DNA of 64,000 nucleotides, taken from contig OX044367.1 of the NCBI GenBank assembly GCA_943846785.1, positions 260,276-324,275 of the forward strand. The letters run 5' to 3'. The position numbers were made by a program, and so were the translations under genes. This document shows, one piece after another, positions 1 to 64,000 of this stretch. The stretch is from an uncultured SAR86 cluster bacterium (GTDB taxonomy: Bacteria > Pseudomonadota > Gammaproteobacteria > Magnimaribacterales > D2472). The notes beneath the pieces were generated by a model that was not told where the DNA came from, ran no database searches, and was given only the letters and a program-made list of their open reading frames with translations. Numbering within the stretch: position 1 is the stretch's first letter; each line of letters opens with the position of its first letter.

Positions 1-779
1 GGCTTTTTAAATAGAAGTGTCATTCTATCGCTCTCTCCTATCTCTAAATACTTTTCTCTATCGAGATCTTTTAGTCTAAGGTTTGGTGGCAAAGTCCAAA
101 CTCCCCCTGGATAATTTTTAGTATCTTTTGGATTAGCATTAATTTCAGATTTAGCAACGAGCTCAAAGCCATGTTTCCTGGCAATCTCTATTGCGTGCTC
201 TTCTGTTACATAGCCGCTTTTTTTCATTACATCCATAGAGGTTCCAGGCTTGGCTCTATGCTCAACAACTCCAAATATACCTCCAGGCTTTAAAGCCTTA
301 TAAGAATTAGAAAAAATTAAATCCATCTCTGCTCCTAGCCAATTATGGAGATTTCGAAAAGTTAAAACTGCATCAACGCTATTTGGTTTTGCTAAGTTTG
401 AATTTATGGCTGACATTTGAACATTATCAAACATAGAATTTGCACTCATCTTTCTCTCAAAGTTTGCCCTGCTTCTTTTGAAGTAGGCTCTTTCTGAATT
501 AGGATCGAAATGAGCAGCTATAAGGTTGCCAGGTTCATGTAAAAAATTAGCTAGTATCTCTGTATACCAGCCGCCGCCTGGAGATAATTCGATGATTGTC
601 ATATCAGACTTTATTTCAAAAAAACTGAGTGTTTCCATGGGATGTCTTGAGGAGTCTCTCGCGGCATTTTTTGGATCTCTATCTTCACTGTTTACTGCGC
701 TCTGAAGATCATGAGCGCTTAAATTTGGTATGGATGATATAAGAATCATTAATATAATTTTGTTAAAGATTGTTTTCAT
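1..779 (-). CDS. SAM-dependent methyltransferase with N-terminal signal peptide (3' end runs off the left edge of the window)
   Basis: Absent from the ORF track because no stop codon lies in the window. Own translation from ATG 779..777: MKTIFNKIILMILISSIPNLSAHD...MTIIELSPGGGWYTEILANF...LKPGGIFGVVEHRAKPG. Glycine-rich SAM-binding loop ELSPGGG. AGGAG lies 8 nt upstream of the ATG. Confidence 0.55.
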   Translation of the reverse strand, partial: MKTIFNKIILMILISSIPNLSAHDLQSAVNSEDRDPKNAARDSSRHPMETLSFFEIKSDMTIIELSPGGGWYTEILANFLHEPGNLIAAHFDPNSERAYFKRSRANFERKMSANSMFDNVQMSAINSNLAKPNSVDAVLTFRNLHNWLGAEMDLIFSNSYKALKPGGIFGVVEHRAKPGTSMDVMKKSGYVTEEHAIEIARKHGFELVAKSEINANPKDTKNYPGGVWTLPPNLRLKDLDREKYLEIGESDRMTLLFKK

Positions 780-796
780 TTCGATAGCTCCTTTTT

Positions 797-1636
797 TTAT
801 AAATGTTGGATTAATAATGTTGGTATGTTGTGATTGTGAGATTTTATTGTTGCGACTAGGGTCTTCTCTTTTATTCCTTTTTTAATAGCCGTTATCTCCA
901 CCCCTTCTTTCTCAAGACGCTTATGCGCTTCTTCAATATTTTCAACCTCCCATGAAAGCCCCCATAATGAATCAAAGGAGTCGCTGCTGTCTTTCTTCTC
1001 AATTACCTCGATGGTTGTTTTATTTAGTCTGAAAAATAGCATTCTACTTTTCCAAGCTTCTACAAACTTATCTAATGCAAGCCTAATATTAAAAATATCC
1101 CGATAAATTTTAATAAACCCATCTGCATCATTGGTGTTTATAACAACATGATCTAGTTTATTTATTGATGCATTTGAATATGTTCCAAGGGAGGGCAATG
1201 TTCCTTCTGTGTGTTGAATAATAAATGAAAATAATCCTCTTGTGAGTTCAGGAGGCAAAAAGAGATTCTTCCATTTTCGAACCTCGCCGTCTTTAGAATT
1301 TATACCCTCTCCATCTGTAGTATCTGATATAAGAAAGTTTCCTTCTTTAAGTGAGTTTGTGGCTTTGTCTATATCTTTTGTTCCAAAAACAACTCCTATT
1401 AGGCCCTCGCCCTTTTCTTCTAAATAATGATTAACAAGTGCGGCCCCGAGACCTTCTCCACTAGCTGACAAAAGTTCAAAATAAGTATTTTTAAAATTGA
1501 ATAGGGAGTTGATCGTTCCTAGCTCTTTGTGCTCTCCGCGCCAAACAGGGGGCATTCCAAAGATTTTGGTATAATTTGCTTCTGCTTTATCTAGATCTTC
1601 TACTGCAATAATAAGGTGATCTAAAGTATCTATCAT
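797..1636 (-). CDS. VOC (glyoxalase/bleomycin-resistance/dioxygenase) family protein, two-domain
   Basis: 279-aa ORF with two VOC-like halves, each opening with an LDHxxIxVxD-type strand (MIDTLDHLIIAVEDLDKA; KLDHVVINTNDADG). Confidence 0.6.
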   Translation of the reverse strand: MIDTLDHLIIAVEDLDKAEANYTKIFGMPPVWRGEHKELGTINSLFNFKNTYFELLSASGEGLGAALVNHYLEEKGEGLIGVVFGTKDIDKATNSLKEGNFLISDTTDGEGINSKDGEVRKWKNLFLPPELTRGLFSFIIQHTEGTLPSLGTYSNASINKLDHVVINTNDADGFIKIYRDIFNIRLALDKFVEAWKSRMLFFRLNKTTIEVIEKKDSSDSFDSLWGLSWEVENIEEAHKRLEKEGVEITAIKKGIKEKTLVATIKSHNHNIPTLLIQHL

Positions 1637-2614
1637 TTATCTACCAATATTGTTTAGGCTGTTAACTAAATTGTTATCTTTTAATGCTTCGATGCAATCC
1701 AATGAATCTAAGTTGTCTTGAAGCTGTCCTATACTTGACGCACCCAATATTACAGTTGATACATTTTTATTTAATAAACACCAGGCTATAGCAAGCTTGG
1801 AAGGGCTTAAATTATGCTCCTCAGCTATCTTGATATAAGAGGCGACTCTTTTCATTCTTTCTTGCCCCCGGTCTGAATCAATCATTCCTTTCTTGAGCCA
1901 CTCATATCCTTCTAAAGATGCTCTTGACCCTGCTGGCACTCCATTTAAATATTTGCCGGTTAGAGCACCTGACGCCAAAGGTGACCAGGTAGTTGTACCT
2001 GTACCATATTGTGTAAATATTGGGTCATACTCAACTTCAAACCTTTGTCTATCTAAAAGGTTGTATTGGGGCTGCTCCATAGTTGGTGGTGTTAAATTAT
2101 TTTCGGATGCAAATTTATATGCCTCATCTATTTCTTCTGCTGACCACTCAGACGTTCCCCAGTAGAGTATTTTTCCTTGGGTTATTAGGTTATGCATTGC
2201 CCAAACTGTTTCTCCAATTGGGGTTTCTGGATCTGCTCTATGACAAAAATAAAGATCTAGATAATCAACCTGAAGTCTTTCTAGGGCCTGGTGGCAAGCT
2301 TCGGTGACATGCTTTCTGCTTAATCCCATTTGAGTAGGTGTTGGATTGCCATGAGAGCCAAAAAATACCTTTGACGATACACAGTATGAGTCTCTAGATT
2401 TATTTAAGCTCTTTAGAGCCTTGCCCATAACAACCTCAGACATCCCTCTTTCATAGCCTTCGGCATTATCAAAAAAATTAACACCAGCATCTAGGCAGGT
2501 TCCAAACATTTCTTCTGCAAGCTTGGAGTCAACTTGTTTATTAAACGTTACCCAAGATCCAAACGAAAGCTCAGATAATTTAAGACCAGAATTTCCTAAT
2601 TTTCTATATTGCAT
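1637..2614 (-). CDS. aldo/keto reductase (Kv-beta/Tas-like subgroup)
   Basis: 325 aa. AKR signatures LGNSGLKLSELSFGSW, FDNAEGYERG, VDYLDLYFCHRAD, WGTSEWS. Confidence 0.8.
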   Translation of the reverse strand: MQYRKLGNSGLKLSELSFGSWVTFNKQVDSKLAEEMFGTCLDAGVNFFDNAEGYERGMSEVVMGKALKSLNKSRDSYCVSSKVFFGSHGNPTPTQMGLSRKHVTEACHQALERLQVDYLDLYFCHRADPETPIGETVWAMHNLITQGKILYWGTSEWSAEEIDEAYKFASENNLTPPTMEQPQYNLLDRQRFEVEYDPIFTQYGTGTTTWSPLASGALTGKYLNGVPAGSRASLEGYEWLKKGMIDSDRGQERMKRVASYIKIAEEHNLSPSKLAIAWCLLNKNVSTVILGASSIGQLQDNLDSLDCIEALKDNNLVNSLNNIGR

Positions 2615-2632
2615 GTTTATCTCCGATAATGA

Positions 2633-2995
2633 CTATAAAAGGTTTTTTGCCATTAAAACTAAAAGAACTACCGAAACCATCCAAACCAGTGATCTAATTG
2701 GCTGTGCTTCATTTCCATCACCTTCTGCACCCTTGTTCTTTTTTCCAACTCCTGAAATATAAATTATTAAAAACAGAACTCTTGATATCATCCAGTACAT
2801 TGCTAATTGTGTATTTGCATCTACATTAAGAACAATTGATAAGATTGCTAATGCCAGAAATATAGAAAAAGATTCACTTAAATTCCTAAAGGCTTTATTG
2901 GCTCGAGTTGAATATTCAATTTTTGATTTTAAAAAATTTGGAATCATAAGCTGAAACAAATATAAGTAGACTGACCAAACAATAAAACTAATCAT
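2633..2995 (-). CDS. small multi-pass membrane protein, possibly MAPEG-like
   Basis: 120 aa with about four hydrophobic segments and a RAxxNxxE-like stretch (TRANKAFRNLSESF). Weak assignment. Confidence 0.35.
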   Translation of the reverse strand: MISFIVWSVYLYLFQLMIPNFLKSKIEYSTRANKAFRNLSESFSIFLALAILSIVLNVDANTQLAMYWMISRVLFLIIYISGVGKKNKGAEGDGNEAQPIRSLVWMVSVVLLVLMAKNLL

Positions 2996-3060
2996 GACTT
3001 TTCCCCTTTAAATTTAATTATGTGATTACTCTAACCCGAATTTATAAATAGATAAATGTT

Positions 3061-4233
3061 TTAAGTTTTTGGAAGATTGTCTTGAAGAAAAGACAACATG
3101 TTTTCACCCATTACTTTTCGAATTTCTTCCTTACCAAGCCCTAGCTCTAATAATTCATGGGTTATTGCAACTAACTCTGATGTGTCAAACCCTGGGGTAA
3201 TGGTTCCATCAAAATCTGAGCCTAGAGCAACATGCTCTGCCCCAATTAGACCAATGCCGTAAATAATTGCTTCAGCTACTGACCTAGGGGTGTTATCGCA
3301 AACAGCCGCGTCCCAAAAACCAACGCCTATGAGGCCTCCTTTTTCAGCTATCTCTATCATCAAGCTATCACTTATATTTCTGGGTGATTTACAGTAACCA
3401 TTGAAACCTGTGTGACTAATAACAAGTGGTTGATTAGAAATACTAAGAACATCTTTAACAACATTTTCAGATGAATGAGAAACATCAATAATAATATCTA
3501 ATCGTTGCATCTCATCGATTGCCTGCCTACCAAACTCTGTCAGGCCTGCGCCACTTGTGCCGTGAAGAGAGCCACCTAACTTATTATCAAAAAAATGTTG
3601 AAGGCTCATCATGCGAAAACTATTTTCATACAAGCGCTCAATATTATCTAAGTTGCCATCGAGAGCGTGTGATCCCTCAGTGCCAATAAGCCCTCCCACC
3701 ATTTTTGGATTATTAACCCTTTTAAGTAAAAAAATACCTAGATCATATTGGGATTCAATTAACATAAAGTTTTCAGGATCGCGTTTTTCTAGATCTTTTA
3801 TTTTATTTGCTTGATATATGGCCCTTTCAAATAAACTAGACCAGGTTTTGATTGGCCATCTCTGGACTATTGCTAAAGCTGTTATGTTGTCATTAGCGCC
3901 GGTTTCATTGCTGTCATAGTTTTGACCAGAAGGCGACTTAGTAACAGTAGTGAACATTTGAAGAGCCACATTACCTGCTTGTAATCGAGGAATATCTGCG
4001 TGCCCATAGTCATAGGTTTTCTTTAAATCCCGATTCCATAACGCGCTATCAGCATGCCAATCCCCAACTATTAATGTGTTGTGAAGTGCTTGAGCTTCTT
4101 CAGAAACAACAAAAGGCGCATGTTCAGAAACAGGATTCATGCTCTTATCAAGCATCTTAGGCAAGATCATTAAAGCAGAGGCCACTAAAATTACTATAAA
4201 TAAGAGTGAGTTGAGTAGTATTTTTTTAGTCAT
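3061..4233 (-). CDS. membrane dipeptidase, peptidase family M19
   Basis: 390 aa with an N-terminal TM anchor. M19 metal-ligand blocks VGDWHADS, GTEGSHALDG, IIDVSHSS, LGSDFDG. Confidence 0.8.
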   Translation of the reverse strand: MTKKILLNSLLFIVILVASALMILPKMLDKSMNPVSEHAPFVVSEEAQALHNTLIVGDWHADSALWNRDLKKTYDYGHADIPRLQAGNVALQMFTTVTKSPSGQNYDSNETGANDNITALAIVQRWPIKTWSSLFERAIYQANKIKDLEKRDPENFMLIESQYDLGIFLLKRVNNPKMVGGLIGTEGSHALDGNLDNIERLYENSFRMMSLQHFFDNKLGGSLHGTSGAGLTEFGRQAIDEMQRLDIIIDVSHSSENVVKDVLSISNQPLVISHTGFNGYCKSPRNISDSLMIEIAEKGGLIGVGFWDAAVCDNTPRSVAEAIIYGIGLIGAEHVALGSDFDGTITPGFDTSELVAITHELLELGLGKEEIRKVMGENMLSFLQDNLPKT

Positions 4234-4251
4234 TTTTAAATTTCTTGTTTT

Positions 4252-4707
4252 TTAGTCATTAAAATTATAGTGGGACTTATAGTCTTTTATTATCGGATAT
4301 TGCTCTCTTAGTTTTTGAAGCATGCTCATAGTATCCTTGCCTCTATACCAAAAAATATTCCTGTACTCATCAAAACAATTAAGGCCTCTTTTTTTAATCT
4401 TCTCTTCCATTAATAAATAATTTTCCAGTAATAACCTTTTTGATGCCATTGGATCCGCTATAGGAAAATAAAAATAATGACATAAATCCCCATTTGATTC
4501 TTGATCCCAATATTCATCCAATGAATACATTTCTTTATTGGTTAGCCTTCTGCAGTCAAAAACAGCATTTACAATTGGAATTTTTGATATTGAACAAATA
4601 CTATCTAATTCATCTGCATCATCGGCATATAAAAAGCCTGATAGAAGGACAATAAAGATGCTTTTATTTAGAAGCCCTTTGTTGACCAGAATTTTATAAG
4701 CGCTCAT
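4252..4707 (-). CDS. hypothetical secreted protein
   Basis: 151-aa ORF with a hydrophobic N-terminus (SIFIVLLSGFLYA). No family recognised. 4-nt ATGA overlap with the upstream ORF. Confidence 0.4.
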   Translation of the reverse strand: MSAYKILVNKGLLNKSIFIVLLSGFLYADDADELDSICSISKIPIVNAVFDCRRLTNKEMYSLDEYWDQESNGDLCHYFYFPIADPMASKRLLLENYLLMEEKIKKRGLNCFDEYRNIFWYRGKDTMSMLQKLREQYPIIKDYKSHYNFND

Positions 4708-4925
4708 TTCTTTTTAAGTCTTTGGTATAAAGTTATTGAGCCATACAAAAACCATACAACGACAAAGCCCCACCATAGAGCAAAGAACCAATCATTTTTA
4801 TCTGTTCCATTCCATTCTATCCATTCAAATACAAAGCCCTCTATAAAGAGATCGAAAGGACAATAATGCGAAGAAGCCAAAAATCCACATACAAGGAAAA
4901 AATTCAGATGATTCAGTTTGTTCAT
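4704..4925 (-). CDS. hypothetical small membrane protein
   Basis: 73 aa with two hydrophobic helices. Translationally coupled to neighbours. Confidence 0.35.
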   Translation of the reverse strand: MNKLNHLNFFLVCGFLASSHYCPFDLFIEGFVFEWIEWNGTDKNDWFFALWWGFVVVWFLYGSITLYQRLKKK

Positions 4926-4929
4926 ACTT

Positions 4930-5223
4930 TCATTTGAGTTTTCTAAGAAGCCAATATCCTAAATAATAATTTATTATTGCTTTTAAGCTGCTAACTATTA
5001 AGGCAGGAAATTGATATACAAAATCTAAAAGATCATTCCAAAACCATGAATATATCCAATCATGGAGAAGCCTAATATTGTCTACTAAGAAGTCTTTAGT
5101 CGACATGCTAAGAATTGAATACTCTGAAAAAGTTATTATAAAAATTTGCCATGCGATAAAACCTAATTGAATAGGTGTTGTATAAATACAAAGATAGGCG
5201 AAGCCTAGGCCTATTTTTTTCAC
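4930..5223 (-). CDS. hypothetical small membrane protein
   Basis: 97 aa, hydrophobic. No recognisable motif. Confidence 0.35.
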   Translation of the reverse strand: MKKIGLGFAYLCIYTTPIQLGFIAWQIFIITFSEYSILSMSTKDFLVDNIRLLHDWIYSWFWNDLLDFVYQFPALIVSSLKAIINYYLGYWLLRKLK

Positions 5224-5247
5224 GAATTTATTTTGATCAAGCTTGAG

Positions 5248-5628
5248 TTAAACCCATTGATCATTTTTAGCCGTGTATTCATTTATAGTATCTCCAGTAT
5301 TCACAACTCCTTTAGGCTCTATGAGCATGATCTTTGCCTCATGCTTAGCAAATGGTTTGTGCCTTGTTCCTTTAGGAATAACTAGCATTTCACCTTCACT
5401 TAATTCGATGGTTTCATTCTCGAATTCTATTCCCATTGTTCCTTCTATAACAATAAAGGTTTCATCCGTTTCTGGATGGCTATGCCATGTAAAATTATCT
5501 TTTATTTTTGCAAGCTTAAACTGATAATCATTCATTTCTTCTATAACTTTTGGTGACCACTTATCAGAGAATTTTTTGAACTTAGATTTAAAATTAATTT
5601 TTTTCATACTATGTCTTATCTTGATCAA
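5248..5628 (-). CDS. cupin domain protein
   Basis: 126 aa. Cupin motif region WHSHPETDETFIVIEG...GEMLVIPKGTRHKP. Confidence 0.6.
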   Translation of the reverse strand: MIKIRHSMKKINFKSKFKKFSDKWSPKVIEEMNDYQFKLAKIKDNFTWHSHPETDETFIVIEGTMGIEFENETIELSEGEMLVIPKGTRHKPFAKHEAKIMLIEPKGVVNTGDTINEYTAKNDQWV

Positions 5629-5992
5629 GATTGACCGCTGCTAGCAACAGTAGGCCTGCAAATATTCCCATGTTTTTATAAAAGTTTTGGGTTTCATGTT
5701 TCGTATCTACGCCATCATATATGTTCCAAAAATCATGCAAGTTTAAGTTTATCAATAAGATCATTGCTGCAAACCCAATGGCGCAGACTACGACTTGCTT
5801 GTTAAGTAAAAGAAGGATGCTTCCACCCACTTGAGCAATGCCGGCAATGGCCAACAAAATAGGAATCATGACCATATTGTGGGTTTCCATTAATGCTATA
5901 TGCGTGTCCCATGAAGTAAATTTTGCTATGCCTGGTAGTAGAAAATAGATTGCGAGTAAAACTCTAGAAATATGAATTAATATAGATTTCAT
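5609..5992 (-). CDS. DoxX family membrane protein
   Basis: 127 aa with four hydrophobic helices. The N-terminal RVLLAIYFLLPGIAKF is typical of DoxX. Confidence 0.5.
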   Translation of the reverse strand: MKSILIHISRVLLAIYFLLPGIAKFTSWDTHIALMETHNMVMIPILLAIAGIAQVGGSILLLLNKQVVVCAIGFAAMILLINLNLHDFWNIYDGVDTKHETQNFYKNMGIFAGLLLLAAVNLDQDKT

Positions 5993-6019
5993 TATTACTC
6001 CCTTGCTAAATACTTAGCT

Positions 6020-6370
6020 TCATTTAAATTCATTCTTCCCATCGAAGTGCACTACCTTATAAATATCTGGTGGCTCATCTACACATCTGAGGTTAATACT
6101 ATAAGAGCCTGGATGAGATCGAGGCTGATAAAAACTTTTTGTTCCACATTTTTTGCAAAACAGATGCTTTGCTTTTTTAGTTCCAAAAGAATATTCAGAG
6201 ATTAAGTCTTTTCCATCTGTTATTTCAAAATCATCATGCTTGATAAAGAGATGTTCGTAACCATGTATTTTGCATATAGAGCAATTACATTCCCAAATTT
6301 CAACAGCCTGATCTGAGTTAAATTTAAATTTAACTTCCCCACAATGACATCTACCAACATACTCTTTCAT
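6020..6370 (-). CDS. GFA family protein (glutathione-dependent formaldehyde-activating enzyme / CENP-V fold)
   Basis: 116 aa. Zinc-cysteine pattern GRCHCGEVKF...CNCSICK...FCKKCG. Confidence 0.75.
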   Translation of the reverse strand: MKEYVGRCHCGEVKFKFNSDQAVEIWECNCSICKIHGYEHLFIKHDDFEITDGKDLISEYSFGTKKAKHLFCKKCGTKSFYQPRSHPGSYSINLRCVDEPPDIYKVVHFDGKNEFK

Positions 6371-6429
6371 AATTGAAGAATATCATGACTAAACTATAGT
6401 GCGATAGGAAATCCTAGCCAGTCTTTTGT

Positions 6430-8250
6430 CTACTCAAGAACAAAATCATAATATCCAAGATAAACATGAATGCTGCCATCATAGTTGTTGAATTCATTTC
6501 TCATTGTTTCTCCATAAACCACTATGTCTTCAATGCCGTCTCCATTTACATCTCTTGGAAATCCTTGTCCATGACCAGCATCCATAAGCAACTCATGCCC
6601 AGGCATTTCATATGATTGATTATTTTCATATTCAACCATTTGTCCTTCGGTATTATTTATGTTTATTATAGGAGTCCCTCCCCTTAGCCTTGGCGTTTCA
6701 TATCCATAGGATCTAGAAAATACGTTTCTTGAAAAATCTGTGTAGCCGTCATTGTTGAGATCTCTACAGTCTAGGAAATTCGCAAAAACTTGATTGTCAT
6801 AGATGTTAAATGGGCTTTCTATTTCAACTATTTTATTGTCTTGGATTTGAAAAACTTTAACCTCTTGGCTCGCATTAAAATTATTTTGATTGTATGTTTC
6901 TCCCTCTATTATTTCTCGACCTTCCTTATGAAAGCTTGTTGCAAATAAACCAAGAAAGGTCGTATTACCGGTATCATCAAATTTATCTTTAAAGAAACAC
7001 ATGGTCTCTGGAGTGTAGTCTATAGAGTACTTGCCATTTACTAAGTACACGGCAGTTGGCCCTTCTGATCCCTGCCAGGATATTTGATTTATAAAAAACT
7101 CTATCGATGTTAATTCTTGATCTACTTTGTTCCAGACATTATTTTCTCTAAACCACAAGGCTAGGCCTCTTTGGGAATAGTCCGTTGATTCATCTGTGGC
7201 AATAATATAGTTATCTTGGTATTTGAGCTCTGTGCTCCATGGAGCTGATCCTATATCAATAATATTAAGGCCGTCATCGCTCATTATGTTTTCTGTAGGA
7301 TATTCATCCTTAACGTCGAGCCATCCTTCTGGTGAATATCTATATGCTTGAAGTCCTATTCCAGTAAAGCCAGCAAATAGTGCATCCACATTTCCATTGT
7401 CATGCTCAACTATAGTTACTGCATGCCCCCAATCTGGGGTTCCAACTTTTACTATCTCATATTCTGTCTCGCCTTTAGATAATATAATTGCTGGGCTCGC
7501 TCTTGAGTATTCCCAAGGGTCTCCATTTCTTCCATCTTCCCAGTTCATAGCAAAAGCAAAATCGTCTCTTCCGTCTCCATTAAAATCACCTCTATCATAT
7601 TTTCTGCTTGCACCACCAAGGCTTGGGATATTTTCACCAAATACTTCTTGATTGCCCTCACGGTAGGTTCCATCACCATTAGAAAGATGCACAACGATTA
7701 AGTCTGGTGTTGGTTCTTGAATAACATCACCAAACTTATCTCTGTAAAGGTCACACCATTGATGCGCCATAAAGTCTTCCCAGCCATCATTATTAATATC
7801 TACAGGTATTACAAACTGAATAGATGGCTGAGCCTCTGAATAATCTGTATTACAAACCTGAGGGTAAAGATTTGAGTCGCTAATAATAATTGGCTCTTCT
7901 TTAAACTGGGATTTATATTCAGCTGTTACGGTGACGCTGCCCTCAGCAGAACCGCCATTTCCAGTGCATTTAATTTTAAATACTTGGCTGCCATCAACTG
8001 TAATGGTGAGAACCTCCTCACCGCTGATACCTTTAACTCCCTGCCAGCTTTCTGATGCCTCACATGCAGTCGAATTATTTGATGACCAAGAAATCGTAAC
8101 CTGCTCATCAACAAATAAGCTCATAGGGCTAGCTGAAATAGAAACTGTTGGTGCTGGAATAGGAGCTGGCTCAGGAGCGCTTCCGCCTCCTCCGCCACCA
8201 CAGGAAACAAGAATAAATATAGCTGGGATAACTGAATAAATTTTTAACAT
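6430..8250 (-). CDS. FG-GAP/VCBS-repeat surface lipoprotein
   Basis: 606 aa. Lipobox LVSC followed by GGGGGGSAPEPAPIPAP linker. Repeated Ca-binding DxNxDGxxD loops (DINNDGWEDF, DFNGDGRDDF, DLNNDGYTDF, DVNGDGIEDIV). Confidence 0.7.
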   Translation of the reverse strand: MLKIYSVIPAIFILVSCGGGGGGSAPEPAPIPAPTVSISASPMSLFVDEQVTISWSSNNSTACEASESWQGVKGISGEEVLTITVDGSQVFKIKCTGNGGSAEGSVTVTAEYKSQFKEEPIIISDSNLYPQVCNTDYSEAQPSIQFVIPVDINNDGWEDFMAHQWCDLYRDKFGDVIQEPTPDLIVVHLSNGDGTYREGNQEVFGENIPSLGGASRKYDRGDFNGDGRDDFAFAMNWEDGRNGDPWEYSRASPAIILSKGETEYEIVKVGTPDWGHAVTIVEHDNGNVDALFAGFTGIGLQAYRYSPEGWLDVKDEYPTENIMSDDGLNIIDIGSAPWSTELKYQDNYIIATDESTDYSQRGLALWFRENNVWNKVDQELTSIEFFINQISWQGSEGPTAVYLVNGKYSIDYTPETMCFFKDKFDDTGNTTFLGLFATSFHKEGREIIEGETYNQNNFNASQEVKVFQIQDNKIVEIESPFNIYDNQVFANFLDCRDLNNDGYTDFSRNVFSRSYGYETPRLRGGTPIININNTEGQMVEYENNQSYEMPGHELLMDAGHGQGFPRDVNGDGIEDIVVYGETMRNEFNNYDGSIHVYLGYYDFVLE

Positions 8251-8304
8251 TGTAAAAAAGTCTTGATGAATATATGTCTTAAATATTTATAATCTGCTAT
8301 TAAT

Positions 8305-9201
8305 TTATAATTTTATAAGCGCGTTGTGGGTAATCCTATCAGGGATATTTTCTGCTCCTGGCACCTTTCTGGCAATCAAGAATGGTTTAAGGACTTCAAT
8401 TGCTTTTGGTTCATCATAATGCCCAATGCCAGGATGAAGATGATGAATAAAATGAAGTTGCATTGAATGATTTAGATATCTTGGCATCCAGTGACTCCAA
8501 AACTTAGTGTCTTTATATCTACCAGTTTCCATCTGGTAGTGCGGATACCAACCAAAGAAAGCTGAAAGATAAATAACTCCAACCTTGCTTGGCAACCACC
8601 ATAACAGTAGCGCTTCAAGCGGAAAAACCACAGCAAGACTTAAAAGAATTGCTCTATATAGCAGCCCTATGTTCAGCCCTTTGTTAAAAGATTTCATAAA
8701 TGCTTTATCATTTTTATATATTTCAGCTAATGATTGATATTTAGTTATTCCTGCTTGAGTGGCTACAATAACGTCCCATATTGATTTAGAAGATGAGGTG
8801 TCATAGTCTGGATCTTTCTCAGGATTGTTGGTGTAAGCATGATGTTTCATATGCGTACATCTCATTAAATCATGAGGAAACATTAAGGTTACTAAAGTGT
8901 AGTGACTAACAAAAGAATCAATCCAACGCCTCTTTGGATTTCCTCTTGAAAAATTGCCGTGCTGAGCCTCATGTGAGGGTAAATAAGCAAAACACGCACA
9001 AACAATAGCAATTAGAGATCCATAAAATAAAGAAATATATCCATAAATAACTAATGGCCACAAAGAAAGCCATATAGTTGCCTGCCCAACGCCAATAAGC
9101 ATCATTTCCCATTGAAAGCGTTTAGAAAAACTTCTTGCTATCTCTTTCTCTTTTTCAAAAGAAAATTCTTCTGGGATTTGCTCTACGCCTTCCATAACCA
9201 A
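8305..9201 (-). CDS. membrane fatty-acid desaturase family protein
   Basis: 298 aa. Three histidine boxes HEAQHGN, HMKHHAYTN, HFIHHLHP. Substrate cannot be inferred. Confidence 0.7.
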   Translation of the reverse strand: MVMEGVEQIPEEFSFEKEKEIARSFSKRFQWEMMLIGVGQATIWLSLWPLVIYGYISLFYGSLIAIVCACFAYLPSHEAQHGNFSRGNPKRRWIDSFVSHYTLVTLMFPHDLMRCTHMKHHAYTNNPEKDPDYDTSSSKSIWDVIVATQAGITKYQSLAEIYKNDKAFMKSFNKGLNIGLLYRAILLSLAVVFPLEALLLWWLPSKVGVIYLSAFFGWYPHYQMETGRYKDTKFWSHWMPRYLNHSMQLHFIHHLHPGIGHYDEPKAIEVLKPFLIARKVPGAENIPDRITHNALIKL

Positions 9202-9383
9202 GTACCCCTAATTTTTGCTATAAGCCCTAAAGCCAAACCGCATAAATACCATATAAGTGAGCTGAGCATGACTTCGAATTGAATTGCAATTGCATTGAAA
9301 ACACTGCCCCAAAAAATTAACCCAAACCAAACCATATTCCAACTAGCTATATGGTTTGAAAGTAATTCATTCAATTTATTCAT
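9183..9383 (-). CDS. hypothetical small membrane protein
   Basis: 66 aa with two hydrophobic helices. Overlaps the desaturase start. Confidence 0.3.
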   Translation of the reverse strand: MNKLNELLSNHIASWNMVWFGLIFWGSVFNAIAIQFEVMLSSLIWYLCGLALGLIAKIRGTWLWKA

Positions 9384-9532
9384 AAAAATAGCGCCAATCT
9401 CATTTAAATATTATCTAATACTATATTAAGTTTGTACTATTTGTCACTCTTCAAATCTTCTCAGCCTTTGTGCGAAAACTATGGAAAGCATTAAGATGAG
9501 GGAGATTAATATTTCAAGGTATACTAAAAATT

Positions 9533-11050
9533 ATGCAAGAACGTCCAGACTATTCTAAGTTTATAGAACGCTTAAAAATGAGCGAAGATGAAACTAGGAT
9601 CGAATCAACTAAAAAACGTCATAGTAAAAAATATAGGACGGCGAGAGAAAATTTAAATCACTTGGTAGATGGGGATTCTTTTTTAGAGTTTGGTCAGTTT
9701 GCCGTGGCAGCACAACGAACACGAAGAGAAAAGGAAGATCTAATTCTCAACACAAATGCAGACGGAGTTATTACTGGGTTTTGCAAAATAAATTCTGATA
9801 TATCAAAAAAATTGAATGCTGATGCCGTGGCAATTGTTTATGATTATTCTGTTCTTGCTGGCACGCAAGGACTATTCCATCATCAAAAATTAGATCGCAT
9901 ATTTGAAAAGGCAAAGACATATAAATTACCAATTGTTATTTTTACTGAGGGTGGTGGAGGTAGGCCTGGGGATGTTGATGTTCTTACACAGATTGCAGGC
10001 ATGCATATCCCAAGCTTTGCTAGGTGGGCCTCGCTCCATAAAGAGTGTTTGAGAATAGCTATTACAAATGGATACTGCTTCGCTGGAAATGCTGCTCTTT
10101 TTGGAGCTAGTGATATAAGAATTGCAACTAAAGGGTCGAATATAGGAATGGCAGGACCCGCAATGATAGAGGGTGGTGGTCTTGGTAAATTCTCACCCGA
10201 TGATATTGGCGCTGTTGAGGATCATTTGTTAAATGGGGTCGTAGATGTTCTTGTTGAAAATGAAGAGCAGGCTACAAACATTGCAAAAAAAATACTTTCT
10301 TATTTCCAAGGCTCAATTGATAAGTTTGATGTCTCAGATCAGGAGCTTCTTAAAAATATTCTTCCTGATGACAGAAGGTTTAGTTATGAAATTAGAGACA
10401 TTATCGAGATAGTCGCTGATTTAGATTCATTTATAGAATTAAAAAAAGGTTATGGGAGAAGCTTAGTCACCGGACTTATTAGAGTTGAAGGGATTGCTTT
10501 TGGTTTATTAGCATCAGACTGTAAGTTCTTGGGTGGTGCTATTGATTCTGATTCTGCAGACAAAGCAGCAGAATTCTTTGAGCTCTGTAATGACCAAGGC
10601 TTGCCCATGGTTTCTATAGTGGATACTCCTGGTTTTATGGTTGGTCCTGATAGTGAAAAAGAAGGCGCTCCAAGAAGAATGGGCAAGTTATTTAAATCAA
10701 GCTCAACCTTTAAAAACAATCTTGTTTCTATTTTTCTTCGAAAAGGGTATGGCCTTGGGGCTCAAGCAATTGTTGGCGGCAGCTTACATAAGTCTACTTA
10801 TACGTGTGCTTGGCCATCGGGCGAGTTTGGAGGAATGGGTCTTGAGGGAGCGGTTAGGCTTGGTTACAAAAAAGAGCTTGAAGCCATATCGGACCCAAAA
10901 GAAAAAGAAATTCTTTATAACAAGCTAGTTGATAAAATGTATGAAGCAGGACAGGCGATGGAAGCTGCATCATTTTTAGAAATAGATGCTGTAATAAATC
11001 CCTCTAAAACACGAGAAACAATTATCAAAGCTCAGCATTCACTAAAATAA
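9533..11050 (+). CDS. acyl-CoA carboxylase carboxyltransferase subunit (fused N/C carboxyltransferase domains)
   Basis: 505 aa. Carboxyl-transferase blocks VAIVYDYSVLAGTQG, FTEGGGGRPGD, IVDTPGFMVGP, AWPSGEFGGMGLEGAV. Confidence 0.8.
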   Translation: MQERPDYSKFIERLKMSEDETRIESTKKRHSKKYRTARENLNHLVDGDSFLEFGQFAVAAQRTRREKEDLILNTNADGVITGFCKINSDISKKLNADAVAIVYDYSVLAGTQGLFHHQKLDRIFEKAKTYKLPIVIFTEGGGGRPGDVDVLTQIAGMHIPSFARWASLHKECLRIAITNGYCFAGNAALFGASDIRIATKGSNIGMAGPAMIEGGGLGKFSPDDIGAVEDHLLNGVVDVLVENEEQATNIAKKILSYFQGSIDKFDVSDQELLKNILPDDRRFSYEIRDIIEIVADLDSFIELKKGYGRSLVTGLIRVEGIAFGLLASDCKFLGGAIDSDSADKAAEFFELCNDQGLPMVSIVDTPGFMVGPDSEKEGAPRRMGKLFKSSSTFKNNLVSIFLRKGYGLGAQAIVGGSLHKSTYTCAWPSGEFGGMGLEGAVRLGYKKELEAISDPKEKEILYNKLVDKMYEAGQAMEAASFLEIDAVINPSKTRETIIKAQHSLK

Positions 11051-11302
11051 TGAATATAGTTAGTTAAGCTCTCCTTTTATTTTTTAATTGGGTTTCTCTC
11101 TATTTTTTGATCATATAAGAAAATTTTTTATTGTTTGAAATGAAGTTAATATCATTAAAAATGAACTTGCCAATAATTGTGCCAAATATGAGAAAACCAA
11201 GTCTATTCAGAATGTGGGATTAAAATGAAAGTCGTTATAAACTTACTCCGCTGTAACAGAGTTCTCGAAGTAAGGTTTGGGTTTTCCACTATTTGTGCAT
11301 GG

Positions 11303-12106
11303 CTAACGATCATTGGTTGCTCTGCTGATTCGACTAAGTCCTTTCTTGCGCCGATAGATAGCTATTTTTCTCGAAGCATCAATGGATTGCGAAATTCTCT
11401 GCCAAAAAGGTTTTTTCTCCGGATACCAACTGTTAGATTTATCCGGTAAAACGCCGTCCAGAACAACTTCCCAATCCGGCGATGATTCGTATCCACAACC
11501 GACGAGATCTGGTGTCATTGTGCCGTGGATTGCCTGCTGTTGAACGATGCGACCGAGATGTTTTCGCCAGACACCGACACTGGTCGTTCCAATGGGACGG
11601 ACGCCACGCATTGCAACCTTTGACTTTTCAGACACTTGCGCGTGTTCATGGTACTCAGAAAATTTGTGTTGTTTCTCAAGCCATGGAAATTTTGCAGTGA
11701 TTTGGTTTTGTGTGGCGTCAGGGTTATTTACGAAATCCTCGTACCGGATATTGAGAAAACGATCGTGGCCGAACAATGAGCGTGCACAGGCATGCAATTC
11801 ACGCCAAAGCCTAATGTTCGAGTAGTACATATCCTCGCTCTTACCGTGCCGGCTAACGATGACATCACGCGGATCGCGCGTTACGTAAATGACATAGAGA
11901 TTAGGATCGTCGATGACTCCTGGCATGTACAACGTATCTTTGGGTCGTTTCGTGATAACCACATCGTTGTTTTTTGCGGTTACGAGGTGAAAGCGAATCT
12001 CATGGTCATAATGCTTGTTTGTCCGAAAACAAGTGGCCATCGCCTCGTGCAAGAGAGTAGTACCGGATCGCGGCGAGCAGGCAACAATGTGAATGTGCTT
12101 AAACAG
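11303..12106 (-). CDS. PAPS-dependent sulfotransferase family protein (copy 1)
   Basis: Contains the 5'-PSB loop PRSGTT and the 3'-PB motif RDPRDVIVS. The ORF-track start (TTG 12052) lies downstream of PRSGTT. The frame is open back to 12109. CTG 12106..12104 sits 7 nt after AAGGAG (12119..12114) and would give MFKHIHIVACSPRSGTTLLHEAM. Confidence 0.7.
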   Translation of the reverse strand: MFKHIHIVACSPRSGTTLLHEAMATCFRTNKHYDHEIRFHLVTAKNNDVVITKRPKDTLYMPGVIDDPNLYVIYVTRDPRDVIVSRHGKSEDMYYSNIRLWRELHACARSLFGHDRFLNIRYEDFVNNPDATQNQITAKFPWLEKQHKFSEYHEHAQVSEKSKVAMRGVRPIGTTSVGVWRKHLGRIVQQQAIHGTMTPDLVGCGYESSPDWEVVLDGVLPDKSNSWYPEKKPFWQRISQSIDASRKIAIYRRKKGLSRISRATNDR

Positions 12107-12117
12107 ACGTCAACTCC

Positions 12118-12843
12118 TTAATTAGCCATTGCCGCTTCGTTATAGGCAGATATTAGTATTTGCCAATCGGCCAGTTGCCAATAAATATTATGTAATCGTT
12201 TTTCTTTCTCAAATGATCGCTTTAAACGCGCTATGTTTGAGTTTTTCCAATTACTGCCTTGTCTAATTTGGCATTTATCAAAATCAATTAACCAAACCTC
12301 GTTTTCTATATCGAGCATAATGTTGTGGATATTTAAATCGTGGAGATAAATCTGATGATGATGAAATTTGGCAATGGTTTGACCAATTTTTTTCCAAACA
12401 TCAGCGGTTAAGCTGTTTGCTAGTAAAATATGATGTAAGTCCCTAGCGCTGGAAATTTTTTTTAAAATGATATCGGCTTGGTAATATAAGCCAGTCTTCT
12501 TCAACATCGCTGCGATCGGGGTTGGACAATTTAAATCCATATTTTTCATTTGCTGTAGCAGCTTAAATTCTCGCCATGCTCGTGATTTTTCAATACCTGT
12601 GTACATATATTGATCACTTAGTACTTTTCCAATCAATCCGCCACGACGATAGTGCCGTAACACATATTCATTTTTGTTATGTTTAAAAAAGTAGGTGGTA
12701 CCACGGCCGGTTGCCTGTCCTGTTATGGCATTTTGTGTCTTCCAATATTGACCCGTAAACATTTTTGGGACAGGTACAGGGAAATGGCCTGAATCAAACA
12801 ACATGATGTGGGACTTAACTGATTTTTGTTTTATGTATGCCAT
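12118..12843 (-). CDS. kdkA: 3-deoxy-D-manno-octulosonic acid (Kdo) kinase (copy 1)
   Basis: 241 aa. Kdo/LPS kinase family blocks GRGTTYFF, YVLRHYRRGGLIGK, catalytic loop HDLNIHNIML, WLIDFDK. The ATG lies 4 nt after the upstream stop. Confidence 0.8.
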   Translation of the reverse strand: MAYIKQKSVKSHIMLFDSGHFPVPVPKMFTGQYWKTQNAITGQATGRGTTYFFKHNKNEYVLRHYRRGGLIGKVLSDQYMYTGIEKSRAWREFKLLQQMKNMDLNCPTPIAAMLKKTGLYYQADIILKKISSARDLHHILLANSLTADVWKKIGQTIAKFHHHQIYLHDLNIHNIMLDIENEVWLIDFDKCQIRQGSNWKNSNIARLKRSFEKEKRLHNIYWQLADWQILISAYNEAAMAN

Positions 12844-12847
12844 GTAA

Positions 12848-13771
12848 CTATTTTTGGCTTAAACGGATATTACTACGCACTTTAGACAATTGAGAATTTT
12901 CTTTATAACGTCCTTTTGTAACATGATGAATATGAAAAACACCATCAATATGCTTAGGCTCACCATCAGTGCCAAGTAGCCAGCGAAAGGCGGTGTCTTC
13001 ATAGGTTTTACGCCAACGGTCAGATTCAGTTTGAAATATTGACAGTTTTTCACAATAACCTATAGCACGAGCAACGTCACCATGAACAATTTGAAATGGG
13101 CCGCGTGCTTTATCACGGGATTTGCCACGCTCGTATAAACTGAAATTTTCTGTTTCTATATCGATAACTTGTGGTTGGGCATCATTTGACAATAATGGGT
13201 CATCATCTTCTAACATCTCAGTGATTTTTTCTTCTTTAGGAAAAAACAATGAACCTTTCTCGCCTTGTAAACTATCGGCGAGTGAGTCTAAGCAGTTCTC
13301 ATAAAAGATAATGTCGCAATCTGTAAACCATATCCAGTCAGCTTCTGTTGACCGCGCAGCCATATTTCGGCCTATACCACGTCTAAAGAGCTTTCCTTTG
13401 GTAAGAGGGTGGAAATTCCAAGTTATATTTGGCGTGGTTATTTGACTAAAGAAGTCCAATGTAGCCTTTGTTTTAGTATCTTCTTTAGCATAAAAAACGG
13501 TCACAGTTAAATTTAGTTTCGTTGGTGGATAGTTTACAAACGAACTTAATTGATAGGTTAACATGTTGGCATAACCCCAGCAGTGACTAACAATTTCTAA
13601 ATCAAACTTTCCCTTTACTGCCTTGCGATCTGCTTCAGCAGGTATTTTATCGCGAAACAATGACTGCGGTAAAATACGACCAAACACTAAACGATAAGCT
13701 TGTATAGCAAAGCTATTAAAGACATTTGGTGAAAATGTTTTTGTTTCTATCATGATAAATAAGTAAGCCAA
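12848..13771 (-). CDS. GT-A fold (family 2-like) glycosyltransferase (copy 1)
   Basis: 307 aa from TTG 13771, or 301 aa from ATG 13753. GT2 hallmark GRNMAARSTEADWIWFTDCDIIF with a DxD-like DCD. First strand is LEIVSHCW. Confidence 0.6.
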   Translation of the reverse strand: MAYLFIMIETKTFSPNVFNSFAIQAYRLVFGRILPQSLFRDKIPAEADRKAVKGKFDLEIVSHCWGYANMLTYQLSSFVNYPPTKLNLTVTVFYAKEDTKTKATLDFFSQITTPNITWNFHPLTKGKLFRRGIGRNMAARSTEADWIWFTDCDIIFYENCLDSLADSLQGEKGSLFFPKEEKITEMLEDDDPLLSNDAQPQVIDIETENFSLYERGKSRDKARGPFQIVHGDVARAIGYCEKLSIFQTESDRWRKTYEDTAFRWLLGTDGEPKHIDGVFHIHHVTKGRYKENSQLSKVRSNIRLSQK

Positions 13772-13920
13772 CTCATTTCTTAAAAAACTTTTTTATGCTT
13801 TCTAACAAAATTTACTCGACAGTACACGACTGAGTTCAACAGGGGGGGTTCTTTACCTTCGCTGTTAGGGTTACTACAAATCGACTTCATTTTCACTACC
13901 GTAATGATATCCCGTTTATA

Positions 13921-13946
13921 AAAAAAGAGGTATCCCCTCTTTTTAT
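13921..13946 (-). terminator. rho-independent terminator-like hairpin, potentially bidirectional
   Basis: AAAAGAGG-tatcc-CCTCTTTT with an A-tract on one side and a T-tract on the other. It lies 77 nt downstream of the unit-2 sulfotransferase stop. Confidence 0.5.
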
Positions 13947-13978
13947 TGAATACTTTTAATAATTATTAATTTATGAAG

Positions 13979-14017
13979 CAACCTCAGAATGCGGGATTAA
14001 AGCGAAAGTTGAGGTTG
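13979..14017. other. terminal inverted-repeat hairpin of the cassette (CAACCTCA-N23-TGAGGTTG)
   Basis: Perfect 8-bp arms at 13979..13986 and 14010..14017. The right arm ends exactly at the unit 1 / unit 2 junction. Confidence 0.6.
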
Positions 14018-14022
14018 CATGG

Positions 14023-14826
14023 CTAACGATCATTGGTTGCTCTGCTGATTCGACTAAGTCCTTTCTTGCGCCGATAGATAGCTATTTTTCTCGAAGCATC
14101 AATGGATTGCGAAATTCTCTGCCAAAAAGGTTTTTTCTCCGGATACCAACTGTTAGATTTATCCGGTAAAACGCCGTCCAGAACAACTTCCCAATCCGGC
14201 GATGATTCGTATCCACAACCGACGAGATCTGGTGTCATTGTGCCGTGGATTGCCTGCTGTTGAACGATGCGACCGAGATGTTTTCGCCAGACACCGACAC
14301 TGGTCGTTCCAATGGGACGGACGCCACGCATTGCAACCTTTGACTTTTCAGACACTTGCGCGTGTTCATGGTACTCAGAAAATTTGTGTTGTTTCTCAAG
14401 CCATGGAAATTTTGCAGTGATTTGGTTTTGTGTGGCGTCAGGGTTATTTACGAAATCCTCGTACCGGATATTGAGAAAACGATCGTGGCCGAACAATGAG
14501 CGTGCACAGGCATGCAATTCACGCCAAAGCCTAATGTTCGAGTAGTACATATCCTCGCTCTTACCGTGCCGGCTAACGATGACATCACGCGGATCGCGCG
14601 TTACGTAAATGACATAGAGATTAGGATCGTCGATGACTCCTGGCATGTACAACGTATCTTTGGGTCGTTTCGTGATAACCACATCGTTGTTTTTTGCGGT
14701 TACGAGGTGAAAGCGAATCTCATGGTCATAATGCTTGTTTGTCCGAAAACAAGTGGCCATCGCCTCGTGCAAGAGAGTAGTACCGGATCGCGGCGAGCAG
14801 GCAACAATGTGAATGTGCTTAAACAG
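14023..14826 (-). CDS. PAPS-dependent sulfotransferase family protein (copy 2)
   Basis: Identical to copy 1. CTG 14826..14824 follows AAGGAG 14839..14834. Confidence 0.7.
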   Translation of the reverse strand: MFKHIHIVACSPRSGTTLLHEAMATCFRTNKHYDHEIRFHLVTAKNNDVVITKRPKDTLYMPGVIDDPNLYVIYVTRDPRDVIVSRHGKSEDMYYSNIRLWRELHACARSLFGHDRFLNIRYEDFVNNPDATQNQITAKFPWLEKQHKFSEYHEHAQVSEKSKVAMRGVRPIGTTSVGVWRKHLGRIVQQQAIHGTMTPDLVGCGYESSPDWEVVLDGVLPDKSNSWYPEKKPFWQRISQSIDASRKIAIYRRKKGLSRISRATNDR

Positions 14827-14837
14827 ACGTCAACTCC

Positions 14838-15563
14838 TTAATTAGCCATTGCCGCTTCGTTATAGGCAGATATTAGTATTTGCCAATCGGCCAGTTGCCA
14901 ATAAATATTATGTAATCGTTTTTCTTTCTCAAATGATCGCTTTAAACGCGCTATGTTTGAGTTTTTCCAATTACTGCCTTGTCTAATTTGGCATTTATCA
15001 AAATCAATTAACCAAACCTCGTTTTCTATATCGAGCATAATGTTGTGGATATTTAAATCGTGGAGATAAATCTGATGATGATGAAATTTGGCAATGGTTT
15101 GACCAATTTTTTTCCAAACATCAGCGGTTAAGCTGTTTGCTAGTAAAATATGATGTAAGTCCCTAGCGCTGGAAATTTTTTTTAAAATGATATCGGCTTG
15201 GTAATATAAGCCAGTCTTCTTCAACATCGCTGCGATCGGGGTTGGACAATTTAAATCCATATTTTTCATTTGCTGTAGCAGCTTAAATTCTCGCCATGCT
15301 CGTGATTTTTCAATACCTGTGTACATATATTGATCACTTAGTACTTTTCCAATCAATCCGCCACGACGATAGTGCCGTAACACATATTCATTTTTGTTAT
15401 GTTTAAAAAAGTAGGTGGTACCACGGCCGGTTGCCTGTCCTGTTATGGCATTTTGTGTCTTCCAATATTGACCCGTAAACATTTTTGGGACAGGTACAGG
15501 GAAATGGCCTGAATCAAACAACATGATGTGGGACTTAACTGATTTTTGTTTTATGTATGCCAT
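14838..15563 (-). CDS. kdkA: Kdo kinase (copy 2)
   Basis: Protein identical to 12118..12843. Confidence 0.8.
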   Translation of the reverse strand: MAYIKQKSVKSHIMLFDSGHFPVPVPKMFTGQYWKTQNAITGQATGRGTTYFFKHNKNEYVLRHYRRGGLIGKVLSDQYMYTGIEKSRAWREFKLLQQMKNMDLNCPTPIAAMLKKTGLYYQADIILKKISSARDLHHILLANSLTADVWKKIGQTIAKFHHHQIYLHDLNIHNIMLDIENEVWLIDFDKCQIRQGSNWKNSNIARLKRSFEKEKRLHNIYWQLADWQILISAYNEAAMAN

Positions 15564-15567
15564 GTAA

Positions 15568-16491
15568 CTATTTTTGGCTTAAACGGATATTACTACGCAC
15601 TTTAGACAATTGAGAATTTTCTTTATAACGTCCTTTTGTAACATGATGAATATGAAAAACACCATCAATATGCTTAGGCTCACCATCAGTGCCAAGTAGC
15701 CAGCGAAAGGCGGTGTCTTCATAGGTTTTACGCCAACGGTCAGATTCAGTTTGAAATATTGACAGTTTTTCACAATAACCTATAGCACGAGCAACGTCAC
15801 CATGAACAATTTGAAATGGGCCGCGTGCTTTATCACGGGATTTGCCACGCTCGTATAAACTGAAATTTTCTGTTTCTATATCGATAACTTGTGGTTGGGC
15901 ATCATTTGACAATAATGGGTCATCATCTTCTAACATCTCAGTGATTTTTTCTTCTTTAGGAAAAAACAATGAACCTTTCTCGCCTTGTAAACTATCGGCG
16001 AGTGAGTCTAAGCAGTTCTCATAAAAGATAATGTCGCAATCTGTAAACCATATCCAGTCAGCTTCTGTTGACCGCGCAGCCATATTTCGGCCTATACCAC
16101 GTCTAAAGAGCTTTCCTTTGGTAAGAGGGTGGAAATTCCAAGTTATATTTGGCGTGGTTATTTGACTAAAGAAGTCCAATGTAGCCTTTGTTTTAGTATC
16201 TTCTTTAGCATAAAAAACGGTCACAGTTAAATTTAGTTTCGTTGGTGGATAGTTTACAAACGAACTTAATTGATAGGTTAACATGTTGGCATAACCCCAG
16301 CAGTGACTAACAATTTCTAAATCAAACTTTCCCTTTACTGCCTTGCGATCTGCTTCAGCAGGTATTTTATCGCGAAACAATGACTGCGGTAAAATACGAC
16401 CAAACACTAAACGATAAGCTTGTATAGCAAAGCTATTAAAGACATTTGGTGAAAATGTTTTTGTTTCTATCATGATAAATAAGTAAGCCAA
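15568..16491 (-). CDS. GT-A fold (family 2-like) glycosyltransferase (copy 2)
   Basis: Protein identical to 12848..13771. Confidence 0.6.
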   Translation of the reverse strand: MAYLFIMIETKTFSPNVFNSFAIQAYRLVFGRILPQSLFRDKIPAEADRKAVKGKFDLEIVSHCWGYANMLTYQLSSFVNYPPTKLNLTVTVFYAKEDTKTKATLDFFSQITTPNITWNFHPLTKGKLFRRGIGRNMAARSTEADWIWFTDCDIIFYENCLDSLADSLQGEKGSLFFPKEEKITEMLEDDDPLLSNDAQPQVIDIETENFSLYERGKSRDKARGPFQIVHGDVARAIGYCEKLSIFQTESDRWRKTYEDTAFRWLLGTDGEPKHIDGVFHIHHVTKGRYKENSQLSKVRSNIRLSQK

Positions 16492-16640
16492 CTCATTTCT
16501 TAAAAAACTTTTTTATGCTTTCTAACAAAATTTACTCGACAGTACACGACTGAGTTCAACAGGGGGGGTTCTTTACCTTCGCTGTTAGGGTTACTACAAA
16601 TCGACTTCATTTTCACTACCGTAATGATATCTCGTTTATA

Positions 16641-16666
16641 AAAAAAGAGGTATCCCCTCTTTTTAT
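16641..16666 (-). terminator. rho-independent terminator-like hairpin (copy 2)
   Basis: Same sequence as 13921..13946. Here it lies downstream of the host MAPEG gene. Confidence 0.5.
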
Positions 16667-16698
16667 TGAATACTTTTAATAATTATTAATTTATGAAG

Positions 16699-16737
16699 CA
16701 ACCTCAGAATGCGGGATTAAAGCGAAAGTTGAGGTTG
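16699..16737. other. terminal inverted-repeat hairpin of the cassette (copy 2, forms the right end of the insert)
   Basis: CAACCTCA-N23-TGAGGTTG. Identity with the host-free repeat stops at 16737. Confidence 0.6.
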
Positions 16738-16842
16738 ACTTATTCCACTGTGACTGACTGGTTTTGAACAGAGAATTAGATTTCTTTCCCTGAAACCCTT
16801 TATGGAAACTCTGATAAAACTTTATATATTTTTCTTCCATAC

Positions 16843-17241
16843 TTATAAAAGTAGCATAATCGACGTCCTGATGAGACCCAAGAAACCAACAAAAGTTAGT
16901 GCCATACCACCAATTCTTAAAAACATATTTGGTTTCAAAAAAGAAAAAACTATTCCGTGCATCAATCTCCCGACCGTAAATGCTATTCCAGAGAAATAAA
17001 GTTGAGTTTGAGGTGCCCCTGATAATTCAAGAATAAACATTAAAATTAAGAATAGTGGAGCATATTCGACTAGATTTCCGTGCCCTCTGATGGACCTTTG
17101 AAGAGTTTTGTCATCAACAATCCTATTGGGTTTGTGAAGAAATTTTGTGACGGGACTTCCTCTGAGGTCGAGAACTCTAAAAGATAGAATTATCATAAAT
17201 GATGAAAGTATCGTGGCAAATATTAGAGTAATTTCTGGCAT
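16843..17241 (-). CDS. MAPEG family membrane protein (microsomal glutathione S-transferase-like)
   Basis: 132 aa with four helices. MAPEG motif RSIRGHGNLVEYAPLFL. Confidence 0.65.
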   Translation of the reverse strand: MPEITLIFATILSSFMIILSFRVLDLRGSPVTKFLHKPNRIVDDKTLQRSIRGHGNLVEYAPLFLILMFILELSGAPQTQLYFSGIAFTVGRLMHGIVFSFLKPNMFLRIGGMALTFVGFLGLIRTSIMLLL

Positions 17242-17304
17242 GTTTATAAATTTATAATTCTCTGTTTTGTTCTACTCCACCGTAACAGAGTATCCATAAC
17301 CAAA

Positions 17305-18462
17305 TTATTGTTGTTTGTAATTTTGGTCATGAAGATCCATTATATTTTCAGCGATTGTATGTAAGTCAGTATTAAAACCTGTGTCGGCGTCATTGGTTCT
17401 TAAGTTAACCCCATATAACCCATTCAACCATATTAGCGCTCCTGTGTTAACAACAATTTTACCTTGATGTCCCTTTGTATCTCTAAATATTGAATCATCA
17501 TAGGAACCAAATAAGGAAATATCATCAAGCAATAAATTATTTTCATACTGATCAACCAAATCAAATGTTGCCCACCCGGTTGGAAGAGTAAATATTTCTG
17601 TTGAAGGGTATATTTCGCGCAACTGATCAATGACAGCCTTATGCGAGAGATCGCTAACCAAATACCCATATAAATCTCTTATATTGTTATACCCATAATC
17701 TTCTGCTACTTGCTGCCAGTCTGCTGGAAAATCTATGGGTGGAATGTGTACAAATATTTTTATGTTGGGGTTATTTTGCAAAGCATAATCTATCCATTCT
17801 GTAAAACCTGATAAAGGGTTATTTTCATTTAAATACCAAGTCATCCCAAGAATGTCGATGTTCCCAGAATCTAGAATTTGTTTAATTTCTGTGTTTGTGT
17901 CTTCTTTTGTCCATAATCCAATTGGTGTGCCGTAAACGCCGCCTCTCATAACGATAGTATCTCTGTGTTCTAAAAAGTCTGCATCTAGTGCTAACTCGCT
18001 GAATCTTTCAGCGTAAGGTCTAAAGAAACTATTACCCATGAGTAACATATTTGATCCACCCATGCCCTCAAGAACATCGTTAATGGAAATTATTATTCCA
18101 AGCGATGAGGATAATGAACCATCTGATGCAATTATGGTTACTTCATAAATATTATCTTGATTACTGTCTTGTGGATTTTCATAGTCTGGTGGCGAAATAA
18201 AAGATAGTTCTCCAGACAAGCTCCCTATTGTCATTAATGCTGAGTCAGAACCTTCAATGGAATAGGTTATATTGTCCCCCTCGGCATCTGTTGCTTGAAT
18301 AGTAGTTACCTGAGTGGTGTTTTCATCAATTGCAAAATCAATTAAACCTACAAGTTGAGGTGCTGTATTTACTTGTTCGGGTGTCTCACTATTGCTTCCC
18401 CCGCCGCCACATCCTACAAGAGCGGTTACTAGAATAATTAGATATCTATAGTTTTGTTCCAT
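17305..18462 (-). CDS. lipoprotein with an N-terminal cadherin-like domain and a C-terminal uncharacterised (possibly SGNH-like) domain
   Basis: 385 aa. Lipobox LVGC followed by GGGGSNSE. Cadherin-like segment IDENTTQVTTIQATDAEGDNITYSIEG...YEVTIIASDG. Confidence 0.6.
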   Translation of the reverse strand: MEQNYRYLIILVTALVGCGGGGSNSETPEQVNTAPQLVGLIDFAIDENTTQVTTIQATDAEGDNITYSIEGSDSALMTIGSLSGELSFISPPDYENPQDSNQDNIYEVTIIASDGSLSSSLGIIISINDVLEGMGGSNMLLMGNSFFRPYAERFSELALDADFLEHRDTIVMRGGVYGTPIGLWTKEDTNTEIKQILDSGNIDILGMTWYLNENNPLSGFTEWIDYALQNNPNIKIFVHIPPIDFPADWQQVAEDYGYNNIRDLYGYLVSDLSHKAVIDQLREIYPSTEIFTLPTGWATFDLVDQYENNLLLDDISLFGSYDDSIFRDTKGHQGKIVVNTGALIWLNGLYGVNLRTNDADTGFNTDLHTIAENIMDLHDQNYKQQ

Positions 18463-18559
18463 ATGTATTTTTATAAGTAAGTTACGTATTAAATATAGAT
18501 TGAGAATTGCTTTCCAATAGTCAGTATTGGTAACTTTATTAAGATATCACATGATTTTC

Positions 18560-18614
18560 ATATTTTTATGAGGGTAAGTTGGAAAAGATTCTTTTTCAGA
18601 TTGGTCTTGATCAA
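18560..18614. repeat. 55-bp direct repeat, copy A
   Basis: atatttttatgagggtaagttggaaaagattctttttcagattgGtcttgatcaa. Matches 18755..18809 at 54 of 55 positions. Confidence 0.85.
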
Positions 18615-18754
18615 TTGCATATTGTGTTATCTTATCGTTTGCTTCAGGAATACCTGAAGTCATTGTCAATCTCATTCTTCTTTGCTGAGAATAACCTGAC
18701 TCACTTACATGAATCGTCTCATTGATTGGTGTTTTTATTATGTATAAGATTTAT

Positions 18755-18809
18755 ATATTTTTATGAGGGTAAGTTGGAAAAGATTCTTTTTCAGATTGAT
18801 CTTGATCAA
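18755..18809. repeat. 55-bp direct repeat, copy B (begins 15 nt beyond the glmS stop codon)
   Basis: Same sequence as copy A, with A at 18799 instead of G at 18604. Period is 195 nt. Confidence 0.85.
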
Positions 18810-18824
18810 CCGAGAAACCTTTCC

Positions 18825-20652
18825 TTATTCCACCGTAACTGACTTTGCTAGATTCCTTGGTTGATCAATATCTGTTCCTCTTAGTAAGGCGACTTCATAT
18901 GAAAGAATCTGTAGAGGAATGTTATATACAATAGGAGTTAAGAAGAAATCACATTTTGGCATATGAACAAGCTCACCAGCCTTAACATCCATTTTTACCG
19001 ATGGATCAGCAAAAACATATAGCGTGCCACCTCTTGCTTTTACTTCCTCAAGATTAGAAATTAATTTTTCAGCTATTTCGCTTTCAGGTGCCAATGCAAT
19101 AACTGGCATATTCTCATCAATAAGAGCCAGTGGTCCATGCTTTAACTCGCCTGCTGGGTATGCCTCTGCATGAATATAAGAAATCTCTTTTAAGTTTTAA
19201 GGCGCCCTCTTTTGCAATTGGATAAAAAATTCCTCTGCCTAAGAAAAGAGCATTGTCCTTGTTTGCAATACTTGGCGCTATTGCTGCGATTTGTTCTTTT
19301 TGCAGCAGTGATTCTGAAATTGTTTCTGGTAATAATCTTAGTGCATTAACAATTCTGCCTCTTAATTTGGGATTTAAGTCTTTGCTTTTGGCTAAAGAAA
19401 GAGCAAGCAACATAAGAGCAGCTAGCTGAGTGGTGAACGCTTTGGTTGAGGCAACTCCAATTTCTGGGCCAGCATTAGTAAAAAGCACAAAGTCAGACTC
19501 TCTTGCTAGTGAACTTGTTGGAACATTACAAATAGCTAGAGAAGCCAAATAATTCTTTTCTTTTGCGTAGCTCAGCGCTGCCAATGTGTCTGCAGTCTCT
19601 CCAGATTGAGAAATGGTTATGATTAATGAATCATCATCTACATGAGGGTTTCTATATCTGTATTCACTAGCGTAATCTATTTGACATGGGAGTTCAGCTA
19701 TAGATGAAAACCAATTTGCTGCTACTCTTCCAGCATGAAGGCTAGTTCCACAAGCAACAATTTGTATTCGTTTAACTTTTGCAAAAATATCGCTAGAACC
19801 TAATCCAAAAATATTATCTAAGACATCTTCTCCACCTATTCTTCCATCGATAGTATTGGATACTGCTTCAGGTTGTTCATAGATTTCTTTTTCCATAAAG
19901 TGTCTATAGTCACCTTTTGAGGTTGCTTGGTTTGAAATATCTATATGGGTTACTTCTCTGGTAACTTCTTTTTTAGAGCTATCAAAAATTTTATAAGAGT
20001 TCGCTGATATTTCTGCAACATCTCCATCTTCTAGAAAGATAAAATCGTTTGTCATTTGTGCTATAGCTAAAGGGTCAGAGGCGGCAAATATTTCATCCGT
20101 GCCAAGGCCAATTAACAAAGGCGACTTGTTTCTTGCTACAACTAAATTAGTATTATCTTTAATGTCTATAGCAGCTATTGCATAAGCTCCTTCAAGTTTT
20201 TCTTTTGCTAAATACATTGCATCGAGCATGCTGTTACCTTCATTCATATGCAGATCAAGTAAATGCGCTATAAGCTCTGAGTCGGTTTGGGATGAAAACT
20301 CATAGCCGTCGCTCATTAGGGATTCTCGCAAGTCCACATAGTTTTCAATAATGCCGTTATGAACGATATATACAGAGTCTTTTGATTTATGTGGGTGGGC
20401 ATTTATCTCTGAAGGCTCTCCATGAGTTGCCCATCTTGTATGCGCAATGCCGAGCTTACTCTTTGGCTTTTCAGCAATCATTTTATCTTCGAGAAGCTGA
20501 ACTTTACCTAATGCACGCAAGTGAGCAATTGATTCATTTTGATGCAAGGCGATTCCTGCTGAGTCATAGCCTCTATATTCCATTTTATGGAGCCCTTGAA
20601 CTAGTAATTTACCAACGTTTCTTGTTGATGCTGCAGCAATGATTCCGCACAT
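18825..20652 (-). pseudogene. glmS: glutamine--fructose-6-phosphate aminotransferase, frame broken by one extra base
   Basis: ORFs 19117..20652 (MCGIIAAAST...) and 18825..19109 (...[11 protein letters not shown]) are two frames of one GlmS. Removing one T from the run 19188..19191 restores ...[40 protein letters not shown]. Confidence 0.85.
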
Positions 20653-20654
20653 AT

Positions 20655-22011
20655 TTAATCCTTTTTCTTAGACCAATCTTTTTTATTTTCTTGTTTGGCT
20701 CTACCAAAACCAAGAGCATTATCAGGGACATCTTTTTGATAACCGAGCCTGCAGCAACTGTTGCGTTTGAACCAACAGTAACTAGGTGCAACTAATGATG
20801 AATTGCTTCCAATAAAACTTCCGTCTCCAATAACAGTTTTGTGTTTATCTTTGCCATCATAATTACAAGTTATTGTTCCAGCTCCGATGTTGGTACCTTC
20901 ACCCACTTCGGTGTCGCCAAGATAAGTAAAGTGATTTGCTTTAGATCCTTTGCCAAGAGTAGAGTTTTTCGTTTCAACAAAATTTCCAACCTTAGCTGTA
21001 TTTTCTATATTACTTCCCACTCGCAACCTTGCATAAGGACCAATAACACAATCGTCCCCAATAATTGCTTGATCGATATGTGAAAAGGCTTCGATTTTAG
21101 AATTGCTTCCAATGACAGAGTCTTTGATAATTGTATTTGGACCTATTGAAACATTGTCTCCAAGTGTAACTGTTCCCTCTAAAATTACATTGACATCTAT
21201 GGAACAATCTTTTCCAGCAGTCAACATCCCCTCTAATATCTAGTCTAGATTTATCGGATATAGTAACGCCTTGATTGAAAAGTTCCTCTGAATTCATTTT
21301 TCTATAAATGGCCTCTAGTTGTGCTAGTTCTTGTTTGCTATTTGCTCCCTTAACTTCATCGTTAGAAGCATTATATGTTTTTATTTTAATACCATTTTGG
21401 CTCAAAATTGAAACTAAATCAGTTAAATAGTATTCATTTGCTGCATTATCATTCTTAATCTCTTTCAAACCCTCTTCTATAAGATCTTTAGAACCGCATA
21501 AAACGCCAGTAAAAATTTCATTAATTTCTTTATCAGACTCCGAAGCGTCTTTCTCTTCAACTATTGCAAGAGCATGGCCACTTGCGTCTTTCTTAACTCT
21601 TCCATAGCCAAATGGGTTCTCTAAAACAGTGGTTAGGATTGAAAGGCCGCTATCTGATGATTTTATTAAATTATCTAATGTTTCTCTTCTTATGAGTGGG
21701 ACGTCTCCATATAAGACAAGAATTTTAGAAGCACTAACAGTTGACTTTAGGCCACACTTTACTGCATCACCGGTACCAATTGCCATAGGCTGCTCAGCAA
21801 TAGAGATGTTTAAAGAATAGTTTTTTGATTCTTCAATAATTGATTCTTTGTCATAACCAACTACCAAAGTAATATCTGGGCTAATAGATCCAGCAGTGGC
21901 GCATATTTTTTGTAACATAGAGCTACCCCCAACCTTTTGAAGGGCTTTAGCTCTATTTGATTTCATTCTTGAGCCTTCTCCGGCTGCAAGTATTATGGTG
22001 TGTAAGCTCAC
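20655..22011 (-). pseudogene. glmU: bifunctional UDP-N-acetylglucosamine pyrophosphorylase / glucosamine-1-phosphate acetyltransferase, three indels
   Basis: ORFs 21097..22011 and 20655..21227 join at ...RLDIRG / LTAGKDCSIDVNVILEG, with a shift within 21221..21236. A second +1 at 20783 and a -1 in the run 20733..20737 garble 17 residues; the correct frame is visible in ORF 20609..20791 (VTVGSNATVAAGSVIKK). Confidence 0.85.
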
Positions 22012-22037
22012 AGTAATTTAAATATTAAATATCTACC

Positions 22038-22451
22038 TTACTGGTTTTTACGTAGTTTTTGAATAGTTTTTAATCTTGCTACAGCTTCGGCTAGTTGAGC
22101 AGCTGCTTTAGCATAGTCTAAAGTCGCATCTTTATTGGCTAAGTCTTGTTCTGCTGATTCTTTTGCTTTAATTGCTTCGGCTTCATCTAGACTGTCTGCT
22201 CTTTCAGCAGTATCGGATAATACTGTTACAAGATCTGGTTGGATTTCTAAAAACCCACCTGAACAAAAAAATGCCTCTTCTTCAGATCCATTTTGAACCC
22301 TGACTGGCCCTGCAGCTAATCCAGTTAATAATGGCGTATGACCAGGAGCGATACCAAGCTCACCAAGAGATCCTGTTGCATAAACCATAGTGGCTTCGCC
22401 AGAATATATTTCTTCATTAGAAGAAACTATGTTGATCTTGATTGTGCTCAT
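22038..22451 (-). CDS. atpC: F0F1 ATP synthase subunit epsilon
   Basis: 137 aa in the operon position after atpD. Typical IVSSNEEIYSGEATMV...GHTPLLT. Confidence 0.9.
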   Translation of the reverse strand: MSTIKINIVSSNEEIYSGEATMVYATGSLGELGIAPGHTPLLTGLAAGPVRVQNGSEEEAFFCSGGFLEIQPDLVTVLSDTAERADSLDEAEAIKAKESAEQDLANKDATLDYAKAAAQLAEAVARLKTIQKLRKNQ

Positions 22452-22453
22452 AG

Positions 22454-23853
<1,400 letters not shown>

Positions 23854-23863
23854 ATTTTTCTCC

Positions 23864-24728
23864 TTAAACTGCTGCTGCGCCGCCAACTATCTCTGAGAGC
23901 TCTTGAGTGATAGCTGCTTGTCTTACATTGTTATATAAAAGTTCTAATTCTTTGATCAAATCGCCTGCGTTATCAGTTGCACTTTTCATTGCAATCATCT
24001 TCGCCGCTTGTTCACAGGCATTATTTTCTACAACAGCCTGATAAACCAATGACTCGATATATCTTGTTAAAAGGCCATCTAATAGCTCTTTAGCTTCAGG
24101 CTCATAAATATAATCCCATTGTGTTGGAATGGATTCGTCTTGCTCAGCTGGAGCTAGAGGAATTAATTGATCAACATTGGGTTGTTGAGTCATGGTATTA
24201 ACAAAACTATTCGAACATAGGTAAGCCTGATCGATATCGCCATTCTTATGCATGTCTAAAACAACCTTTGTTAGGCCAATTAAATCTTCTGGATTTGGTT
24301 TATCGCCAAGCTTTTCTGCAACGCCTACAACCTGGGCGCCAACACTTTTAAAAAAGCCTGGAGCTTTTGATCCTATAAGTGCAAAACATGACTCAATTCC
24401 TTGTTCATGAAGTTCTGCTGATTTAGCAATTACCTGTTTAAACAAATTAATATTTAAACCTCCACATAATCCCTTTGTCAGATGACACTACTATGAAACA
24501 TGCTTTTTTTGCAGATCTTTCCTCATAGAATGGATGTGGGTACTCAGAGTTTGCTGAAGCAATATGAGAAATAACATCTTTAATTTTTAAAGAATAAGGT
24601 CTTCCTTTTAACATATTGTCTTGAGTTTTCTTCATTTTACTCGCTGCAACCATTTCCATGGCCGAAGTAATTTTTTGCGTGCCTTTAATGCTCGCAATCT
24701 GCTTTCTTACTTCTTTTGTATTAGCCAT
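23864..24728 (-). pseudogene. atpG: F0F1 ATP synthase subunit gamma, one +1 insertion
   Basis: ORFs 24447..24728 and 23864..24445. Removing T24470 restores ...[21 protein letters not shown]. Confidence 0.9.
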
Positions 24729-24741
24729 TATTTGTCTTTAA

Positions 24742-26288
24742 TTAAAAGGTTTGTGTTTTTTTAAAGTCTTCAACCAATGCTGTGAATTGGCTTTCAATAT
24801 CATCATTCCAGTCGCCTGTTGAATTAATTTGTTGTTCTAGCTCTGATTTTTCAGCAGTTAAATACCCGTGAAGTGCTTCTTCAAAGTCCAATATTTTCTC
24901 AACTTCAACGTCAGCCATGTAACCCCTATCAGCTGCAAACAAACTCAATGCTTGTTGCGCAACACTCATTGGTGCATATTGTTTTTGCTTCAGAAGTTCT
25001 GTGAAAGCCTTACCATTTGCAACTGTTGTTTTGTAGCATCATCTAAGATCTGAGGCAAATTGAGAGAAAGCAGCAAGCTCACGATATTGAGCTAAAGCAG
25101 TTCTTACACCACCAGCTAGTTTCTTCATTATCTTTGTTTGTGCGGAGCCACCAACCCTTGAAACAGATAGGCCGGGATTAATAGCAGGCCTAATACCAGA
25201 GTTAAATAATTCTGTTTCTAAATAGATTTGTCCATCTGTAATAGAAATTACATTTGTTGGAACAAAGGCAGAAACGTCTCCTGCTAATGTTTCAATAATT
25301 GGCAGTGCTGTTAATGAGCCTGTCTTGCCTTTTACTTTTCCGCCAGTAACTTGTTCTACATAATCTGCATTAACTCTAGCAGCTCTTTCTAATAATCTTG
25401 AATGTAGATAGAACACATCTCCAGGATATGCTTCTCTTCCTGGAGGCCTTTTAAGAAGTAATGATACCTGCCTGTAAGCAACCGCCTGTTTTGAAAGATC
25501 ATCATAAACGATAAGTGCATCTTCACCCTTGTCTCTGAAATACTCGCCCATTGAGCAACCAGAATAAGCTGATAAATACTGCATTGGTGCAGGATCAGCC
25601 GCTGTAGCTGAAACAACAATCGTGTGATCCATTGCGCCATACTCTTCTAATCTTTCTTACAACATTAGCTACTGTTGATTGTTTTTGGCCAATAGCAACA
25701 TAAATACATTTAACCCCTGTTCCTTTCTGGTTAATAATTGCATCAATTGCAACTGCTGTTTTACCTGTTTGTCTGTCACCAATAATTAATCTCTCTTTGG
25801 CCTCTTCCAATTGGCACCATGGCATCAACAGCCTTTAGTCCAATCTGAACAGGCTGATCTACTGATTGACGAGCAATAACACCAGGCGCTACAACCTCAA
25901 CAGGCGCAGTTCCTTCTGCTTTAATCTCGCCTTTACCATCTATAGGAGCTCCTAATGTATTTACAACTCTTCCAAGAAGAGCCTCTCCAACAGGAACCTC
26001 TAAAACCTTGCCTGTACAAAGCGCCTTTTGACCCTCTACAAGCTCTAAGTAATCGCCAAGAACAACTGCTCCAACAGAGTCTTGTTCTAAGTTAAGCGCC
26101 ATTCCTTTAGTGCCATTTTCAAATTCTATAACTTCACCATACATAACATCACCCATGCCATGTATTCTCACAATACCGTCAGATACGCTGACGATAATGC
26201 CTTCATTTTTTCTTTCTGCCGAAAGATCAAGTCCAGCGATTTTCTCTTTTAGAACGCTAGAAATTTCTGATGGATTTAATTGACTCAT
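24742..26288 (-). pseudogene. atpA: F0F1 ATP synthase subunit alpha, three +1 insertions and one -1 deletion
   Basis: Four ORF fragments (25776..26288, 25595..25828, 25039..25632, 24742..24969). Extra T at 25790, 25651 and 25044, and one T missing from the run 25016..25018. The repaired sequence reads ...[20 protein letters not shown]...[14 protein letters not shown]...[36 protein letters not shown]. Confidence 0.9.
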
Positions 26289-26297
26289 TTTTTCACC

Positions 26298-26834
26298 TTA
26301 AAAATTTAATTGGTTTACAAGTTTGTTGACCTTTCCTCTTATAGAAAGATCTAAAGTTTCGTCACCTACCTTAATAGATAAGCCGCCCATCATTTTTGGG
26401 TCTTTTGAAAAATATATATTTGCGTCCTTGCCATAAGAACTTCTTAGCTTTGCCTCAATGCTCTCTTTGGCATCATCACTTGGATCTGTTGCAACAAAAA
26501 CTTCTATTGAGTTTTGGTCTTTATGCTTTTCTAATAGCTCTTGATAAATCGAATATATTGGATGGAGAAGATTTAATCTTTTATTCTCAGCCAATATTGC
26601 AAGGAGTTTTTTCGATGTATCTAAAATACTGTCATCAAAAAGCTTAACTAAAATATCTACAACCTCTTGTCTTGATAAGACGGGATTTTCAATTGTATCT
26701 ATCACCTCTTTAGACTCAGAAGCTATAGCCATTATTTTTAGCTCATCAGCCATGCTGTCTAAATTACTTGATTCAAGCGCCGAAGAAAATAGTGCCTTCG
26801 CGTATGGTCTTGCAAGTGGGGTGAGTTCAATCAT
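26298..26834 (-). CDS. atpH: F0F1 ATP synthase subunit delta
   Basis: 178 aa in the operon position between atpF and atpA. LARPYAKALF start is typical. Confidence 0.85.
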   Translation of the reverse strand: MIELTPLARPYAKALFSSALESSNLDSMADELKIMAIASESKEVIDTIENPVLSRQEVVDILVKLFDDSILDTSKKLLAILAENKRLNLLHPIYSIYQELLEKHKDQNSIEVFVATDPSDDAKESIEAKLRSSYGKDANIYFSKDPKMMGGLSIKVGDETLDLSIRGKVNKLVNQLNF

Positions 26835-26837
26835 TGT

Positions 26838-27309
26838 CTATAAATCCTCTGCTGCCTTCTTCAAAATATCATCATGTTTTTCTGGAGATATCTCATCTCC
26901 AAGGATTTTTTGAGTTGTATCAATAATAATCTCAGACATTTGCTGTCTTAACTCTTCTTTTGCTTTGTTGGTTTCATTCTCAATAGATGTTGATGCTGAA
27001 GTCATAATTTTTTCAGCCTCTTCTTCGGCTTTAGACGAAGCATCTCCGACAATTTGCGATGCTCTGGCATTGGCTTTCTTCAGAATTTCTGCAGCCTCTG
27101 TCTTTGGCTTGATCCATTTCTTTGTCAAAAGCTAATTTAGCTTCTTCAAGCGAATCATCTGCTTTTTTAGCAGCCTCTAGTCCATCAGATATCTTTTTTT
27201 CTCTTTCTTGCATGACTTCCAAGATAGGCGGATAGACATATTTCCAGCATATAGCTACAAATACAATCATCACGACTGCTTGGGCAAGTAAGGTTGCGTT
27301 TATATTCAT
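26838..27309 (-). pseudogene. atpF: F0F1 ATP synthase subunit b, one extra base
   Basis: ORFs 27031..27309 (MNINATLLAQAVVMIVF...) and 26838..27128 join as ...FDKEMDQAKTEAAEILKKANARASQIV if one T of the run 27103..27105 is removed. Confidence 0.85.
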
Positions 27310-27320
27310 TCTTTAAATTT

Positions 27321-28801
<1,481 letters not shown>

Positions 28802-28889
28802 AAGGTCTATGTTTTTGTATAAATGTATTGGCGGGAATTATAGAAATTTATGGCCTTATAAACAAGTTGTTTTCACATTAATTTGTATA

Positions 28890-29732
28890 TCAATCTGTTA
28901 ACTTAGAGATGATGTTTTCAAGCTCATCTGATGTGTTATAGGTGATAACAACTTTTCCATTTTTTTTATTTTTTGCTTCGATTTCAACCTTGTGCCCGAA
29001 AGCCTCTGACATCTCTTGCTCAATATTTAAAAGGTCTGTGTCTTTGCTTTTTTTGACGCCGGTCTTTGTTCCTTTCTTTTTGTTGGCTATGTTGCTTAAG
29101 TCTTTGACCGTAAGTTTGTTTTTTACTATATTTTCAGCTGCCAGCTCGGCCTCTTTTGGGTCTAGTGATGCTAATAGCTTGGCGTGTCCTTTTTCTATTT
29201 GTCCAGAGGAGAGAAGATCCAAAACCTTTGCTGGAAGTGATAAAAGCCTAAGGGAGTTAGCTATTGTGCTTCTGGCTTTTCCTGTAGATGATGCTACTTC
29301 ATCCTGTGTGAGGCCAAACTCTCTTTTTAACCTATCATAACCCCTTGCCTCTTCAACAGCATTAAGATCCTCTCTTTGAAGATTTTCAATTAGAGCAGAC
29401 TCTAATGCGTCTTGGTCTTTTTTTTGATCAACAAGGCATGGTATTGTTTTTAACCCAGCTTTTTTTGATGCCCTTAACCGCCTTTCTCCTGCAATTACTT
29501 CATATTTGTTTAGACCAAGCTCTCTGACTAAAATCGGAGAAAGCACGCCGTGGTTTTTAATTGACTCAGTTAGTTCTAGAAGTTTTTCTTCGTCAAAGTT
29601 AGATCTCGGTTGAAACCTGCCAGCATTAATAGATGACACCTCGACATCTTTAACAGTTCTTTGGTTTGATGTGCTTGATGATCCCAATAATGCATCAAGT
29701 CCTCTATTCAAAATTTTTCCATCTTCAGACAT
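28890..29732 (-). CDS. parB: chromosome partitioning protein ParB
   Basis: 280 aa. RGLDALLG, ParB box GERRLRASKKAGL, HTH region. Confidence 0.9.
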   Translation of the reverse strand: MSEDGKILNRGLDALLGSSSTSNQRTVKDVEVSSINAGRFQPRSNFDEEKLLELTESIKNHGVLSPILVRELGLNKYEVIAGERRLRASKKAGLKTIPCLVDQKKDQDALESALIENLQREDLNAVEEARGYDRLKREFGLTQDEVASSTGKARSTIANSLRLLSLPAKVLDLLSSGQIEKGHAKLLASLDPKEAELAAENIVKNKLTVKDLSNIANKKKGTKTGVKKSKDTDLLNIEQEMSEAFGHKVEIEAKNKKNGKVVITYNTSDELENIISKLTD

Positions 29733-30486
29733 ATTCGACCTTCCTTATTAGTTCTCCAGCGAGTGCTAGATAGGCTTTTGCGCCATATGAGCTCGGCATA
29801 TATTTTACACCTGATATTCCGTGACTAGGCGCCTCTGCAAGCTTTATATTTCTTGGTATTAGGGTATTAAAAACTAGGTTTGAAAAATGGGACTCAAGCT
29901 CATCCGAAACCTCTTTAGCCAAGTTATTTCTCATATCAACCATTGTTCGAACTATTCCAATAACCCTATTATTTGACAGATTTTTATCAGATAGTGATTG
30001 AATTGTCTCCATCAGACCAGTCACACCCTCAAGGGAGTAATACTCGCACTGAAGAGGGATAAGTGTTCCTGAAGCAGCAAATAGAGCCTCTATGGTTAAT
30101 TGATTTAAGGTTGGCGGTGTGTCTATGATTGTATAGTCATATTTATCTTTTAAGGCTTCTAGTTCTTTTGATAAGAAAGATTGTTTGTTATTTTCTCGTA
30201 TTCCAACCTCTAAAGCTATTAGCTCTTGTCCACCAGGCAAAAGATCATAATCGTCTGAGGATTTGTAAATACATTCCATTATTTGTATATTTTCAAAAAA
30301 CAGGTTGTATAAAGTATTGGGTTTGTTTTCTTTAATGCCTGCTGCCGTGGTGGCATTCCCTTGGGGGTCTAAGTCGATTAATAATACTTTTCTCTTTGTT
30401 GCGGCTAGGCTTGCTGCAAGATTAACTGCAGTTGTTGTTTTACCAACTCCACCTTTTTGATTTGCTATAGCTAAAACTTTATTCAT
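29725..30486 (-). CDS. parA: chromosome partitioning ATPase ParA/Soj
   Basis: 253 aa. Deviant Walker A NQKGGVGKTTT. Confidence 0.9.
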   Translation of the reverse strand: MNKVLAIANQKGGVGKTTTAVNLAASLAATKRKVLLIDLDPQGNATTAAGIKENKPNTLYNLFFENIQIMECIYKSSDDYDLLPGGQELIALEVGIRENNKQSFLSKELEALKDKYDYTIIDTPPTLNQLTIEALFAASGTLIPLQCEYYSLEGVTGLMETIQSLSDKNLSNNRVIGIVRTMVDMRNNLAKEVSDELESHFSNLVFNTLIPRNIKLAEAPSHGISGVKYMPSSYGAKAYLALAGELIRKVEYV

Positions 30487-31102
30487 TTGGTTTTATTTGT
30501 AAAAAATGCCTTTCAACCCCTATGCTCCCTATCTCGATTATTTCACACTTATATTTGTTTGTGTTTATAGAATTTAATTCTTCAACGATTTTCTCTTTTC
30601 TTCCTTTTAAAAGTAAATATTTTCCATTAGCGGAGAGATTTTTTTGTGTAAGATTTAAAATATTTTCTGCAGAAGAAAATGCTCTTGCTGTTATTAGGTC
30701 ATAGGTCCCAAGATTGTTTTTTTCGTTTATTGTTGTCTTGATTACATTTGTATTTTTGAGGCCTAAGAGATCAATCATTTTATTAAGAAAATAGCATTTT
30801 TTTTGGTTTTTTTCTAACAGGCTGTTTTGTGTTTTTGGGCAAAATATCCCTATTAGAATGCCAGGAAAGCCACCACCCGAACCCAAGTCAAGCACCGACC
30901 CTCCCTCTTGTATTTGTTTAATTAGGGGCAGGCAGTCTAGAACATCCTTTTTGAAAACTTCTTCTTTGTTCTCTCTAACAAATATGTTGTGTTTTTTATT
31001 AAAGATGAGTGCCTCGTCAACAAAACTGTTTACTTGGGAGACTTGTTTCTCTGAAATTTTATTGTGATGTTCTTTTAAAAGCTTTGTGAAATGATCATCC
31101 AT
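30479..31102 (-). CDS. rsmG: 16S rRNA (guanine527-N7)-methyltransferase
   Basis: 207 aa. SAM motif [13 protein letters not shown]. Positioned between mnmG and parA. Confidence 0.85.
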
Positions 31103-32942
31103 TGGTTTTGACTAGCTCGCCCTTTTTTATGCTTACTAATATTAAGTTTATAGCTGCGGGAGTAACGCCCTCTATTCTAGATGCAGACCCGATGGTTTCC
31201 GGCTCAGCTTTCGAAAGCTTTTCAACTACTTCGTTTGATAGTCCGCTAATTTTTTCATATTCAAAGTTTTTAGGTATTTTTTTGTTGTTTTGTTTTTTGT
31301 TTTTATTTACTTCTCGGAGTTGTTTTTCTATATATCCTTTGTACTTGATTTCTGTAGAGGCTCTTTTAAATAATTTTTTTTGGTTTTGTTCGAGTTTAAT
31401 TATTTGAGCTTCGTCCACATCTGGTCTTGTTAGGAGTTGAGCAATGCTTCGCTTTTCCTCCAATACCACTGTTTTGTTTTGTTTGTTTTTAAATTTGTTT
31501 AGTTTGGTTTTTTCTAAAACTGTTTTAACAAACTCTTTGTATGTTTTTTCTTTTTCGATAAATTTGATTAGGTTTTTTTCTTCAACCAGGCCGAATGCAT
31601 GACCCTTTTCCAATATTCTTTGCTCTGCGTTGTTTTGCGATAATAAAAGTCTGTGTTCTGCTCTGCTTGTAAACATTCTATAAGGTTCTGTTATTCCGTG
31701 TGTTATCAAATCATCAACCAAGACCCCTATATAAGCCTCGCTTCTTTCTAAAACAAACTCTGTTTCGTTTTTTACTGATCTTCCAGCATTAACTCCTGCT
31801 ATCAATCCTTGGGCTGCGGCTTCTTCGTATCCTGTTGTTCCGTTAATTTGACCAGCTAAATAAAAATTATTTAAGAATTTGGTCTCCAGTGTTTGTTTTA
31901 AAGATCTTGGGTCAATAAAGTCATATTCAACAGCATAGCCATACTCTTCTATTTCTGACTCTTCCATTCCTGCTATAGATTTAATAAATTTTTCTTGAGC
32001 TTCTTTTGGAAGGCTTGTTGATATTCCGTTGGGGTAAACAAGGTCAACATCGATACCTTCTGGCTCTATAAATATTTGGTGGCTTTCTTTTGTACTGAAT
32101 TTATACACCTTGTCTTCAATAGAGGGGCAATACCTTGGGCCTATACCAACAATGTTGCCTGAATACATGGCTGATAGGTGGGTGTTGTCGCTTATTATTG
32201 AGTGGGTGTTTTTATTTGTTCTTGTTATATAACAGGAGAGTTGGGTTTGGTGTTTTTTTACCTCTCCTCTCAAAGACATAAAAGGGGTTGGCTCTTCGCC
32301 TGGCTGTTCTTCCATTGCAGAAAGATTAAGGCTCGAAAGTTTAACTCTTGCCGGAGTTCCTGTTTTCAGTCTTCCCATTGGAAGATTCATGCTATAAAGT
32401 TTTTTAGATAGGGGTATTGATGAAAGGTCTCCAACCCTGCCACCTTTTGAAGATTCTGATCCTGTATACATTACTCCGTTTAGAAAAGTCCCTGTTGTAA
32501 GAATGGTTTTTTTTGCATAAATCTCTTGTTTATCTGTGACCACTCCTGCAACAGAATCTTTTTCTATAACAAGATCTAAAACCTCTTCTTCAAAAATATC
32601 TATGTCTGTTTTAAGGAGAATATCTTGGATTGCTTTTTTATATAGTCCTCTGTCACATTGAACTCTTAGAGCTTGAACAGCATCACCTTTTCTTGTGTTG
32701 AGTGTTCTGTACTGAATGCCTGACATATCGGTTGCAACTGCCATAATACCGCCGAGAGCGTCCACCTCTCTTACTATATGTGATTTTCCTAAACCACCTA
32801 TTGCTGGATTGCATGACATTTGGCCTATTTTGTTTTTTTCAAATGTAACAAGAGCGCATTTTAGTCCTAGTCTAAAAACGGCATGAGCAGCCTCCACCCC
32901 GGCATGCCCTCCACCAACAACTATAACGTCATACTTATTCAT
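31095..32942 (-). CDS. mnmG: tRNA uridine 5-carboxymethylaminomethyl modification enzyme MnmG
   Basis: 615 aa. FAD motif [16 protein letters not shown], then [24 protein letters not shown]. Confidence 0.95.
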
Positions 32943-33166
32943 ATCTATTTCTCTAAGTTATAAAACCAATAATATCTATATTATATACTTATTGTTATTT
33001 CTATTAGGGTCTTTGTTTATTGTTAATAAAGCCTCTAAACCCAATACAAGCACGGTTTTAAAGCTTCTAATAACCACTGTTTAATATTACTTATAAGGGG
33101 TTAAAAAGCAGGTATGAACCTGTTGATAAAAAAAACGCGAAAAAACAACCACAAGTTAATAACAAG

Positions 33167-34477
33167 TTATTTACCAATACAAAAACTACTAAAAATATCT
33201 CCCAGTAATTGATCTGATGTTTTCTTGCCAACAACAACATCAAGACATGATCTTGCTATTTTTAACTCCTCAGCAGCAACCTCTAAACCATCCCCAGATT
33301 GAATTATTGTTAAAGCTTTCTTAATGGAGGATATGGAGTTATTAAACAAACTAATATGCCTATCTCTTACAAGAAAAGTTGCGTCTTTTTGCAAACTTGT
33401 TTTAAAAAACGCAGTAATTTGTTCTTTAAAATCCTCAAACCCTTCACCAGTTTTAGCTGATATTCTGCAATCAAATGAAGCAACCTCAGAGTCATCAACA
33501 TCAATTTTATTAAGTACTTTTAAAAAAGGCTTTTCTCCAACAAGAGATGAAAACTCTTCAAGACGACTCAATGATGATGGATCAAAAACACCGACAACAA
33601 CGTCAGCATTAACAATCTCATTTTTTGTCAAATCAATACCTTTTGCCTCTATTGTGTCACTAGTTTCTCTTAAACCAGCCGTATCAAACAAAGAAAAGGA
33701 AAAGCTTTCATAAAAAACCTCAGATTCAATAATATCTCTAGTGGTTCCAGGCGTATCTGATATTAACGCCCTCTCAAAACCAAGCAACCTATTAAAAGTT
33801 GAAGATTTGCCTGAATTGGTAGGACCGATAAAAACAACCTTATTTTTAGCAGAAAGGTTTTTCCTGTTTTTACAACCACTTAAAAATAGATCAAATTTAG
33901 AAATCAAAACACTTACGTCTGAAACAATATCTTCGTCCATAAAATCTTCTTCCTCATCAGAAAAATCAATCTCACCCTCAACTCGCATTCTCAAACTATT
34001 TATATCATCTGAAAGCTCATGCACTTCCTTAGAAAAATCACCAGACAAAGATTTAGATGAAAGATAAACATCTTCTGTGTTTGTGCTGTCGATAACATCT
34101 AAAACAGACTCAGCTTCATTTAAATCTATCTTCCCATTTAAAAAAGCCCTTTTAGTAAACTCACCAGGAGGCGCTTCATCAAAACCTATACCCGACAAAG
34201 CCTCTTCTATGAGAGCCATGACACCCAGGCCGCCATGAGCATGTATCTCAAAAGAGTCCTCGCCTGTGTAACTCTTACTCCCATCAAAAACCAAGACACC
34301 AACCGTGTCCACTAAAAGACCGGAGTTGTAAAAAGGCCTCACAGAAAAAACTCTTGAGGAAATATCAGATGTTCCAAATAGACTCTTCAGGCTTTTCAAA
34401 CAACCATTGCCCGTCACTCTGAATATACATATGGCTGACTTATGGGCAGGGGTCGCAAGAGCATACACAACAGACAC
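33167..34477 (-). CDS. mnmE: tRNA modification GTPase MnmE
   Basis: 436 aa. G1 GPTNSGKSS, G3 DTAGLRE, C-terminal CIGK. Confidence 0.9.
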   Translation of the reverse strand: MSVVYALATPAHKSAICIFRVTGNGCLKSLKSLFGTSDISSRVFSVRPFYNSGLLVDTVGVLVFDGSKSYTGEDSFEIHAHGGLGVMALIEEALSGIGFDEAPPGEFTKRAFLNGKIDLNEAESVLDVIDSTNTEDVYLSSKSLSGDFSKEVHELSDDINSLRMRVEGEIDFSDEEEDFMDEDIVSDVSVLISKFDLFLSGCKNRKNLSAKNKVVFIGPTNSGKSSTFNRLLGFERALISDTPGTTRDIIESEVFYESFSFSLFDTAGLRETSDTIEAKGIDLTKNEIVNADVVVGVFDPSSLSRLEEFSSLVGEKPFLKVLNKIDVDDSEVASFDCRISAKTGEGFEDFKEQITAFFKTSLQKDATFLVRDRHISLFNNSISSIKKALTIIQSGDGLEVAAEELKIARSCLDVVVGKKTSDQLLGDIFSSFCIGK

Positions 34478-34489
34478 GCTAATTAACTC

Positions 34490-36043
34490 CTAGTTCTTGG
34501 ATTGCGGATCACCCAATACACCGAGCTTGCTATAAAGATATCTTTGTTGAATCAAAGAAACCCCAGCATTAACAACAGAGTATAAACACAGACCTGCTGG
34601 AAAGATTACAAAGAAAACAGCGAACATCACTGGCATGGTTTTCATTATTTGGGCTTGCATTGGGTCTTGTGTTGGCGGTTGAGGGTTTAGTTTTTGTGTT
34701 AAAACCATAACAAACCCAAAAACAACAGGAAGAATAAATAAAGGATCGGGAACAGAAAGATCTGTTATCCATAAACCAAAATCAGCAAACCTTAATTCAA
34801 CCATCTCTCTTAAAGCAAAAAAGAAACCAATAAAAAAAGGCATCTGAGCAAGCATTGGTAAACACCCACCAAGAGGATTGGCCCCCTCTTTTTTATATAA
34901 TGCCATCATTTCTTGGCTGAGCTTTTGCTTGTCATTAGCATACCTGTCTTGTAGCTCTTTCATTTTGGGCATAACTTTTCTCATGTTGCCCATTGCAACA
35001 AAACCTTTGGCGGTTACAGGAAACAGAATAAGTTTAAGCAACAGGGTAAAAAGAATTATCGAAACCCCCCAATTACCAACATAATTGTTTATAAAATCTA
35101 AAACCATCACCATTGGCTGAGATATAAACCAAAACCAACCCATATCAATTGAAAGCTCTAAATTATCAGCTCTTGTTTCCAAGTCCTTTCTTATCTTTGG
35201 ACCAATAAAAATTCTATGAGAGTGAGAGCTCACCAGGTTTTGAGCATCCCCTTTTTCAACTGTATAACCCATACTATAAATACCCGAATCCCCAGGCTGA
35301 GCAAAATAATTATAAACAAAGTCATCTGATCCAATTACAGCAGCAAAAAAATATTTTTGAATAAAGGAAACCCAACCACCCCTAGATAAAAAAGAAATTC
35401 TTTCCTCAATTTTTCTGAGTCTTTGAGTTTCATATGGGTCATCCGATGTGCTAAAAGCAACAGCCTGATAGGAGCTGTTATTCATCATACCCCCCTCTGT
35501 AATTGCGGTCTTTAAATCCAAAGACCTCCCATCGGTTCTATAAAGAGAAGCAAATGCTTTCCCATAACTACCACCCTCTATTGAATCTAATACCTGAACC
35601 TCATATGTTTCAGGAAGAAAAGATATTTCTTTTTTTGCTCCTAGAGATTTGTCATAAAGGGTTACAAAACCCTCGCCATTATCAAGCAGCTCATAGTTTG
35701 TTTTTTCACCCGTAAAACCTGATTTAAAGTAATACTTAAAAACACCCTGTTCATCAGAACCAAAAACCCTAACTCCAATAGACCCAGGTATGTTCTCAAC
35801 TCCATATTCCTTGAGCCTTGCCTCAACAATAGCACCAGAAGTTACTGCAACCTTTAATCTCAACAGATCATTTTCTAGATAAGCATAAAGACCATCATCT
35901 GTTACAGCACCAATAAGACCTTCTGTCTTTGCTAGACTCATGTGTTCTGCTTGAGACACAACTTTATTCTCGGCGTTCCACTGATAAAACAGAGAGCCTG
36001 ACAAAACCAATATAACTGCTAGGTAAATTTTTCTAATGTTCAT
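34490..36043 (-). CDS. yidC: membrane protein insertase YidC
   Basis: 517 aa. Large periplasmic domain followed by the conserved core (GWFWFISQP, NPLGGCLPMLAQMPFFIGFF). Confidence 0.9.
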   Translation of the reverse strand: MNIRKIYLAVILVLSGSLFYQWNAENKVVSQAEHMSLAKTEGLIGAVTDDGLYAYLENDLLRLKVAVTSGAIVEARLKEYGVENIPGSIGVRVFGSDEQGVFKYYFKSGFTGEKTNYELLDNGEGFVTLYDKSLGAKKEISFLPETYEVQVLDSIEGGSYGKAFASLYRTDGRSLDLKTAITEGGMMNNSSYQAVAFSTSDDPYETQRLRKIEERISFLSRGGWVSFIQKYFFAAVIGSDDFVYNYFAQPGDSGIYSMGYTVEKGDAQNLVSSHSHRIFIGPKIRKDLETRADNLELSIDMGWFWFISQPMVMVLDFINNYVGNWGVSIILFTLLLKLILFPVTAKGFVAMGNMRKVMPKMKELQDRYANDKQKLSQEMMALYKKEGANPLGGCLPMLAQMPFFIGFFFALREMVELRFADFGLWITDLSVPDPLFILPVVFGFVMVLTQKLNPQPPTQDPMQAQIMKTMPVMFAVFFVIFPAGLCLYSVVNAGVSLIQQRYLYSKLGVLGDPQSKN

Positions 36044-36056
36044 TTTTATATATCCA

Positions 36057-36344
36057 CTAATGGTTTGATGATTCTACAGCTTTAACGATTTCAACAGAAG
36101 GGCTTACACCGCCATCTTTAAAATAATCACTATAAACCAACACTAGGTAACACCCTTTATCTGAGATTAGATCGTTGGTTCTAAATATTTCTTTTATTTG
36201 CCTCTTAATTTTATTGCGATCAACAGCAAGTTTGAAATTTTTTTTTGATATTGAGACCCTTAAGTTTTCAGGATCCCCTTCTAGGAAAAAGATTCTAAGT
36301 CGACTAGATGAATGAAAATGTCTTGGAAGCTTTGAATAAGCCAA
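36057..36344 (-). CDS. rnpA: ribonuclease P protein component
   Basis: 95 aa, TTG start 4 nt after the rpmH stop. RNR-like motif AVDRNKIKRQIKEIFR. Confidence 0.75.
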   Translation of the reverse strand: MAYSKLPRHFHSSSRLRIFFLEGDPENLRVSISKKNFKLAVDRNKIKRQIKEIFRTNDLISDKGCYLVLVYSDYFKDGGVSPSVEIVKAVESSNH

Positions 36345-36347
36345 GTT

Positions 36348-36482
36348 CTATGCAGTTAAAACCTTTCGACCCTTTTTACGTCTAGCAGATAAAATAGCTC
36401 TACCAGCCTTGGTTGCCATTCTCGCTCTGAAGCCATGAGTTCTGCTTCTTTTTAATGTACTAGGTTGAAATGTTCGTTTCAT
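36348..36482 (-). CDS. rpmH: 50S ribosomal protein L34
   Basis: Below the ORF-track size cut-off. Own translation: [44 protein letters not shown]. Confidence 0.9.
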
Positions 36483-36665
36483 AATTCACCATCTAAAAAA
36501 TTAGTGGCGCATTATAGCCCAATAATTAAGAGTTTTCACAAATATATATAAAAACATAAAATTATTTTATATAAACAAGTTATCCACAGAAAATTCATGA
36601 AGTTATCCTGTAGATATCTTGTGTGTTTTTTAATAGACTAGACATTCACATAAGAGGAGAAGAGA
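36483..36665. promoter_or_regulatory. rpmH-dnaA intergenic region: dnaA promoter / candidate oriC segment
   Basis: One perfect DnaA box, a 7/9 box at 36603..36611 (TTATCCTGT), and a very AT-rich tract at 36541..36579. The gene neighbourhood is typical of origins. Confidence 0.4.
36580..36588 (+). promoter_or_regulatory. DnaA box (perfect consensus TTATCCACA)
   Basis: Read directly: aagTTATCCACAgaa, 78 nt upstream of the dnaA start. Confidence 0.6.
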
Positions 36666-37961
36666 TTGGAATTTTGGAATAAATGCTCAGAAAGATTAGA
36701 AAACAAACTTTCACAAGACGATTTTAACACCTGGATCAGACCATTAAAAGCAAATTTAAATGAAGATATTTTAGAGCTAGTTGCTCCCAATGATTTTATT
36801 CTTAATTATGTGGAAACTAATTTAGTAGATGAAATTACACAGATGGTCAAAGCACAATCAAAAAAGAATATAAACTTAGTCTTTAAAACTCATACAAAAG
36901 AAACATTTGTTGATAAATATAAAAATCAAAACAAATCTGAAGATACAAAATTAGTTCCATCTTATGTTTTCGAGACATTTGTCGAAGGTAAGTCTAATCA
37001 CCTTGCTTTAGCGGCCTCTAAACAGGTTGCATCCAACCCAAAGGGCGACTATAACCCTTTGTTTATATATGGTGGAGTTGGTTTGGGTAAAACTCATTTA
37101 ATGCATGCTGTTGGTAACGAGATATTAAAAAACGAACCAGGAAAAAGAATAGTGTACGTTCATTCAGAGAAATTTGTCTCAGATATGGTTAAAGCTCTTC
37201 AATTGGGAGCAATGAATGAATTCAAATCATTTTACAGAAACGCTGATGCGTTGCTTATAGATGATATTCAGTTTTTTGCAGGCAAAGAGCAATCACAAGA
37301 AGAGTTTTTTCATACTTTTAATGCCCTTTTAGACAGAAACAATCAAATGATCTTAACTTGTGATAAATACCCTAAGGAAATAGATGGCCTAGAAGAAAGA
37401 TTAAAATCTAGATTAGGATGGGGCCTTCCAGTAGTAATAGATCCGCCTGAACTAGAAACTAGAGCTGCTGTTCTTCTTCAAAAAGCATCATCTATGGGTG
37501 TAGAGATGCCTAATGATTGCGCTATTTATATAGCCCAAAGAATAAGGTCAAACATAAGAGAGTTAGAAGGCGCTTTAAAAAGAGTAATTGCAAATGCAAG
37601 ATTTACAAATCAACCTATTGACCTAGCCTTAGTAAAAGATGCGCTCAAAGACCTATTTGTCATTTCTGCAAAAATGGTTAGCATAGAAAATATTCAAAAA
37701 ACTGTTGCCGAATACTACAACATTAAACTTTCTGATCTTTTATCAAAAAGAAGAAGTAGGTCTATAACAAGGCCTAGGCAGCTCGCAATGGCTTTAACCA
37801 AAGAGTTAACAAACCACAGTCTTCCTGAAATAGGAGAAGCTTTTAACGGTAGAGACCACACAACGGTGCTTCATGCATGTAAAAAAATTGCTGAACTTAG
37901 AAAAGAAAACCCTTCACAAGAAGAGGATTACAGGAATCTTAACAGGGCATTAACTAACTAA
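36666..37961 (+). CDS. dnaA: chromosomal replication initiator protein DnaA
   Basis: 431 aa, TTG start preceded by AGGAG. Walker [11 protein letters not shown], and the C-terminal DNA-binding region ...[14 protein letters not shown]. Confidence 0.95.
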
Positions 37962-37964
37962 CTT

Positions 37965-39068
37965 ATGGACTTTTATATTACAAAAGAAGAGGTCGTAAAA
38001 TCGCTTAATTCAACACTTGGTGTTGTTGAGAAAAGACAAACATTGCCAATTTTGGCTAATGTTTTGTTTGAGGTTGATGAGTCATCCTTAAGACTAACAG
38101 CTACGGATCTTGAGTCAGAAATATCAACAATATCTACAATCTCAAATTTTAAAAGCGGTGGGAAAATAACCGCGCCAGCCAAAAAACTTAGTGAGTTGTG
38201 TAGACTTTTTAGCGATGGGTCTGAAATACATTTTTTTCTTGATGGGGATAATCTCAGAATTGAAACTAATTCAGGTAAATATAACTTAGCAACACTGCCA
38301 AGCGAAGACTTTCCTGTCTTTGAGAAAGAAGAAACAGGCGATTCTATTAATATAACGCCAAAAAATCTTAAGTCTCTTATTGGTAAAACAGCTTTTGCAA
38401 TGGGCAACCAAGATTGGAGGCATTATTTAAACGGTCTATATTTATTCGTTGAGGACACTTTAGTTACTAGTGTTGCAACAGATGCTCATAGGCTTGCAAT
38501 GGCAACATTACCGTTAAATGAAGGTGTTAAGGAGCAGATCACAGGAATAGTGCCCAGGAAGTCTATCAATGAAATAGGCAAACTTGTCGGTGATAGTTCT
38601 GAAAATGTTGTTTTAAAATTAGGCTCTAGCTCAATAATTGTAGACATCTCTGGAACAACCTTTGCCAGTAAACTTATTGAAGGCAAATTCCCAGACTATG
38701 AGCAAGTGATTCCTTCTGGAGATAGCTCAACACTCTCTATAAACAGAAAGCTTTTCTCTGAAAGCTTAAGTAGGGTAAGTGTATTATCCAGTGAAAAGTT
38801 TAGAGGGGTTAGAATAGTGACATCTGACAACTCAATTAATATATCAGCAAACAACCCAGAAAAAGAGCAAGCAGAAGAATCTATAGCATGCTCCTACAGT
38901 GGAGAGGCAACAGATATAGCCTTTAATGTAAATTATATTCAAGAAATTTTATCCTCTATCGATGATGACAATGTTGAAATACATTTCTTTGGCTCAAACA
39001 AAAGTTGTTTAATAACGAGTCCAGGGTCTGAAAGCTTTAAATATGTTGTAATGCCGCTTCTTATATAA
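37965..39068 (+). CDS. dnaN: DNA polymerase III subunit beta
   Basis: 367 aa, directly after dnaA. Typical QTLPILANVLFEV and a C-terminal ...YVVMPLLI-type ending. Confidence 0.9.
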   Translation: MDFYITKEEVVKSLNSTLGVVEKRQTLPILANVLFEVDESSLRLTATDLESEISTISTISNFKSGGKITAPAKKLSELCRLFSDGSEIHFFLDGDNLRIETNSGKYNLATLPSEDFPVFEKEETGDSINITPKNLKSLIGKTAFAMGNQDWRHYLNGLYLFVEDTLVTSVATDAHRLAMATLPLNEGVKEQITGIVPRKSINEIGKLVGDSSENVVLKLGSSSIIVDISGTTFASKLIEGKFPDYEQVIPSGDSSTLSINRKLFSESLSRVSVLSSEKFRGVRIVTSDNSINISANNPEKEQAEESIACSYSGEATDIAFNVNYIQEILSSIDDDNVEIHFFGSNKSCLITSPGSESFKYVVMPLLI

Positions 39069-39094
39069 GAAGACTAAATTTATTACTAAGATAA

Positions 39095-40168
39095 ATGATT
39101 CATGATCTAACACTTAATAACTTTAGGTGCTTTTCCTCTTTGAATATAAAACTCTCTCCTGGGATCAACTTTTTCTATGGAAAAAATGGATCAGGTAAGA
39201 CATCCATCCTTGAAGCAATTAATCTTTGCTCTAGTGCCAAATCTTTCAAAAGTGGAAATCTTCAATCTTTGATTTCAATAGGAGAGGAGGCGTTTAATAT
39301 CAAAGGCCATGACAACACTTCAGGCTATTCTCTCGTAATTACAAAACAAAAAACCAAGCCGATATCTATATTACTCAACAACTCTAAGACAACAACAAGC
39401 AAGCTTATAAGAGAGTTTCCTTCAACATCTATTCACAACAACACATTTTCTTTTGCTGATGCCCCGCCAGACTTTAGAAGAAAGCTTTTAGATAAGTCTA
39501 TATTTATTGCCGATAAACAGTTCTCGGAGACTTGGTTTAGCTATTATAGGTGCCTTAAACAAAGAAATGCCTTGTTAAAAAATGGGTCTATCATAAACAT
39601 TGAGCCTTGGGAAAAAAAGCTTGCTGATCTTGGCAAAGAGCTCACAGCCTTAAGAATAAAATTCTTCAATAATACATTTTATGAATTAAAAGATCTTATA
39701 AGTAAGCTCAACAAATCACCATCGACTGACTTTTTAGAAAATATTAATATTAGCTTTTATCCAGGATGGGATCATGATGTTGAGCTAAGTGAGTTATTTA
39801 AATCCAATAGAAACAAAGACTTAAGGCGCAAATCCACTTCAGAGGGTCCTCACAAGGCTGATATTAGGTTTCTAATAGAAGATGTTGAAGCTAAACAAAT
39901 TCTTTCAAGAGGCGAGCAAAAGCTTTTTTCTATACTTTGGTGTTGCGCTCAGCATGAAGTCCTTCGTAAATACCATGAAATCAACGCAGTGTTAATAATA
40001 GATGATATTAAATCAGAGCTAGATGATAGTACTTTTGAAGTCTTTTTGAACCTGCTTAATTTTCTAAACAATCAAATTATTTTTTCCTGTATAGATGATC
40101 ATTTTAGTAGTAAAATAGAGGCTGATTTTAGAGAGTTTAAAAAGTTCCACGTGGAACAATTAAAGTAA
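39095..40168 (+). CDS. recF: DNA replication and repair protein RecF
   Basis: 357 aa. Walker A GKNGSGKTSILEA, signature SRGEQKLFS, Walker B LIIDDI. Confidence 0.9.
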   Translation: MIHDLTLNNFRCFSSLNIKLSPGINFFYGKNGSGKTSILEAINLCSSAKSFKSGNLQSLISIGEEAFNIKGHDNTSGYSLVITKQKTKPISILLNNSKTTTSKLIREFPSTSIHNNTFSFADAPPDFRRKLLDKSIFIADKQFSETWFSYYRCLKQRNALLKNGSIINIEPWEKKLADLGKELTALRIKFFNNTFYELKDLISKLNKSPSTDFLENINISFYPGWDHDVELSELFKSNRNKDLRRKSTSEGPHKADIRFLIEDVEAKQILSRGEQKLFSILWCCAQHEVLRKYHEINAVLIIDDIKSELDDSTFEVFLNLLNFLNNQIIFSCIDDHFSSKIEADFREFKKFHVEQLK

Positions 40169-42795
<2,627 letters not shown>

Positions 42796-42798
42796 TTA

Positions 42799-44160
42799 TT
42801 AACCATTTATTTTTTTTATCAAATAGTCCTGTAGATTCTCAATAGCTATTGTTTCTTGAAGCATAGTATCTCTATCCCTAACTGTGGCTGTTTGATTTTC
42901 TAAACTATCAAAATCAATCGTTATACACAAAGGTGTTCCAATCTCATCATGCCTTCTATACCCTTTACCAATATTTCCAGTATTCTCTAAAATAATTCTA
43001 CCTAAGTTTAACTTCTGCAAAGAATTTTTTACATTTTTTGCCAAATTAACAAGATCTTCATTATTTTTTTTGAGAGGTATCACGGCAGCTTTAATTGGAG
43101 AAAGATGAGGCTTAAGTTTCAGAACTATTCGCTCTTTGCCATTATCCAACTGTTCAAGATTATAAGCTTCATTCATTATTGCCAATATACCCCGCTCAAC
43201 CCCGGCAGATGGCTCAATTACAAAAGGTACAACCCATTTATTTGTTTCTTGATCTTGTATTGCTAGCCTTGTATTAGATGAGTTGTTATCCATAACATTG
43301 GCTGATATATTAAGTTCTTCTTGATTTTTTGTATGAGACCCTAAATCAAAATCTGTTCTATTTGCTATACCCTCAAGCTCTTCAAGACCATGAGGAAACT
43401 TATACATAACATCTATGGTTCCTTTTGAATAATGGGCTAATTCATCTTTAGGTACATCATATAATTCAATATTTTCTGAACAAACACCCTGCTGTTCCCA
43501 CCAGGATAATCTTATTTCGACCCACTTCTTGTGCCATTCCTCATCTGTGCCCGGAATTACAAAAAACTCTAATTCCATTTGCTCAAACTCTCTAACTCTA
43601 AAAATAAAATTCCTTGGGGTTATTTCATTTCTAAAGGCTTTGCCTATTTGAGCTATACCAAAAGGTAATGTTTTAGAAGAAGAATCAACAACATTTTTAA
43701 AGTTAGTAAAAATTTGTTGTGCTGTCTCAGGTCTCAAATATGCAAAAGAATCTCCATCATCAATTGGCCCAACGTTTGTTTTAAACATTAAATTAAAAGG
43801 CCTTGGTTCTGTAAGGTCTTTAGATCCACAGCCTGGGCATTTATCATCTTCTAATAAATCACTTCTCCATCTTGATTTACATTCACGACAGTCAACCATA
43901 GGGTCTGAAAAAGTGTCTTCATGCCCAGAATATTTTAAAACAGTAGGATTTGATAAAATTGATGCATCTAAGCCTTCAATATTATCATTTTCATATATCA
44001 TTGAGCTCCACCAAGCCTGCTTAAGGTTGTTTTTAAGCTCTACGCCAAGTGGACCAAAGTCATACATACCCTGCATACCGCCATAAATTTCACCAGATTG
44101 GAAAATAAAACCCCTTCTTTTGCATAAAGATACTAGGTCATCCATTGTTTTTGCAGTCAA
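42799..44160 (-). CDS. glyQS: glycine--tRNA ligase, single-chain (alpha2 dimeric) type
   Basis: 453 aa. [31 protein letters not shown], class II motifs [25 protein letters not shown] and GVERG. Confidence 0.9.
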
Positions 44161-44284
44161 TTCAATCTCCTATACTAAAAAGTAACAAATGTTCTTTTTA
44201 ATCATATTGTAATTTATATTAAATAAACCTATATTGTATTAAGCCTATAATGATTATATATCAATCAGACCACATACAAGCACT

Positions 44285-45145
44285 ATGAAAGCTTTATTTT
44301 ATTTTTTAACTATTCTTCCCATAAGCCTCATAAGGTATTTAGTTGTTTTTATTATATTTTGCCGTCTTCATATAAAAAGTAATCTTTACAGAATAACACT
44401 TATAAATATTAATTTATGTTATCCAGACTTAGATGACCATCAAAAAATTAAATTAGCCAATGATAGCGTTATTGAAACTATTATTAGTGGATATGAATCT
44501 ATGCTTTCATGGTCCAGGCCAATCTATAAAGCTGGTAATAATATTTTTAAAGTAGAAAACAATTTTTTATTAACAAGAAATGTTTATAACAAACAAGGCT
44601 TAATAATAATTGCAATTCACAACCGTAGTGTTGATATGTTGCTTAAATGGATTAATTCAAAAACAAATACGACAACTCTTTATAAAAAAATAAAAAATAA
44701 AAAACTTAATAACTTTGTTCGAAAAGAGAGAGAAAATAATAAGAGTAAAACTTACGAAACCAATATGAATGGAGTTAGAAAAATATATAAATCTCTTCTA
44801 TCTAATCAAGTAGTTTGCTTAGCTGCTGATCAAGTTCCTCAGGCAGGCATGGGAGAATATATAAATTTATTTAATAGAGAAGCTTATACAACAACTCTCG
44901 CCTCTTCACTGGCAGTAAAAACACAAAAGCCTGTAATATATTGCTGTATGAATTCAGACCAAAGCAAGTTATGTATTACGTTAAGAACTTGTAATGATAG
45001 TATTTATAATGAAAGTAAGTGCACACTATCTATGAATCAGAGCATTGAAGATCTAATCAATATAAATCCAAAAGATTACTCATGGGAATACAAAAGATTT
45101 AAAAAAGCTCAGCCAAAAAATACTGATCCATATATTTATATTTAA
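44285..45145 (+). CDS. lipid A biosynthesis (Kdo2-lipid IVA) late acyltransferase-like protein, LpxL/LpxM family
   Basis: 286 aa. N-terminal TM helix, ININLCYPD block, HNRSVD (HX4D-like) and AADQ blocks as in HtrB/MsbB-type acyltransferases. Confidence 0.5.
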   Translation: MKALFYFLTILPISLIRYLVVFIIFCRLHIKSNLYRITLININLCYPDLDDHQKIKLANDSVIETIISGYESMLSWSRPIYKAGNNIFKVENNFLLTRNVYNKQGLIIIAIHNRSVDMLLKWINSKTNTTTLYKKIKNKKLNNFVRKERENNKSKTYETNMNGVRKIYKSLLSNQVVCLAADQVPQAGMGEYINLFNREAYTTTLASSLAVKTQKPVIYCCMNSDQSKLCITLRTCNDSIYNESKCTLSMNQSIEDLININPKDYSWEYKRFKKAQPKNTDPYIYI

Positions 45146-45146
45146 A

Positions 45147-46580
45147 TTATTTATTCCAAAAGGCAGGAGTTAACAAGACAAGCAAAGTAAAGATTTCAAG
45201 CCTACCCAAAATCATTGCAAAAGATAATATTAATTTGCCTGCTGGAGAAACAGATTGATAATTGCTAGATACATCACCCAGTCCAGGACCAAGATTATTT
45301 AGGCATGCTCCTATTGCAGAGAATGCAGACTCAAAATCCATTCCAGTAATCAGAAGAGAGAGAAAAAGTATTACGAAAGAAATAACATATATAGAAAAAA
45401 ATCCCCATACAGATGATGCAACTGAATCATCCACACTCTTGGTTCCTATCTTTAAACTTATCACAGCATTGGGGTGAATCATCTTTTTAAGAGTTATGTA
45501 TGCATAATTAATAATAATTAAAACTCTCCATGCCTTTACACCTCCTCCAACAGATCCTGAACAAGCTCCAATAAAAGCACCAATTAAAAGAAGAAATCCA
45601 ATTGACGGCGACCACCCAGAAGTATCACCAACCGAAAAACCTGTTGTTGTTATTATGGATACAGATTGAAACAAAAGCTCACTGGTAGAGGCATCACTAT
45701 TAAAGGAAAAGAAATTAATAGCTACTGTAATTATAAAAATAAGCATTATTACCGATATAAAAAACCGCAGTTCTGGGTCATAAAAGTATTTAAGTGGCTT
45801 TTTCATGTAAAAAGCAAAATAATGGAGGGTAAAGCTAAGAGCTGACAGCAGCATAAATACTATGCATACAGCTTCTATGGCGCTGTTATTAAAATATCCA
45901 ATACTAAGGTCGTGTGTTGAAAAGCCTCCAATAGAAACCGTACTAAGGCTATGAGAAATAGCATCAAACGCTGTCATTCCAGCAATAAAGTATAAAAAGG
46001 CACAGGCCAAAGTTAAAACTAGATATATTGCCCACAAGGCTTGAGCAGTTTCCTTGATCCTTGGAGTAAGTTTCTGATCATTCATTGCTCCAGGTATTTC
46101 AGCTTTATAGAGTTGGCCACCACCAATGCCCAAAAGCGGCATAACAGCTATTGCTAAAACAATTAAGCCCATTCCTCCCATCCACTGAAGAAGCTGTCTA
46201 TAAAATAAAATTGATTGAGGGAGCTCATCTAGACCAGATAAAACAGTTGCTCCTGTTGTTGTTATACCTGACATTGACTCAAAAAAAGCATCAACTAGCG
46301 ACATACCGCTCAAGTAAAAGGGTATAGAGCCTGCAGCAGAAAGGATTAACCAAAAAAAGGTAATTATTATAAATCCATCGCTTTGGCTGAGATCAGTAAT
46401 AGATCCTTTAGTGAGATACCACCCCAAAAGACCAAAAGTAAAAACAAGAACGAAGGTTGTAATAAAAATATTGAGACTTGTGTCCATATAAACCCATGAA
46501 ACAATCATTGGGAATATAAAAGAAGTGCTAAAAAACATTACAAGAATGCTAAAAAGGTTAATTATAGATTTAAGATTCAT
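45147..46580 (-). CDS. trkH: Trk system potassium uptake protein TrkH
   Basis: 477 aa, polytopic. Selectivity-filter-like TTTG/SIGG/TTTGFS/NLGPG repeats. Confidence 0.9.
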   Translation of the reverse strand: MNLKSIINLFSILVMFFSTSFIFPMIVSWVYMDTSLNIFITTFVLVFTFGLLGWYLTKGSITDLSQSDGFIIITFFWLILSAAGSIPFYLSGMSLVDAFFESMSGITTTGATVLSGLDELPQSILFYRQLLQWMGGMGLIVLAIAVMPLLGIGGGQLYKAEIPGAMNDQKLTPRIKETAQALWAIYLVLTLACAFLYFIAGMTAFDAISHSLSTVSIGGFSTHDLSIGYFNNSAIEAVCIVFMLLSALSFTLHYFAFYMKKPLKYFYDPELRFFISVIMLIFIITVAINFFSFNSDASTSELLFQSVSIITTTGFSVGDTSGWSPSIGFLLLIGAFIGACSGSVGGGVKAWRVLIIINYAYITLKKMIHPNAVISLKIGTKSVDDSVASSVWGFFSIYVISFVILFLSLLITGMDFESAFSAIGACLNNLGPGLGDVSSNYQSVSPAGKLILSFAMILGRLEIFTLLVLLTPAFWNK

Positions 46581-47935
46581 TATGAAGACTTAAATAATGC
46601 CTCAACTTCGCCCATCATGTTTTTATCTGATAAAAATACTATTAAGTGATCATTTAATGCAAGATCAACGCTTGCATTAGGCATTATTACATCGCCGTGT
46701 CTAATAATAGCTCCAATCGAACAACCTTCTGGTAAAGGAATATCCTTAATTGGGTTACCAAAAAGAGGGGATGTATATTCATTTGCATGAACTATGCCCT
46801 CTATAGCCTCTGCACCTAGATCTGTTTTTAGAATTACTTCTTGCGCCACATCGCTATCTCTTAGGTCTTGAAGCACTGAAGAAACAGTAAGTCTATAAGG
46901 GGCAATATAAATATCAATAAAACCAGGCACCAATCCAAGATACGATGGATTATTTAGAATAATCATGGTCTTCTTTGCACCCATTTTTTTTGCAAGAAGC
47001 GAAGACATAACATTTGTCTCATCATCGTTAGTTAAAGCACAAAAAAGGTCAATGTTAGCTATATTTTCACTTTTCAATAAACTTTCATCAGTTGCAGAGC
47101 CACATAAAACTATTGTTTTCTCTAAATCTCTTGATAAAGAGCTGCATCTATCAGCATTTGAATCAATTAATTTAACTTTGTATGTCTTTTCAAGATCTTT
47201 TGCTAATGAAAATCCTATTTTCCCACCGCCAACAATCATTATTCTTGAATAGGAGTCTTCATGATTTCTAAATTCTTCAACAATAGGCTCTATATTAGCC
47301 TCTGAGGAGATAAAATATACCTCATCATTCTCTTTAATAACCGTATCGCCTTGTGGAATAAAGGGCTTACCCTTTCTATATATTGAAGGAATATATGCAT
47401 CTACATTAGGGATATCATCTTTTATATGCTTTAGTTCTCTACCAACTAGCTTGCCTTTCTTCTTTGCCTTAACAGAGACAAGTTTAACTTTGCCCTCTGC
47501 AAATTCTTCAATTTGTTCTGCACCTGGATGTTTTATTAGCTCAATTAGATGGGAGGTAACCTCATTTTCTGGACTAATTGGAATATCAATAATCCCCTCA
47601 CCAAAAATATCTAATTGATTTATGTATGAGTCATCTTTAAATCTACAAATTGTTTTTTTAACATTAAATGCATTTTTAGAAATCTGACAAGCAATAATAT
47701 TTGCATCATCATTTGAGGTTACTGCAATTACAATTGTGTCTTCATCAAGACCTGATTTTTTTAAAGTAAGCAAAGATGAGGCATTGCCCTCAACTGTCAT
47801 TATGTCCAACTTATCTTCAAGATCTGAGAGCCTATCTTTATTTTGATCAACAATCAAAACTTGATAATTACTTTTAGACAAATTTCTTGCAAGGCTTCCG
47901 CCTATTCTACCGGCGCCTAGAATTACTATTTTCAT
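46580..47935 (-). CDS. trkA: Trk system potassium uptake protein TrkA
   Basis: 451 aa. Two Rossmann/RCK halves (MKIVILGAGRIGGSLA; IMIVGGGKIGFSLA). Confidence 0.9.
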   Translation of the reverse strand: MKIVILGAGRIGGSLARNLSKSNYQVLIVDQNKDRLSDLEDKLDIMTVEGNASSLLTLKKSGLDEDTIVIAVTSNDDANIIACQISKNAFNVKKTICRFKDDSYINQLDIFGEGIIDIPISPENEVTSHLIELIKHPGAEQIEEFAEGKVKLVSVKAKKKGKLVGRELKHIKDDIPNVDAYIPSIYRKGKPFIPQGDTVIKENDEVYFISSEANIEPIVEEFRNHEDSYSRIMIVGGGKIGFSLAKDLEKTYKVKLIDSNADRCSSLSRDLEKTIVLCGSATDESLLKSENIANIDLFCALTNDDETNVMSSLLAKKMGAKKTMIILNNPSYLGLVPGFIDIYIAPYRLTVSSVLQDLRDSDVAQEVILKTDLGAEAIEGIVHANEYTSPLFGNPIKDIPLPEGCSIGAIIRHGDVIMPNASVDLALNDHLIVFLSDKNMMGEVEALFKSS

Positions 47936-47991
47936 AATGAGTAAATTAAACCTCTTTTTAGCTAATTAAAAGGTTTCTGTAAAAATAATTT

Positions 47992-48912
47992 TTAAACAAA
48001 GAAACTTTTATAAGCATTAAAGGCATCAGAAGAGGAGATAATTTTTTTGCCTGGAAACTGTAAGTAAGTAATCACTATTACTTTAGTACTAGTATTTATA
48101 TATAAACCCGATGAATCAAATTTAAAGATATTTCCAGGCCTTTTAGATGAAATAATATCAGATACTGTCATTTCACAAATTTTAATTCTTATATCTTTAT
48201 AGTTAAAAGCCGTTCCTGGCCATTCATAATAGGCTCTAAATTTATTAAATATCTCTTCAGCTGGCGAATCAAAATTAACAATAGAATCACTTTTTTTAAT
48301 TTTAGAACAATAGGAAGCAAGATCATTATCTTGTTTCACATAACTAAATTTATTTATTTTTATTAAATCTAAAACCTCATTCAAATATCTTATAGACAGC
48401 AAACATAAATCATTTTCCAGTGAAATTTTATTATGATTTTGTTTAATCTTTAGCTCATATTTTTTGATAATATCGCCCTCATCTAAACCCTTAACCATTT
48501 TCATAAAAGTAACACCAGTATTTGTATCTCCATTCATAAGCGAAGTTTGAATTGGTGAGGCACCTCTATAAAGTGGAAGCAACGAGTAATGAATATTTAT
48601 TGGGACAATATTTGAAATTTCTAATAACCAATCTGGAAGAATCTTCCCATAAGCAGCAACCAAAAGAACATCAATATTTAATAACTGTATATCTTTAATA
48701 AAATTAGCATCATTAAGATCATTTGGCTTGTAGATCTTAATTTGATTAAGAGTTGCAATACTAGATACAGGCGACTCAGCAACTATCTTTCCTCTTTTTT
48801 GAGGCTTGTCTGGTTGAGACAAGACACCAACAACATTGAGGTCAGAGCATTCTAAGAGATGTTCTAATATTCTTGCTGATGGCTCAGGTGTACCTGCAAA
48901 CAAAATATTCAT
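47992..48912 (-). CDS. fmt: methionyl-tRNA formyltransferase
   Basis: 306 aa. MNILFAGTP..., NIHYSLLPLYRGASPIQ. Confidence 0.9.
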   Translation of the reverse strand: MNILFAGTPEPSARILEHLLECSDLNVVGVLSQPDKPQKRGKIVAESPVSSIATLNQIKIYKPNDLNDANFIKDIQLLNIDVLLVAAYGKILPDWLLEISNIVPINIHYSLLPLYRGASPIQTSLMNGDTNTGVTFMKMVKGLDEGDIIKKYELKIKQNHNKISLENDLCLLSIRYLNEVLDLIKINKFSYVKQDNDLASYCSKIKKSDSIVNFDSPAEEIFNKFRAYYEWPGTAFNYKDIRIKICEMTVSDIISSKRPGNIFKFDSSGLYINTSTKVIVITYLQFPGKKIISSSDAFNAYKSFFV

Positions 48913-48967
48913 TAAATTCTTTAATATACTACCTATTATACGTTAAGTTCTTCTAAATTCTTCTAAT

Positions 48968-49465
48968 TTACTTAGTAAGTTTTTTCCTTATTCTATCTCT
49001 TTTAATTGGGCTTATGTAATCTACCATTAACTTGCCCTCTAAATGATCCATTTCATGTTGAATACAGACTGTTAAAAGGCCATCAGGCTGCTCATGATGC
49101 AAGTTTCCCTTAAGATCCTGATAGGTTAAATCAATTTTATCTGGCCTGGATATGGTCTCATTAAAACCTGGAACTGATAAGCATCCTTCTTCAAAGGAAA
49201 ATAATGAGTGTTCATCAAGTATTTTATACTCTGGATTAACAAAATACATAGGCTCATCCCTAGCATCACTCAAATCCATAACAATTAATCGAATGTGATG
49301 ATCGACTTGAGTTGCTGCTAGACCGATCCCATTATCTTTATACATTATTTCTAACATGTCTTTTGCTAACGTTTCTAGACTTTTGTCGAATTTTGTAACT
49401 TTCTTTGCAACTGTCCTAAGCCTAGGGTCGGGAAACTTTAAAATTTTAAGAGTATTTGTTGCCAT
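48968..49465 (-). CDS. def: peptide deformylase
   Basis: 165 aa. Motifs GIGLAATQV, EGCLSVPG, QHEMDHLEG. Confidence 0.95.
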   Translation of the reverse strand: MATNTLKILKFPDPRLRTVAKKVTKFDKSLETLAKDMLEIMYKDNGIGLAATQVDHHIRLIVMDLSDARDEPMYFVNPEYKILDEHSLFSFEEGCLSVPGFNETISRPDKIDLTYQDLKGNLHHEQPDGLLTVCIQHEMDHLEGKLMVDYISPIKRDRIRKKLTK

Positions 49466-49518
49466 ATATTAATATTATTCATTATAATCTTACAATTATA
49501 ATCCACTTACACCAAAAT

Positions 49519-50016
49519 ATGACACATCAAACACAAGTTGCAATATTAATGGGCTCAGACTCTGATTTACCAGTTGTTGAAGCTATTTTTCCAATTTTAG
49601 ACTCTTTTGGGGTCAAATATACTAAAAATGTGCTTTCAGCGCATAGAACTCCTCATGAAGTAATGGATTTAATTAAAATATCAGAAAATAATGGATGTAA
49701 GGTATTTATAGCAGCTGCGGGCATGGCTGCTCATTTAGCTGGTGCTGTTGCCGCACATTCCACAAGACCAGTAATAGGAATACCAATTGAATCAGGCGGA
49801 ATGGGTGGTATAGACTCTTTATTATCAACTGCTATGATGCCTCCTGGTGTCCCTGTAGCAACTGTTGCTGTAGGTAAAAGTGGTGCCAAAAATAGTGCGA
49901 TTCTTGCTGTTCAAATTTTAGCAACATCTGATGATGATCTTTCAGCAAAATTAACAGATTATAAAAATAATATGAGAGATGAAGTACTCAAAAAAGATAA
50001 AGCTCTCAATTCATAA
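49519..50016 (+). CDS. purE: 5-(carboxyamino)imidazole ribonucleotide mutase
   Basis: ATG 49519 gives MTHQTQVAILMGSDSDLPV...SAHRTP...AGMAAHLAG. The ORF-track start at 49456 adds an implausible leader overlapping def. Confidence 0.85.
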   Translation: MTHQTQVAILMGSDSDLPVVEAIFPILDSFGVKYTKNVLSAHRTPHEVMDLIKISENNGCKVFIAAAGMAAHLAGAVAAHSTRPVIGIPIESGGMGGIDSLLSTAMMPPGVPVATVAVGKSGAKNSAILAVQILATSDDDLSAKLTDYKNNMRDEVLKKDKALNS

Positions 50017-50577
50017 TTGTCTTCCAAATCTTTAGATATAAATCAGTCTATAGATTGGCTAAATAGAGGAAATATATTAGCTCATCCGACTGAGGGCGTA
50101 TGGGGTTTGGGTTGCAATGCTTTTGACGAGTTAGCGTTCAAAAAAATATATGATTTAAAGAAAAGAGATAGAAAAAAAAGTTTTATTTTACTGGTTAATT
50201 CATATCAAAGCATTGAAAAATATATTACTAAAATATCAAAAGCTGATATAGATTATTTAAATGAATATTGGCCTGGACCTGTAACATTCCTTATACAATA
50301 TAATAACAATCTTCCAGAACATCTTCAAAATGAAACTGGAAAGATAGCAGTAAGAGTAAGTAATCACTTACCTATAAAAGCTTTAATTAAAGGATTTAAT
50401 GGAATTATGGTCTCTACTTCTGCAAACATATCAGGAGAGGCTATAATAAATGATCCTGAAAAAATAATGTTAACTTTTGATGATGATTGTACTGCCTTTT
50501 ATAATGAGGATTTAGGGAAGCTTAAAAAGCCTTCAAAGATAATTGATCTGACATCACGAGCAATAATTCGCAATTAA
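50017..50577 (+). CDS. tsaC: L-threonylcarbamoyladenylate synthase (TsaC/YrdC family)
   Basis: 186 aa, TTG start directly after the purE stop. ILAHPTEGVWGLGCNAF, WPGPVTF, STSANISGE. Confidence 0.8.
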   Translation: MSSKSLDINQSIDWLNRGNILAHPTEGVWGLGCNAFDELAFKKIYDLKKRDRKKSFILLVNSYQSIEKYITKISKADIDYLNEYWPGPVTFLIQYNNNLPEHLQNETGKIAVRVSNHLPIKALIKGFNGIMVSTSANISGEAIINDPEKIMLTFDDDCTAFYNEDLGKLKKPSKIIDLTSRAIIRN

Positions 50578-50579
50578 AA

Positions 50580-51485
50580 ATGACTAAAGACCTAGAACAA
50601 ATATTTACCAATTCTCAAAAAAAAGTTATTGATGCATTTTCTAAAATTGAGTCTTCAAAGAAAGCAAAAATAACCTTTGATAAATGGAAACGGCCAGAGG
50701 GTGGAGGGGGTCAAACTTTTGTAATTGAATCAGGTGCGTTTTTTGATAATTGTGCAGTTAATTTTTCTTCAATTTCTGGAAAAAAACTTCCAAAAGCTGC
50801 TCTTGGAAATGCCTTGGTAAAATCATCAAATAATGGATATCGAGCAATGGGCCTGTCTGTTATTTCGCACCCTAAGAATCCATTTGTACCATCTAGCCAT
50901 TTAAATATTCGACTTTTTTGCATTCTTGACAAAAATAAAAATATAAAAGAATGGTGGGCAGGTGGCGGCTATGATTTAACCCCATATATTTCATTTAGAT
51001 CTGACAATGTTAAGTGGCATAAGGATGCTAGAGCTTTATTAGATTCATATCACAAAAATTTCTATAAAAATTTCTCAAAAAATTGTAATGAATACTTTTA
51101 TATTCCACATAGAAAGGAAAGAAGAGGTGTTGGAGGTATATTTTTTGATAATTTTACTAAAATGGATTTAAACAAGACTATAGACATGCTTTCTAATATT
51201 GCAGATCAATATCTATCTTCATATTTGCATATTGCAAATAAAAGAAAAAAAACACAATTTACAAAAGAACAAAAAGATTTTCAGCTTTTAAGAAGAGGAA
51301 GATATGCTGAATTTAATTTAGTAAATGATAGGGGGACTGCTTTTGGCCTTCAGTCTAATGGGAGAATACAATCTATTCTTGCCTCCCTGCCTAAAGATGT
51401 TCAGTGGTCTTATAAAAAAGACCCATCTTATATAAAAATGGAAAAACAACTCTTAAAACATATCAATAGAGATTGGAATGTCTAA
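50580..51485 (+). CDS. hemF: oxygen-dependent coproporphyrinogen-III oxidase
   Basis: 301 aa. RPEGGGGQT, SVISHPKNPFVPSSHLNIR, WWAGGGYDLTPY, HRKERRGVGGIFFD. Confidence 0.9.
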   Translation: MTKDLEQIFTNSQKKVIDAFSKIESSKKAKITFDKWKRPEGGGGQTFVIESGAFFDNCAVNFSSISGKKLPKAALGNALVKSSNNGYRAMGLSVISHPKNPFVPSSHLNIRLFCILDKNKNIKEWWAGGGYDLTPYISFRSDNVKWHKDARALLDSYHKNFYKNFSKNCNEYFYIPHRKERRGVGGIFFDNFTKMDLNKTIDMLSNIADQYLSSYLHIANKRKKTQFTKEQKDFQLLRRGRYAEFNLVNDRGTAFGLQSNGRIQSILASLPKDVQWSYKKDPSYIKMEKQLLKHINRDWNV

Positions 51486-52296
51486 GAAATTTAAATTAGG
51501 CGTTGTTGGAAATCCAATAGAGCATTCACTATCACCTTTTATACATTCTAGGTTTGCAAGGCAAGAAAAAATTAATCTGGACTATCAAGCATATAAAGTT
51601 GAAATAGATAAATTTGAAATTTTTATAAATGATTTTTTTTCTGAATCATCAGCTATTGGGCTAAACGTTACCCTGCCATTTAAAAGTGTTGCAGCTAAAT
51701 TAACAGGTAATATCTCTGATGAGGCAAAACAAATAAATGCTGTAAATACAATTCTAAAAAAAAATAAAAATTACATGCTTGAATCTACTGACGGTATCGG
51801 ATTTATAGAAGATTTAGAGTCTAAGAAAATAAATTTAAAAAATAAGAATATTCTTTTAATTGGTGCTGGAGCAGCTATTGAAAGCATTCTTTATAGGATA
51901 ATTTTTGAGAATCCAAAATCTATTTTTATAAAGAATAGAACTATTGAAAAAGCAATATATTTAAAAGATAAATATGCTAGATACGGCTCAATAGATTTAG
52001 TTTCCAATACAGAAGACCCTTATGATGTAATTATCAATGGTAGCTCTGCTGGTCTCACTGGCAATTTCTTTAATCCAGGAGATTTAAGCCTTTCAAAAAA
52101 ACCATACTTTTATGACTTGAACTATTCACTAGATCAAACACCTTTTTGTAATTGGGCAAAAGGTTACACAGATGACGTTTATGATGGAACTGGTATGCTT
52201 GTTAATCAGGCAGCACAATCATTTAAAATTTGGTTTGGTGTTCTCCCATCAGTATCTCAGGTAACAAAAGAGCTTCAGAATTTAAAAAATGAGTAA
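51478..52296 (+). CDS. aroE: shikimate dehydrogenase
   Basis: 272 aa. GNPIEHSLSPFIH, LNVTLPFK, NTI...TDGIGF, GAGAA. Confidence 0.85.
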   Translation: MSKKFKLGVVGNPIEHSLSPFIHSRFARQEKINLDYQAYKVEIDKFEIFINDFFSESSAIGLNVTLPFKSVAAKLTGNISDEAKQINAVNTILKKNKNYMLESTDGIGFIEDLESKKINLKNKNILLIGAGAAIESILYRIIFENPKSIFIKNRTIEKAIYLKDKYARYGSIDLVSNTEDPYDVIINGSSAGLTGNFFNPGDLSLSKKPYFYDLNYSLDQTPFCNWAKGYTDDVYDGTGMLVNQAAQSFKIWFGVLPSVSQVTKELQNLKNE

Positions 52297-52489
52297 ATTC
52301 ATTCAATTTATAGCAGGGGCTGTTTGTCCATCTTGTAAAGCTCAAGATACAATCGCGATTAACACCGAAGATGATTTAATTTATTGTGTTAAGTGTGATT
52401 TCAAAGAAAATAGACCCGTGCTAAAAGAGAAAAATAATCAGTCTATAAATGTTATTAATATTGATGATTTCAAGGCCAGCAAAAGCTAG
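52289..52489 (+). CDS. yheV: YheV-family zinc-ribbon protein
   Basis: 66 aa. CPSC...CVKC four-cysteine ribbon. FIAGAVCPSCKAQDTI resembles YheV. Confidence 0.55.
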   Translation: MSKFIQFIAGAVCPSCKAQDTIAINTEDDLIYCVKCDFKENRPVLKEKNNQSINVINIDDFKASKS

Positions 52490-52621
52490 TAAAACAAGAG
52501 ACAAAAAGATATCATATGCAGCAAATTTATAGGGCAATTTTTTGTTTTAATTATATTAATAGCTTATAATACGTTATAAGGGAATTTTATTTTTATACAC
52601 ACTTTCACAGGACACACTTAA

Positions 52622-53767
52622 ATGTTACTTAAATATTTAGCAAAAATTCAATACATGATCATTGCAGGGGCGCTTTTAGTTACGAGTCCAATCAGAGCGG
52701 ACTGGTTTGCACTAAACATGACAAGAGGCATTACAGACATTAGTAATGAAGTATTTGAATTACACATGTTAATTTTTTGGATTTGTGTTGCTATTGGTGT
52801 TGTGGTTTTTGCTGTCATGTTTTATTCAATGTATGCCCACACTAAGAAAAAAAATCCAGTTGCTGCAACTTTTCATGAAAATACAAAAGTAGAGATTGCA
52901 TGGACAATAGTACCTTTTTTAATTCTTATTGCTATGGCGATTCCGGCCTCCAAGACTCTTGTTAAAATTTATGACGATGAGGCTGGTGATGTAAATATTC
53001 AAGTCACAGGATATCAGTGGAAGTGGCAATATAATTATTTAGAAGATGATATAAGTTTCTTTGCTAATCTTTCAACAGACCTTGATGAAATTTACAACCT
53101 TGTTCCTAAGGGAGAAAACTATCTTCAAGAAGTTGACGAAATGGTCTTAATCCCGGTTGGTAAAAAAGTTAGATTTCTAATAACCGCCAATGATGTTATT
53201 CATTCCTGGTGGATGCCTGACTTTGCTATTAAGCAGGATGCCATACCTGGATTTGTTAACACAGCATGGACTAAAGTAGACGTTCCCGGTATTTATAGAG
53301 GAAAGTGCACAGAGCTATGTGGTAAAAATCATGGGTTTATGCCAATTGTTGTTAAAGCTGTTGAACAAGATGAGTATGATCAATGGGTTTCGGAAAAGAA
53401 AGATGTTGCCATGAAGCTTGCTGAACTAACAACCAAGGAATGGTCCACACAAGAATTAGTTGAAAGAGGCGAAGAGGTTTATGCACTTAATTGCGTTGCA
53501 TGCCATCAGACAAATGGCCAAGGAATTCAAGGAATTTTTCCAGGTCTTGTTGGAAGTGAAATTGCTTTGAATGATAAAGAGAGACACATTGAGATATTAA
53601 TGGAAGGTGTTCAAGGTGCTGCTATGAATTCGTTTAGCTATTTATCTGAAGTTGAATTAGCAGCTGTAATTACATATACGAGACAAGCATGGGGTAACGC
53701 TGAAAATGGAGATGGCGAAATAGTTATTCCAAAAGATATAGTCGATTATAAACAACCAAAAATTTAA
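52622..53767 (+). CDS. coxB: cytochrome c oxidase subunit II with C-terminal cytochrome c domain
   Basis: 381 aa. CuA site HSWWMP...CTELCGKNHGFM and a C-terminal haem c motif CVACH. Confidence 0.9.
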   Translation: MLLKYLAKIQYMIIAGALLVTSPIRADWFALNMTRGITDISNEVFELHMLIFWICVAIGVVVFAVMFYSMYAHTKKKNPVAATFHENTKVEIAWTIVPFLILIAMAIPASKTLVKIYDDEAGDVNIQVTGYQWKWQYNYLEDDISFFANLSTDLDEIYNLVPKGENYLQEVDEMVLIPVGKKVRFLITANDVIHSWWMPDFAIKQDAIPGFVNTAWTKVDVPGIYRGKCTELCGKNHGFMPIVVKAVEQDEYDQWVSEKKDVAMKLAELTTKEWSTQELVERGEEVYALNCVACHQTNGQGIQGIFPGLVGSEIALNDKERHIEILMEGVQGAAMNSFSYLSEVELAAVITYTRQAWGNAENGDGEIVIPKDIVDYKQPKI

Positions 53768-53793
53768 AGAATTTAAAGAAGAGGATAGAAAGT

Positions 53794-55377
53794 ATGAGCG
53801 CAGTTATAGAAAACCATCATGACGATCACCATCACGGACCTGCTAAAGGTTTAACAAGATGGTTATATACAACCAACCATAAAGATATAGGTACATTATA
53901 TTTATGGTTTAGTTTTGCGATGTTCTTAATTGGTGGAGCAATGGCTATGGTAATCAGAGCTGAATTATTTCAGCCTGGAATGCAGATAGTTGAACCTGAA
54001 TTTTATAATCAGATGATAACTCTTCATGGGCTAATAATGATATTTGGTGGAGTTATGCCAGCATTTGTTGGTCTCGCTAACTGGCTTGTTCCAATGATGA
54101 TTGGGGCGCCAGACATGGCACTTCCTAGAATGAATAATTTAAGTTTTTGGATACTACCTTTTGCTTTCTTTATTCTGCTTTCCTCTCTCTTTATGGAAGG
54201 TGGAGCTCCTAACTTTGGTTGGACATTCTACGCTCCATTATCTACAACATATGCACCTCCAAGCGTAACCTTCTTTATCTTCTCTGTTCACATAATGGGA
54301 GCCTCATCAATTATGGGAGCTATCAACGTTGTTGTAACGATCATGAACATGAGAGCACCAGGGGTTGGTTTGATGAAAATGCCATTATTCGTTTGGTCAT
54401 GGTTAATTACTGCATATCTTTTAATAGCAGTTATGCCTGTGCTTGCCGGAGCAGTAACAATGATGTTGATGGATATTCACTTTGGCACTAGTTTCTTTAA
54501 TGCTGCTGGTGGTGGCGATCCCGTATTATTTCAGCATATATTCTGGTTCTTCGGCCATCCTGAAGTTTACATAATGATTTTGCCTGCTTTCGGAATCGTA
54601 TCTCATATTATTGAAACCTTCTCAAGGAAACAATTATTTGGATATTCATCTATGGTTTGGGCAATGTTATCTATAGCAATTCTTTCATTTGTAGTCTGGG
54701 CGCATCATATGTTTACAGTTGGCTTGCCTCTTGCTGCTGAATTATTCTTTATGTGGGCAACTATGTTGATAGCTGTTCCTACAGGTGTAAAAGTGTTTAA
54801 TTGGATTGCAACTATGTTTAGAGGATCAATTACATTTGAGACTCCTATGTTGTTTGCTTGTGCTTTTGTTGTTCTTTTTACAATGGGTGGCTTTTCAGGT
54901 CTGATGTTGGCTATAACACCTGCTGATTTCCAATACCATGATACATATTTTGTTGTTGCTCATTTCCACTATGTACTTGTTCCAGGAGCTATATTCTCAA
55001 TCATGGCTGCTGTTTATTACTGGATACCCAAATGGTGTGGAAACATGTATGACGAAAGACTAGGAAAATTACATTTCTGGCTTTCTTTTATTGGAGTTAA
55101 TGTAACTTTCTTCCCGCAACACTTTATTGGTTTAGCAGGAATGCCTAGAAGATATCCTGACTATGCATTGCAATTTGCAGATTGGAATATGGTATCTACT
55201 GTAGGAGCATTCTTGTTTGGAGTTTCTCAAATTTTATTCTTATTCATAGTTGTGAAGACAGTTATGGGTGGTAAAAAAGCTACTGACCAAGTCTGGGAAG
55301 GAGCAAGAGGTCTTGAATGGACAGTTGCATCGCCAGCACCATATCACACATTTACTACTCCACCTAAGATAGACTAA
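53794..55377 (+). CDS. coxA: cytochrome c oxidase subunit I
   Basis: 527 aa. WLYTTNHKDIGTLY, WFFGHPEVYI, VWAHHMF, HFHYV. Confidence 0.95.
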   Translation: MSAVIENHHDDHHHGPAKGLTRWLYTTNHKDIGTLYLWFSFAMFLIGGAMAMVIRAELFQPGMQIVEPEFYNQMITLHGLIMIFGGVMPAFVGLANWLVPMMIGAPDMALPRMNNLSFWILPFAFFILLSSLFMEGGAPNFGWTFYAPLSTTYAPPSVTFFIFSVHIMGASSIMGAINVVVTIMNMRAPGVGLMKMPLFVWSWLITAYLLIAVMPVLAGAVTMMLMDIHFGTSFFNAAGGGDPVLFQHIFWFFGHPEVYIMILPAFGIVSHIIETFSRKQLFGYSSMVWAMLSIAILSFVVWAHHMFTVGLPLAAELFFMWATMLIAVPTGVKVFNWIATMFRGSITFETPMLFACAFVVLFTMGGFSGLMLAITPADFQYHDTYFVVAHFHYVLVPGAIFSIMAAVYYWIPKWCGNMYDERLGKLHFWLSFIGVNVTFFPQHFIGLAGMPRRYPDYALQFADWNMVSTVGAFLFGVSQILFLFIVVKTVMGGKKATDQVWEGARGLEWTVASPAPYHTFTTPPKID

Positions 55378-55937
55378 TGAATTCGGACGCAAAGAAAACA
55401 TTAAAGAAACTGCTTATTGCAGTTCCTCTTATGTTTGCTTTTGGCTTTGCATTAGTGCCTTTGTATGATGTTTTCTGTGAAGTGACCGGTATCAATGGAA
55501 AAGTATTCCAATCAGACTATGAGGATGAGCTTCTCACAGATGACGGTAGGCCTTTGGCAGTTCAATTTATTTCAACAAATAATGAAAATATGCCTTGGGT
55601 TTTTGAGCCATCTGAAAAAGTAATGAAAATTTCTACCGGCGAATACTATACTGCAACTTTCTACGTTAAAAACACCACTAATAAAAAGATGGTTGCTCAA
55701 GCCGTTCCAAGTGTTGCTCCCTCAAATGCAGCAGCCCATCTTAAGAAATTAGAATGCTTTTGTTTTGAGCAGCAAGAATTAATGCCAGGTGAAGAGGCTC
55801 TTCTCCCAGTAAAATTACTTGTTTCAAATGAACTACCTAAAAACATTAAAAATATAATCATGTCATACACTATTTTTGACATTACAGACTACAATGATGA
55901 GCCAATGGCTGGTCACGAAATGAATATGGAGCACTAG
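55377..55937 (+). CDS. ctaG: cytochrome c oxidase assembly protein CtaG/Cox11
   Basis: 186 aa with a TM anchor. The CFCF copper motif (KLECFCFEQQ) is typical of Cox11. Confidence 0.85.
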   Translation: MNSDAKKTLKKLLIAVPLMFAFGFALVPLYDVFCEVTGINGKVFQSDYEDELLTDDGRPLAVQFISTNNENMPWVFEPSEKVMKISTGEYYTATFYVKNTTNKKMVAQAVPSVAPSNAAAHLKKLECFCFEQQELMPGEEALLPVKLLVSNELPKNIKNIIMSYTIFDITDYNDEPMAGHEMNMEH

Positions 55938-55943
55938 AATAAT

Positions 55944-56861
55944 ATGAGTACACAAAATTATTACGTACCTGACCAAAGTAGATTTCCAATCTTTATGGCG
56001 GTATCTTTATTTCTTTTGGTTATGGGCGCCTCAAGTACTATTAATAATTTAGGTGATGCTGATAATAATTCTGTTTATATTCTTTATGCTGGCTTTCTTT
56101 CTTTGTTCACGACACTATTTTTCTGGTTTAGACAGGTTATTAAAGAACATTTAGCTGGCTTAGATAGCAATCAGTTAAAAACATCTTATGTTTACGGAAT
56201 GGCTTGGTTTATATTTTCCGAAGTTATGTTTTTTGCAGCATTTTTTGGTGCACTTTTCTACGTAAGAAATTTTGCAGTGCCTTGGCTTGGCGGGGTTGGT
56301 GAAAAAGGAATTGGCGTTGCCGCTCTAGATTTATGGGATGGCTTCGAGTCTGCTTGGCCTTTAATAGAGACACCAGATAAAGGGGCTGCATATAAAGATA
56401 CTGGTTTTACAAGTATGTCTTGGCCTGGCTTTGATAAAGCTCTTACGTGGCTTCCACTATGGAATACAATCGTCTTATTAAGCTCAAGCCTAACCGTTCA
56501 TCATGCTCATGTTGGTTTAAAGAATGGCAACAGAAAACAATTCAATGTTTGGCTAGGAGTTACTGTAACACTTGCTGTAATTTTTGTTTTCTTGCAAGCT
56601 GCTGAGTACTATGAAGCATATACTCATTACGGCTTAACATTGAATTCAGGTATTTATGGGTCGACCTTCTTTATGTTAACTGGCTTCCATGGCTTCCATG
56701 TAATGATGGGAGGAATAATGCTTGGGATAATGTTGGCTAGATCCCTATATGCTGGACATTTTGAAGACCATGATCATTTTGGATTTGAGGCTGCCTCTTG
56801 GTATTGGCATTTTGTTGATGTTGTATGGGTAATGTTGTTCTTATTTGTTTATATACTGTAG
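55944..56861 (+). CDS. coxC: cytochrome c oxidase subunit III
   Basis: 305 aa. FFMLTGFHGFHVMMG, WYWHFVDVVW. Confidence 0.9.
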   Translation: MSTQNYYVPDQSRFPIFMAVSLFLLVMGASSTINNLGDADNNSVYILYAGFLSLFTTLFFWFRQVIKEHLAGLDSNQLKTSYVYGMAWFIFSEVMFFAAFFGALFYVRNFAVPWLGGVGEKGIGVAALDLWDGFESAWPLIETPDKGAAYKDTGFTSMSWPGFDKALTWLPLWNTIVLLSSSLTVHHAHVGLKNGNRKQFNVWLGVTVTLAVIFVFLQAAEYYEAYTHYGLTLNSGIYGSTFFMLTGFHGFHVMMGGIMLGIMLARSLYAGHFEDHDHFGFEAASWYWHFVDVVWVMLFLFVYIL

Positions 56862-57080
56862 TTAGGAACCATCCCAAGGCACACTATTTCCTAGTTCGCC
56901 AGTTATTAGGCCGATGGTAACCAGGATTATTAATATAACAGCCAAAGCAACTCTGAAACCGAGACTATTTGCAGTTCTCTTACTTTCAACTTTGCCTTGA
57001 TCGACTATTAAAAAATAGAGCGCACTGCCAAGAGATAAAAATATTAAAAATACGTCGATATAAATTAGAGTTTTAATCAT
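56862..57080 (-). CDS. twin-transmembrane-helix small protein (DUF2909-like) of cox clusters
   Basis: 72 aa with two TM helices. Occupies the usual position between coxC and SURF1. Confidence 0.45.
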   Translation of the reverse strand: MIKTLIYIDVFLIFLSLGSALYFLIVDQGKVESKRTANSLGFRVALAVILIILVTIGLITGELGNSVPWDGS

Positions 57081-57114
57081 AAAATTATTTTAGAACAGTT
57101 AACATTTTATAGAT

Positions 57115-57816
57115 ATGAAAAAAAGAAATTTTAAACCAGGAAAAAAAGTAACAATCTTTTTTGTATTCTTTGCATCTGTCTTTTTCATACTTGGATTGTG
57201 GCAAATAGAGAGAGGGCAGGCAAAGAGTAAAATAATTTCACAATTCAACAGCAATCTAAAAGAAGAGCCTTCTTACCTTTCAGATAAATCTTTAAAATGG
57301 GATAGAGTTTTTGTTGATGGTTCATGGCATGGAGATGAACAAATTCTCGTAGACAATATCATTAATAATGGCATTGCAGGATATAAGGTTCTAACACCAC
57401 TTAAAATAAGTGATTCTCAACAGTACATTCTTGTTGATAGGGGCTGGATTGCTCAAAAAGAATTTAGACAAGACTTGCCTGATATAGATATAGATAATGG
57501 GTTTGTGCGAGTTAGGGGTATCTTAGAAGATCCTGAGCTAGGCTTTGTTCTTTCTGACGACCTTGTAACAGATAAATGGCCCAAGGTTTCACAAACAAAA
57601 AATATTGAAATTATTACAAAAGAGTACAACAAAAATCTTATGCCTTTTATATTAGTAGCAGAACCAATATTAAGGGATAGCTTAGAACATATTAGAATCG
57701 TGCCTTCAACAATGATGCCCGTTAAGCATTATGGATATTCAGCACAATGGTTCACAATGTGGCTTGCAATTTGTTTAATGTATATATGGATAGGATTTAA
57801 AAAAAATGAAGAATAA
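57115..57816 (+). CDS. SURF1 family cytochrome oxidase biogenesis protein
   Basis: 233 aa. N- and C-terminal TM helices, LGLWQIERGQAK, VDRGWI, HYGYSAQWF. Confidence 0.85.
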   Translation: MKKRNFKPGKKVTIFFVFFASVFFILGLWQIERGQAKSKIISQFNSNLKEEPSYLSDKSLKWDRVFVDGSWHGDEQILVDNIINNGIAGYKVLTPLKISDSQQYILVDRGWIAQKEFRQDLPDIDIDNGFVRVRGILEDPELGFVLSDDLVTDKWPKVSQTKNIEIITKEYNKNLMPFILVAEPILRDSLEHIRIVPSTMMPVKHYGYSAQWFTMWLAICLMYIWIGFKKNEE

Positions 57817-58354
57817 AATATTTTTAGCAATAATTTTACTAACACCAATCTTGGTAGTTACTTTTTCTTCCTTGTATTTTTCTTATGGCTACTCGCCTGA
57901 TGGCACTAAAAATAATGGTATTTTTTTCAAATCATATTTTAATTTTGATCAGTTTAATCAAAATGATAATGAGCAGATGATTGAATTCGAAGACGGCAAA
58001 TGGGTAATGGCTGTATATATAACAGACCCGCAAAAATCAGCCAAATCTCTTTATCTCATGCGTCAGCTAAATGTTGCTCTTAATAGAGATATTAATAGAG
58101 TAAAAAGGGTAGCATTTTATAGCAATGCATTACTTAAGGATTCAGTAGATGAGCTTATTAATGAGTATCCGAGAACAGAGTTGGTGAATGATAAGAATGG
58201 AATTTTACTTAATGTATTGCAGAAAAACTCTGAGGCCAACATAACCGAACAAAACCCTATTTTTATAATTGACCCATATGGAAGGGCTGTGATGTATTTT
58301 GAAACTTCTACAGACCCAAAGAAAATATTAAAAGATTTAAAGGTATTAATTTAA
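57806..58354 (+). CDS. hypothetical membrane-anchored protein of the cox cluster
   Basis: 182 aa with a single N-terminal TM helix. Lies between SURF1 and COX15. Confidence 0.4.
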   Translation: MKNKIFLAIILLTPILVVTFSSLYFSYGYSPDGTKNNGIFFKSYFNFDQFNQNDNEQMIEFEDGKWVMAVYITDPQKSAKSLYLMRQLNVALNRDINRVKRVAFYSNALLKDSVDELINEYPRTELVNDKNGILLNVLQKNSEANITEQNPIFIIDPYGRAVMYFETSTDPKKILKDLKVLI

Positions 58355-59328
58355 TGAATAACATAAAAAACTTATCACTTTTTGGAATTTGTCTTGCGTT
58401 TGTGGTTATCGCTCTTGGGGCGTGGACTAGGCTTGTAGATGCTGGGCTGGGATGTCCTGATTGGCCTGGATGCTATGGCTTCATAGTCTTTCCAACAAAT
58501 GAAATGGAAATCGCTGTTGCAGAAAGCAGGTTCCCAATGTATCCATATGATATAAATAAAGCTATTCCTGAAGTTGTTCATAGATACTTTGCTGCAACGT
58601 TGGGCTTTTTTGCAATCGTATTGGCTTATCTCTCTTTTAAGCAAAATGAAAATATAAGAATCAGATATTGGGCAGTTGGACTTTTAATATTTATCTGTTG
58701 CCAAGGGCTATTTGGGTACCTAACAGTTAGTTTAAAACTTCTTCCAATAATTGTTACCGGGCATCTATTTGGAGGTTTTACCACCCTAACATTATTCTTC
58801 TTTATATTTCTTATGGCAGGAAATTTTGAACTCTTAAATAAAATGAGAATACCTAACTTAAAATTTATTGCAGGTTTGGCATTCTTTGTTCTAATTTTTC
58901 AGATATTTTTAGGCGTGTGGACAAGTACAAATTATGCATCTTTAGCGTGTGCAGATTTTCCTACTTGTCAGGGAAGCTATTTTCCAGAAATGGATTTTAA
59001 AAATGGATTTAATTTAAATCAAGAAGTCGGACCAAATTATCTATATGGCTTGCTCGATAATCCATCAAGAGTAGCTGTACATTATTCTCATAGGGTTTCT
59101 GCAATTCTTGTAACTATAGTTTTTCTTATCTTAATGTCTAAACTCTGGTTTTCTAATGCAGCTCCATTAGCTTCAACATTAGGGATATTACTTCTTACAC
59201 AGATTAGTCTAGGAATAATAAATGTTGTTTATGTATTGCCATTGTATGTAGCGATTGCTCATAATCTTATAGCCGCAACATTATTACTAACCGTATTTAC
59301 AATAAATTATCTTGCTTGGAAAAAATGA
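58354..59328 (+). CDS. ctaA: heme A synthase (COX15/CtaA)
   Basis: 324 aa. LGAWTRLVDAGLGCPDWPGCYG, HR...histidine pairs, eight TM segments. Confidence 0.85.
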   Translation: MNNIKNLSLFGICLAFVVIALGAWTRLVDAGLGCPDWPGCYGFIVFPTNEMEIAVAESRFPMYPYDINKAIPEVVHRYFAATLGFFAIVLAYLSFKQNENIRIRYWAVGLLIFICCQGLFGYLTVSLKLLPIIVTGHLFGGFTTLTLFFFIFLMAGNFELLNKMRIPNLKFIAGLAFFVLIFQIFLGVWTSTNYASLACADFPTCQGSYFPEMDFKNGFNLNQEVGPNYLYGLLDNPSRVAVHYSHRVSAILVTIVFLILMSKLWFSNAAPLASTLGILLLTQISLGIINVVYVLPLYVAIAHNLIAATLLLTVFTINYLAWKK

Positions 59329-60185
59329 ATTTAATTAAAAGTTACTATCTATTATGTAAACCTAATGTGGTTTATATGATGTTGATTTGTGCATTTGTAG
59401 GGATGTTGCTAGCTGAAGATTCAGTGAGTTCTATCTCGACAATTTGTATTGCTCTTTTTGGGATAGCGCTTTGCTCAGGTTCAGCTGCAGCCATAAATCA
59501 GGTTATAGATAGAAAAGCAGATGCTGCAATGACAAGGACTGATCAAAGGCCGCTTCCACAAGGAGAGCTCAGTGCTTTTCATGCATCCTGCTTTGCATTT
59601 GTTATAGGTATGCTTGGTGCTTTAATTTTGTATGTCTTTATTAATACCCTTACTATGGTTTTAACCTTGGCATCTTTGATTGGTTATGCTTTTATTTATA
59701 CTGTTTATTTAAAGAGAGCAACTCCTCAGAATATAGTAATTGGAGGCCTTGCCGGAGCGGCACCGCCACTATTAGGATGGTCATCAATAAGCAATTCGAT
59801 AGATCCTTATGCACTCTTGCTAGTATTAATCATATTTGTTTGGACGCCACCTCACTTTTGGGCTTTGGCTATTTATAGAAAAGATGAATATGCTAAGGAA
59901 TCAATCCCAATGCTACCAGTAACTCATGGCGTCGCTTTTACTAAACTCCAAATAGTTCTTTATACAATTATTTTATTTATTGTTAGTATTCTTCCATATG
60001 TGGTTTTAATGTCTGGAGAGATCTACTTAGTTTCATCAGTAATATTGAGCTCAATGTTTTTATATTATTCTATAAAATTGTACTTTAGTAATGATGACTC
60101 CGTAGCTATGAAAACTTTTAACTTTTCAATTTATTATATCTTTTTAATTTTTATAGCTTTATTAGCTGATCACTATTTAATGTAA
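59325..60185 (+). CDS. cyoE: protoheme IX farnesyltransferase (heme O synthase)
   Basis: ATG 59325 forms an ATGA overlap with the ctaA stop. UbiA-type motifs NQVIDRKADAAMTRTDQRPLP and PPHFWALA. Confidence 0.9.
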   Translation: MNLIKSYYLLCKPNVVYMMLICAFVGMLLAEDSVSSISTICIALFGIALCSGSAAAINQVIDRKADAAMTRTDQRPLPQGELSAFHASCFAFVIGMLGALILYVFINTLTMVLTLASLIGYAFIYTVYLKRATPQNIVIGGLAGAAPPLLGWSSISNSIDPYALLLVLIIFVWTPPHFWALAIYRKDEYAKESIPMLPVTHGVAFTKLQIVLYTIILFIVSILPYVVLMSGEIYLVSSVILSSMFLYYSIKLYFSNDDSVAMKTFNFSIYYIFLIFIALLADHYLM

Positions 60186-60826
60186 TGAAATCTATAAACA
60201 AAAATTTATTCTTAATAGCAATATTTATTATTACTGTAATGAGTTTATTTATAAATAAACTCACAACTCCACGAACACTTAGCAATAATGAATTACTAGT
60301 AAACGGCTTGTTTTTATTTGAAAAACCAAAACAAATATCAAACTTTGAATTTTTTACCTCTAACAACAGGTCTTTCACCAAAGAAGATCTTATGGGTAAA
60401 TGGACAATTATGTACTTTGGATTTTCAAGATGTCCAGATGAGTGCCCAACAACAATGTATGAGCTTTCCAAATTAGTTAAGATTCTAAGAGAAAAAAATT
60501 ACAACCTAAATGATAAACAGTGGGTTTTAGTTACAATTGATCCTGAAAGAGACTCACCTGAAGATATAGATAAATATGCGAAAGGTTTTGATGAGGACTT
60601 TATTGGTGTTAGCAATCAGAGACCAATGCTTTTAAATTTGGCAACTCAACTTTCTGTAAATAATGTTATGCCAAGCTCAAATCATGACATGGATCATTCC
60701 CATCTAGACAACCATGTGAATAGCATCATTTTGTTAAATCCAAAAGGTGAATATGCAGGACTTTTTAGGCCACCATTTAGCACTTCAAGACTCTCTTTAA
60801 CCTATCAGTCTGTAACCCAGGATTAG
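60185..60826 (+). CDS. SCO1/SenC family copper chaperone
   Basis: 213 aa with a TM anchor. Thioredoxin-fold CxxxC motif FGFSRCPDECP and a downstream H (DHSHLDNH region). Confidence 0.8.
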   Translation: MKSINKNLFLIAIFIITVMSLFINKLTTPRTLSNNELLVNGLFLFEKPKQISNFEFFTSNNRSFTKEDLMGKWTIMYFGFSRCPDECPTTMYELSKLVKILREKNYNLNDKQWVLVTIDPERDSPEDIDKYAKGFDEDFIGVSNQRPMLLNLATQLSVNNVMPSSNHDMDHSHLDNHVNSIILLNPKGEYAGLFRPPFSTSRLSLTYQSVTQD

Positions 60827-61827
60827 AAGTTAATTACGACCTTTCCTTTTGCTTTCCTGTCTTTCAGATGAGCAATGGCATCTGCAGCAGTATCTAGAGT
60901 AAATTTATCTGAAGCTTCAGGGTTAATTTTCCTTTCAGCAAACATTGCAAAAAGCTCCTCAAAATTTTTCTGATTTTCAGCAGGAAACATTCCAGTCCAG
61001 GCTCCCCAAAAAACACCTATTATTTGGCATCCTTTTAACAGAGTTAGATTAAGTGGCATTTTGGGTATTTGGTCTGCTCCAGCAGCAAAGCCAATCACTA
61101 AATATCTTCCTTCCCAAGCTATAGATCTTAGGCATGGTTCAGCATAACTTCCTCCAACAGGGTCATAGATAACATTAGGACCCATCCCTCCAGTTAGTTC
61201 TTTTATCTTATTTGAAAGATCTTTTTGCTGATCTCTATCAAGAATACCTGAGGGGTAAACAAAGCCTTCATCAGCTCCATTTGCTATACATATATCAACC
61301 TTTTCTTGTGTTGAAGCTGCTGCAATTACCTTGGCACCCATCGCCTTGCCTAGCTGGACTGTTGCTAGACCAACACCACCTGATGCTCCCAATACTAATA
61401 AGGTTTCGCCAGGTTGAATATTTGCTCTTTGTTTTAAAGCATAGATTGATGTTCCATATGTAACCGAAAGGGCGGCAGCAATTTCAAAATCCATTTCCTC
61501 AGGTATCAGTCTCAACATAGATTGATGAGCTAGAATCTTTTCAGAAATACCACCGACACCAGTTGCTGCAAAAACTTTATCACCAACCGCATAACCAGAA
61601 ACCCCCTCACCAACCTCTGTAATGATTCCTGCAGACTCTCCTCCAGGTACGAAGGGCAATGGAGGTTGAAATTGATAAAGACCTTGAATCATTAATACAT
61701 CAGGGAAATTCACACTGGCAGATTTAACATCAATAATTACATGTTCTGCTGAAACTTCAGGATCTGGAATCTCATTAAGTTGAAGTTTTTCTGGACCACC
61801 TAATTCTACGCATTGTAAAGCTTTCAT
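60823..61827 (-). CDS. NADPH:quinone oxidoreductase-like MDR family protein
   Basis: 334 aa. GGPEKLQL..., nucleotide-binding LVLGASGGVGLATVQLGKAMGAKV. Confidence 0.8.
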   Translation of the reverse strand: MKALQCVELGGPEKLQLNEIPDPEVSAEHVIIDVKSASVNFPDVLMIQGLYQFQPPLPFVPGGESAGIITEVGEGVSGYAVGDKVFAATGVGGISEKILAHQSMLRLIPEEMDFEIAAALSVTYGTSIYALKQRANIQPGETLLVLGASGGVGLATVQLGKAMGAKVIAAASTQEKVDICIANGADEGFVYPSGILDRDQQKDLSNKIKELTGGMGPNVIYDPVGGSYAEPCLRSIAWEGRYLVIGFAAGADQIPKMPLNLTLLKGCQIIGVFWGAWTGMFPAENQKNFEELFAMFAERKINPEASDKFTLDTAADAIAHLKDRKAKGKVVINF

Positions 61828-61839
61828 ATTTTCCCCTAT

Positions 61840-63330
61840 TTAAAGATTTTTGTTGTAACCAGCCAAGAAATTATTGACATCATCAATTGTATCATCTGAA
61901 ATCTTATCAAATTTTATTAAAGAATCCTCTGCTTCTTTTATAAAAGATTTCATGTCTATATCTTTCATTTTTAGCATTTCTGAATGATTCTTTTTTGCTA
62001 GCTCTATCCCAGTATCATTAAAAGATACAGCTGGATTAAAAATATTTTTTCTTAAATTTAAACTTTTTAAAGCGAGCTTGTGATCTTCGCCATTCATCAT
62101 CTCAGCAACAACCATGAGATCCTTAATAATTTTATTTCTAGCATCACCTATAGAGATTTCATCTTTTTTAATAATAATTTTTGTATTTTTATTTCTACCA
62201 TTTTTAATTGCAGCTTGGTCATTACAATTAATAACATCAAACTCTTGGTCATCGATTTCAGGACTCTCATCAATAAGACAATAAAGGAGTATTAAATCAA
62301 GTATTCGAATCTGATTTTTTGAGATACCTGTAAGCTCTTTAGGAGATAAGTCTATCCCCCTTACTTCAACGTATTTAATGCCCTCTCTCTTTAAAATATC
62401 ATAAGGTCTAACATCACCATGAGCTGCTCTCTTTGGTCTTATGCAATCGTATAATTCATTTTCTATTTGAAGTATCCCATCAGATATTTGACTATAGAGA
62501 CCATCTTCATCTTTCATGTTGAGCTTACTAAATTCTGGATATGGGTAAATAATTGCCTCTTTAATCTCTTTAAGAAAAGAATTTAAATCATTGTAGTGAA
62601 TATTTAAATTTTCCTGAGCGGGGCTTTTATATCCAATTTCACTCATTCTTAATGAGGTTGCATCTTCTTTGTATAAATCTGTTTCATTCAACTCATTAAG
62701 ATCGTTGTCTCTATTTCTTACAAAAGACTTATCAACAATAGCTGATTCACCAAATTCAGTTAAAACGAACCAAAAAACTCTTTTAAAATTTCTTATCAAG
62801 CGCAAGTACGCAGAGTCTATATCATCCTGAATGTTCGAGTTTATTAGATGTCTCATTGAACTATCAGATAAGGAAAAATTGAAATGTATTCCCGAAACAC
62901 ATTGCATAGTTTTACCATACCTTGCGGCGAGGCCTTTACGATAAACATACTTTAAATGGCCTGCTTTATTATTAGCATATGTTGCTATATTTATTTTTGA
63001 CTCGTCTTTAATTCTAGGAGGGATTGAGAATGGCCATAGAATCTCTTCATCTATGTTCTTATTTATAAATACATGAAGAGCTAATAGATGATCATGAAGA
63101 TCATTAACGTCAGTAAAAACTGGTGTAACTATTTCTACTAATGCCTCAGCAAAATCAGTTGTTATAGATGGGTTTGTGAATGAAGAGCCAAGTGCTTTTG
63201 GATGTTTTTTGTTAGAGATGTTTCCGTTTTGGTCAACTCTTAGAGATTCTTTTTCGATACCTCTTTCAATCTCAAGACTTTCGAAAAAGCCAGATTTTTT
63301 TAGTTCTTTTATTTTTTTAGTGAATTCCAC
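61840..63330 (-). CDS. gshA: glutamate--cysteine ligase (gamma-proteobacterial GshA type)
   Basis: 496 aa. RGIEKESLRV, TTDFAEALVEIVTP, MQCVSGIHFNFS, YVEVRGIDL. Confidence 0.85.
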   Translation of the reverse strand: MEFTKKIKELKKSGFFESLEIERGIEKESLRVDQNGNISNKKHPKALGSSFTNPSITTDFAEALVEIVTPVFTDVNDLHDHLLALHVFINKNIDEEILWPFSIPPRIKDESKINIATYANNKAGHLKYVYRKGLAARYGKTMQCVSGIHFNFSLSDSSMRHLINSNIQDDIDSAYLRLIRNFKRVFWFVLTEFGESAIVDKSFVRNRDNDLNELNETDLYKEDATSLRMSEIGYKSPAQENLNIHYNDLNSFLKEIKEAIIYPYPEFSKLNMKDEDGLYSQISDGILQIENELYDCIRPKRAAHGDVRPYDILKREGIKYVEVRGIDLSPKELTGISKNQIRILDLILLYCLIDESPEIDDQEFDVINCNDQAAIKNGRNKNTKIIIKKDEISIGDARNKIIKDLMVVAEMMNGEDHKLALKSLNLRKNIFNPAVSFNDTGIELAKKNHSEMLKMKDIDMKSFIKEAEDSLIKFDKISDDTIDDVNNFLAGYNKNL

Positions 63331-63339
63331 ATGGGTATC

Positions 63340-64000
63340 TTAAAGCTTAGGACCAGCAGATACAATTTCTGAGCCAACATCAAATTTCTCAAAATTATTT
63401 TGAAATTTTTCCACAAGCTCATGAAGGTATTTCTCATACTCTTCCTTGTCATCCCACGTCTCAATTGGATTAAGCAGCTTAGTATCAACTCCATCAACCG
63501 CTAATGGAACTTCTAGATTTAATCCGGATATATGCTGTGTAGCAACTCCATTTAATTCACCATTTTGAATTGCATTAACTACTCTTCTCGTAGTTGGTAT
63601 TGCGAATCTAGACCCTTTTCCAAAAGGACCCCCAGTCCAACCAGTATTTACTAAAAATACCCTAGATCCAAAAGACTCAACTCTTTTCATTAATAAGTCT
63701 GCATATTCTCCAGCAGGCCTAGGAAAAAATGGCGCTCCAAAGCAAGTAGAGAAAGTAGACTCAATAGATGAGCTTGAGCCCATCTCTGTAGATCCTACCT
63801 TAGCTGTATAACCACTTAAAAAATGATAAGCAGCAGCCTCTTTGGAAAGAATAGAAACAGGAGGGATGAGACCTGTTAGGTCGCAAGTTAAAAATATAAC
63901 TGTTTCAGGCTCACCAGCTGCATTCGAAGGTATAGCATTATCTATATGGCTTCTAGGATAGCAGCATCTGCCGTTTTCAGACAAAGATGTATTGTAGTAA
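63340..64000 (-). CDS. pckA: phosphoenolpyruvate carboxykinase (ATP), C-terminal part (5' end beyond the right edge)
   Basis: The frame is open to base 64000 (...[15 protein letters not shown]...). PckA blocks [35 protein letters not shown]. Confidence 0.85.

Follow-up and report, generated by a model that had tools for sequence, protein, structure and literature searches.

A head-to-tail tandem pair of a putative lipopolysaccharide inner-core operon downstream of glmS in an uncultured SAR86 bacterium

Tandem duplication-amplifications are well known from Salmonella and E. coli, and unstable tandem amplifications lie behind antibiotic heteroresistance. Other systems build variable DNA by insertion: Tn7 inserts 23 bp beyond the glmS stop, where it duplicates 5 bp of target and leaves the glmS terminus unduplicated, and integron cassette arrays depend on the IntI tyrosine recombinase, attI and attC hairpins at the cassette ends. 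In the accretion model for Prochlorococcus islands, partial target copies separate the modules and new tycheposons push older ones outward, leaving integrase-less remnants; a minority of these elements carry large serine recombinases, and subpopulations with tandem-repeat junctions occur (bioRxiv 10.1101/2020.12.28.424599). LPS and glycosyltransferase genes of SAR11 are concentrated in equivalent strain-variable islands, as divergent paralogues with 30% clustering (PMC11796062). A long-read survey of structural variants that included SAR86 reported duplications as rare (PMC12379486).

The locus described here belongs to a SAR86 gammaproteobacterium and is part of the flexible island that adjoins glmS on its downstream side; we refer to the whole 64,000-nt stretch analysed as the window. 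It shares with bacterial duplication-amplifications the head-to-tail, near-identical units comprising whole operons plus regulatory DNA, one novel joint with little or no homology, and a copy number of 1, 2 or 3 among close relatives. Unlike laboratory-selected amplifications, it sits inside a mosaic island of a wild, uncultured, genome-streamlined marine bacterium, and in contrast to known amplifications three joints have breakpoints no more than 8 nt apart. As in tycheposon islands, partial copies of the integration target stand between the SAR86 modules; however, the repeated target comes from a protein-coding gene (the glmS 3′ end) and not from a tRNA or tmRNA, most modules measure 0.5–2.7 kb and carry no integrase, and their mobility is putative. 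The variable DNA starts immediately downstream of glmS, as with Tn7 at attTn7. However, neither the scanned island ORFs of the window nor the precomputed Pfam lists for related islands contain a transposase (Tns) domain, and judged by its genes, with no TnsABC(D), the island is not a Tn7-like element. Small co-oriented cassettes with short recombination-site-like repeats between them, shuffled among genomes, recall integron arrays, but the boundary repeat is a coding-sequence remnant (the glmS end) rather than an attC hairpin and the cassettes have their own terminators and leaders. The Pfam lists of the loci covering about window positions 1–26,000 contain no tyrosine recombinase, and with no IntI nearby the island does not, judged by its genes and boundary repeat, look like an integron. 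The island resembles the envelope-glycan islands of streamlined marine bacteria in being strain-variable and in needing long reads to be seen, whereas its copies are identical and tandem, unlike the divergent paralogues and the rarity of duplications reported there (PMC11796062, PMC12379486).

The tandem array and its genes

Base-by-base comparison at an offset of 2720 showed that positions 11296–14017 recur at 14016–16737 with a period of 2,720 nt and one mismatch, a G/A difference in the non-coding leader. Self-BLAST of the window, a comparison of the two units that had been proposed in the initial annotation, gave 99.963% identity over 2,722 nt and no further copy of the unit elsewhere in the 64 kb. 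TRF is blind to a period as long as this. Identity ends on the left at 11295 and on the right at 14018/16738; since the dinucleotide CA of the minus strand (TG on plus) is common to 11296–7, 14016–7 and 16736–7, the breakpoint is ambiguous by 2 nt. All three minus-strand ORFs of the unit recur at +2720 with identical translations, and no spacer, partial copy or IS was found at the copy-copy junction. The initial annotation, which had described an exact 2,720-nt head-to-tail dimer at 11296–16737 with identical proteins, directly abutting units and a single mismatch in the non-coding part, is thus borne out in each of these respects. The copies are contiguous and direct, they meet at a single novel joint and their outer flanks are unaltered, as in a tandem duplication; an exact repeat of 2.7 kb cannot arise by chance. 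The features of the array are as follows.

14016–16737, minus strand: glmS-proximal copy of the unit (2,720 nt and the shared CA), allele A at 16632
11296–14015, minus strand: unit copy distal to glmS, allele G at 13912
14014–14019, unstranded: copy-copy junction, minus strand ...GATCGTTAGCCATG-CA-ACCTCAAC..., with 2 nt microhomology
13912, unstranded: site of the between-copy mismatch, G here and A at 16632, with four alleles among related contigs
13979–14017 (second copy 16699–16737), minus strand: hairpin CAACCTCA...TGAGGTTG (motif B), whose base is the 5′ breakpoint of the unit
13918–13946 (second copy 16638–16666), unstranded: terminator-like hairpin AAAAAGAGGGG-ATA-CCTCTTTTTTT in the leader
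12848–13771 (second copy 15568–16491), minus strand: GT2/GT-A glycosyltransferase (Pfam PF00535, weak)
12118–12843 (second copy 14838–15563), minus strand: predicted KdkA, 3-deoxy-D-manno-octulosonic acid kinase, 241 aa (NF002475, PF06293)
11303–12052 (second copy 14023–14772), minus strand: sulfotransferase-like ST1, 245–249 aa (Pfam PF13469 and PF00685, weak)

Each unit thus consists of a terminator hairpin, a leader of ~150 nt and the genes for a GT2-type glycosyltransferase, KdkA and a sulfotransferase-like protein. The glycosyltransferase (307 aa from a TTG start, 301 aa as called elsewhere) has homologues with 60–67% identity in Colwellia, Glaciecola and Thalassotalea that are named glycosyltransferase family 2. 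The second protein matched NCBIfam NF002475 over residues 5–237 of 241 (6e-89, 297 bits, cut-off 142) and Pfam PF06293 (1.3e-48); this full-length match above the equivalog cut-off predicts a Kdo kinase. The Pfam matches of ST1 are weak and confined to the C-terminal half of each profile; 91 contigs carry the identical 245-aa protein. PDB sequence searches with the glycosyltransferase and the sulfotransferase-like protein were uninformative, and a search of the E. coli genome gave no match. From these assignments the operon is predicted to modify the inner core of the outer-membrane lipopolysaccharide and to build a phosphorylated Kdo core.

The leader hairpin separates each unit from the DNA upstream. 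Motif B is homologous to a hairpin sequence that closely follows glmS in other SAR86. Its resemblance to the 5′ half of the tRNA-Gly beside the canonical locus was set aside once this match to the glmS-downstream hairpin had been found. Scans of the window for tRNAs and Rfam families found nothing, and a scan for promoter and terminator consensus sequences, which also missed the obvious hairpin, showed no enrichment.

Copy number in related contigs

In order to place the array among its relatives, we compared it with related contigs. One contig of the same species (L104/L124, ERZ10646650 contig_4046, 958 kb) carries a single copy between the flanks of the window: it matches window 14017→5303, an 8.7-kb flank, at 99.83% without gaps and window 18614→14016 at 99.54%, and both window copies map onto one interval of this locus, 4024–6745. 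We take it to represent the single-copy parent arrangement. A second contig of the same species from another sample (L109/L128, ERZ10646082 contig_8866, 192 kb; flanks 98.7–99.6%) carries three copies in the order glmS, cadherin, MAPEG, three units, ST2. Copy number among close relatives is thus one in L124, L122, L123 and L108, two in the window and three in L128. Nine units were compared; each measured 2,712 nt, with zero indels and at most two differing sites. Allele A of the proximal unit is typical of MAPEG-linked single copies and allele G of the distal units is typical elsewhere. In another SAR86 species (L113, NCBI CALTBE010000002.1) the operon is part of a 6,579-bp tandem duplication that has its breakpoints inside genes and a 17-nt filler. 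SAR86 species whose neighbouring genes are 75–85% identical share the operon at 99.9% identity.

The copy-copy adjacency was absent from every single-copy context examined and is therefore a genuinely new joint. The exact junction had 0 matches in JGI metagenome contigs, from short-read assemblies of a kind that would collapse such repeats. The three known junctions differ from one another by 6-nt steps, and both breakpoints cluster within 8 nt. Such clustering in three junctions is not predicted by simple random illegitimate recombination. The 6-nt steps could mean that the junctions arose independently, that a single junction eroded, or that polishing with reads from mixed strains introduced artefacts.

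We consider it probable that the array is a real, evolutionarily very recent two-fold tandem amplification of a self-contained LPS inner-core operon. The initial annotation had left the choice between recent amplification under selection and assembly artefact open; the comparison favours a real, recent amplification, with one copy in L124, three in L128 and a different unit in L113. An assembly artefact, in which 2.7 kb of sequence common at 99.9% to several co-occurring strains and species was threaded twice or the copy number of a graph loop mis-estimated, appears quite unlikely. In its favour, the window has a noisy consensus, with atpA, atpG, atpD, glmU and glmS broken by about 10 private 1-nt indels, which indicates that it comes from error-prone long reads, where the copy number of an array can be mis-estimated. 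Furthermore, the operon is common to several species of the same sample series and would form a graph repeat, the two copies carry both alleles that segregate in the population, and the 6-nt junction variants could themselves have been introduced by polishing. However, as the adjacency occurs in no single-copy contig, a read-overlap assembler is unlikely to have invented the joint without reads that cross it. At both ends of the array, the flanks of the window line up exactly with the single-copy contig, and arrays with different copy numbers, flanks and units are present in at least three independent assemblies. Since independent contigs carry one or three copies and L113 has its 6.6-kb duplication, a one-off assembler error is unlikely; copy-number polymorphism in a very plastic island beside glmS most likely accounts for these sequences.

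The same proximal/distal difference at 13912/16632 appears in two arrays, as might be expected of an old, stable pair of paralogous operons homogenised by gene conversion. We regard this as highly improbable, because copy number is polymorphic among near-identical strains, with single- and triple-copy alleles within about 0.2–1.3% flank divergence, and the units differ at one position in 2,720 nt, non-coding DNA included.

The glmS-adjacent island and its repeats

The array is bordered by modules that are separated by remnants of the glmS 3′ end.

18825–20652, minus strand: glmS, interrupted near 19191 by a 1-nt insertion private to the window, which leaves pieces of 511 and 94 aa
18824–18844, minus strand: true 3′ end of glmS (...NLAKSVTVE-stop), the prototype of motif A
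17305–18462, minus strand: cadherin-like 385-aa protein (module 17271–18614)
17271–17289, minus strand: glmS 3′-end remnant between the cadherin-like and MAPEG modules
16843–17241, minus strand: MAPEG-family membrane protein (module 16749–17283)
16739–16759, minus strand: glmS 3′-end remnant (motif A: AGTCAGTCACAGTGGAATAAG, ...SVTVE-stop), 1 nt from the upstream edge of the array, with the MAPEG module on its other side
11242–11262, minus strand: glmS 3′-end remnant CTCTGTTACAGCGGAGTAAG, 35 nt beyond the array
9533–11050, plus strand: carboxyltransferase module, which takes the place of ST2 in the window strain and in L124/L123

The window contains 4 copies of the glmS terminus against 0.32 expected, and a second motif B follows the distal remnant at 11207–11231. 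In 19 loci, glmS-end repeats occur 70 times on the gene strand and 0 times on the other, and 11% versus 1% of homology breakpoints fall within 15 nt of such a repeat. The modules are thus flanked by direct repeats of the end of their target, as in a site-specific island, and we read the same-strand copies of the last glmS codons at module bounds as the signature of serial site-specific insertion. The position of the array in this mosaic island, with modules bounded by glmS 3′-end repeats, a context that the initial annotation had missed, would account for its instability. The island ORFs of the window are limited to the cadherin-like, MAPEG, GT2, KdkA and sulfotransferase-like genes, and an integrase was found neither there nor within ~10 kb in conspecific contigs. 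A large serine integrase (phrog_95, 2.4e-59) is present in one module of a related island (L120), with a glmS-end repeat on both sides. Viral contigs contained no copy of the operon, apart from one 41% relative, and no copy of the integrase, and there is therefore no sign of phage carriage.

A recombinase such as this integrase might excise the unit as a circle and re-integrate it beside a resident copy; closure of the circle would form the copy-copy joint with CA as crossover dinucleotide, and site-specific or homologous re-entry would yield head-to-tail arrays. Serine-recombinase products share a dinucleotide, as the joint does, and the 5′ breakpoint of the unit lies 1–5 nt from a glmS-end repeat of the kind that bounds almost every module. 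The strand bias and breakpoint enrichment of these repeats, the doubly flanked L120 module, the identity of the operon across species, the ‘foreign’ allele of the distal units and the tandem-repeat junctions of tycheposons point in the same direction, as does the circular permutation of operon and MAPEG order between species (the MAPEG module lies upstream of the operon in the window and downstream in another species). We nevertheless judge this route unlikely for the array. Besides the missing integrase, the junction lacks a hybrid glmS-end repeat, the breakpoints lie 12–20 nt to the right of the crossover implied by the module boundaries (GTN|ACN), the three junctions are non-identical, which conservative site-specific recombination does not yield, and the L113 array has its breakpoints within genes and its filler. 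On a broader scale, the SAR86 DNA downstream of glmS might form a cassette-accretion system with the last ~20–50 nt of glmS as attachment site. Integrase-less modules, including the Kdo-kinase operon, would be captured, shuffled, circularly permuted, tandemly amplified and passed between species, the large serine integrase of some islands would mobilise them in trans, and the dimer would record the re-insertion of a cassette next to its own copy; we hold this to be conceivable but doubtful.

Origin of the joint and biological meaning

For a recent amplification, the preferred reading, the 2–3 nt of microhomology and the junctions in 6-nt steps suggest that a hot spot underwent illegitimate joining and that unequal crossing-over came afterwards. 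A parent with ST2 would give 3 nt of microhomology (CAA); otherwise it is 2 nt. The first joint would have arisen with 0–3 nt of homology and connected two points: the foot of the hairpin that resembles the glmS terminator, immediately 3′ of a glmS-end repeat, and the 13-nt CGTTAGCCATGCA at the operon end. RecA-type unequal exchange between the 2.7-kb repeats would then raise or lower the copy number. The pattern of a proximal A and a distal G allele suggests that the extra unit may come from the DNA of another strain and not from the sister chromatid.

Homologous crossing-over between the ~60-nt glmS-end and hairpin repeats that flank a single unit was ruled out as the origin of the joint, because such an exchange should leave a hybrid repeat and the 38-nt tail at the joint, and neither is there. 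The 3′ breakpoint of the operon is not a module end, as nine JGI contigs and L100–L107 run 38 nt further to a glmS-end repeat. A coincidence at GCCATGCA is accounted for by the 13-nt direct repeat flanking the neighbouring gene ST2; ST1 and ST2 are not paralogues (BLASTP E = 0.24).

With a separate leader in each unit, gene dosage is expected to follow copy number, and one may speculate about selection for dosage. Phage pressure is one commonly proposed driver of envelope-glycan variability. Envelope glycan genes concentrate in strain-variable islands of streamlined marine bacteria (PMC11796062). The 99.9% identity of the operon amid neighbours at 75–85%, together with module bounds at the glmS terminus, points to a specific and testable route of gene flow, of which we found no description for the SAR86 clade in the literature searched. 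If the array is real, it would represent gene amplification caught in a wild population of a very abundant uncultured ocean heterotroph, and one, two or three copies among strains less than 1.5% apart would mean that transient amplification in flexible islands is tolerated even where the genome is streamlined.

The tandem repeat and its gene content

Base-by-base comparison of positions 11296-14017 with the bases 2,720 nt to the right found all of them equal save one, G at 13912 against A at 16632. Identity ends at 11295 on one side and at 14018/16738 on the other, and a TG (CA on the gene strand) is common to all three repeat boundaries. Self-BLAST of copy against copy gave 99.963% over 2,722 nt and no third copy of the unit in the window, and all three minus-strand ORFs of the first copy reappear 2,720 nt further on, their products identical. 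The initial annotation had described a dimer from 11296 to 16737 with a shared TG, a single mismatch and every ORF repeated with an identical protein, and base comparison, self-BLAST and ORF translations bear it out in all details.

Content of the unit in gene-strand order (all minus strand; ORF coordinates of the first copy)
Part 1: hairpin with a 9-bp stem, CAACCTCA...TGAGGTTG
Part 2: intrinsic-terminator-like hairpin, AAAAAGAGGGG-ATA-CCTCTTTTTTT
Part 3: leader of about 150 nt
Part 4, 12848-13771: glycosyltransferase (GT), weak GT2 Pfam match
Part 5, 12118-12843: KdkA, Kdo kinase, NCBIfam equivalog NF002475 (297 bits, cut-off 142)
Part 6, 11303-12052: sulfotransferase-like protein (ST1), weak PF13469 and PF00685 matches

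Homologues of the GT in Colwellia, Glaciecola and Thalassotalea (60-67% identity) are named family-2 glycosyltransferases. From established knowledge of KdkA in Haemophilus and Vibrio, we take the operon to serve the phosphorylated Kdo inner core of LPS. With a terminator and a leader of its own in each unit, either copy should be expressed independently.

Copy number in related contigs

Public assemblies contain the exact KdkA protein in 162 blocks; the best genome matches are SAR86 cluster MAGs and single-cell genomes. Look-up of the exact ST1 protein led to long, Flye-style contigs that belong to the same species and derive from other samples; the island is spanned by about 30 distinct contigs, of which three have the operon within an array.

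Copies of the operon in three related contigs
L104/L124 (contig_4046, 958 kb): 1 copy, flanks exactly as in the window
L109/L128 (contig_8866, another sample): 3 copies, in the order glmS, cadherin-like, MAPEG, three units, ST2 (a second gene after ST1), desaturase
L112/L113 (NCBI CALTBE010000002.1, another SAR86 species): 2 tandem copies of a larger, 6,579-bp unit

The single-copy contig aligns with the window from 14017 to 5303 at 99.83% without gaps and from 18614 to 14016 at 99.54%, a single interval taking both window copies. The duplication in the other species (1222-14379 of L113) has two mismatches and a 17-nt filler at its joint; its unit includes the same GT-KdkA-ST operon together with MAPEG and the desaturase, and its breakpoints lie within or adjoining genes.

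About 10 single-base indels are private to the window (~25652, 25047, 25020, 24476, 23607, 23480, 21221, 20783, 20735 and 19191); they disrupt atpA, atpG, atpD, glmU and glmS. At these positions four conspecific contigs concur with each other against the window; the indels are therefore consensus errors, and the window is a noisy long-read consensus. Comparison with eight other units revealed no indels within the two window units. JGI short-read contigs, scanned for exact matches, gave no copy-copy joint, a result that short-read repeat collapse would also give. Could the assembler have made the dimer? The adjacency ...GATCGTTAGCCATGCA|ACCTCAAC... is absent in every single-copy context, and we consider an artefact improbable because a read-overlap assembler is unlikely to create such an adjacency without reads containing it. 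The dimer is a genuine sequence feature; most probably it is also genuine biology, a recent tandem amplification of an LPS-core operon, polymorphic in copy number, in a hyperplastic island adjacent to glmS.

Breakpoints, joints and the variable site

The 5′ breakpoint of the unit coincides with the base of the first hairpin and comes 1-5 nt after a glmS stop-codon remnant; the 3′ breakpoint is 7 nt beyond the ST1 stop codon. Here GCCATGCA has three different continuations downstream. A recurrent breakpoint at this sequence was our first impression, which was dropped as a 13-nt direct repeat around ST2 accounts for the pattern. Sister strains carry ST2 (232 aa, P-loop KTRKTSGTS) after ST1, as does the canonical locus of other SAR86; a copy of the direct repeat CGTTAGCCATGCA stands on either side of ST2 (10728-11430 of L122, a related locus). 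In the window ST2 is precisely missing, and its first 17 nt alone remain (site 11296-11308); this precise loss produced the 'tail' form of the window and L124. ST1 and ST2 as paralogues were ruled out.

Copy-copy joints (gene strand)
L128, j2: GATCGTTAGCCATG + ATAAGT + CAACCTCA
Window: GATCGTTAGCCATG + CAACCTCA
L128, j1: GATCGTTA + CAACCTCA

The two joints of the three-copy contig are unlike that of the window; the right side is common to all three. Microhomology at the window joint is CA, or CAA if the parent was of ST2 type. The joints form a series in 6-nt steps, for which independent hot-spot events, erosion of one joint or polishing artefacts would each serve. Exchange between the flanking glmS-end repeats (remnants of the glmS 3′ end), whether homologous or conservative site-specific, would be expected to leave a hybrid repeat, and none was present in the three joints examined. 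The best reading is that illegitimate joining at a hot spot associated with a hairpin would have produced the first joint, after which unequal crossing-over would follow.

At the sole variable site of the unit (13912/16632), both arrays show A in the unit nearest glmS and G in those farther away. MAPEG-linked single copies have A and other contexts G, which hints that the distal units derive from another strain's DNA. The variation may instead reflect hypermutability or a (methylation-linked) base-calling artefact, because related contigs show four alleles (GG, GGG, GGT, GAG) and the site lies just 5′ of GATATC.

The glmS island and possible mobility of the operon

The array is located in a mosaic island immediately downstream of atp-glmU-glmS, where synonymous variants of the last glmS codons (...NLAKSVTVE*) recur on the gene strand at module boundaries, between the cadherin-like module, the MAPEG module and the array.

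glmS ends in the window (minus strand)
18824-18844: true glmS 3′ end
17271-17289, 16739-16759, 11242-11262: glmS-end repeats
16532-16547, 13812-13827, 11281-11295: degenerate copies

The motif has four matches in the window (0.32 expected). Across 19 island loci all 70 occurrences of the motif are on the gene strand, none on the opposite one, and 11% of homology breakpoints lie ≤15 nt from it, against 1% at random. In L120, one of the related loci, a 6-kb module (929-6998) with the motif at both ends holds the gene of a large serine integrase (577 aa, phrog_95) along with eight ORFs without family match; no relative was found in viral contigs.

Further structures were observed in the island. 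The MAPEG module (535 bp) has at its two ends a perfect 12-nt inverted repeat, AACAGAGAATTA / TAATTCTCTGTT (16767-16778 and 17255-17266). The leader of the cadherin-like module recurs as an 89-nt imperfect direct repeat of 88% identity (18526-18614 and 18725-18809), whose second copy directly follows the glmS stop codon. At 3400-3480 of L123 (ERZ10646527 contig_10011), glmU runs in frame, at codon ~83, into the motif (...GDA|VTVE*) with 4-nt microhomology (CAGT), all of glmS and most of glmU being gone; this is either a real, lethal-looking deletion compensated elsewhere or a misassembly.

In another SAR86 species (L011/L002) the order of MAPEG and operon is reversed (circularly permuted). Operon (11310-13972) and MAPEG module are 99.6-99.9% identical to the window there, the operon 99.9%, whereas desaturase and FG-GAP reach 85% and glmS-glmU 75%, which points to recent inter-species transfer. 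In other SAR86 lineages the GT-KdkA pair adjoins a putative tRNA-Gly gene or lies elsewhere, still 94-98% identical in places where the flanks fail to align at all. GT-KdkA(-ST1-ST2) of several other species lies outside the glmS island beside a putative opposite-strand tRNA-Gly(GCC), read by eye, about 150-300 nt upstream of GT (loci L012, L015, L016, L018-L020, L023 and L028). Tn7 and integron explanations were rejected: none of the island ORFs scanned has a transposase domain, and the Pfam lists of loci covering about 1-26,000 of the window include no tyrosine recombinase.

The island pattern reads as a signature left by serial insertion at the end of glmS, together with recent transfer between species. 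No paper connecting SAR86 and glmS with an island of this kind turned up in the literature searched. The SAR86 island is similar to the tycheposon island model (bioRxiv 10.1101/2020.12.28.424599). Tandem amplification is a well-known kind of event; the present case is of moderate interest for its organism, its natural-population setting and the repeat-bounded modular island in which it lies.

Follow-up and report, generated by a model that had tools for sequence, protein, structure and literature searches.

The 64,000-nt stretch of DNA analyzed here (hereafter, the window) comes from a SAR86 gammaproteobacterium and contains, directly downstream of glmS, an island (positions 11243-18842) that is probably a site-specific array of gene cassettes anchored on the end of glmS, within which a 2,720-bp duplication most likely occurred secondarily, by a route other than the cassette machinery. 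The last 18 nt of each cassette copy the C-terminal end of glmS and follow the pattern TCN GTN ACN GTN GAR TAR, encoding SVTVE and the stop codon; on the glmS strand, the window contains four perfect and two degenerate copies of this core. We found no published description of such a glmS cassette array. The preliminary description of this DNA, in which the tandem repeat was interpreted as a discrete circularizable element without its own recombinase, is partly confirmed in its observations and partly supported in its interpretation.

All parts of the array lie on the minus strand. Starting from glmS, these are the true 3' end of the gene, which is the proximal att core (TCAGTTACGGTGGAATAA, encoding SVTVE and the stop; 18825-18842); a cassette for a cadherin-repeat protein (17290-18824; gene 17305-18462); core r3 (TCTGTTACGGTGGAGTAG, 17272-17289), located between the cadherin and MAPEG cassettes; the MAPEG cassette (16758-17271; gene 16843-17241); core r2 (TCAGTCACAGTGGAATAA, 16740-16757); and, past the duplicated operon described below, core r1 (TCTGTTACAGCGGAGTAA, 11243-11260), which carries a T-to-C change at position 11 and forms the distal end of the array. 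The MAPEG cassette has perfect 12-bp terminal inverted repeats (AACAGAGAATTA at 17255-17266 and TAATTCTCTGTT at 16767-16778), is found in other positions or species in the loci L013, L019, L091, and L092, and is precisely missing from L106. The distal flank (11195-11242, minus strand) resembles native post-glmS sequence with a decayed terminator; indeed, in L020, L011, and L092, glmS is directly followed by a sequence of this kind, which ends in CCTCGCATTCTGCGGGG and a run of T, and the comparison suggests that the flank is native-like. It includes a 26-nt element (11207-11232) that is repeated at 13984-14009 and 16704-16729. The adjacent carboxyltransferase gene (9533-11050, plus strand) is convergent with the array and is itself missing in the L106 haplotype. 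The ends of the carboxyltransferase (11050) and MAPEG (16843) genes had been located correctly, but the space between them, previously considered a neutral tail-to-tail gap, belongs to an integration array anchored on glmS, of which it forms the distal part.

The same arrangement is observed across SAR86: two to eight same-strand cores, with variable wobble positions, are present in every SAR86 locus with enough downstream DNA, against approximately 0.003 per locus expected by chance, as calculated from the degeneracy of the pattern. The non-SAR86 glmS loci contain one core only (60/60). Many of the cores are flanked by inverted-repeat arms, with the dyad axis between core positions 7 and 8, the invariant AC. 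Arm complementarity is 49% in the dyad register vs 25-34% in other registers, and 36.4±1.6% when the arms are drawn from different cassettes. In natural joints, core positions 1-6 go with the upstream cassette and positions 9-18 with the downstream one, and these junctions point to the invariant AC at positions 7-8 as the likely crossover site. The right half of r2, together with the DNA that follows, has at least five different left partners elsewhere; a 1.4-kb cassette lacking a recombinase shows precise presence or absence between L092 and L094; and in L092 and L100, the sulfotransferase and MAPEG sequences are fused exactly at A7/C8, with the joint reading CCAATG-AC-GGTGGAGTAG. The glmS-cadherin joint fits imperfectly: core positions 9 and 12 are not the same in the window as in L001 and L002, which would require the assumption of an allelic difference.

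These features suggest that the island grew as elements were integrated site-specifically within the six final codons of glmS, with strand exchange at the AC that is invariant in the threonine codon. Because each inserted element would supply its own 18-bp core, the glmS coding sequence would be preserved, and earlier insertions would move to more distal positions. In many elements, the arms lie 11-27 bp on either side of the AC; together with the core, they make up a site of about 56 bp, a size that would be expected for an attP.

Tn7 classically targets the region downstream of glmS, and the array further resembles integrons in that most cassettes are co-oriented, single-gene units with palindromic junction sites, the arms of which covary as in structured attC sites. 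We considered Tn7-like transposition at attTn7, an integron-type tyrosine recombinase, and homologous recombination between conserved flanks as alternative origins of the array, all of which appear highly improbable. Tn7 inserts about 25 bp downstream of the gene with a 5-bp duplication, whereas the SAR86 joints lie inside the glmS coding sequence, at the AC; unlike integron sites, the cores lack RYYYAAC/GTTRRRY boxes; and no genes for Tns proteins, IntI, or tyrosine recombinases were detected in the window or in the few scanned of the 113 island ORF families. The 18-bp cores, with their diverged wobble positions, are too short and too different for RecA-dependent exchange, and yet the exchange is precise. 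Furthermore, the recombinases encoded beside cores, in four independent elements, are all of the serine type.

In these elements (L023, L091/L095/L098, L101, and L102), genes for large serine recombinases end 26-50 nt before a core, and the proteins contain Resolvase and Recombinase domains, with a C-terminal region that matches the A118 integrase. In some relatives, a large serine recombinase is encoded right beside the distal arm of its element. In L101, the recombinase element immediately follows glmS, and its arms are of the same type as those of the MAPEG cassette; one relative with a core-bounded recombinase element encodes a KdkA protein identical to that of the window. Sibling elements also encode a rolling-circle Rep protein (REP_ORF2-G2P). 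Judging from these sequences, catalysis at the glmS sites is likely to be performed by serine recombinases. Sequence-reading serine integrases are not known to require cassette-specific arm complementarity, so that an enzyme that depends on structure, or a different enzyme, may be involved.

Most cassettes, including the cadherin, MAPEG, and glycosyltransferase-KdkA-sulfotransferase cassettes of the window, encode no recombinase and presumably have been moved, lost, and reshuffled in trans. A tblastn search of the 64-kb window with three large serine recombinases produced no match, and a Pfam search of the less obvious ORFs detected no recombinase; the remaining ORFs were identified by reading the translations (dnaA, dnaN, gyrB, atp, cox, and similar). 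The earlier view of the operon as horizontally mobile DNA without its own recombinase is supported; the site that it occupies is variable, and sibling elements encode recombinases that could act in trans. Among relatives with an identical carboxyltransferase protein, the operon is present once in L001, L002, L004, and L007, is absent from L005, and is replaced by a DUF3784 cassette in L006, L008, and L009. Its sequence is 99.9% identical across lineages and array positions with 4-25% divergence elsewhere; in L092, a 2.66-kb operon block is 99.9% identical, whereas the glmS 3' end is just 75% identical.

The operon consists of three minus-strand genes for cell-surface (LPS) modification, each present in two copies: a sulfotransferase with the PRSGTT P-loop motif (11303-12052 and 14023-14772; Pfam Sulfotransfer_3 and Sulfotransfer_1), the Kdo kinase KdkA (12118-12843 and 14838-15563; Pfam Kdo/WaaP, E 1e-48), and a family 2-like glycosyltransferase (12848-13771 and 15568-16491; a weak Pfam Glycos_transf_2 match, named a GT2 family protein in the sources). 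The preliminary description held that the boundaries of the repeat coincide with those of foreign DNA. Its four G+C counts (34, 30, 19, and 16 per 60 nt) are exact, but composition computed over the unit supports only the left boundary. The sulfotransferase module (11296-12120) is atypical, with a GC content of 0.47, a GC3 of 0.49 (z 5.6), a synonymous-codon log-likelihood z of -6.8, and a tetranucleotide distance z of 6.7; kdkA (GC 0.365, z 0.4), the glycosyltransferase gene (0.376, z 0.7), and the unit without the module (0.367 vs 0.357 for the window) are host-like. The sulfotransferase module alone is compositionally foreign, and therefore the compositional step meets the left boundary only. 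The closest relatives of this sulfotransferase outside SAR86, in Woeseiaceae and other Gammaproteobacteria, are 65-70% identical; the homolog in L020, from another SAR86 species, shows 98% amino acid identity, and the homology stops exactly at 11296.

The borders given for the unit, 7 nt beyond the sulfotransferase stop (11303) and 244 nt upstream of the glycosyltransferase start (13771), are correct, but the unit is not exactly one operon plus its leader: what had been taken for a leader comprises 208 nt left over from another cassette, followed by a degenerate att core. This core, r2b (TCGTGTACTGTCGAGTAA, 16532-16549, with a copy at 13812-13829; minus strand), is the true 5' boundary of the glycosyltransferase-kdkA-sulfotransferase cassette and is shared by L106 and L092; in L091, a canonical core at 6015 is followed by the same sequence as r2b. 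The remnant cassette (16550-16739, minus strand; the copy at 13830-14015 lacks the first bases) is 95% identical to L101 positions 14186-14351 and contains a hairpin (16699-16737), a terminator-like hairpin (approximately 16642-16664), and the 3' arm of a TetR/desaturase cassette; the hairpins fold with dG of -7.7 (z -2.8) and -7.4 (z -5.4). At the other end, a 35-nt tail of the operon cassette (11261-11295, minus strand) is not duplicated; from about 11291, L006, L008, and L009 share this tail in their DUF3784 cassette. A 13-nt motif (CGTTAGCCATGCA, 11296-11308 and 14016-14028, minus strand) marks the end of the sulfotransferase gene and the start codon of a gene for a second, 232-aa sulfotransferase-like protein, which is present in L003(b), L020, L101, and L106 and deleted in the window. 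The operon segment is a mosaic of the cassette remnant, the degenerate core, the glycosyltransferase-kdkA pair, and a GC-rich sulfotransferase module of outside origin, which lost its downstream 232-aa gene by deletion between 13-nt repeats.

The tandem repeat itself is real in the sequence: two copies with a 2,720-bp period (11296-14015 and 14016-16735, the latter followed by a TG microhomology at 16736-16737), such that each position from 11296 to 14017 is identical to the one 2,720 nt downstream, save for C at 13912 and T at 16632. The novel copy-copy joint, 14015/14016, reads GAGGT[TG]CATGGC (CCATG[CA]ACCTC on the gene strand), contains no 18-mer att core, and has nothing but TG in common with the flanks. 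The left breakpoint is the end of the 13-nt motif, and the right one is the foot of the 16699-16737 hairpin, 2-4 nt past the r2 stop codon and 13-14 nt from the r2 AC. Most likely, the duplication arose through microhomology, by replication template switching or illegitimate recombination at the base of the hairpin, and would represent a recent, unstable gene amplification. Both breakpoints are points of earlier recombination, one at most 4 nt from a cassette start and the other at the exact end of homology to a four-gene haplotype, 13 nt from the L092 fusion point, which a random slip would be unlikely to produce.

The earlier proposal is that a 2,720-bp circle, with a circle junction equal to the copy-copy joint, entered the site in two insertions or as one concatemer through site-specific or rolling-circle recombination provided in trans. 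It draws on the mobility of the recombinase-less operon and on the Rep protein and serine recombinases of sibling elements. Moreover, the left boundary is, to the nucleotide, the end of the shared sulfotransferase module, and the two copies carry both alleles of a site that is polymorphic in the population (C in three contigs, T in three), as if one copy came from another strain; in-situ duplication does not predict this difference. Nevertheless, we consider this scenario improbable. The core-bounded (AC to AC) unit of single-copy strains is 2,777 bp, not 2,720 bp, and its insertion would leave an 18-mer between the copies, whereas the joint has none; the repeat unit cuts the remnant cassette and leaves out the 35-nt tail and the core of the operon cassette; and the left coincidence is explained more simply by the 13-nt repeat that deleted the 232-aa gene. 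Neither a circular nor a second occurrence of the joint was found in IMG/VR, in JGI metagenomes, where only four contigs contain the unit end, or in approximately 15 ENA contigs with the same operon, each of which is single-copy.

Similarly low odds apply to unequal sister-chromosome exchange, whereby an island serine recombinase acting at two pseudo-sites that share CA would have made the duplication; in this case, it would be a side effect of the cassette machinery and not of replication. Serine recombinases cut with a 2-bp stagger, which the 2-nt overlap matches; the right breakpoint falls inside the right half-site of r2; and a pseudo-site event occurred 13 nt away, at the sulfotransferase 3' end (the L092 and L100 fusion). 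However, the breakpoints, ATAAGT-CA-ACCTCAACTT and GCCATG-CA-CAAATAGTGG, are unlike the core TCNGTN-AC-NGTNGARTAR, the dinucleotide is CA, not AC, and the window contains no recombinase gene.

The main rival explanation for the duplication, unlikely but to be taken seriously, is an artefact of noisy long-read assembly or a consensus of mixed strains, in which case the second copy or the joint would be missing from single cells or present in a minority of them. The contig was assembled from noisy long metagenomic reads, the sampled population is highly polymorphic at exactly this locus, and essential genes in the window are frameshifted (glmS has a T insertion at 19188; glmU, atpD, and atpA are split across frames). 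Sister assemblies have homopolymer errors, for example, at the glmS end in L002, and L003 joins two haplotypes known separately as L106 and L001; the presence of both population alleles and of the duplication in no other contig fits the same explanation. However, assemblers normally do not invent clean joints in the middle of a contig (here, about 1.3 Mb, as estimated from the cluster data), so the joint must exist in the reads, and the unit is free of errors, with the KdkA and glycosyltransferase proteins identical to those on 89 and 36 contigs, respectively.

The duplication, superimposed on a mobile operon, resembles an ordinary error of copying or a fault of the assembly. In SAR86, an abundant marine lineage, serine recombinases appear, from the sequence comparisons, to splice swappable cassettes into the last codons of glmS.

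When the window is aligned to itself with a shift of 2,720 nt, 11296-14017 match throughout except at a single position, 13912 (C, against T at 16632), so that the region consists of two head-to-tail copies, 11296-14015 and 14016-16735, and then a TG (16736-37) identical to the opening dinucleotide of the unit. These are the features of a tandem duplication, namely, adjacent direct copies, one novel joint, 2-nt homology (TG) at the breakpoints and, in this case, one mismatch. The three genes of each copy lie on the minus strand. Their products are a sulfotransferase whose N-terminal part contains a PRSGTT motif (Pfam Sulfotransfer_3/_1), KdkA, a Kdo kinase (E 1e-48), and a glycosyltransferase (GT) that is weakly GT2-like. 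In a protein collection clustered at 90% identity, KdkA (241 aa) and the GT (307 aa) share one cluster of 7,620 members, presumably because of gene calls fused across the 4-nt intergenic gap.

In the preliminary description, whose coordinates, distances and four hand-made G+C counts were all reproduced exactly on recomputation, the operon was taken to be foreign in composition. This holds for the sulfotransferase gene, which, against 54 other genes of the window, is an outlier in base composition (GC 0.47, GC3 0.49, z 5.6), synonymous-codon log-likelihood (z -6.8) and tetranucleotide distance (z ~6.7), but not for kdkA and the GT gene, whose G+C resembles that of the host (z 0.4 and 0.7) and whose codon use deviates only mildly (z ~-2). 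The deviation is confined to 11296-12120 (z 3.6 to 6.8), and the unit as a whole does not stand out as a foreign island; without this segment, its GC is 0.367, compared with 0.357 for the window.

The gene at 18825-20652 is glmS, broken by a 1-nt insertion at 19188 and preceded by glmU and the atp operon, so that the duplication lies in an island directly downstream of glmS that extends up to a convergent carboxyltransferase gene. In a scan with one genome per species, the nearest relatives of this glmS come from SAR86 MAGs and SAGs, with 76-87% amino-acid identity; together with exact protein matches, this assigns the window to the SAR86 clade. The window also contains, at 36666-42094 and in neighboring positions, a replication-origin gene set (dnaA, dnaN, recF, gyrB, mnmG, mnmE, yidC, parA, parB), which places the glmS array within about 20-30 kb of the presumed origin.

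The unit is flanked by a short motif, plus-strand ACTTAYTCCRCTGTRAC, which corresponds in reverse complement to the final codons of glmS (...SVTVE-stop). On the glmS strand, this 18-mer (TCN GTN ACN GTN GAR TAR; hereinafter, core) forms the real gene end at 18842-18825 and recurs at 17289-17272 (r3), 16757-16740 (r2) and 11260-11243 (r1), with an additional degenerate version in each repeat copy (16549-16532, r2b, and 13829-13812). The shared element was revealed by local alignment and not by MAFFT alignment of the three boundary regions. All SAR86 species loci with enough downstream DNA contain two to eight cores, invariably on the glmS strand and differing mainly at wobble positions. By comparison, 60 non-SAR86 glmS loci from the same scan have the genuine glmS end alone, with no extra core, and the expectation for chance matches, calculated from the degeneracy of the pattern, is ~0.003 per locus. 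Thus, both in the window and across SAR86, the units are bounded by direct repeats of the glmS end that restore the 3' end of the target gene. In one relative (L011), a second, longer copy of the glmS end (~39 nt, 12 residues; 12056-12094) lies 267 nt past the real end, so some remnants extend beyond the 18-bp core. Searches of the region for tRNAs, tmRNAs and Rfam families found nothing, and scans with promoter and terminator consensus sequences did not exceed the shuffled expectation.

Strain comparison indicates that the DNA between successive cores acts as discrete units, or cassettes. Among strains whose carboxyltransferase protein is identical to that of the window, some have the operon once, with or without the MAPEG gene, others have a DUF3784 cassette in its place, and one is nearly empty, with only the carboxyltransferase gene, a 429-nt unit and glmS. 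In contigs with an identical KdkA, the operon is located before MAPEG, after MAPEG or straight after the cadherin gene. A 1.4-kb two-gene, recombinase-less unit is precisely present in one relative (L092) and absent from another (L094), and the 532-nt MAPEG unit is precisely missing from L106. The latter locus also lacks the carboxyltransferase gene, which in L016 is oriented like glmS and lies ~6 kb downstream of it (75% identity), so this gene may belong to the variable island rather than form its fixed border.

Several further features of the cassettes were observed. Genes for HNH endonuclease, T5orf172 and HNH-HIT proteins occur in cassettes near glmS (about 3130-5660 in L092-L099; 13622-14599 in L016) and look like defence or selfish-nuclease cargo. 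This L016 unit and a three-gene unit of L017 are oriented opposite to glmS. The 5' region of the cadherin cassette in the window contains a 62-nt direct repeat (18553-18614 and 18748-18809; 95% identical, 195 nt apart), which lies between glmS and the cadherin gene and belongs to the stretch where the window differs most from L002 (95% identity vs 99.5% elsewhere). Some units open with a conserved start that ends in CCTCGCATTCTGCGGGG and a T-run and resembles the native glmS terminator (11207-11232, 13984-14009 and 16704-16729 in the window; after cores in L011, L020, L092, L096 and L100); such units may derive from an earlier chromosomal flank instead of being cassettes that possess their own arms.

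Many units have terminal inverted repeats (arms), of which the 5' arm begins 0-5 nt past the core and the 3' arm stops 4-9 nt before the next core. The arm sequences are unit-specific, for example, GAACAGAGAAT, TTTCGTTTGCAGAAT, TCAACAGGGGGG and GTTTAGTCGGTCTTTC. The symmetry belongs to the two ends of each cassette; palindromes between neighboring cassettes, which we also considered, are seen only when both share an arm class. Across 59 units, the mirror-complementarity of the ends peaks sharply with the axis between core positions 7 and 8 (A|C), at 49% compared with 25-34% in the twelve other registers and with 36.4±1.6% when arms of different units are paired in the A7|C8 register.

In natural joints, core positions 1-6 go with the upstream unit and positions 9-18 with the downstream unit. 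The right half of r2 (AGTGGAATAA gtcaacctc...) has at least five left partners, namely, MAPEG in the window plus four further 3' ends from L106/L107, L108, L109 and L110, each joined exactly at AC; similarly, where L092 and L100 have the 3' end of the sulfotransferase gene fused to the MAPEG unit, the joint falls at A7/C8 (CCAATG-AC-GGTGGAGTAG). One joint is a misfit: at the glmS-cadherin boundary, core positions 9 and 12 separate the window and L106 from L001 and L002, and this joint fits a crossover at AC only if an allelic difference is assumed. A crossover at or after core position 12, to which the window/L001/L002 and L005 comparisons had pointed, was overturned by the additional joints and the dyad-axis analysis. 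The dyad-axis and natural-joint analyses, which are independent, agree in pointing to exchange at the AC of positions 7-8.

That the 64 kb encode no recombinase, as previously stated, was borne out: tblastn with three large serine recombinases produced no match in the window, the less obvious ORFs yielded only housekeeping families in Pfam, and the other ORFs, on inspection of their translations, are origin-region genes. In relatives, four core-bounded elements end in a large serine recombinase gene located 26-50 nt before the distal core. The 6-kb element of L023 additionally encodes a G2P-like rolling-circle Rep; the element shared by L091, L095 and L098 lies two units upstream of the same operon as in the window, with an identical KdkA; the 7.7-kb element of L101 directly follows glmS and shares its arm class (TTTTGAACAGAGAATAAGA / TCTTATTCTCTGTTCAAAA) with the MAPEG unit; and the 11.5-kb element of L102 follows a GC-rich glmS. 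These recombinases, members of a family of >130 marine proteins, contain Resolvase and Recombinase domains and a C-terminal region that matches the A118 integrase, the sole solved relative found (E 5e-8).

In the SAR86 arrays, the core with two arms of ~17 bp amounts to ~56 bp around a non-palindromic central dinucleotide, which is how attP sites of serine integrases are laid out. Large serine recombinases exchange strands at a fixed central dinucleotide between imperfect inverted half-sites of about 20-25 bp, and the dyad axis at A7|C8 and the natural joints agree with this, one joint only if an allelic difference is assumed. We infer that the serine recombinases act on the cores and that the recombinase-less units are moved in trans.

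In several elements, a gene for a small resolvase-type serine recombinase (136-203 aa) lies immediately upstream of the large one (L101, 9408-10004, overlapping the start of the large gene; L102, 9198-9788; L103, 1404-1814; L105, 2281-2892); its product could act together with the large recombinase, invert DNA or control directionality. The relatives' islands comprise 113 ORF families, from which selected proteins were scanned against Pfam. No close relatives of the L101 recombinase were found in IMG/VR, and the genes of the L101 and L023 elements had no phage structural matches in PHROGs.

What had been described as the leader of the operon is, by comparison with L091, L101, L106 and L092, a cassette remnant with a degenerate core. 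On the glmS strand, the order is r2, a 208-nt remnant, r2b, GT-kdkA, the GC-rich sulfotransferase module, a 35-nt tail and r1. The remnant combines two hairpins, one at 16699-16737 and one resembling a terminator, with the 3' arm of a TetR/desaturase cassette found in L101. The sulfotransferase module (12120-11296) is 98% identical in L020, which represents another SAR86 species, and the homology stops exactly at 11296. In L020, the sulfotransferase gene and a second, sulfotransferase-like gene (232 aa) form a separate unit; the latter gene is retained behind the operon in L003(b), L101 and L106, and direct repeats of 13 nt, CGTTAGCCATGCA, border it in L003(b). Deletion between the two repeats accounts for both the loss of the 232-aa gene from the window lineage and the nucleotide-exact boundary at 11296. 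A candidate decayed core at this left breakpoint (11281-11298) was discarded because L003(b), L020 and L106 identify the sequence as the tail that followed a deleted 232-aa gene. Outside SAR86, the nearest relatives of the sulfotransferase (65-70% identity) are from Woeseiaceae and other Gammaproteobacteria.

In single-copy strains, the distance from r2 to r1 is 2,777 nt, so a unit reinserted by the island mechanism would recur with a period of 2,777 nt and have a core between the copies. Instead, the period is 2,720, and no core is present at the joint, …CGTTAGCCATG[CA]ACCTCAAC… (in full, GAGGTTGCATGGC); hence the 2,720-bp repeat is not the mobile unit it had been proposed to be, the core-to-core unit being 2,777 bp. 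The joint has one side at a hairpin foot (dG -7.7 kcal/mol, z -2.8), 13-14 nt past the r2 AC, and the other at the end of the 13-nt motif, with only 2 nt common to both. The operon is single-copy in L001, L002, L004, L007, L091-L100 and L106, and the duplication was found in none of ~15 other operon contigs. Nor does the joint occur in IMG/VR or the JGI metagenomes, a search of low power given that only four JGI contigs contain the end of the unit. The circular or rolling-circle route envisaged in the preliminary description finds no support in these searches, and neither the unit nor the window encodes a Rep; the G2P-like Rep is found only in the L023 element.

Microhomology-mediated tandem duplications are common and unstable and often start at hairpins. 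The period, the coreless joint with its 2-nt homology, the hairpin foot and the lack of other carriers lead us to read the duplication as a recent event of this kind, and its near-identical head-to-tail copies, single in relatives, are what ordinary amplification by illegitimate recombination produces. This reading is not secure, because, at odds with ordinary amplification, both breakpoints fall where the island had recombined before and because the only difference between the copies falls on a site that is polymorphic in the population: the allele of copy 1 (13912) is that of L003a, L106 and L096, and that of copy 2 (16632) is found in L001, L002 and L004. It is further weakened by the error-prone assembly, with frameshifts in glmS, glmU, atpD and atpA, and the perfect repeat itself may be an assembly product. 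In the frameshift region (18825-29000), an extra T at 19188, as compared with L002, interrupts glmS, glmU falls into two parts (20655-21227 and 21097-22011), and atpD and atpA are spread over several frames; these disruptions of essential genes are most likely indel errors of long-read assembly rather than pseudogenes. In L003, two haplotypes are joined (1-5391 and 5392-14396), one of them standard and the other, which lacks the carboxyltransferase gene, arranged like L106, with the 66-aa and desaturase genes behind the operon and its 232-aa gene; the contig represents either a true large duplication or a chimera assembled from two strains. The duplication itself we rate as ordinary.

The 2.7-kb block shows 0-3 differing positions across all contexts, including contigs in which the cadherin unit differs by 3-4%. 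Between the window and the L092 lineage, the glmS 3' ends are only ~75% identical, and the LPS operon is 99.9% identical across lineages. Such a near-identical block in diverged contigs implies that the whole operon, and not just its GC-rich gene, was recently transferred; the original intuition of foreign DNA is thus vindicated by cross-lineage identity although not by composition.

Among known systems, staphylococcal SCC/SCCmec and pseudo-SCC elements form composite islands at rlmH (orfX), where large serine recombinases target the last codons; the core copy brought by the element includes the stop codon and keeps rlmH intact, and terminal inverted repeats and tandem units, many of them recombinase-less, are typical. 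The SAR86 array similarly targets the last codons of a housekeeping gene, copies its 3' end with the stop codon and leaves the gene intact; its elements are bounded by direct repeats of the core, have terminal inverted repeats and build up in tandem, and serine recombinases would likewise serve recombinase-less units in trans. It differs from SCC in the target, glmS (SVTVE*) instead of rlmH, in its host, a streamlined marine gammaproteobacterium, in the size of its units (mostly 0.2-2.8 kb, one to three genes), in having up to eight cores per array and in its cassette-specifically complementary arms; moreover, the recombinases, whose only solved match is the A118 integrase, may not be of the Ccr type.

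The CIMEs of Streptococcus thermophilus accrete with ICESt1 and ICESt3 at the 3' end of fda, by means of a tyrosine integrase and with conjugation modules in the ICEs. They share with the SAR86 units the att-flanked, non-autonomous organization without recombination genes, the tandem arrangement with an autonomous neighbor at a housekeeping-gene 3' end and, as proposed for SAR86, mobilization by the recombinase of that neighbor; by contrast, the SAR86 recombinases are of the serine type, and no conjugation genes were recognized in the loci examined.

Integrons, with their attC arrays, and CALINs, which are such arrays without an integrase, resemble the SAR86 array in the mostly co-oriented, often single-gene, recombinase-less cassettes, in their order being shuffled between strains and in the imperfect palindromic site of each cassette, with variable sequence and retained symmetry. 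However, the SAR86 crossover is at the AC within an 18-bp core copied from glmS, and the palindrome is split over the two ends of the cassette instead of lying at its 3' end. No IntI tyrosine recombinase was found among the scanned ORFs of the window and the few scanned island ORFs of relatives, and the genes next to the array are glmS and the carboxyltransferase gene. In attC, the R''/R' boxes (RYYYAAC ... GTTRRRY) go with a crossover at G|TT; the junction sites, which carry the glmS 18-mer, contain no such boxes, and GTTAGCC at the end of the sulfotransferase gene deviates from the consensus by one base and lacks a partner box.

Tn7 inserts ~25 bp downstream of the glmS stop codon with a 5-bp target duplication, and TnsD is reported to depend only on codon positions 1 and 2. 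In both cases, the conserved C-terminal coding sequence of glmS is a safe-harbour address in which only codon positions 1 and 2 appear important, and this address is the sole feature in common: the SAR86 joints are inside the glmS ACN codon, with neither a 5-bp duplication nor Tn7-type ends, and no TnsABCD genes were found in the window. Readings of the sites as integron, Tn7, Xer/dif or IS200/IS605 sites were set aside on sequence grounds.

The integrases of tycheposons are tyrosine recombinases. The account of these Prochlorococcus islands (bioRxiv 10.1101/2020.12.28.424599) describes integrases and tRNA-gene targets and offers parallels to SAR86 in the streamlined marine host, successive integrations at one site that push older elements inward, partial copies of the target gene scattered through the island and ecologically relevant cargo; SAR86 differs in its target, the end of a protein-coding gene, in its serine-type recombinases and in that most units are minimal cassettes. 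The closest parallels are SCC/pseudo-SCC and CIME/ICE accretion, with integrons sharing the array logic and not the enzyme class or the site.

On balance, we give an even chance to the proposal that SAR86 possesses a glmS-anchored, integron-like gene-capture platform run by large serine recombinases. Such a platform would be anchored in the last six codons of glmS and would hold dozens of mostly recombinase-less cassettes with genes for surface structures, defence and other niche functions, each with a private palindromic arm pair on either side of an 18-bp glmS-end copy that tolerates wobble changes. Insertion, excision, reordering and cross-species exchange would all occur at the single AC dinucleotide, and the duplicated LPS operon would be one cassette caught in very recent spread and amplification. 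Text searches of the literature (SAR86 with glmS, islands, tycheposons, serine recombinase with glmS) retrieved no prior description, which is not proof of novelty.

For genome scanning, the locus carries a caution, in that the eye-catching perfect repeat is probably its least informative feature. Serine integrases directed at a universally conserved, wobble-tolerant glmS sequence could become genome-engineering tools, a recombinase analogue of Tn7. If true, the glmS array with recombinases acting in trans would be a concrete, testable mechanism, with defined sites and candidate enzymes (P0061, the L091 recombinase at 3027-4760; P0063, the L101 recombinase at 10001-11707; the L023 protein at 16176-17831; and the L102 protein). 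The 99.9% identity of the operon across lineages that differ by ~25% in glmS would then represent gene-specific spread through the platform. In the surface ocean, SAR86 ranks among the most abundant bacterial lineages, and such an array would bear on how streamlined, phage- and plasmid-poor marine bacteria of this kind exchange the genes that decide their susceptibility to phages and grazers.

Follow-up and report, generated by a model that had tools for sequence, protein, structure and literature searches.

A putative operon of glycosyltransferase, Kdo kinase and sulfotransferase genes on a candidate mobile cassette downstream of glmS in the SAR86 cluster

Bacteria of the SAR86 cluster are among the most abundant of the surface ocean, where they account for a few percent of the bacteria, and have been cultured only recently. 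Published surveys report no uptake or assimilation of sulfate in them (PMC3358033; PMC11582366), and the presence of a sulfotransferase gene in SAR86 contradicts the accepted view that these bacteria do not handle sulfate. Here we ask what such a gene may do beside a gene for a Kdo kinase, and how it came to be there, in a 64,000-nucleotide stretch of DNA from an uncultured SAR86 bacterium (hereafter, the window). A sequence-only reading had described genes for a glycosyltransferase (GT), the Kdo kinase KdkA and a PAPS-type sulfotransferase (ST) as one tightly coupled, portable module that decorates the LPS inner core, possibly with sulfate. We give an even chance to the overall reading in which the three genes form an operon whose products are cytoplasmic enzymes of envelope glycans that would act on the LPS inner core, and in which a mobile cassette carries them in a flexible island downstream of glmS in SAR86 (Magnimaribacterales). 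The genes lie as follows.

12848..13753, minus strand: glycosyltransferase (GT), copy 1, 301 aa, predicted GT-A fold with DxD motif T144-D145-C146-D147
12118..12843, minus strand: kdkA, copy 1, 241 aa, 3-deoxy-D-manno-octulosonic acid (Kdo) kinase
11303..12106, minus strand: PAPS-type sulfotransferase (ST), copy 1, 267 aa, putative CTG start at 12104-12106
12104..12120, minus strand: kdkA/ST junction, TAA-GGAGTTGACGT-CTG, where the kdkA stop overlaps the Shine-Dalgarno sequence and the non-canonical CTG follows

The tight packing claimed earlier was borne out. The GT stop (12848-12850) is separated by 4 nt from the kdkA ATG (12843) on the same strand, and the kdkA stop TAA (12118-12120) opens the TAAGGAG that serves as Shine-Dalgarno sequence of the ST gene. 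Two starts had to be corrected. The TTG at 13771 is not the GT start, the ATG at 13753 giving a protein of 301 aa that matches the length of its homologues (297-301 aa), and the 266-aa ST frame given earlier begins at TTT, while the CTG start yields 267 aa. No ATG, GTG or TTG is found upstream of the PRSGTT loop of ST; the first plausible start is the CTG at 12104-12106, 7 nt after GGAG and downstream of an in-frame TGA (12110-12112). Homologues of ST carry ATG or GTG at exactly this codon, and its relatives in the database start with MFKH. The CTG thus probably serves as start codon, as far as can be read from the sequence. Consensus promoter and terminator scans returned nothing above chance, and the three genes are presumably co-transcribed. 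All three are under purifying selection (dN/dS = 0.06-0.6), and the order GT-kdkA-ST is found again in the representatives of 8 GTDB species and on 17 metagenome contigs; it is therefore not a chance juxtaposition.

The three enzyme classes had been correctly named, as judged by Pfam and NCBIfam profile scores and by predicted-structure matches. KdkA matched the NCBIfam equivalog NF002475 with 297 bits (cut-off 142) over residues 5-237 of 241 and the Pfam Kdo family PF06293 with E = 1.3e-48. Its translation contains the kinase-type catalytic loop (HxDxxxxN) as YLHDLNIHNIM and the metal-binding DFD within WLIDFDKC. The nearest named relatives are KdkA proteins of Paraglaciecola (60-71% identity), a genus in which kdkA was seen in the arrangement waaA-GT4-kdkA-wzi-coaD. 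GT matched Glycos_transf_2 (PF00535) only partially (residues 100-172) and at 22.5 bits, just below the 23.3 cut-off; the same match is precomputed for some of its homologues. TDCD (T144 D145 C146 D147) is invariant in the GT alignment, and the AlphaFold2 model (pLDDT 84, pTM 0.87) found K4CP, SpsA, TarP and AvpGT as best Foldseek matches (E = 1e-8 to 1e-6), the first three all being GT2/GT-A enzymes. The modelled fold of GT is thus clearly GT-A.

ST scored above the gathering cut-offs of both Sulfotransfer_3 (PF13469; 42.4 bits, cut-off 27) and Sulfotransfer_1 (PF00685; 30.9 bits, cut-off 22). Foldseek returned 49 matches at E <= 0.001, each of them a PAPS sulfotransferase or a fold relative; as the model is poor (pLDDT 56), these matches lend support and no more. 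The expected PAPS-binding residues are present, PRSGTT and RDPRDVIVS being invariant across 17 homologues: P12, R13, G15, T16 and T17 form the 5'-phosphosulfate-binding loop, and R77, D78, P79, R80, D81 and S85 the 3'-phosphate-binding motif. Both motifs align with those of 4gox, retinol dehydratase and SULT2A1. The ST reading frame is intact in all of the approximately 60 SAR86 copies examined, with dN/dS mostly 0.1-0.35. Neither the GT nor the ST family is named in NCBIfam, and PDB sequence searches gave weak matches only.

The partners of each gene were then compared among loci. Of 58 loci outside SAR86, 23 have ST directly beside a gene of the same GT family, with no kdkA; these GT partners are 47-59% identical to the GT of the window and both gene orders occur. 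The hosts include Woeseiaceae, other Gammaproteobacteria, an Aliikangiella and a Burkholderiaceae MAG, and the pair was in no recognisable waa cluster in the loci examined. The conserved partner of ST across bacteria is GT, not kdkA. Within SAR86, ST follows GT-kdkA in 8 of 22 species representatives in addition to the 17 metagenome contigs, while 13 of the 22 have ST with neither kdkA nor GT within 6 kb. A search of the accessible literature found no paper tying a sulfotransferase to a Kdo kinase or to SAR86, in agreement with the earlier view that the linkage is undescribed. Nearly every SAR86 contig with KdkA of at least 90% identity has GT and kdkA side by side, often overlapping, and the pair occurs in at least two genomic contexts. 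A second sulfotransferase-like gene (ST2) travels with ST, and most SAR86 representatives carry ST-ST2 without kdkA. In Woeseiaceae the ST-GT pair has a Sulfotransfer_4 gene as companion, to which one lineage adds an OafA-like acyltransferase. In Colwellia and Glaciecola, genes of the GT family adjoin wzi, a GT4 gene, UDP-GlcNAc 2-epimerase and UDP-sugar dehydrogenase, and in an uncultured Paraglaciecola MAG such a gene stands alone. The ST-GT pair is widespread in sediment and marine Gammaproteobacteria, among them Woeseiaceae, and its enzymes are uncharacterised.

The region downstream of glmS in which the operon lies is an array of cassettes in which the final 15 nt of glmS recur as separators, with the following elements.

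18825..18839, minus strand: genuine glmS 3' end (codons V-T-V-E-stop), on which the repeated core is modelled and at which the island is anchored
16843..18462, minus strand: two further island cassettes assigned by Pfam, a MAPEG protein (16843-17241) and a cadherin-domain lipoprotein (17305-18462)
17272..17286, minus strand: glmS-end core between the cadherin-like lipoprotein and MAPEG cassettes
16740..16754, minus strand: glmS-end core between the MAPEG and GT-kdkA-ST cassettes; 2 nt further on, the duplicated unit starts
13812..13826, minus strand: degenerate glmS-end core TGTACTGTCGAGTAA, 5' boundary of the GT-kdkA-ST cassette, with a second copy at 16532-16546
11243..11257, minus strand: glmS-end core GTTACAGCGGAGTAA, 3' boundary of the cassette and also the island end

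At the place of the degenerate core, the related locus L020 has the canonical core GTTACTGTCGAGTAA, and homology of the window with L020 and L022 stops at 13824, within this boundary. The window contains 4 glmS-end cores against 0.9 expected, every one inside the island, and across 22 loci plus the window all 75 cores lie on the strand of glmS, the opposite strand having none. Terminal inverted repeats flank 19 of 58 cassettes as compared to about 5% of random pairings; those of the MAPEG cassette score 12. Island content varies among contigs L014-L019: the MAPEG and cadherin-lipoprotein cassettes come and go among the siblings L014, L015, L018 and L019, and the GT-kdkA-ST cassette is absent or swapped for other genes in L018 and L019, the flanking carboxyltransferase being identical. 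Portability, proposed earlier, is well supported. The cassette genes share 97-99% nucleotide identity between SAR86 species next to glmS genes with dS > 1.3; for ST, dS is 0.006-0.11, as compared to a dS of at least 1.3, at 64-84% nucleotide identity, for the glmS of those contigs. Since the cassette genes are near-identical while the adjacent glmS is saturated at synonymous sites, they were transferred recently between SAR86 species, which makes this a clear-cut instance of genes passing lately from one distant member of the cluster to another. The array also suggests how streamlined genomes without plasmids or prophages exchange surface-modifying genes.

The cassettes would move by recombination. 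The island ORFs of the window encode the cadherin-like lipoprotein, MAPEG, GT, KdkA and ST only, with no tyrosine recombinase or replication module, and no tyrosine recombinase occurs among the annotated neighbours in L027 and L034. Known systems were considered and rejected. An integron or CALIN would not account for the island, which has no integrase; what is conserved in it is the 15-nt glmS end at the centre, not attC sites with R''/R' cores (RYYYAAC / GTTRRRY), its inverted repeats flank a cassette rather than form one attC, and there is no Rfam match. A Tn7-like element at attTn7 was set aside as the island holds no tnsABCD-like genes or Tn7 ends, and a tycheposon or other integrase-borne element as it holds no recombinase.

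The junction between kdkA and ST suggests how the two came together. In other SAR86 loci longer, ancestral spacers of 78-125 nt separate the genes and still hold a glmS-end core, whereas in a shorter derived junction, GCTAATGTTTAA, the ST ATG overlaps the kdkA stop. The series runs from 125 or 115 nt with the core kept, through 11 nt in the window, to -1 with the ATG overlap; shortening took place twice, and many species have kept a short spacer. The CTG of ST is preceded by a conserved Shine-Dalgarno sequence and is replaced by ATG in several lineages, in one of them via the deletion that couples ST to kdkA. Because some spacer variants keep the boundary repeat, ST appears to have arrived as a separate cassette and to have been fused later by deletions: [GT-kdkA] and [ST(-ST2)] would first have stood side by side, and deletions would then have removed the boundary repeat between them to leave one operon. 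With this history, and with no kdkA near ST in 13 of the 22 representatives, the array may equally have packed ST beside kdkA by accident, with streamlining deletions to follow.

The coordinates given earlier hold for one copy and not for the whole, as the block occurs twice in the window.

11296..14015: tandem repeat unit 1, 2720 nt, with ST, kdkA, GT and 262 nt upstream of GT
14016..16735: tandem repeat unit 2, with ST at 14023-14826, kdkA at 14838-15563 and GT at 15568-16473

In the offset-2720 identity run the units differ by one mismatch (13912/16632), and their junction, ...GAGGT|TG|CATGGC, has a 2-nt microhomology. The suggestion of dosage amplification is weakened, for it rests on one contig, its siblings are single-copy and the two copies carry two alleles that are both present in the population. 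We regard it as a toss-up whether the 2720-nt duplication is biological or the product of a long-read metagenome assembler that stacked two co-existing haplotypes. Stacking is favoured by the single copy in L014 and L015, which are 99-100% identical to the window, by the lack of the junction sequence in any of about 180 related loci, and by the mismatch itself, in which 13912 C and 16632 T are sibling alleles (T in L014, L015 and L017, C in L016 and L020). Strain haplotypes, with or without ST2, part exactly at the left edge, 11296; L016, from the same study, shows a different and more obviously composite repetition; and many core genes of the window are frameshifted, as is typical of unpolished long-read assembly. 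The junction is, however, as clean as those of real illegitimate-recombination duplications with their short microhomologies, and each copy keeps its own upstream region, so that both would be expressed. Cassette duplication has also been reported for tycheposon-type island elements, with duplication of cargo cassettes under selection documented for comparable islands (tycheposon preprint). The pattern of single-copy siblings and two alleles fits haplotype stacking as well as a real duplication.

As to function, the presence of an lpxL-like gene at 44285-45145 in the window indicates that the host makes lipid A. In the proposed pathway KdkA would phosphorylate Kdo of nascent lipid A-Kdo, the GT-A glycosyltransferase would add a sugar to the inner core, and ST would sulfate this sugar or its neighbour, thereby altering the negative-charge pattern of the core. 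The GT family is the conserved partner of ST across Gammaproteobacteria. Gene context, read from sequence, suggests both the LPS inner core as acceptor and sulfate transfer itself; no characterised homologue ties the ST or GT family to LPS. An unlikely but substantial alternative is that ST, GT and the second putative sulfotransferase make or decorate another product (a capsule or exopolysaccharide, an O-antigen-like glycan, a sulfated glycolipid or a small glycoside), kdkA being a mere neighbour that came to lie there when cassettes inserted into the glmS array and that was fused to the pair as a streamlined genome, biased towards deletion, lost the sequence between. The pairing of ST with GT and never with kdkA outside SAR86, the many representatives with ST-ST2 and no kdkA, and the boundary core retained in long kdkA-ST spacers agree with it, as do the Woeseiaceae pair with its Sulfotransfer_4 and OafA-like companions, the Colwellia gene beside the capsule-assembly gene wzi, and the marine Gammaproteobacteria for which sulfated capsules and sulfotransferases dedicated to them are on record (PMC11766843). 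It fits less well with the conserved, often overlapping GT-kdkA pair in at least two contexts, which ties GT to Kdo chemistry in the SAR86 lineage, or with a spacer shortened twice and retained short in many species; moreover, no wza/wzc, wzx/wzy or kps genes occur in the window island or beside ST-GT in the examined loci.

Sulfate supply bears on either product. As SAR86 is reported not to assimilate sulfate, the source of PAPS for ST is unaccounted for, and motifs of APS kinase and ATP sulfurylase were found neither in the window nor in 1.18 Mb of fetched SAR86 and other loci, these being loci and not whole genomes. Published SAR86 surveys covered sulfur assimilation, with a stand-alone APS kinase or PAPS synthase outside their search. 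ST may then sulfate nothing in SAR86, being a hitch-hiking or decaying passenger or using another donor or reaction on the PAPS-sulfotransferase fold, a reading that we consider distinctly improbable. Besides the missing pathway, it draws on the weak CTG start, on dN/dS of up to 0.5-0.6 in some very close pairs, and on a non-sulfating member of the fold family, retinol dehydratase. Against this, the frame is intact and mostly constrained in about 60 copies, the PAPS-binding motifs are invariant, the CTG has its conserved Shine-Dalgarno sequence and gives way to ATG in several lineages, a second sulfotransferase-like gene accompanies ST, and the surveys did not look for the stand-alone enzymes.

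The preferred reading, an operon of envelope-glycan enzymes on a mobile cassette, leads to a testable prediction, since an ST-GT pair wired to a Kdo kinase predicts a sulfated LPS core in SAR86. The full joint claim, which we hold to be improbable, is that SAR86 sulfates its LPS inner core through a GT and ST module coupled to the Kdo kinase, with PAPS or another sulfate donor missed by the surveys, and that the module is spread by an undescribed site-specific cassette system with the last 15 nt of glmS as attachment core and a recombinase acting in trans. If true, sulfate would be added to, or substitute for, phosphate as negative charge, a possible phosphorus-sparing or phage-evasion trait.

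Among known systems, the Haemophilus/Vibrio-type and Paraglaciecola waa loci share with the SAR86 cassette an equivalog-level KdkA beside a core-type glycosyltransferase. The cassette differs in having no adjacent waaA, coaD or heptosyltransferase genes, in the sulfotransferase that follows and in its distinct, unnamed GT-A family; it is mobile, not part of a fixed waa locus. The capsule clusters of Cobetia marina KMM 1449 and Vibrio sp. KMM 8419, also from marine Gammaproteobacteria, similarly combine glycosyltransferases and a sulfotransferase in one locus, but run to about 70 genes, among them kps genes for export and a cysNC-cysD-cysQ-sulfate permease set of their own, as compared to three to four genes and no export genes in SAR86; in Cobetia cysNC, cysD and cysQ lie beside the sulfotransferase, while the SAR86 cassette has no PAPS genes. 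LpsS (Sinorhizobium meliloti LPS), NodH (Nod factor) and KpsS (Mesorhizobium capsule) are PAPS-dependent rhizobial sulfotransferases whose substrates are glycans of the envelope or secreted ones and whose action alters the charge of the surface, in hosts that make PAPS. To our knowledge none is linked to kdkA, and they are likened to the SAR86 enzyme by description, not sequence. The nearest solved structures and best Foldseek matches of ST are the tyrosylprotein sulfotransferases TPST1/2, which share its PRSGTT 5'-PSB motif but only 15-19% identity, in a match obtained with a model of low confidence; there is no sign that ST acts on a protein, and its conserved GT partner points to a glycan.

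As regards the island, Tn7 at attTn7 likewise occupies the position just downstream of the glmS stop, but its insertion does not reiterate the glmS end as the SAR86 island does. In its recurring repeats of the anchor end and its variable content the island agrees with additive flexible islands and tycheposon arrays, where cargo is stacked at an anchor gene, bounded by direct repeats of the anchor 3' end, and where content differs between strains and is common to several species; in the Ca. Methylopumilus island it is the final 20 bp of tRNA-Lys that recur, and in those of Prochlorococcus there are partial tRNAs. Unlike these arrays, that of SAR86 has no integrase or replication module in or beside it, its anchor is the protein-coding glmS (the last four codons and stop) and not a tRNA, and its cassettes are very small (0.2-3.4 kb), many with their own terminal inverted repeats.

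The window, with a G+C content of 35.6%, was assigned to the SAR86 cluster (Magnimaribacterales) by a scan of species-representative genomes. Genes for a GT-A glycosyltransferase (GT), a Kdo kinase (kdkA) and a PAPS-type sulfotransferase (ST) lie co-directionally on its minus strand, with all three frames intact. The cassette and its surroundings are given below, where a glmS-end core repeats the final 15 nt of glmS.

9533-11050, plus strand, carboxyltransferase gene, one flank of the cassette
11243-11257, minus strand, glmS-end core
12104-12106 (predicted CTG start) to 11303 (end), minus strand, ST; CTG of the second copy at 14824-14826
12118-12843, minus strand, kdkA
12848-13753, minus strand, GT, 301 aa, ATG start at 13753
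13812-13826 and 16532-16546, minus strand, degenerate glmS-end cores
16740-16754, minus strand, glmS-end core
17272-17286, minus strand, glmS-end core
18825-18839, minus strand, true end of glmS
from about 18822, minus strand, glmS-glmU-atp, other flank of the cassette

Re-reading of the sequence upheld the close packing described in the sequence-only reading: 4 nt separate the GT stop from the kdkA ATG, and the Shine-Dalgarno sequence of ST overlaps the kdkA stop, the TAA of which is the first part of TAAGGAG. The TTG at 13771, where its coordinates end, is an artefact of ORF listing, since homologues are 297-301 aa long and begin at ATG; the real start of GT is the ATG at 13753. No canonical start codon was found in the window upstream of the PRSGTT loop of ST. 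The CTG at 12104-12106 is located 7 nt after GGAG and, judged by sequence, appears to be the only plausible start after an in-frame TGA. Distant ST homologues of other Gammaproteobacteria carry ATG or GTG at exactly this codon, and the CTG with its Shine-Dalgarno sequence is common to the SAR86 relatives of ST, including a lineage at only 83% identity. For want of a canonical start, gene callers cut ST to 236-249 aa and the cofactor (PAPS) loop is lost. The predicted CTG start, preceded by GGAGTTGACG, is conserved (loci L005-L008 and L014-L039); L030 has ATG and L037 has ATA, and ATG was gained in five species by a 16-nt deletion. A scan for consensus promoters and terminators gave counts not above shuffled expectation, and provided no evidence of operon boundaries.

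The enzyme classes proposed from sequence alone were borne out by HMM and structure checks. KdkA scored 297 bits against the cut-off of 142 of the NCBIfam equivalog for Kdo kinase, and its translation contains the kinase catalytic motifs. ST scored above the Pfam gathering thresholds for Sulfotransfer_3 and Sulfotransfer_1. Across 17 homologues its PAPS-binding residues do not vary, either in the 5'-phosphosulfate loop PRSGTT or in the 3'-phosphate motif RDPRDVIVS, and both stretches align with the same motifs in solved sulfotransferases. Every significant Foldseek match of ST was a PAPS sulfotransferase, with tyrosylprotein sulfotransferases first; the model was of low confidence (pLDDT 56, shallow 17-sequence alignment) and was used for fold class only. 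GT scored slightly under the Pfam gathering threshold for GT2. Its model was good (pLDDT 84) and revealed a GT-A fold matching K4CP, SpsA and TarP in Foldseek, and a DxD motif, TDCD, is invariant. Among solved structures, sequence search detected no relative of GT, and single-sequence and profile searches gave only weak sulfotransferase matches for ST; neither protein had a characterised close homologue in NCBIfam and solved-structure sequence searches.

Members of the ST family (about 60-74% identity) occur widely in Woeseiaceae and in further Gammaproteobacteria. The GT family (47-59% identity) directly neighbours ST in 23 of 58 non-SAR86 loci, mostly in the order ST then GT (GT then ST twice). 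The survey of kdkA neighbourhoods supported the pairing of kdkA with ST within SAR86, where ST follows kdkA in 8 of 22 species representatives, but not beyond it: no true kdkA stood beside ST in the 58 non-SAR86 loci, the lone KdkA-like match (32% identity) being on the opposite strand about 1.6 kb off in a Burkholderiaceae MAG. About 45 metagenome contigs encode a KdkA of at least 90% identity; kdkA is followed by ST in 17 of them, and at least 13 extend over 1 kb past kdkA without an ST. In thirteen SAR86 species representatives ST is present and neither GT nor kdkA lies within 6 kb of it. Outside SAR86, an unrelated second sulfotransferase (Sulfotransfer_4) is repeatedly found near ST, in 17 loci. 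In Colwellia and Glaciecola, the GT family adjoins wzi, a GT4 gene, UDP-GlcNAc 2-epimerase and UDP-sugar dehydrogenase. The nearest named relative of the window KdkA is that of Paraglaciecola (60-71% identity), whose gene sits in a classical waaA-GT4-kdkA-wzi-coaD locus.

In SAR86, GT and kdkA form a conserved pair, present in the glmS island, beside malate synthase (locus L034) and in a queA-tgt-secDF region (locus L009), with spacers of 0, 4, 7, 56, 100, 199 or 322 nt. The spacer variants are nested, with common ends (L112:4799-5003, L117:2929-3034, L118:3258-3585, L133:1004-1065), a pattern suggesting that AT-rich segments were inserted or deleted one after another within the operon. The SAR86 GT is also 82% identical to a protein (L100:10001-10906) on a contig labelled as an uncultured Paraglaciecola MAG, where it adjoins mutT-secA-lpxC-ftsZ. 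Such identity is far above between-order expectation and could reflect either inter-order transfer or a labelling problem.

The portability claimed for the cassette was supported by comparison with glmS on the same contigs. Between the window and other SAR86 species, ST showed a dS of 0.006-0.11 (nucleotide identity 96.5-99.6%) and GT and kdkA were 93-100% identical, whereas glmS was 64-84% identical with a dS of 1.3 to above 3 or not computable. The low dS of the cassette against the high dS of glmS requires recent transfer between SAR86 species. The dN/dS values of GT, kdkA and ST were mostly 0.1-0.35, and therefore all three genes are under purifying selection. In locus L018 an identical carboxyltransferase is followed directly by glmS without the cassette, and locus L019 has other genes in the cassette position. 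No phage vector was detected, as neither the 2720-nt unit (blastn) nor the ST protein (tblastn) had a match in 50,697 phage records. The short contigs L023, L029 and L040 hold the SAR86 cassette (97-99% identity) in MAGs labelled Phycisphaerae, Marinimicrobia and Alphaproteobacteria, probably due to mis-binning of a mobile, high-coverage segment.

The cassette lies in an island downstream of glmS, in which copies of the final 15 nt of that gene divide one cassette from the next (GTN ACN GTN GAR TAR, V-T-V-E-stop). In the window and 22 SAR86 loci, the degenerate core pattern matched 75 times on the glmS strand and never on the opposite one; 16 of the matches were true glmS ends and 59 were extra copies. 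Besides the window, core arrays occur in loci L020-L039 and L075. Variation at wobble positions of the core was discounted as independent evidence, the search pattern itself being degenerate there. Terminal inverted repeats, for example TTTAAACAGTGATTT ... AAATCACTGTTTAAA, were found next to cores in 19 of 58 cassettes, against about 5% for random pairings. Arms flanking the same core do not pair. An attC-like hairpin with the core in its loop was rejected; instead, the inverted repeats mark opposite ends of each cassette. No known RNA or attC-like family matched in 10900-19200 (Rfam, E <= 1). Neither recombinase nor transposase genes turned up in or around the arrays (window island; neighbours in L027 and L034), and membership of integrons, Tn7 or tycheposons was rejected on this ground. 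Site-specific integration into the 3' end of glmS would be expected to leave an array of this layout. Two 62-nt direct repeats (18553-18614 and 18748-18809, 95% identical, 195 nt apart) occupy non-coding DNA between the end of glmS and the gene of a cadherin-like lipoprotein.

In most SAR86 loci the ST stop is overlapped by a gene of 232 aa for a second putative sulfotransferase, ST2 (L027:6794-7492; L034:6794-7492; L005:2391-3026), which is absent from the window. Its N-terminal sequence is KKFIFVKTRKTSGTS, its Sulfotransfer_2 match is weak and it has a P-loop-like motif, KTRKTSGTS. Homology with the Sulfotransfer_4 neighbour of Woeseiaceae was rejected, as no significant similarity was found. 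The window has lost ST2 by a deletion between CCAYGCA repeats, from which the breakpoint at 11296 stems. The kdkA/ST spacer has at least five forms (125, 115, 78, 11 and -1 nt). Close ahead of the ST Shine-Dalgarno sequence, long spacers retain GTTACAGTCGAATGA, a cassette boundary element; in the 11-nt form of the window this element is gone; and in the -1 form a further 16-nt deletion has produced an ATG overlapping the kdkA stop (GCTAATGTTTAA). This series argues for stepwise fusion of what would have been neighbouring cassettes, GT-kdkA and ST-ST2.

The whole GT-kdkA-ST block is present twice in the window: 11296-14015 is the same as 14016-16735 with one mismatch, and each copy retains its own upstream region. 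The junction GAAAGTTGAGGTTGCATGGCTAACG is clean, with 2-nt microhomology, and was found nowhere else among the fetched related loci; L014 and L015, 99-100% identical to the window, have a single copy. The sole copy difference, C at 13912 versus T at 16632, corresponds to the two alleles of sibling contigs (L014, L015 and L017 carry T, L016 and L020 carry C), and the left edge of the duplication coincides with the haplotype breakpoint. Duplication via glmS-end cores was rejected because core-to-core spacing would give a unit of 2777 nt, not 2720 nt; one core ends 2 nt before the junction and another begins 38 nt after it. As compared to sibling contigs, glmS, glmU, atpD, atpG and atpA (18822-25632) are split by frameshifts in the window (glmS 511 aa versus 609 aa; glmU split into 190 and 304 aa), which points to indel errors typical of unpolished long-read assembly. 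We consider an assembly artefact and a real duplication about equally likely. Of the dosage amplification proposed earlier, the two copies in the window are certain; the single-copy siblings, the unique junction, the allelic copy difference and the position of the left edge speak against a real duplication, the clean junction and the retained upstream regions for it. In L016 (contig_22682, ERZ10646505; 1-14396), a further contig of the same population, two copies of the cassette lie about 8986 nt from each other, and the first of them retains ST2 and has no carboxyltransferase. Either the arrangement is composite, or two haplotypes were joined into a chimera during assembly.

A gene for a lipid A late acyltransferase (LpxL/LpxM family) at 44285-45145 indicates that the host makes lipid A/LPS; no waaA gene is present anywhere in the 64-kb window. 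The enzyme classes and gene associations are direct observations, from which decoration of the LPS inner core by KdkA, GT and ST is the most likely function, though we infer the acceptor and chemistry. In this cytoplasmic pathway KdkA would phosphorylate Kdo, GT would add a sugar to the inner core, ST (with ST2 where present) would sulfate that sugar or a neighbouring one, and the product would then be flipped to the membrane's outer face. The chief rival is that the ST-GT pair decorates another envelope glycan or glycolipid, with kdkA only a neighbour. The kdkA/ST adjacency began as array packing; on the opposite side, GT, the universal partner of ST, belonged to the adjacent cassette, and the fused form was tightened in two steps and has been retained.

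Sulfation by this inner-core pathway meets a problem of PAPS supply. SAR86 was found to be without sulfate uptake and assimilatory reduction in a genome survey (PMC3358033), and 'no support for sulfate incorporation' was reported except a permease in one family (PMC11582366). The supplement of the 2024 SAR86 paper held nothing for cysC, cysN, cysD or sat beyond a sulfate permease row. The window and 1.18 Mb of loci from SAR86 and elsewhere were translated in six frames and scanned with regular expressions for APS-kinase and ATP-sulfurylase motifs; the single match was due to chance, and no gene was identified. The 64-kb window as a whole lacks PAPS-pathway genes. This leaves a PAPS source that has escaped notice, another donor used by ST, or an inactive ST; the last fits poorly, since frames are intact, motifs invariant and start codons improved.

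Our literature search found no paper joining SAR86 with a sulfotransferase, or a sulfotransferase with LPS and Kdo kinase, in agreement with the sequence-only reading, which knew of no such arrangement. Already known are flexible islands carrying LPS and glycan genes, marine polysaccharide loci that include sulfotransferases, and additive islands with anchor-gene repeats as boundaries. New here are a conserved ST-GT pair combined with kdkA, this uncharacterised family pair itself, the PAPS paradox in SAR86, and glmS in place of a tRNA as the anchor donating the repeat, the cassettes being very small, bounded by terminal inverted repeats and without a linked recombinase. In the sulfated-capsule cluster of Cobetia, cysNC, cysD and cysQ lie beside the sulfotransferase (PMC11766843), whereas the SAR86 loci and the window show no PAPS genes. 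The glmS-end layout parallels tycheposon arrays, although no recombinase was seen in or near the SAR86 arrays. It also parallels additive islands, which are marked by recurring tRNA 3' ends (PMC10872708), in that the 3' end of an anchor gene recurs; in SAR86 the repeat-donating anchor is glmS and not a tRNA.
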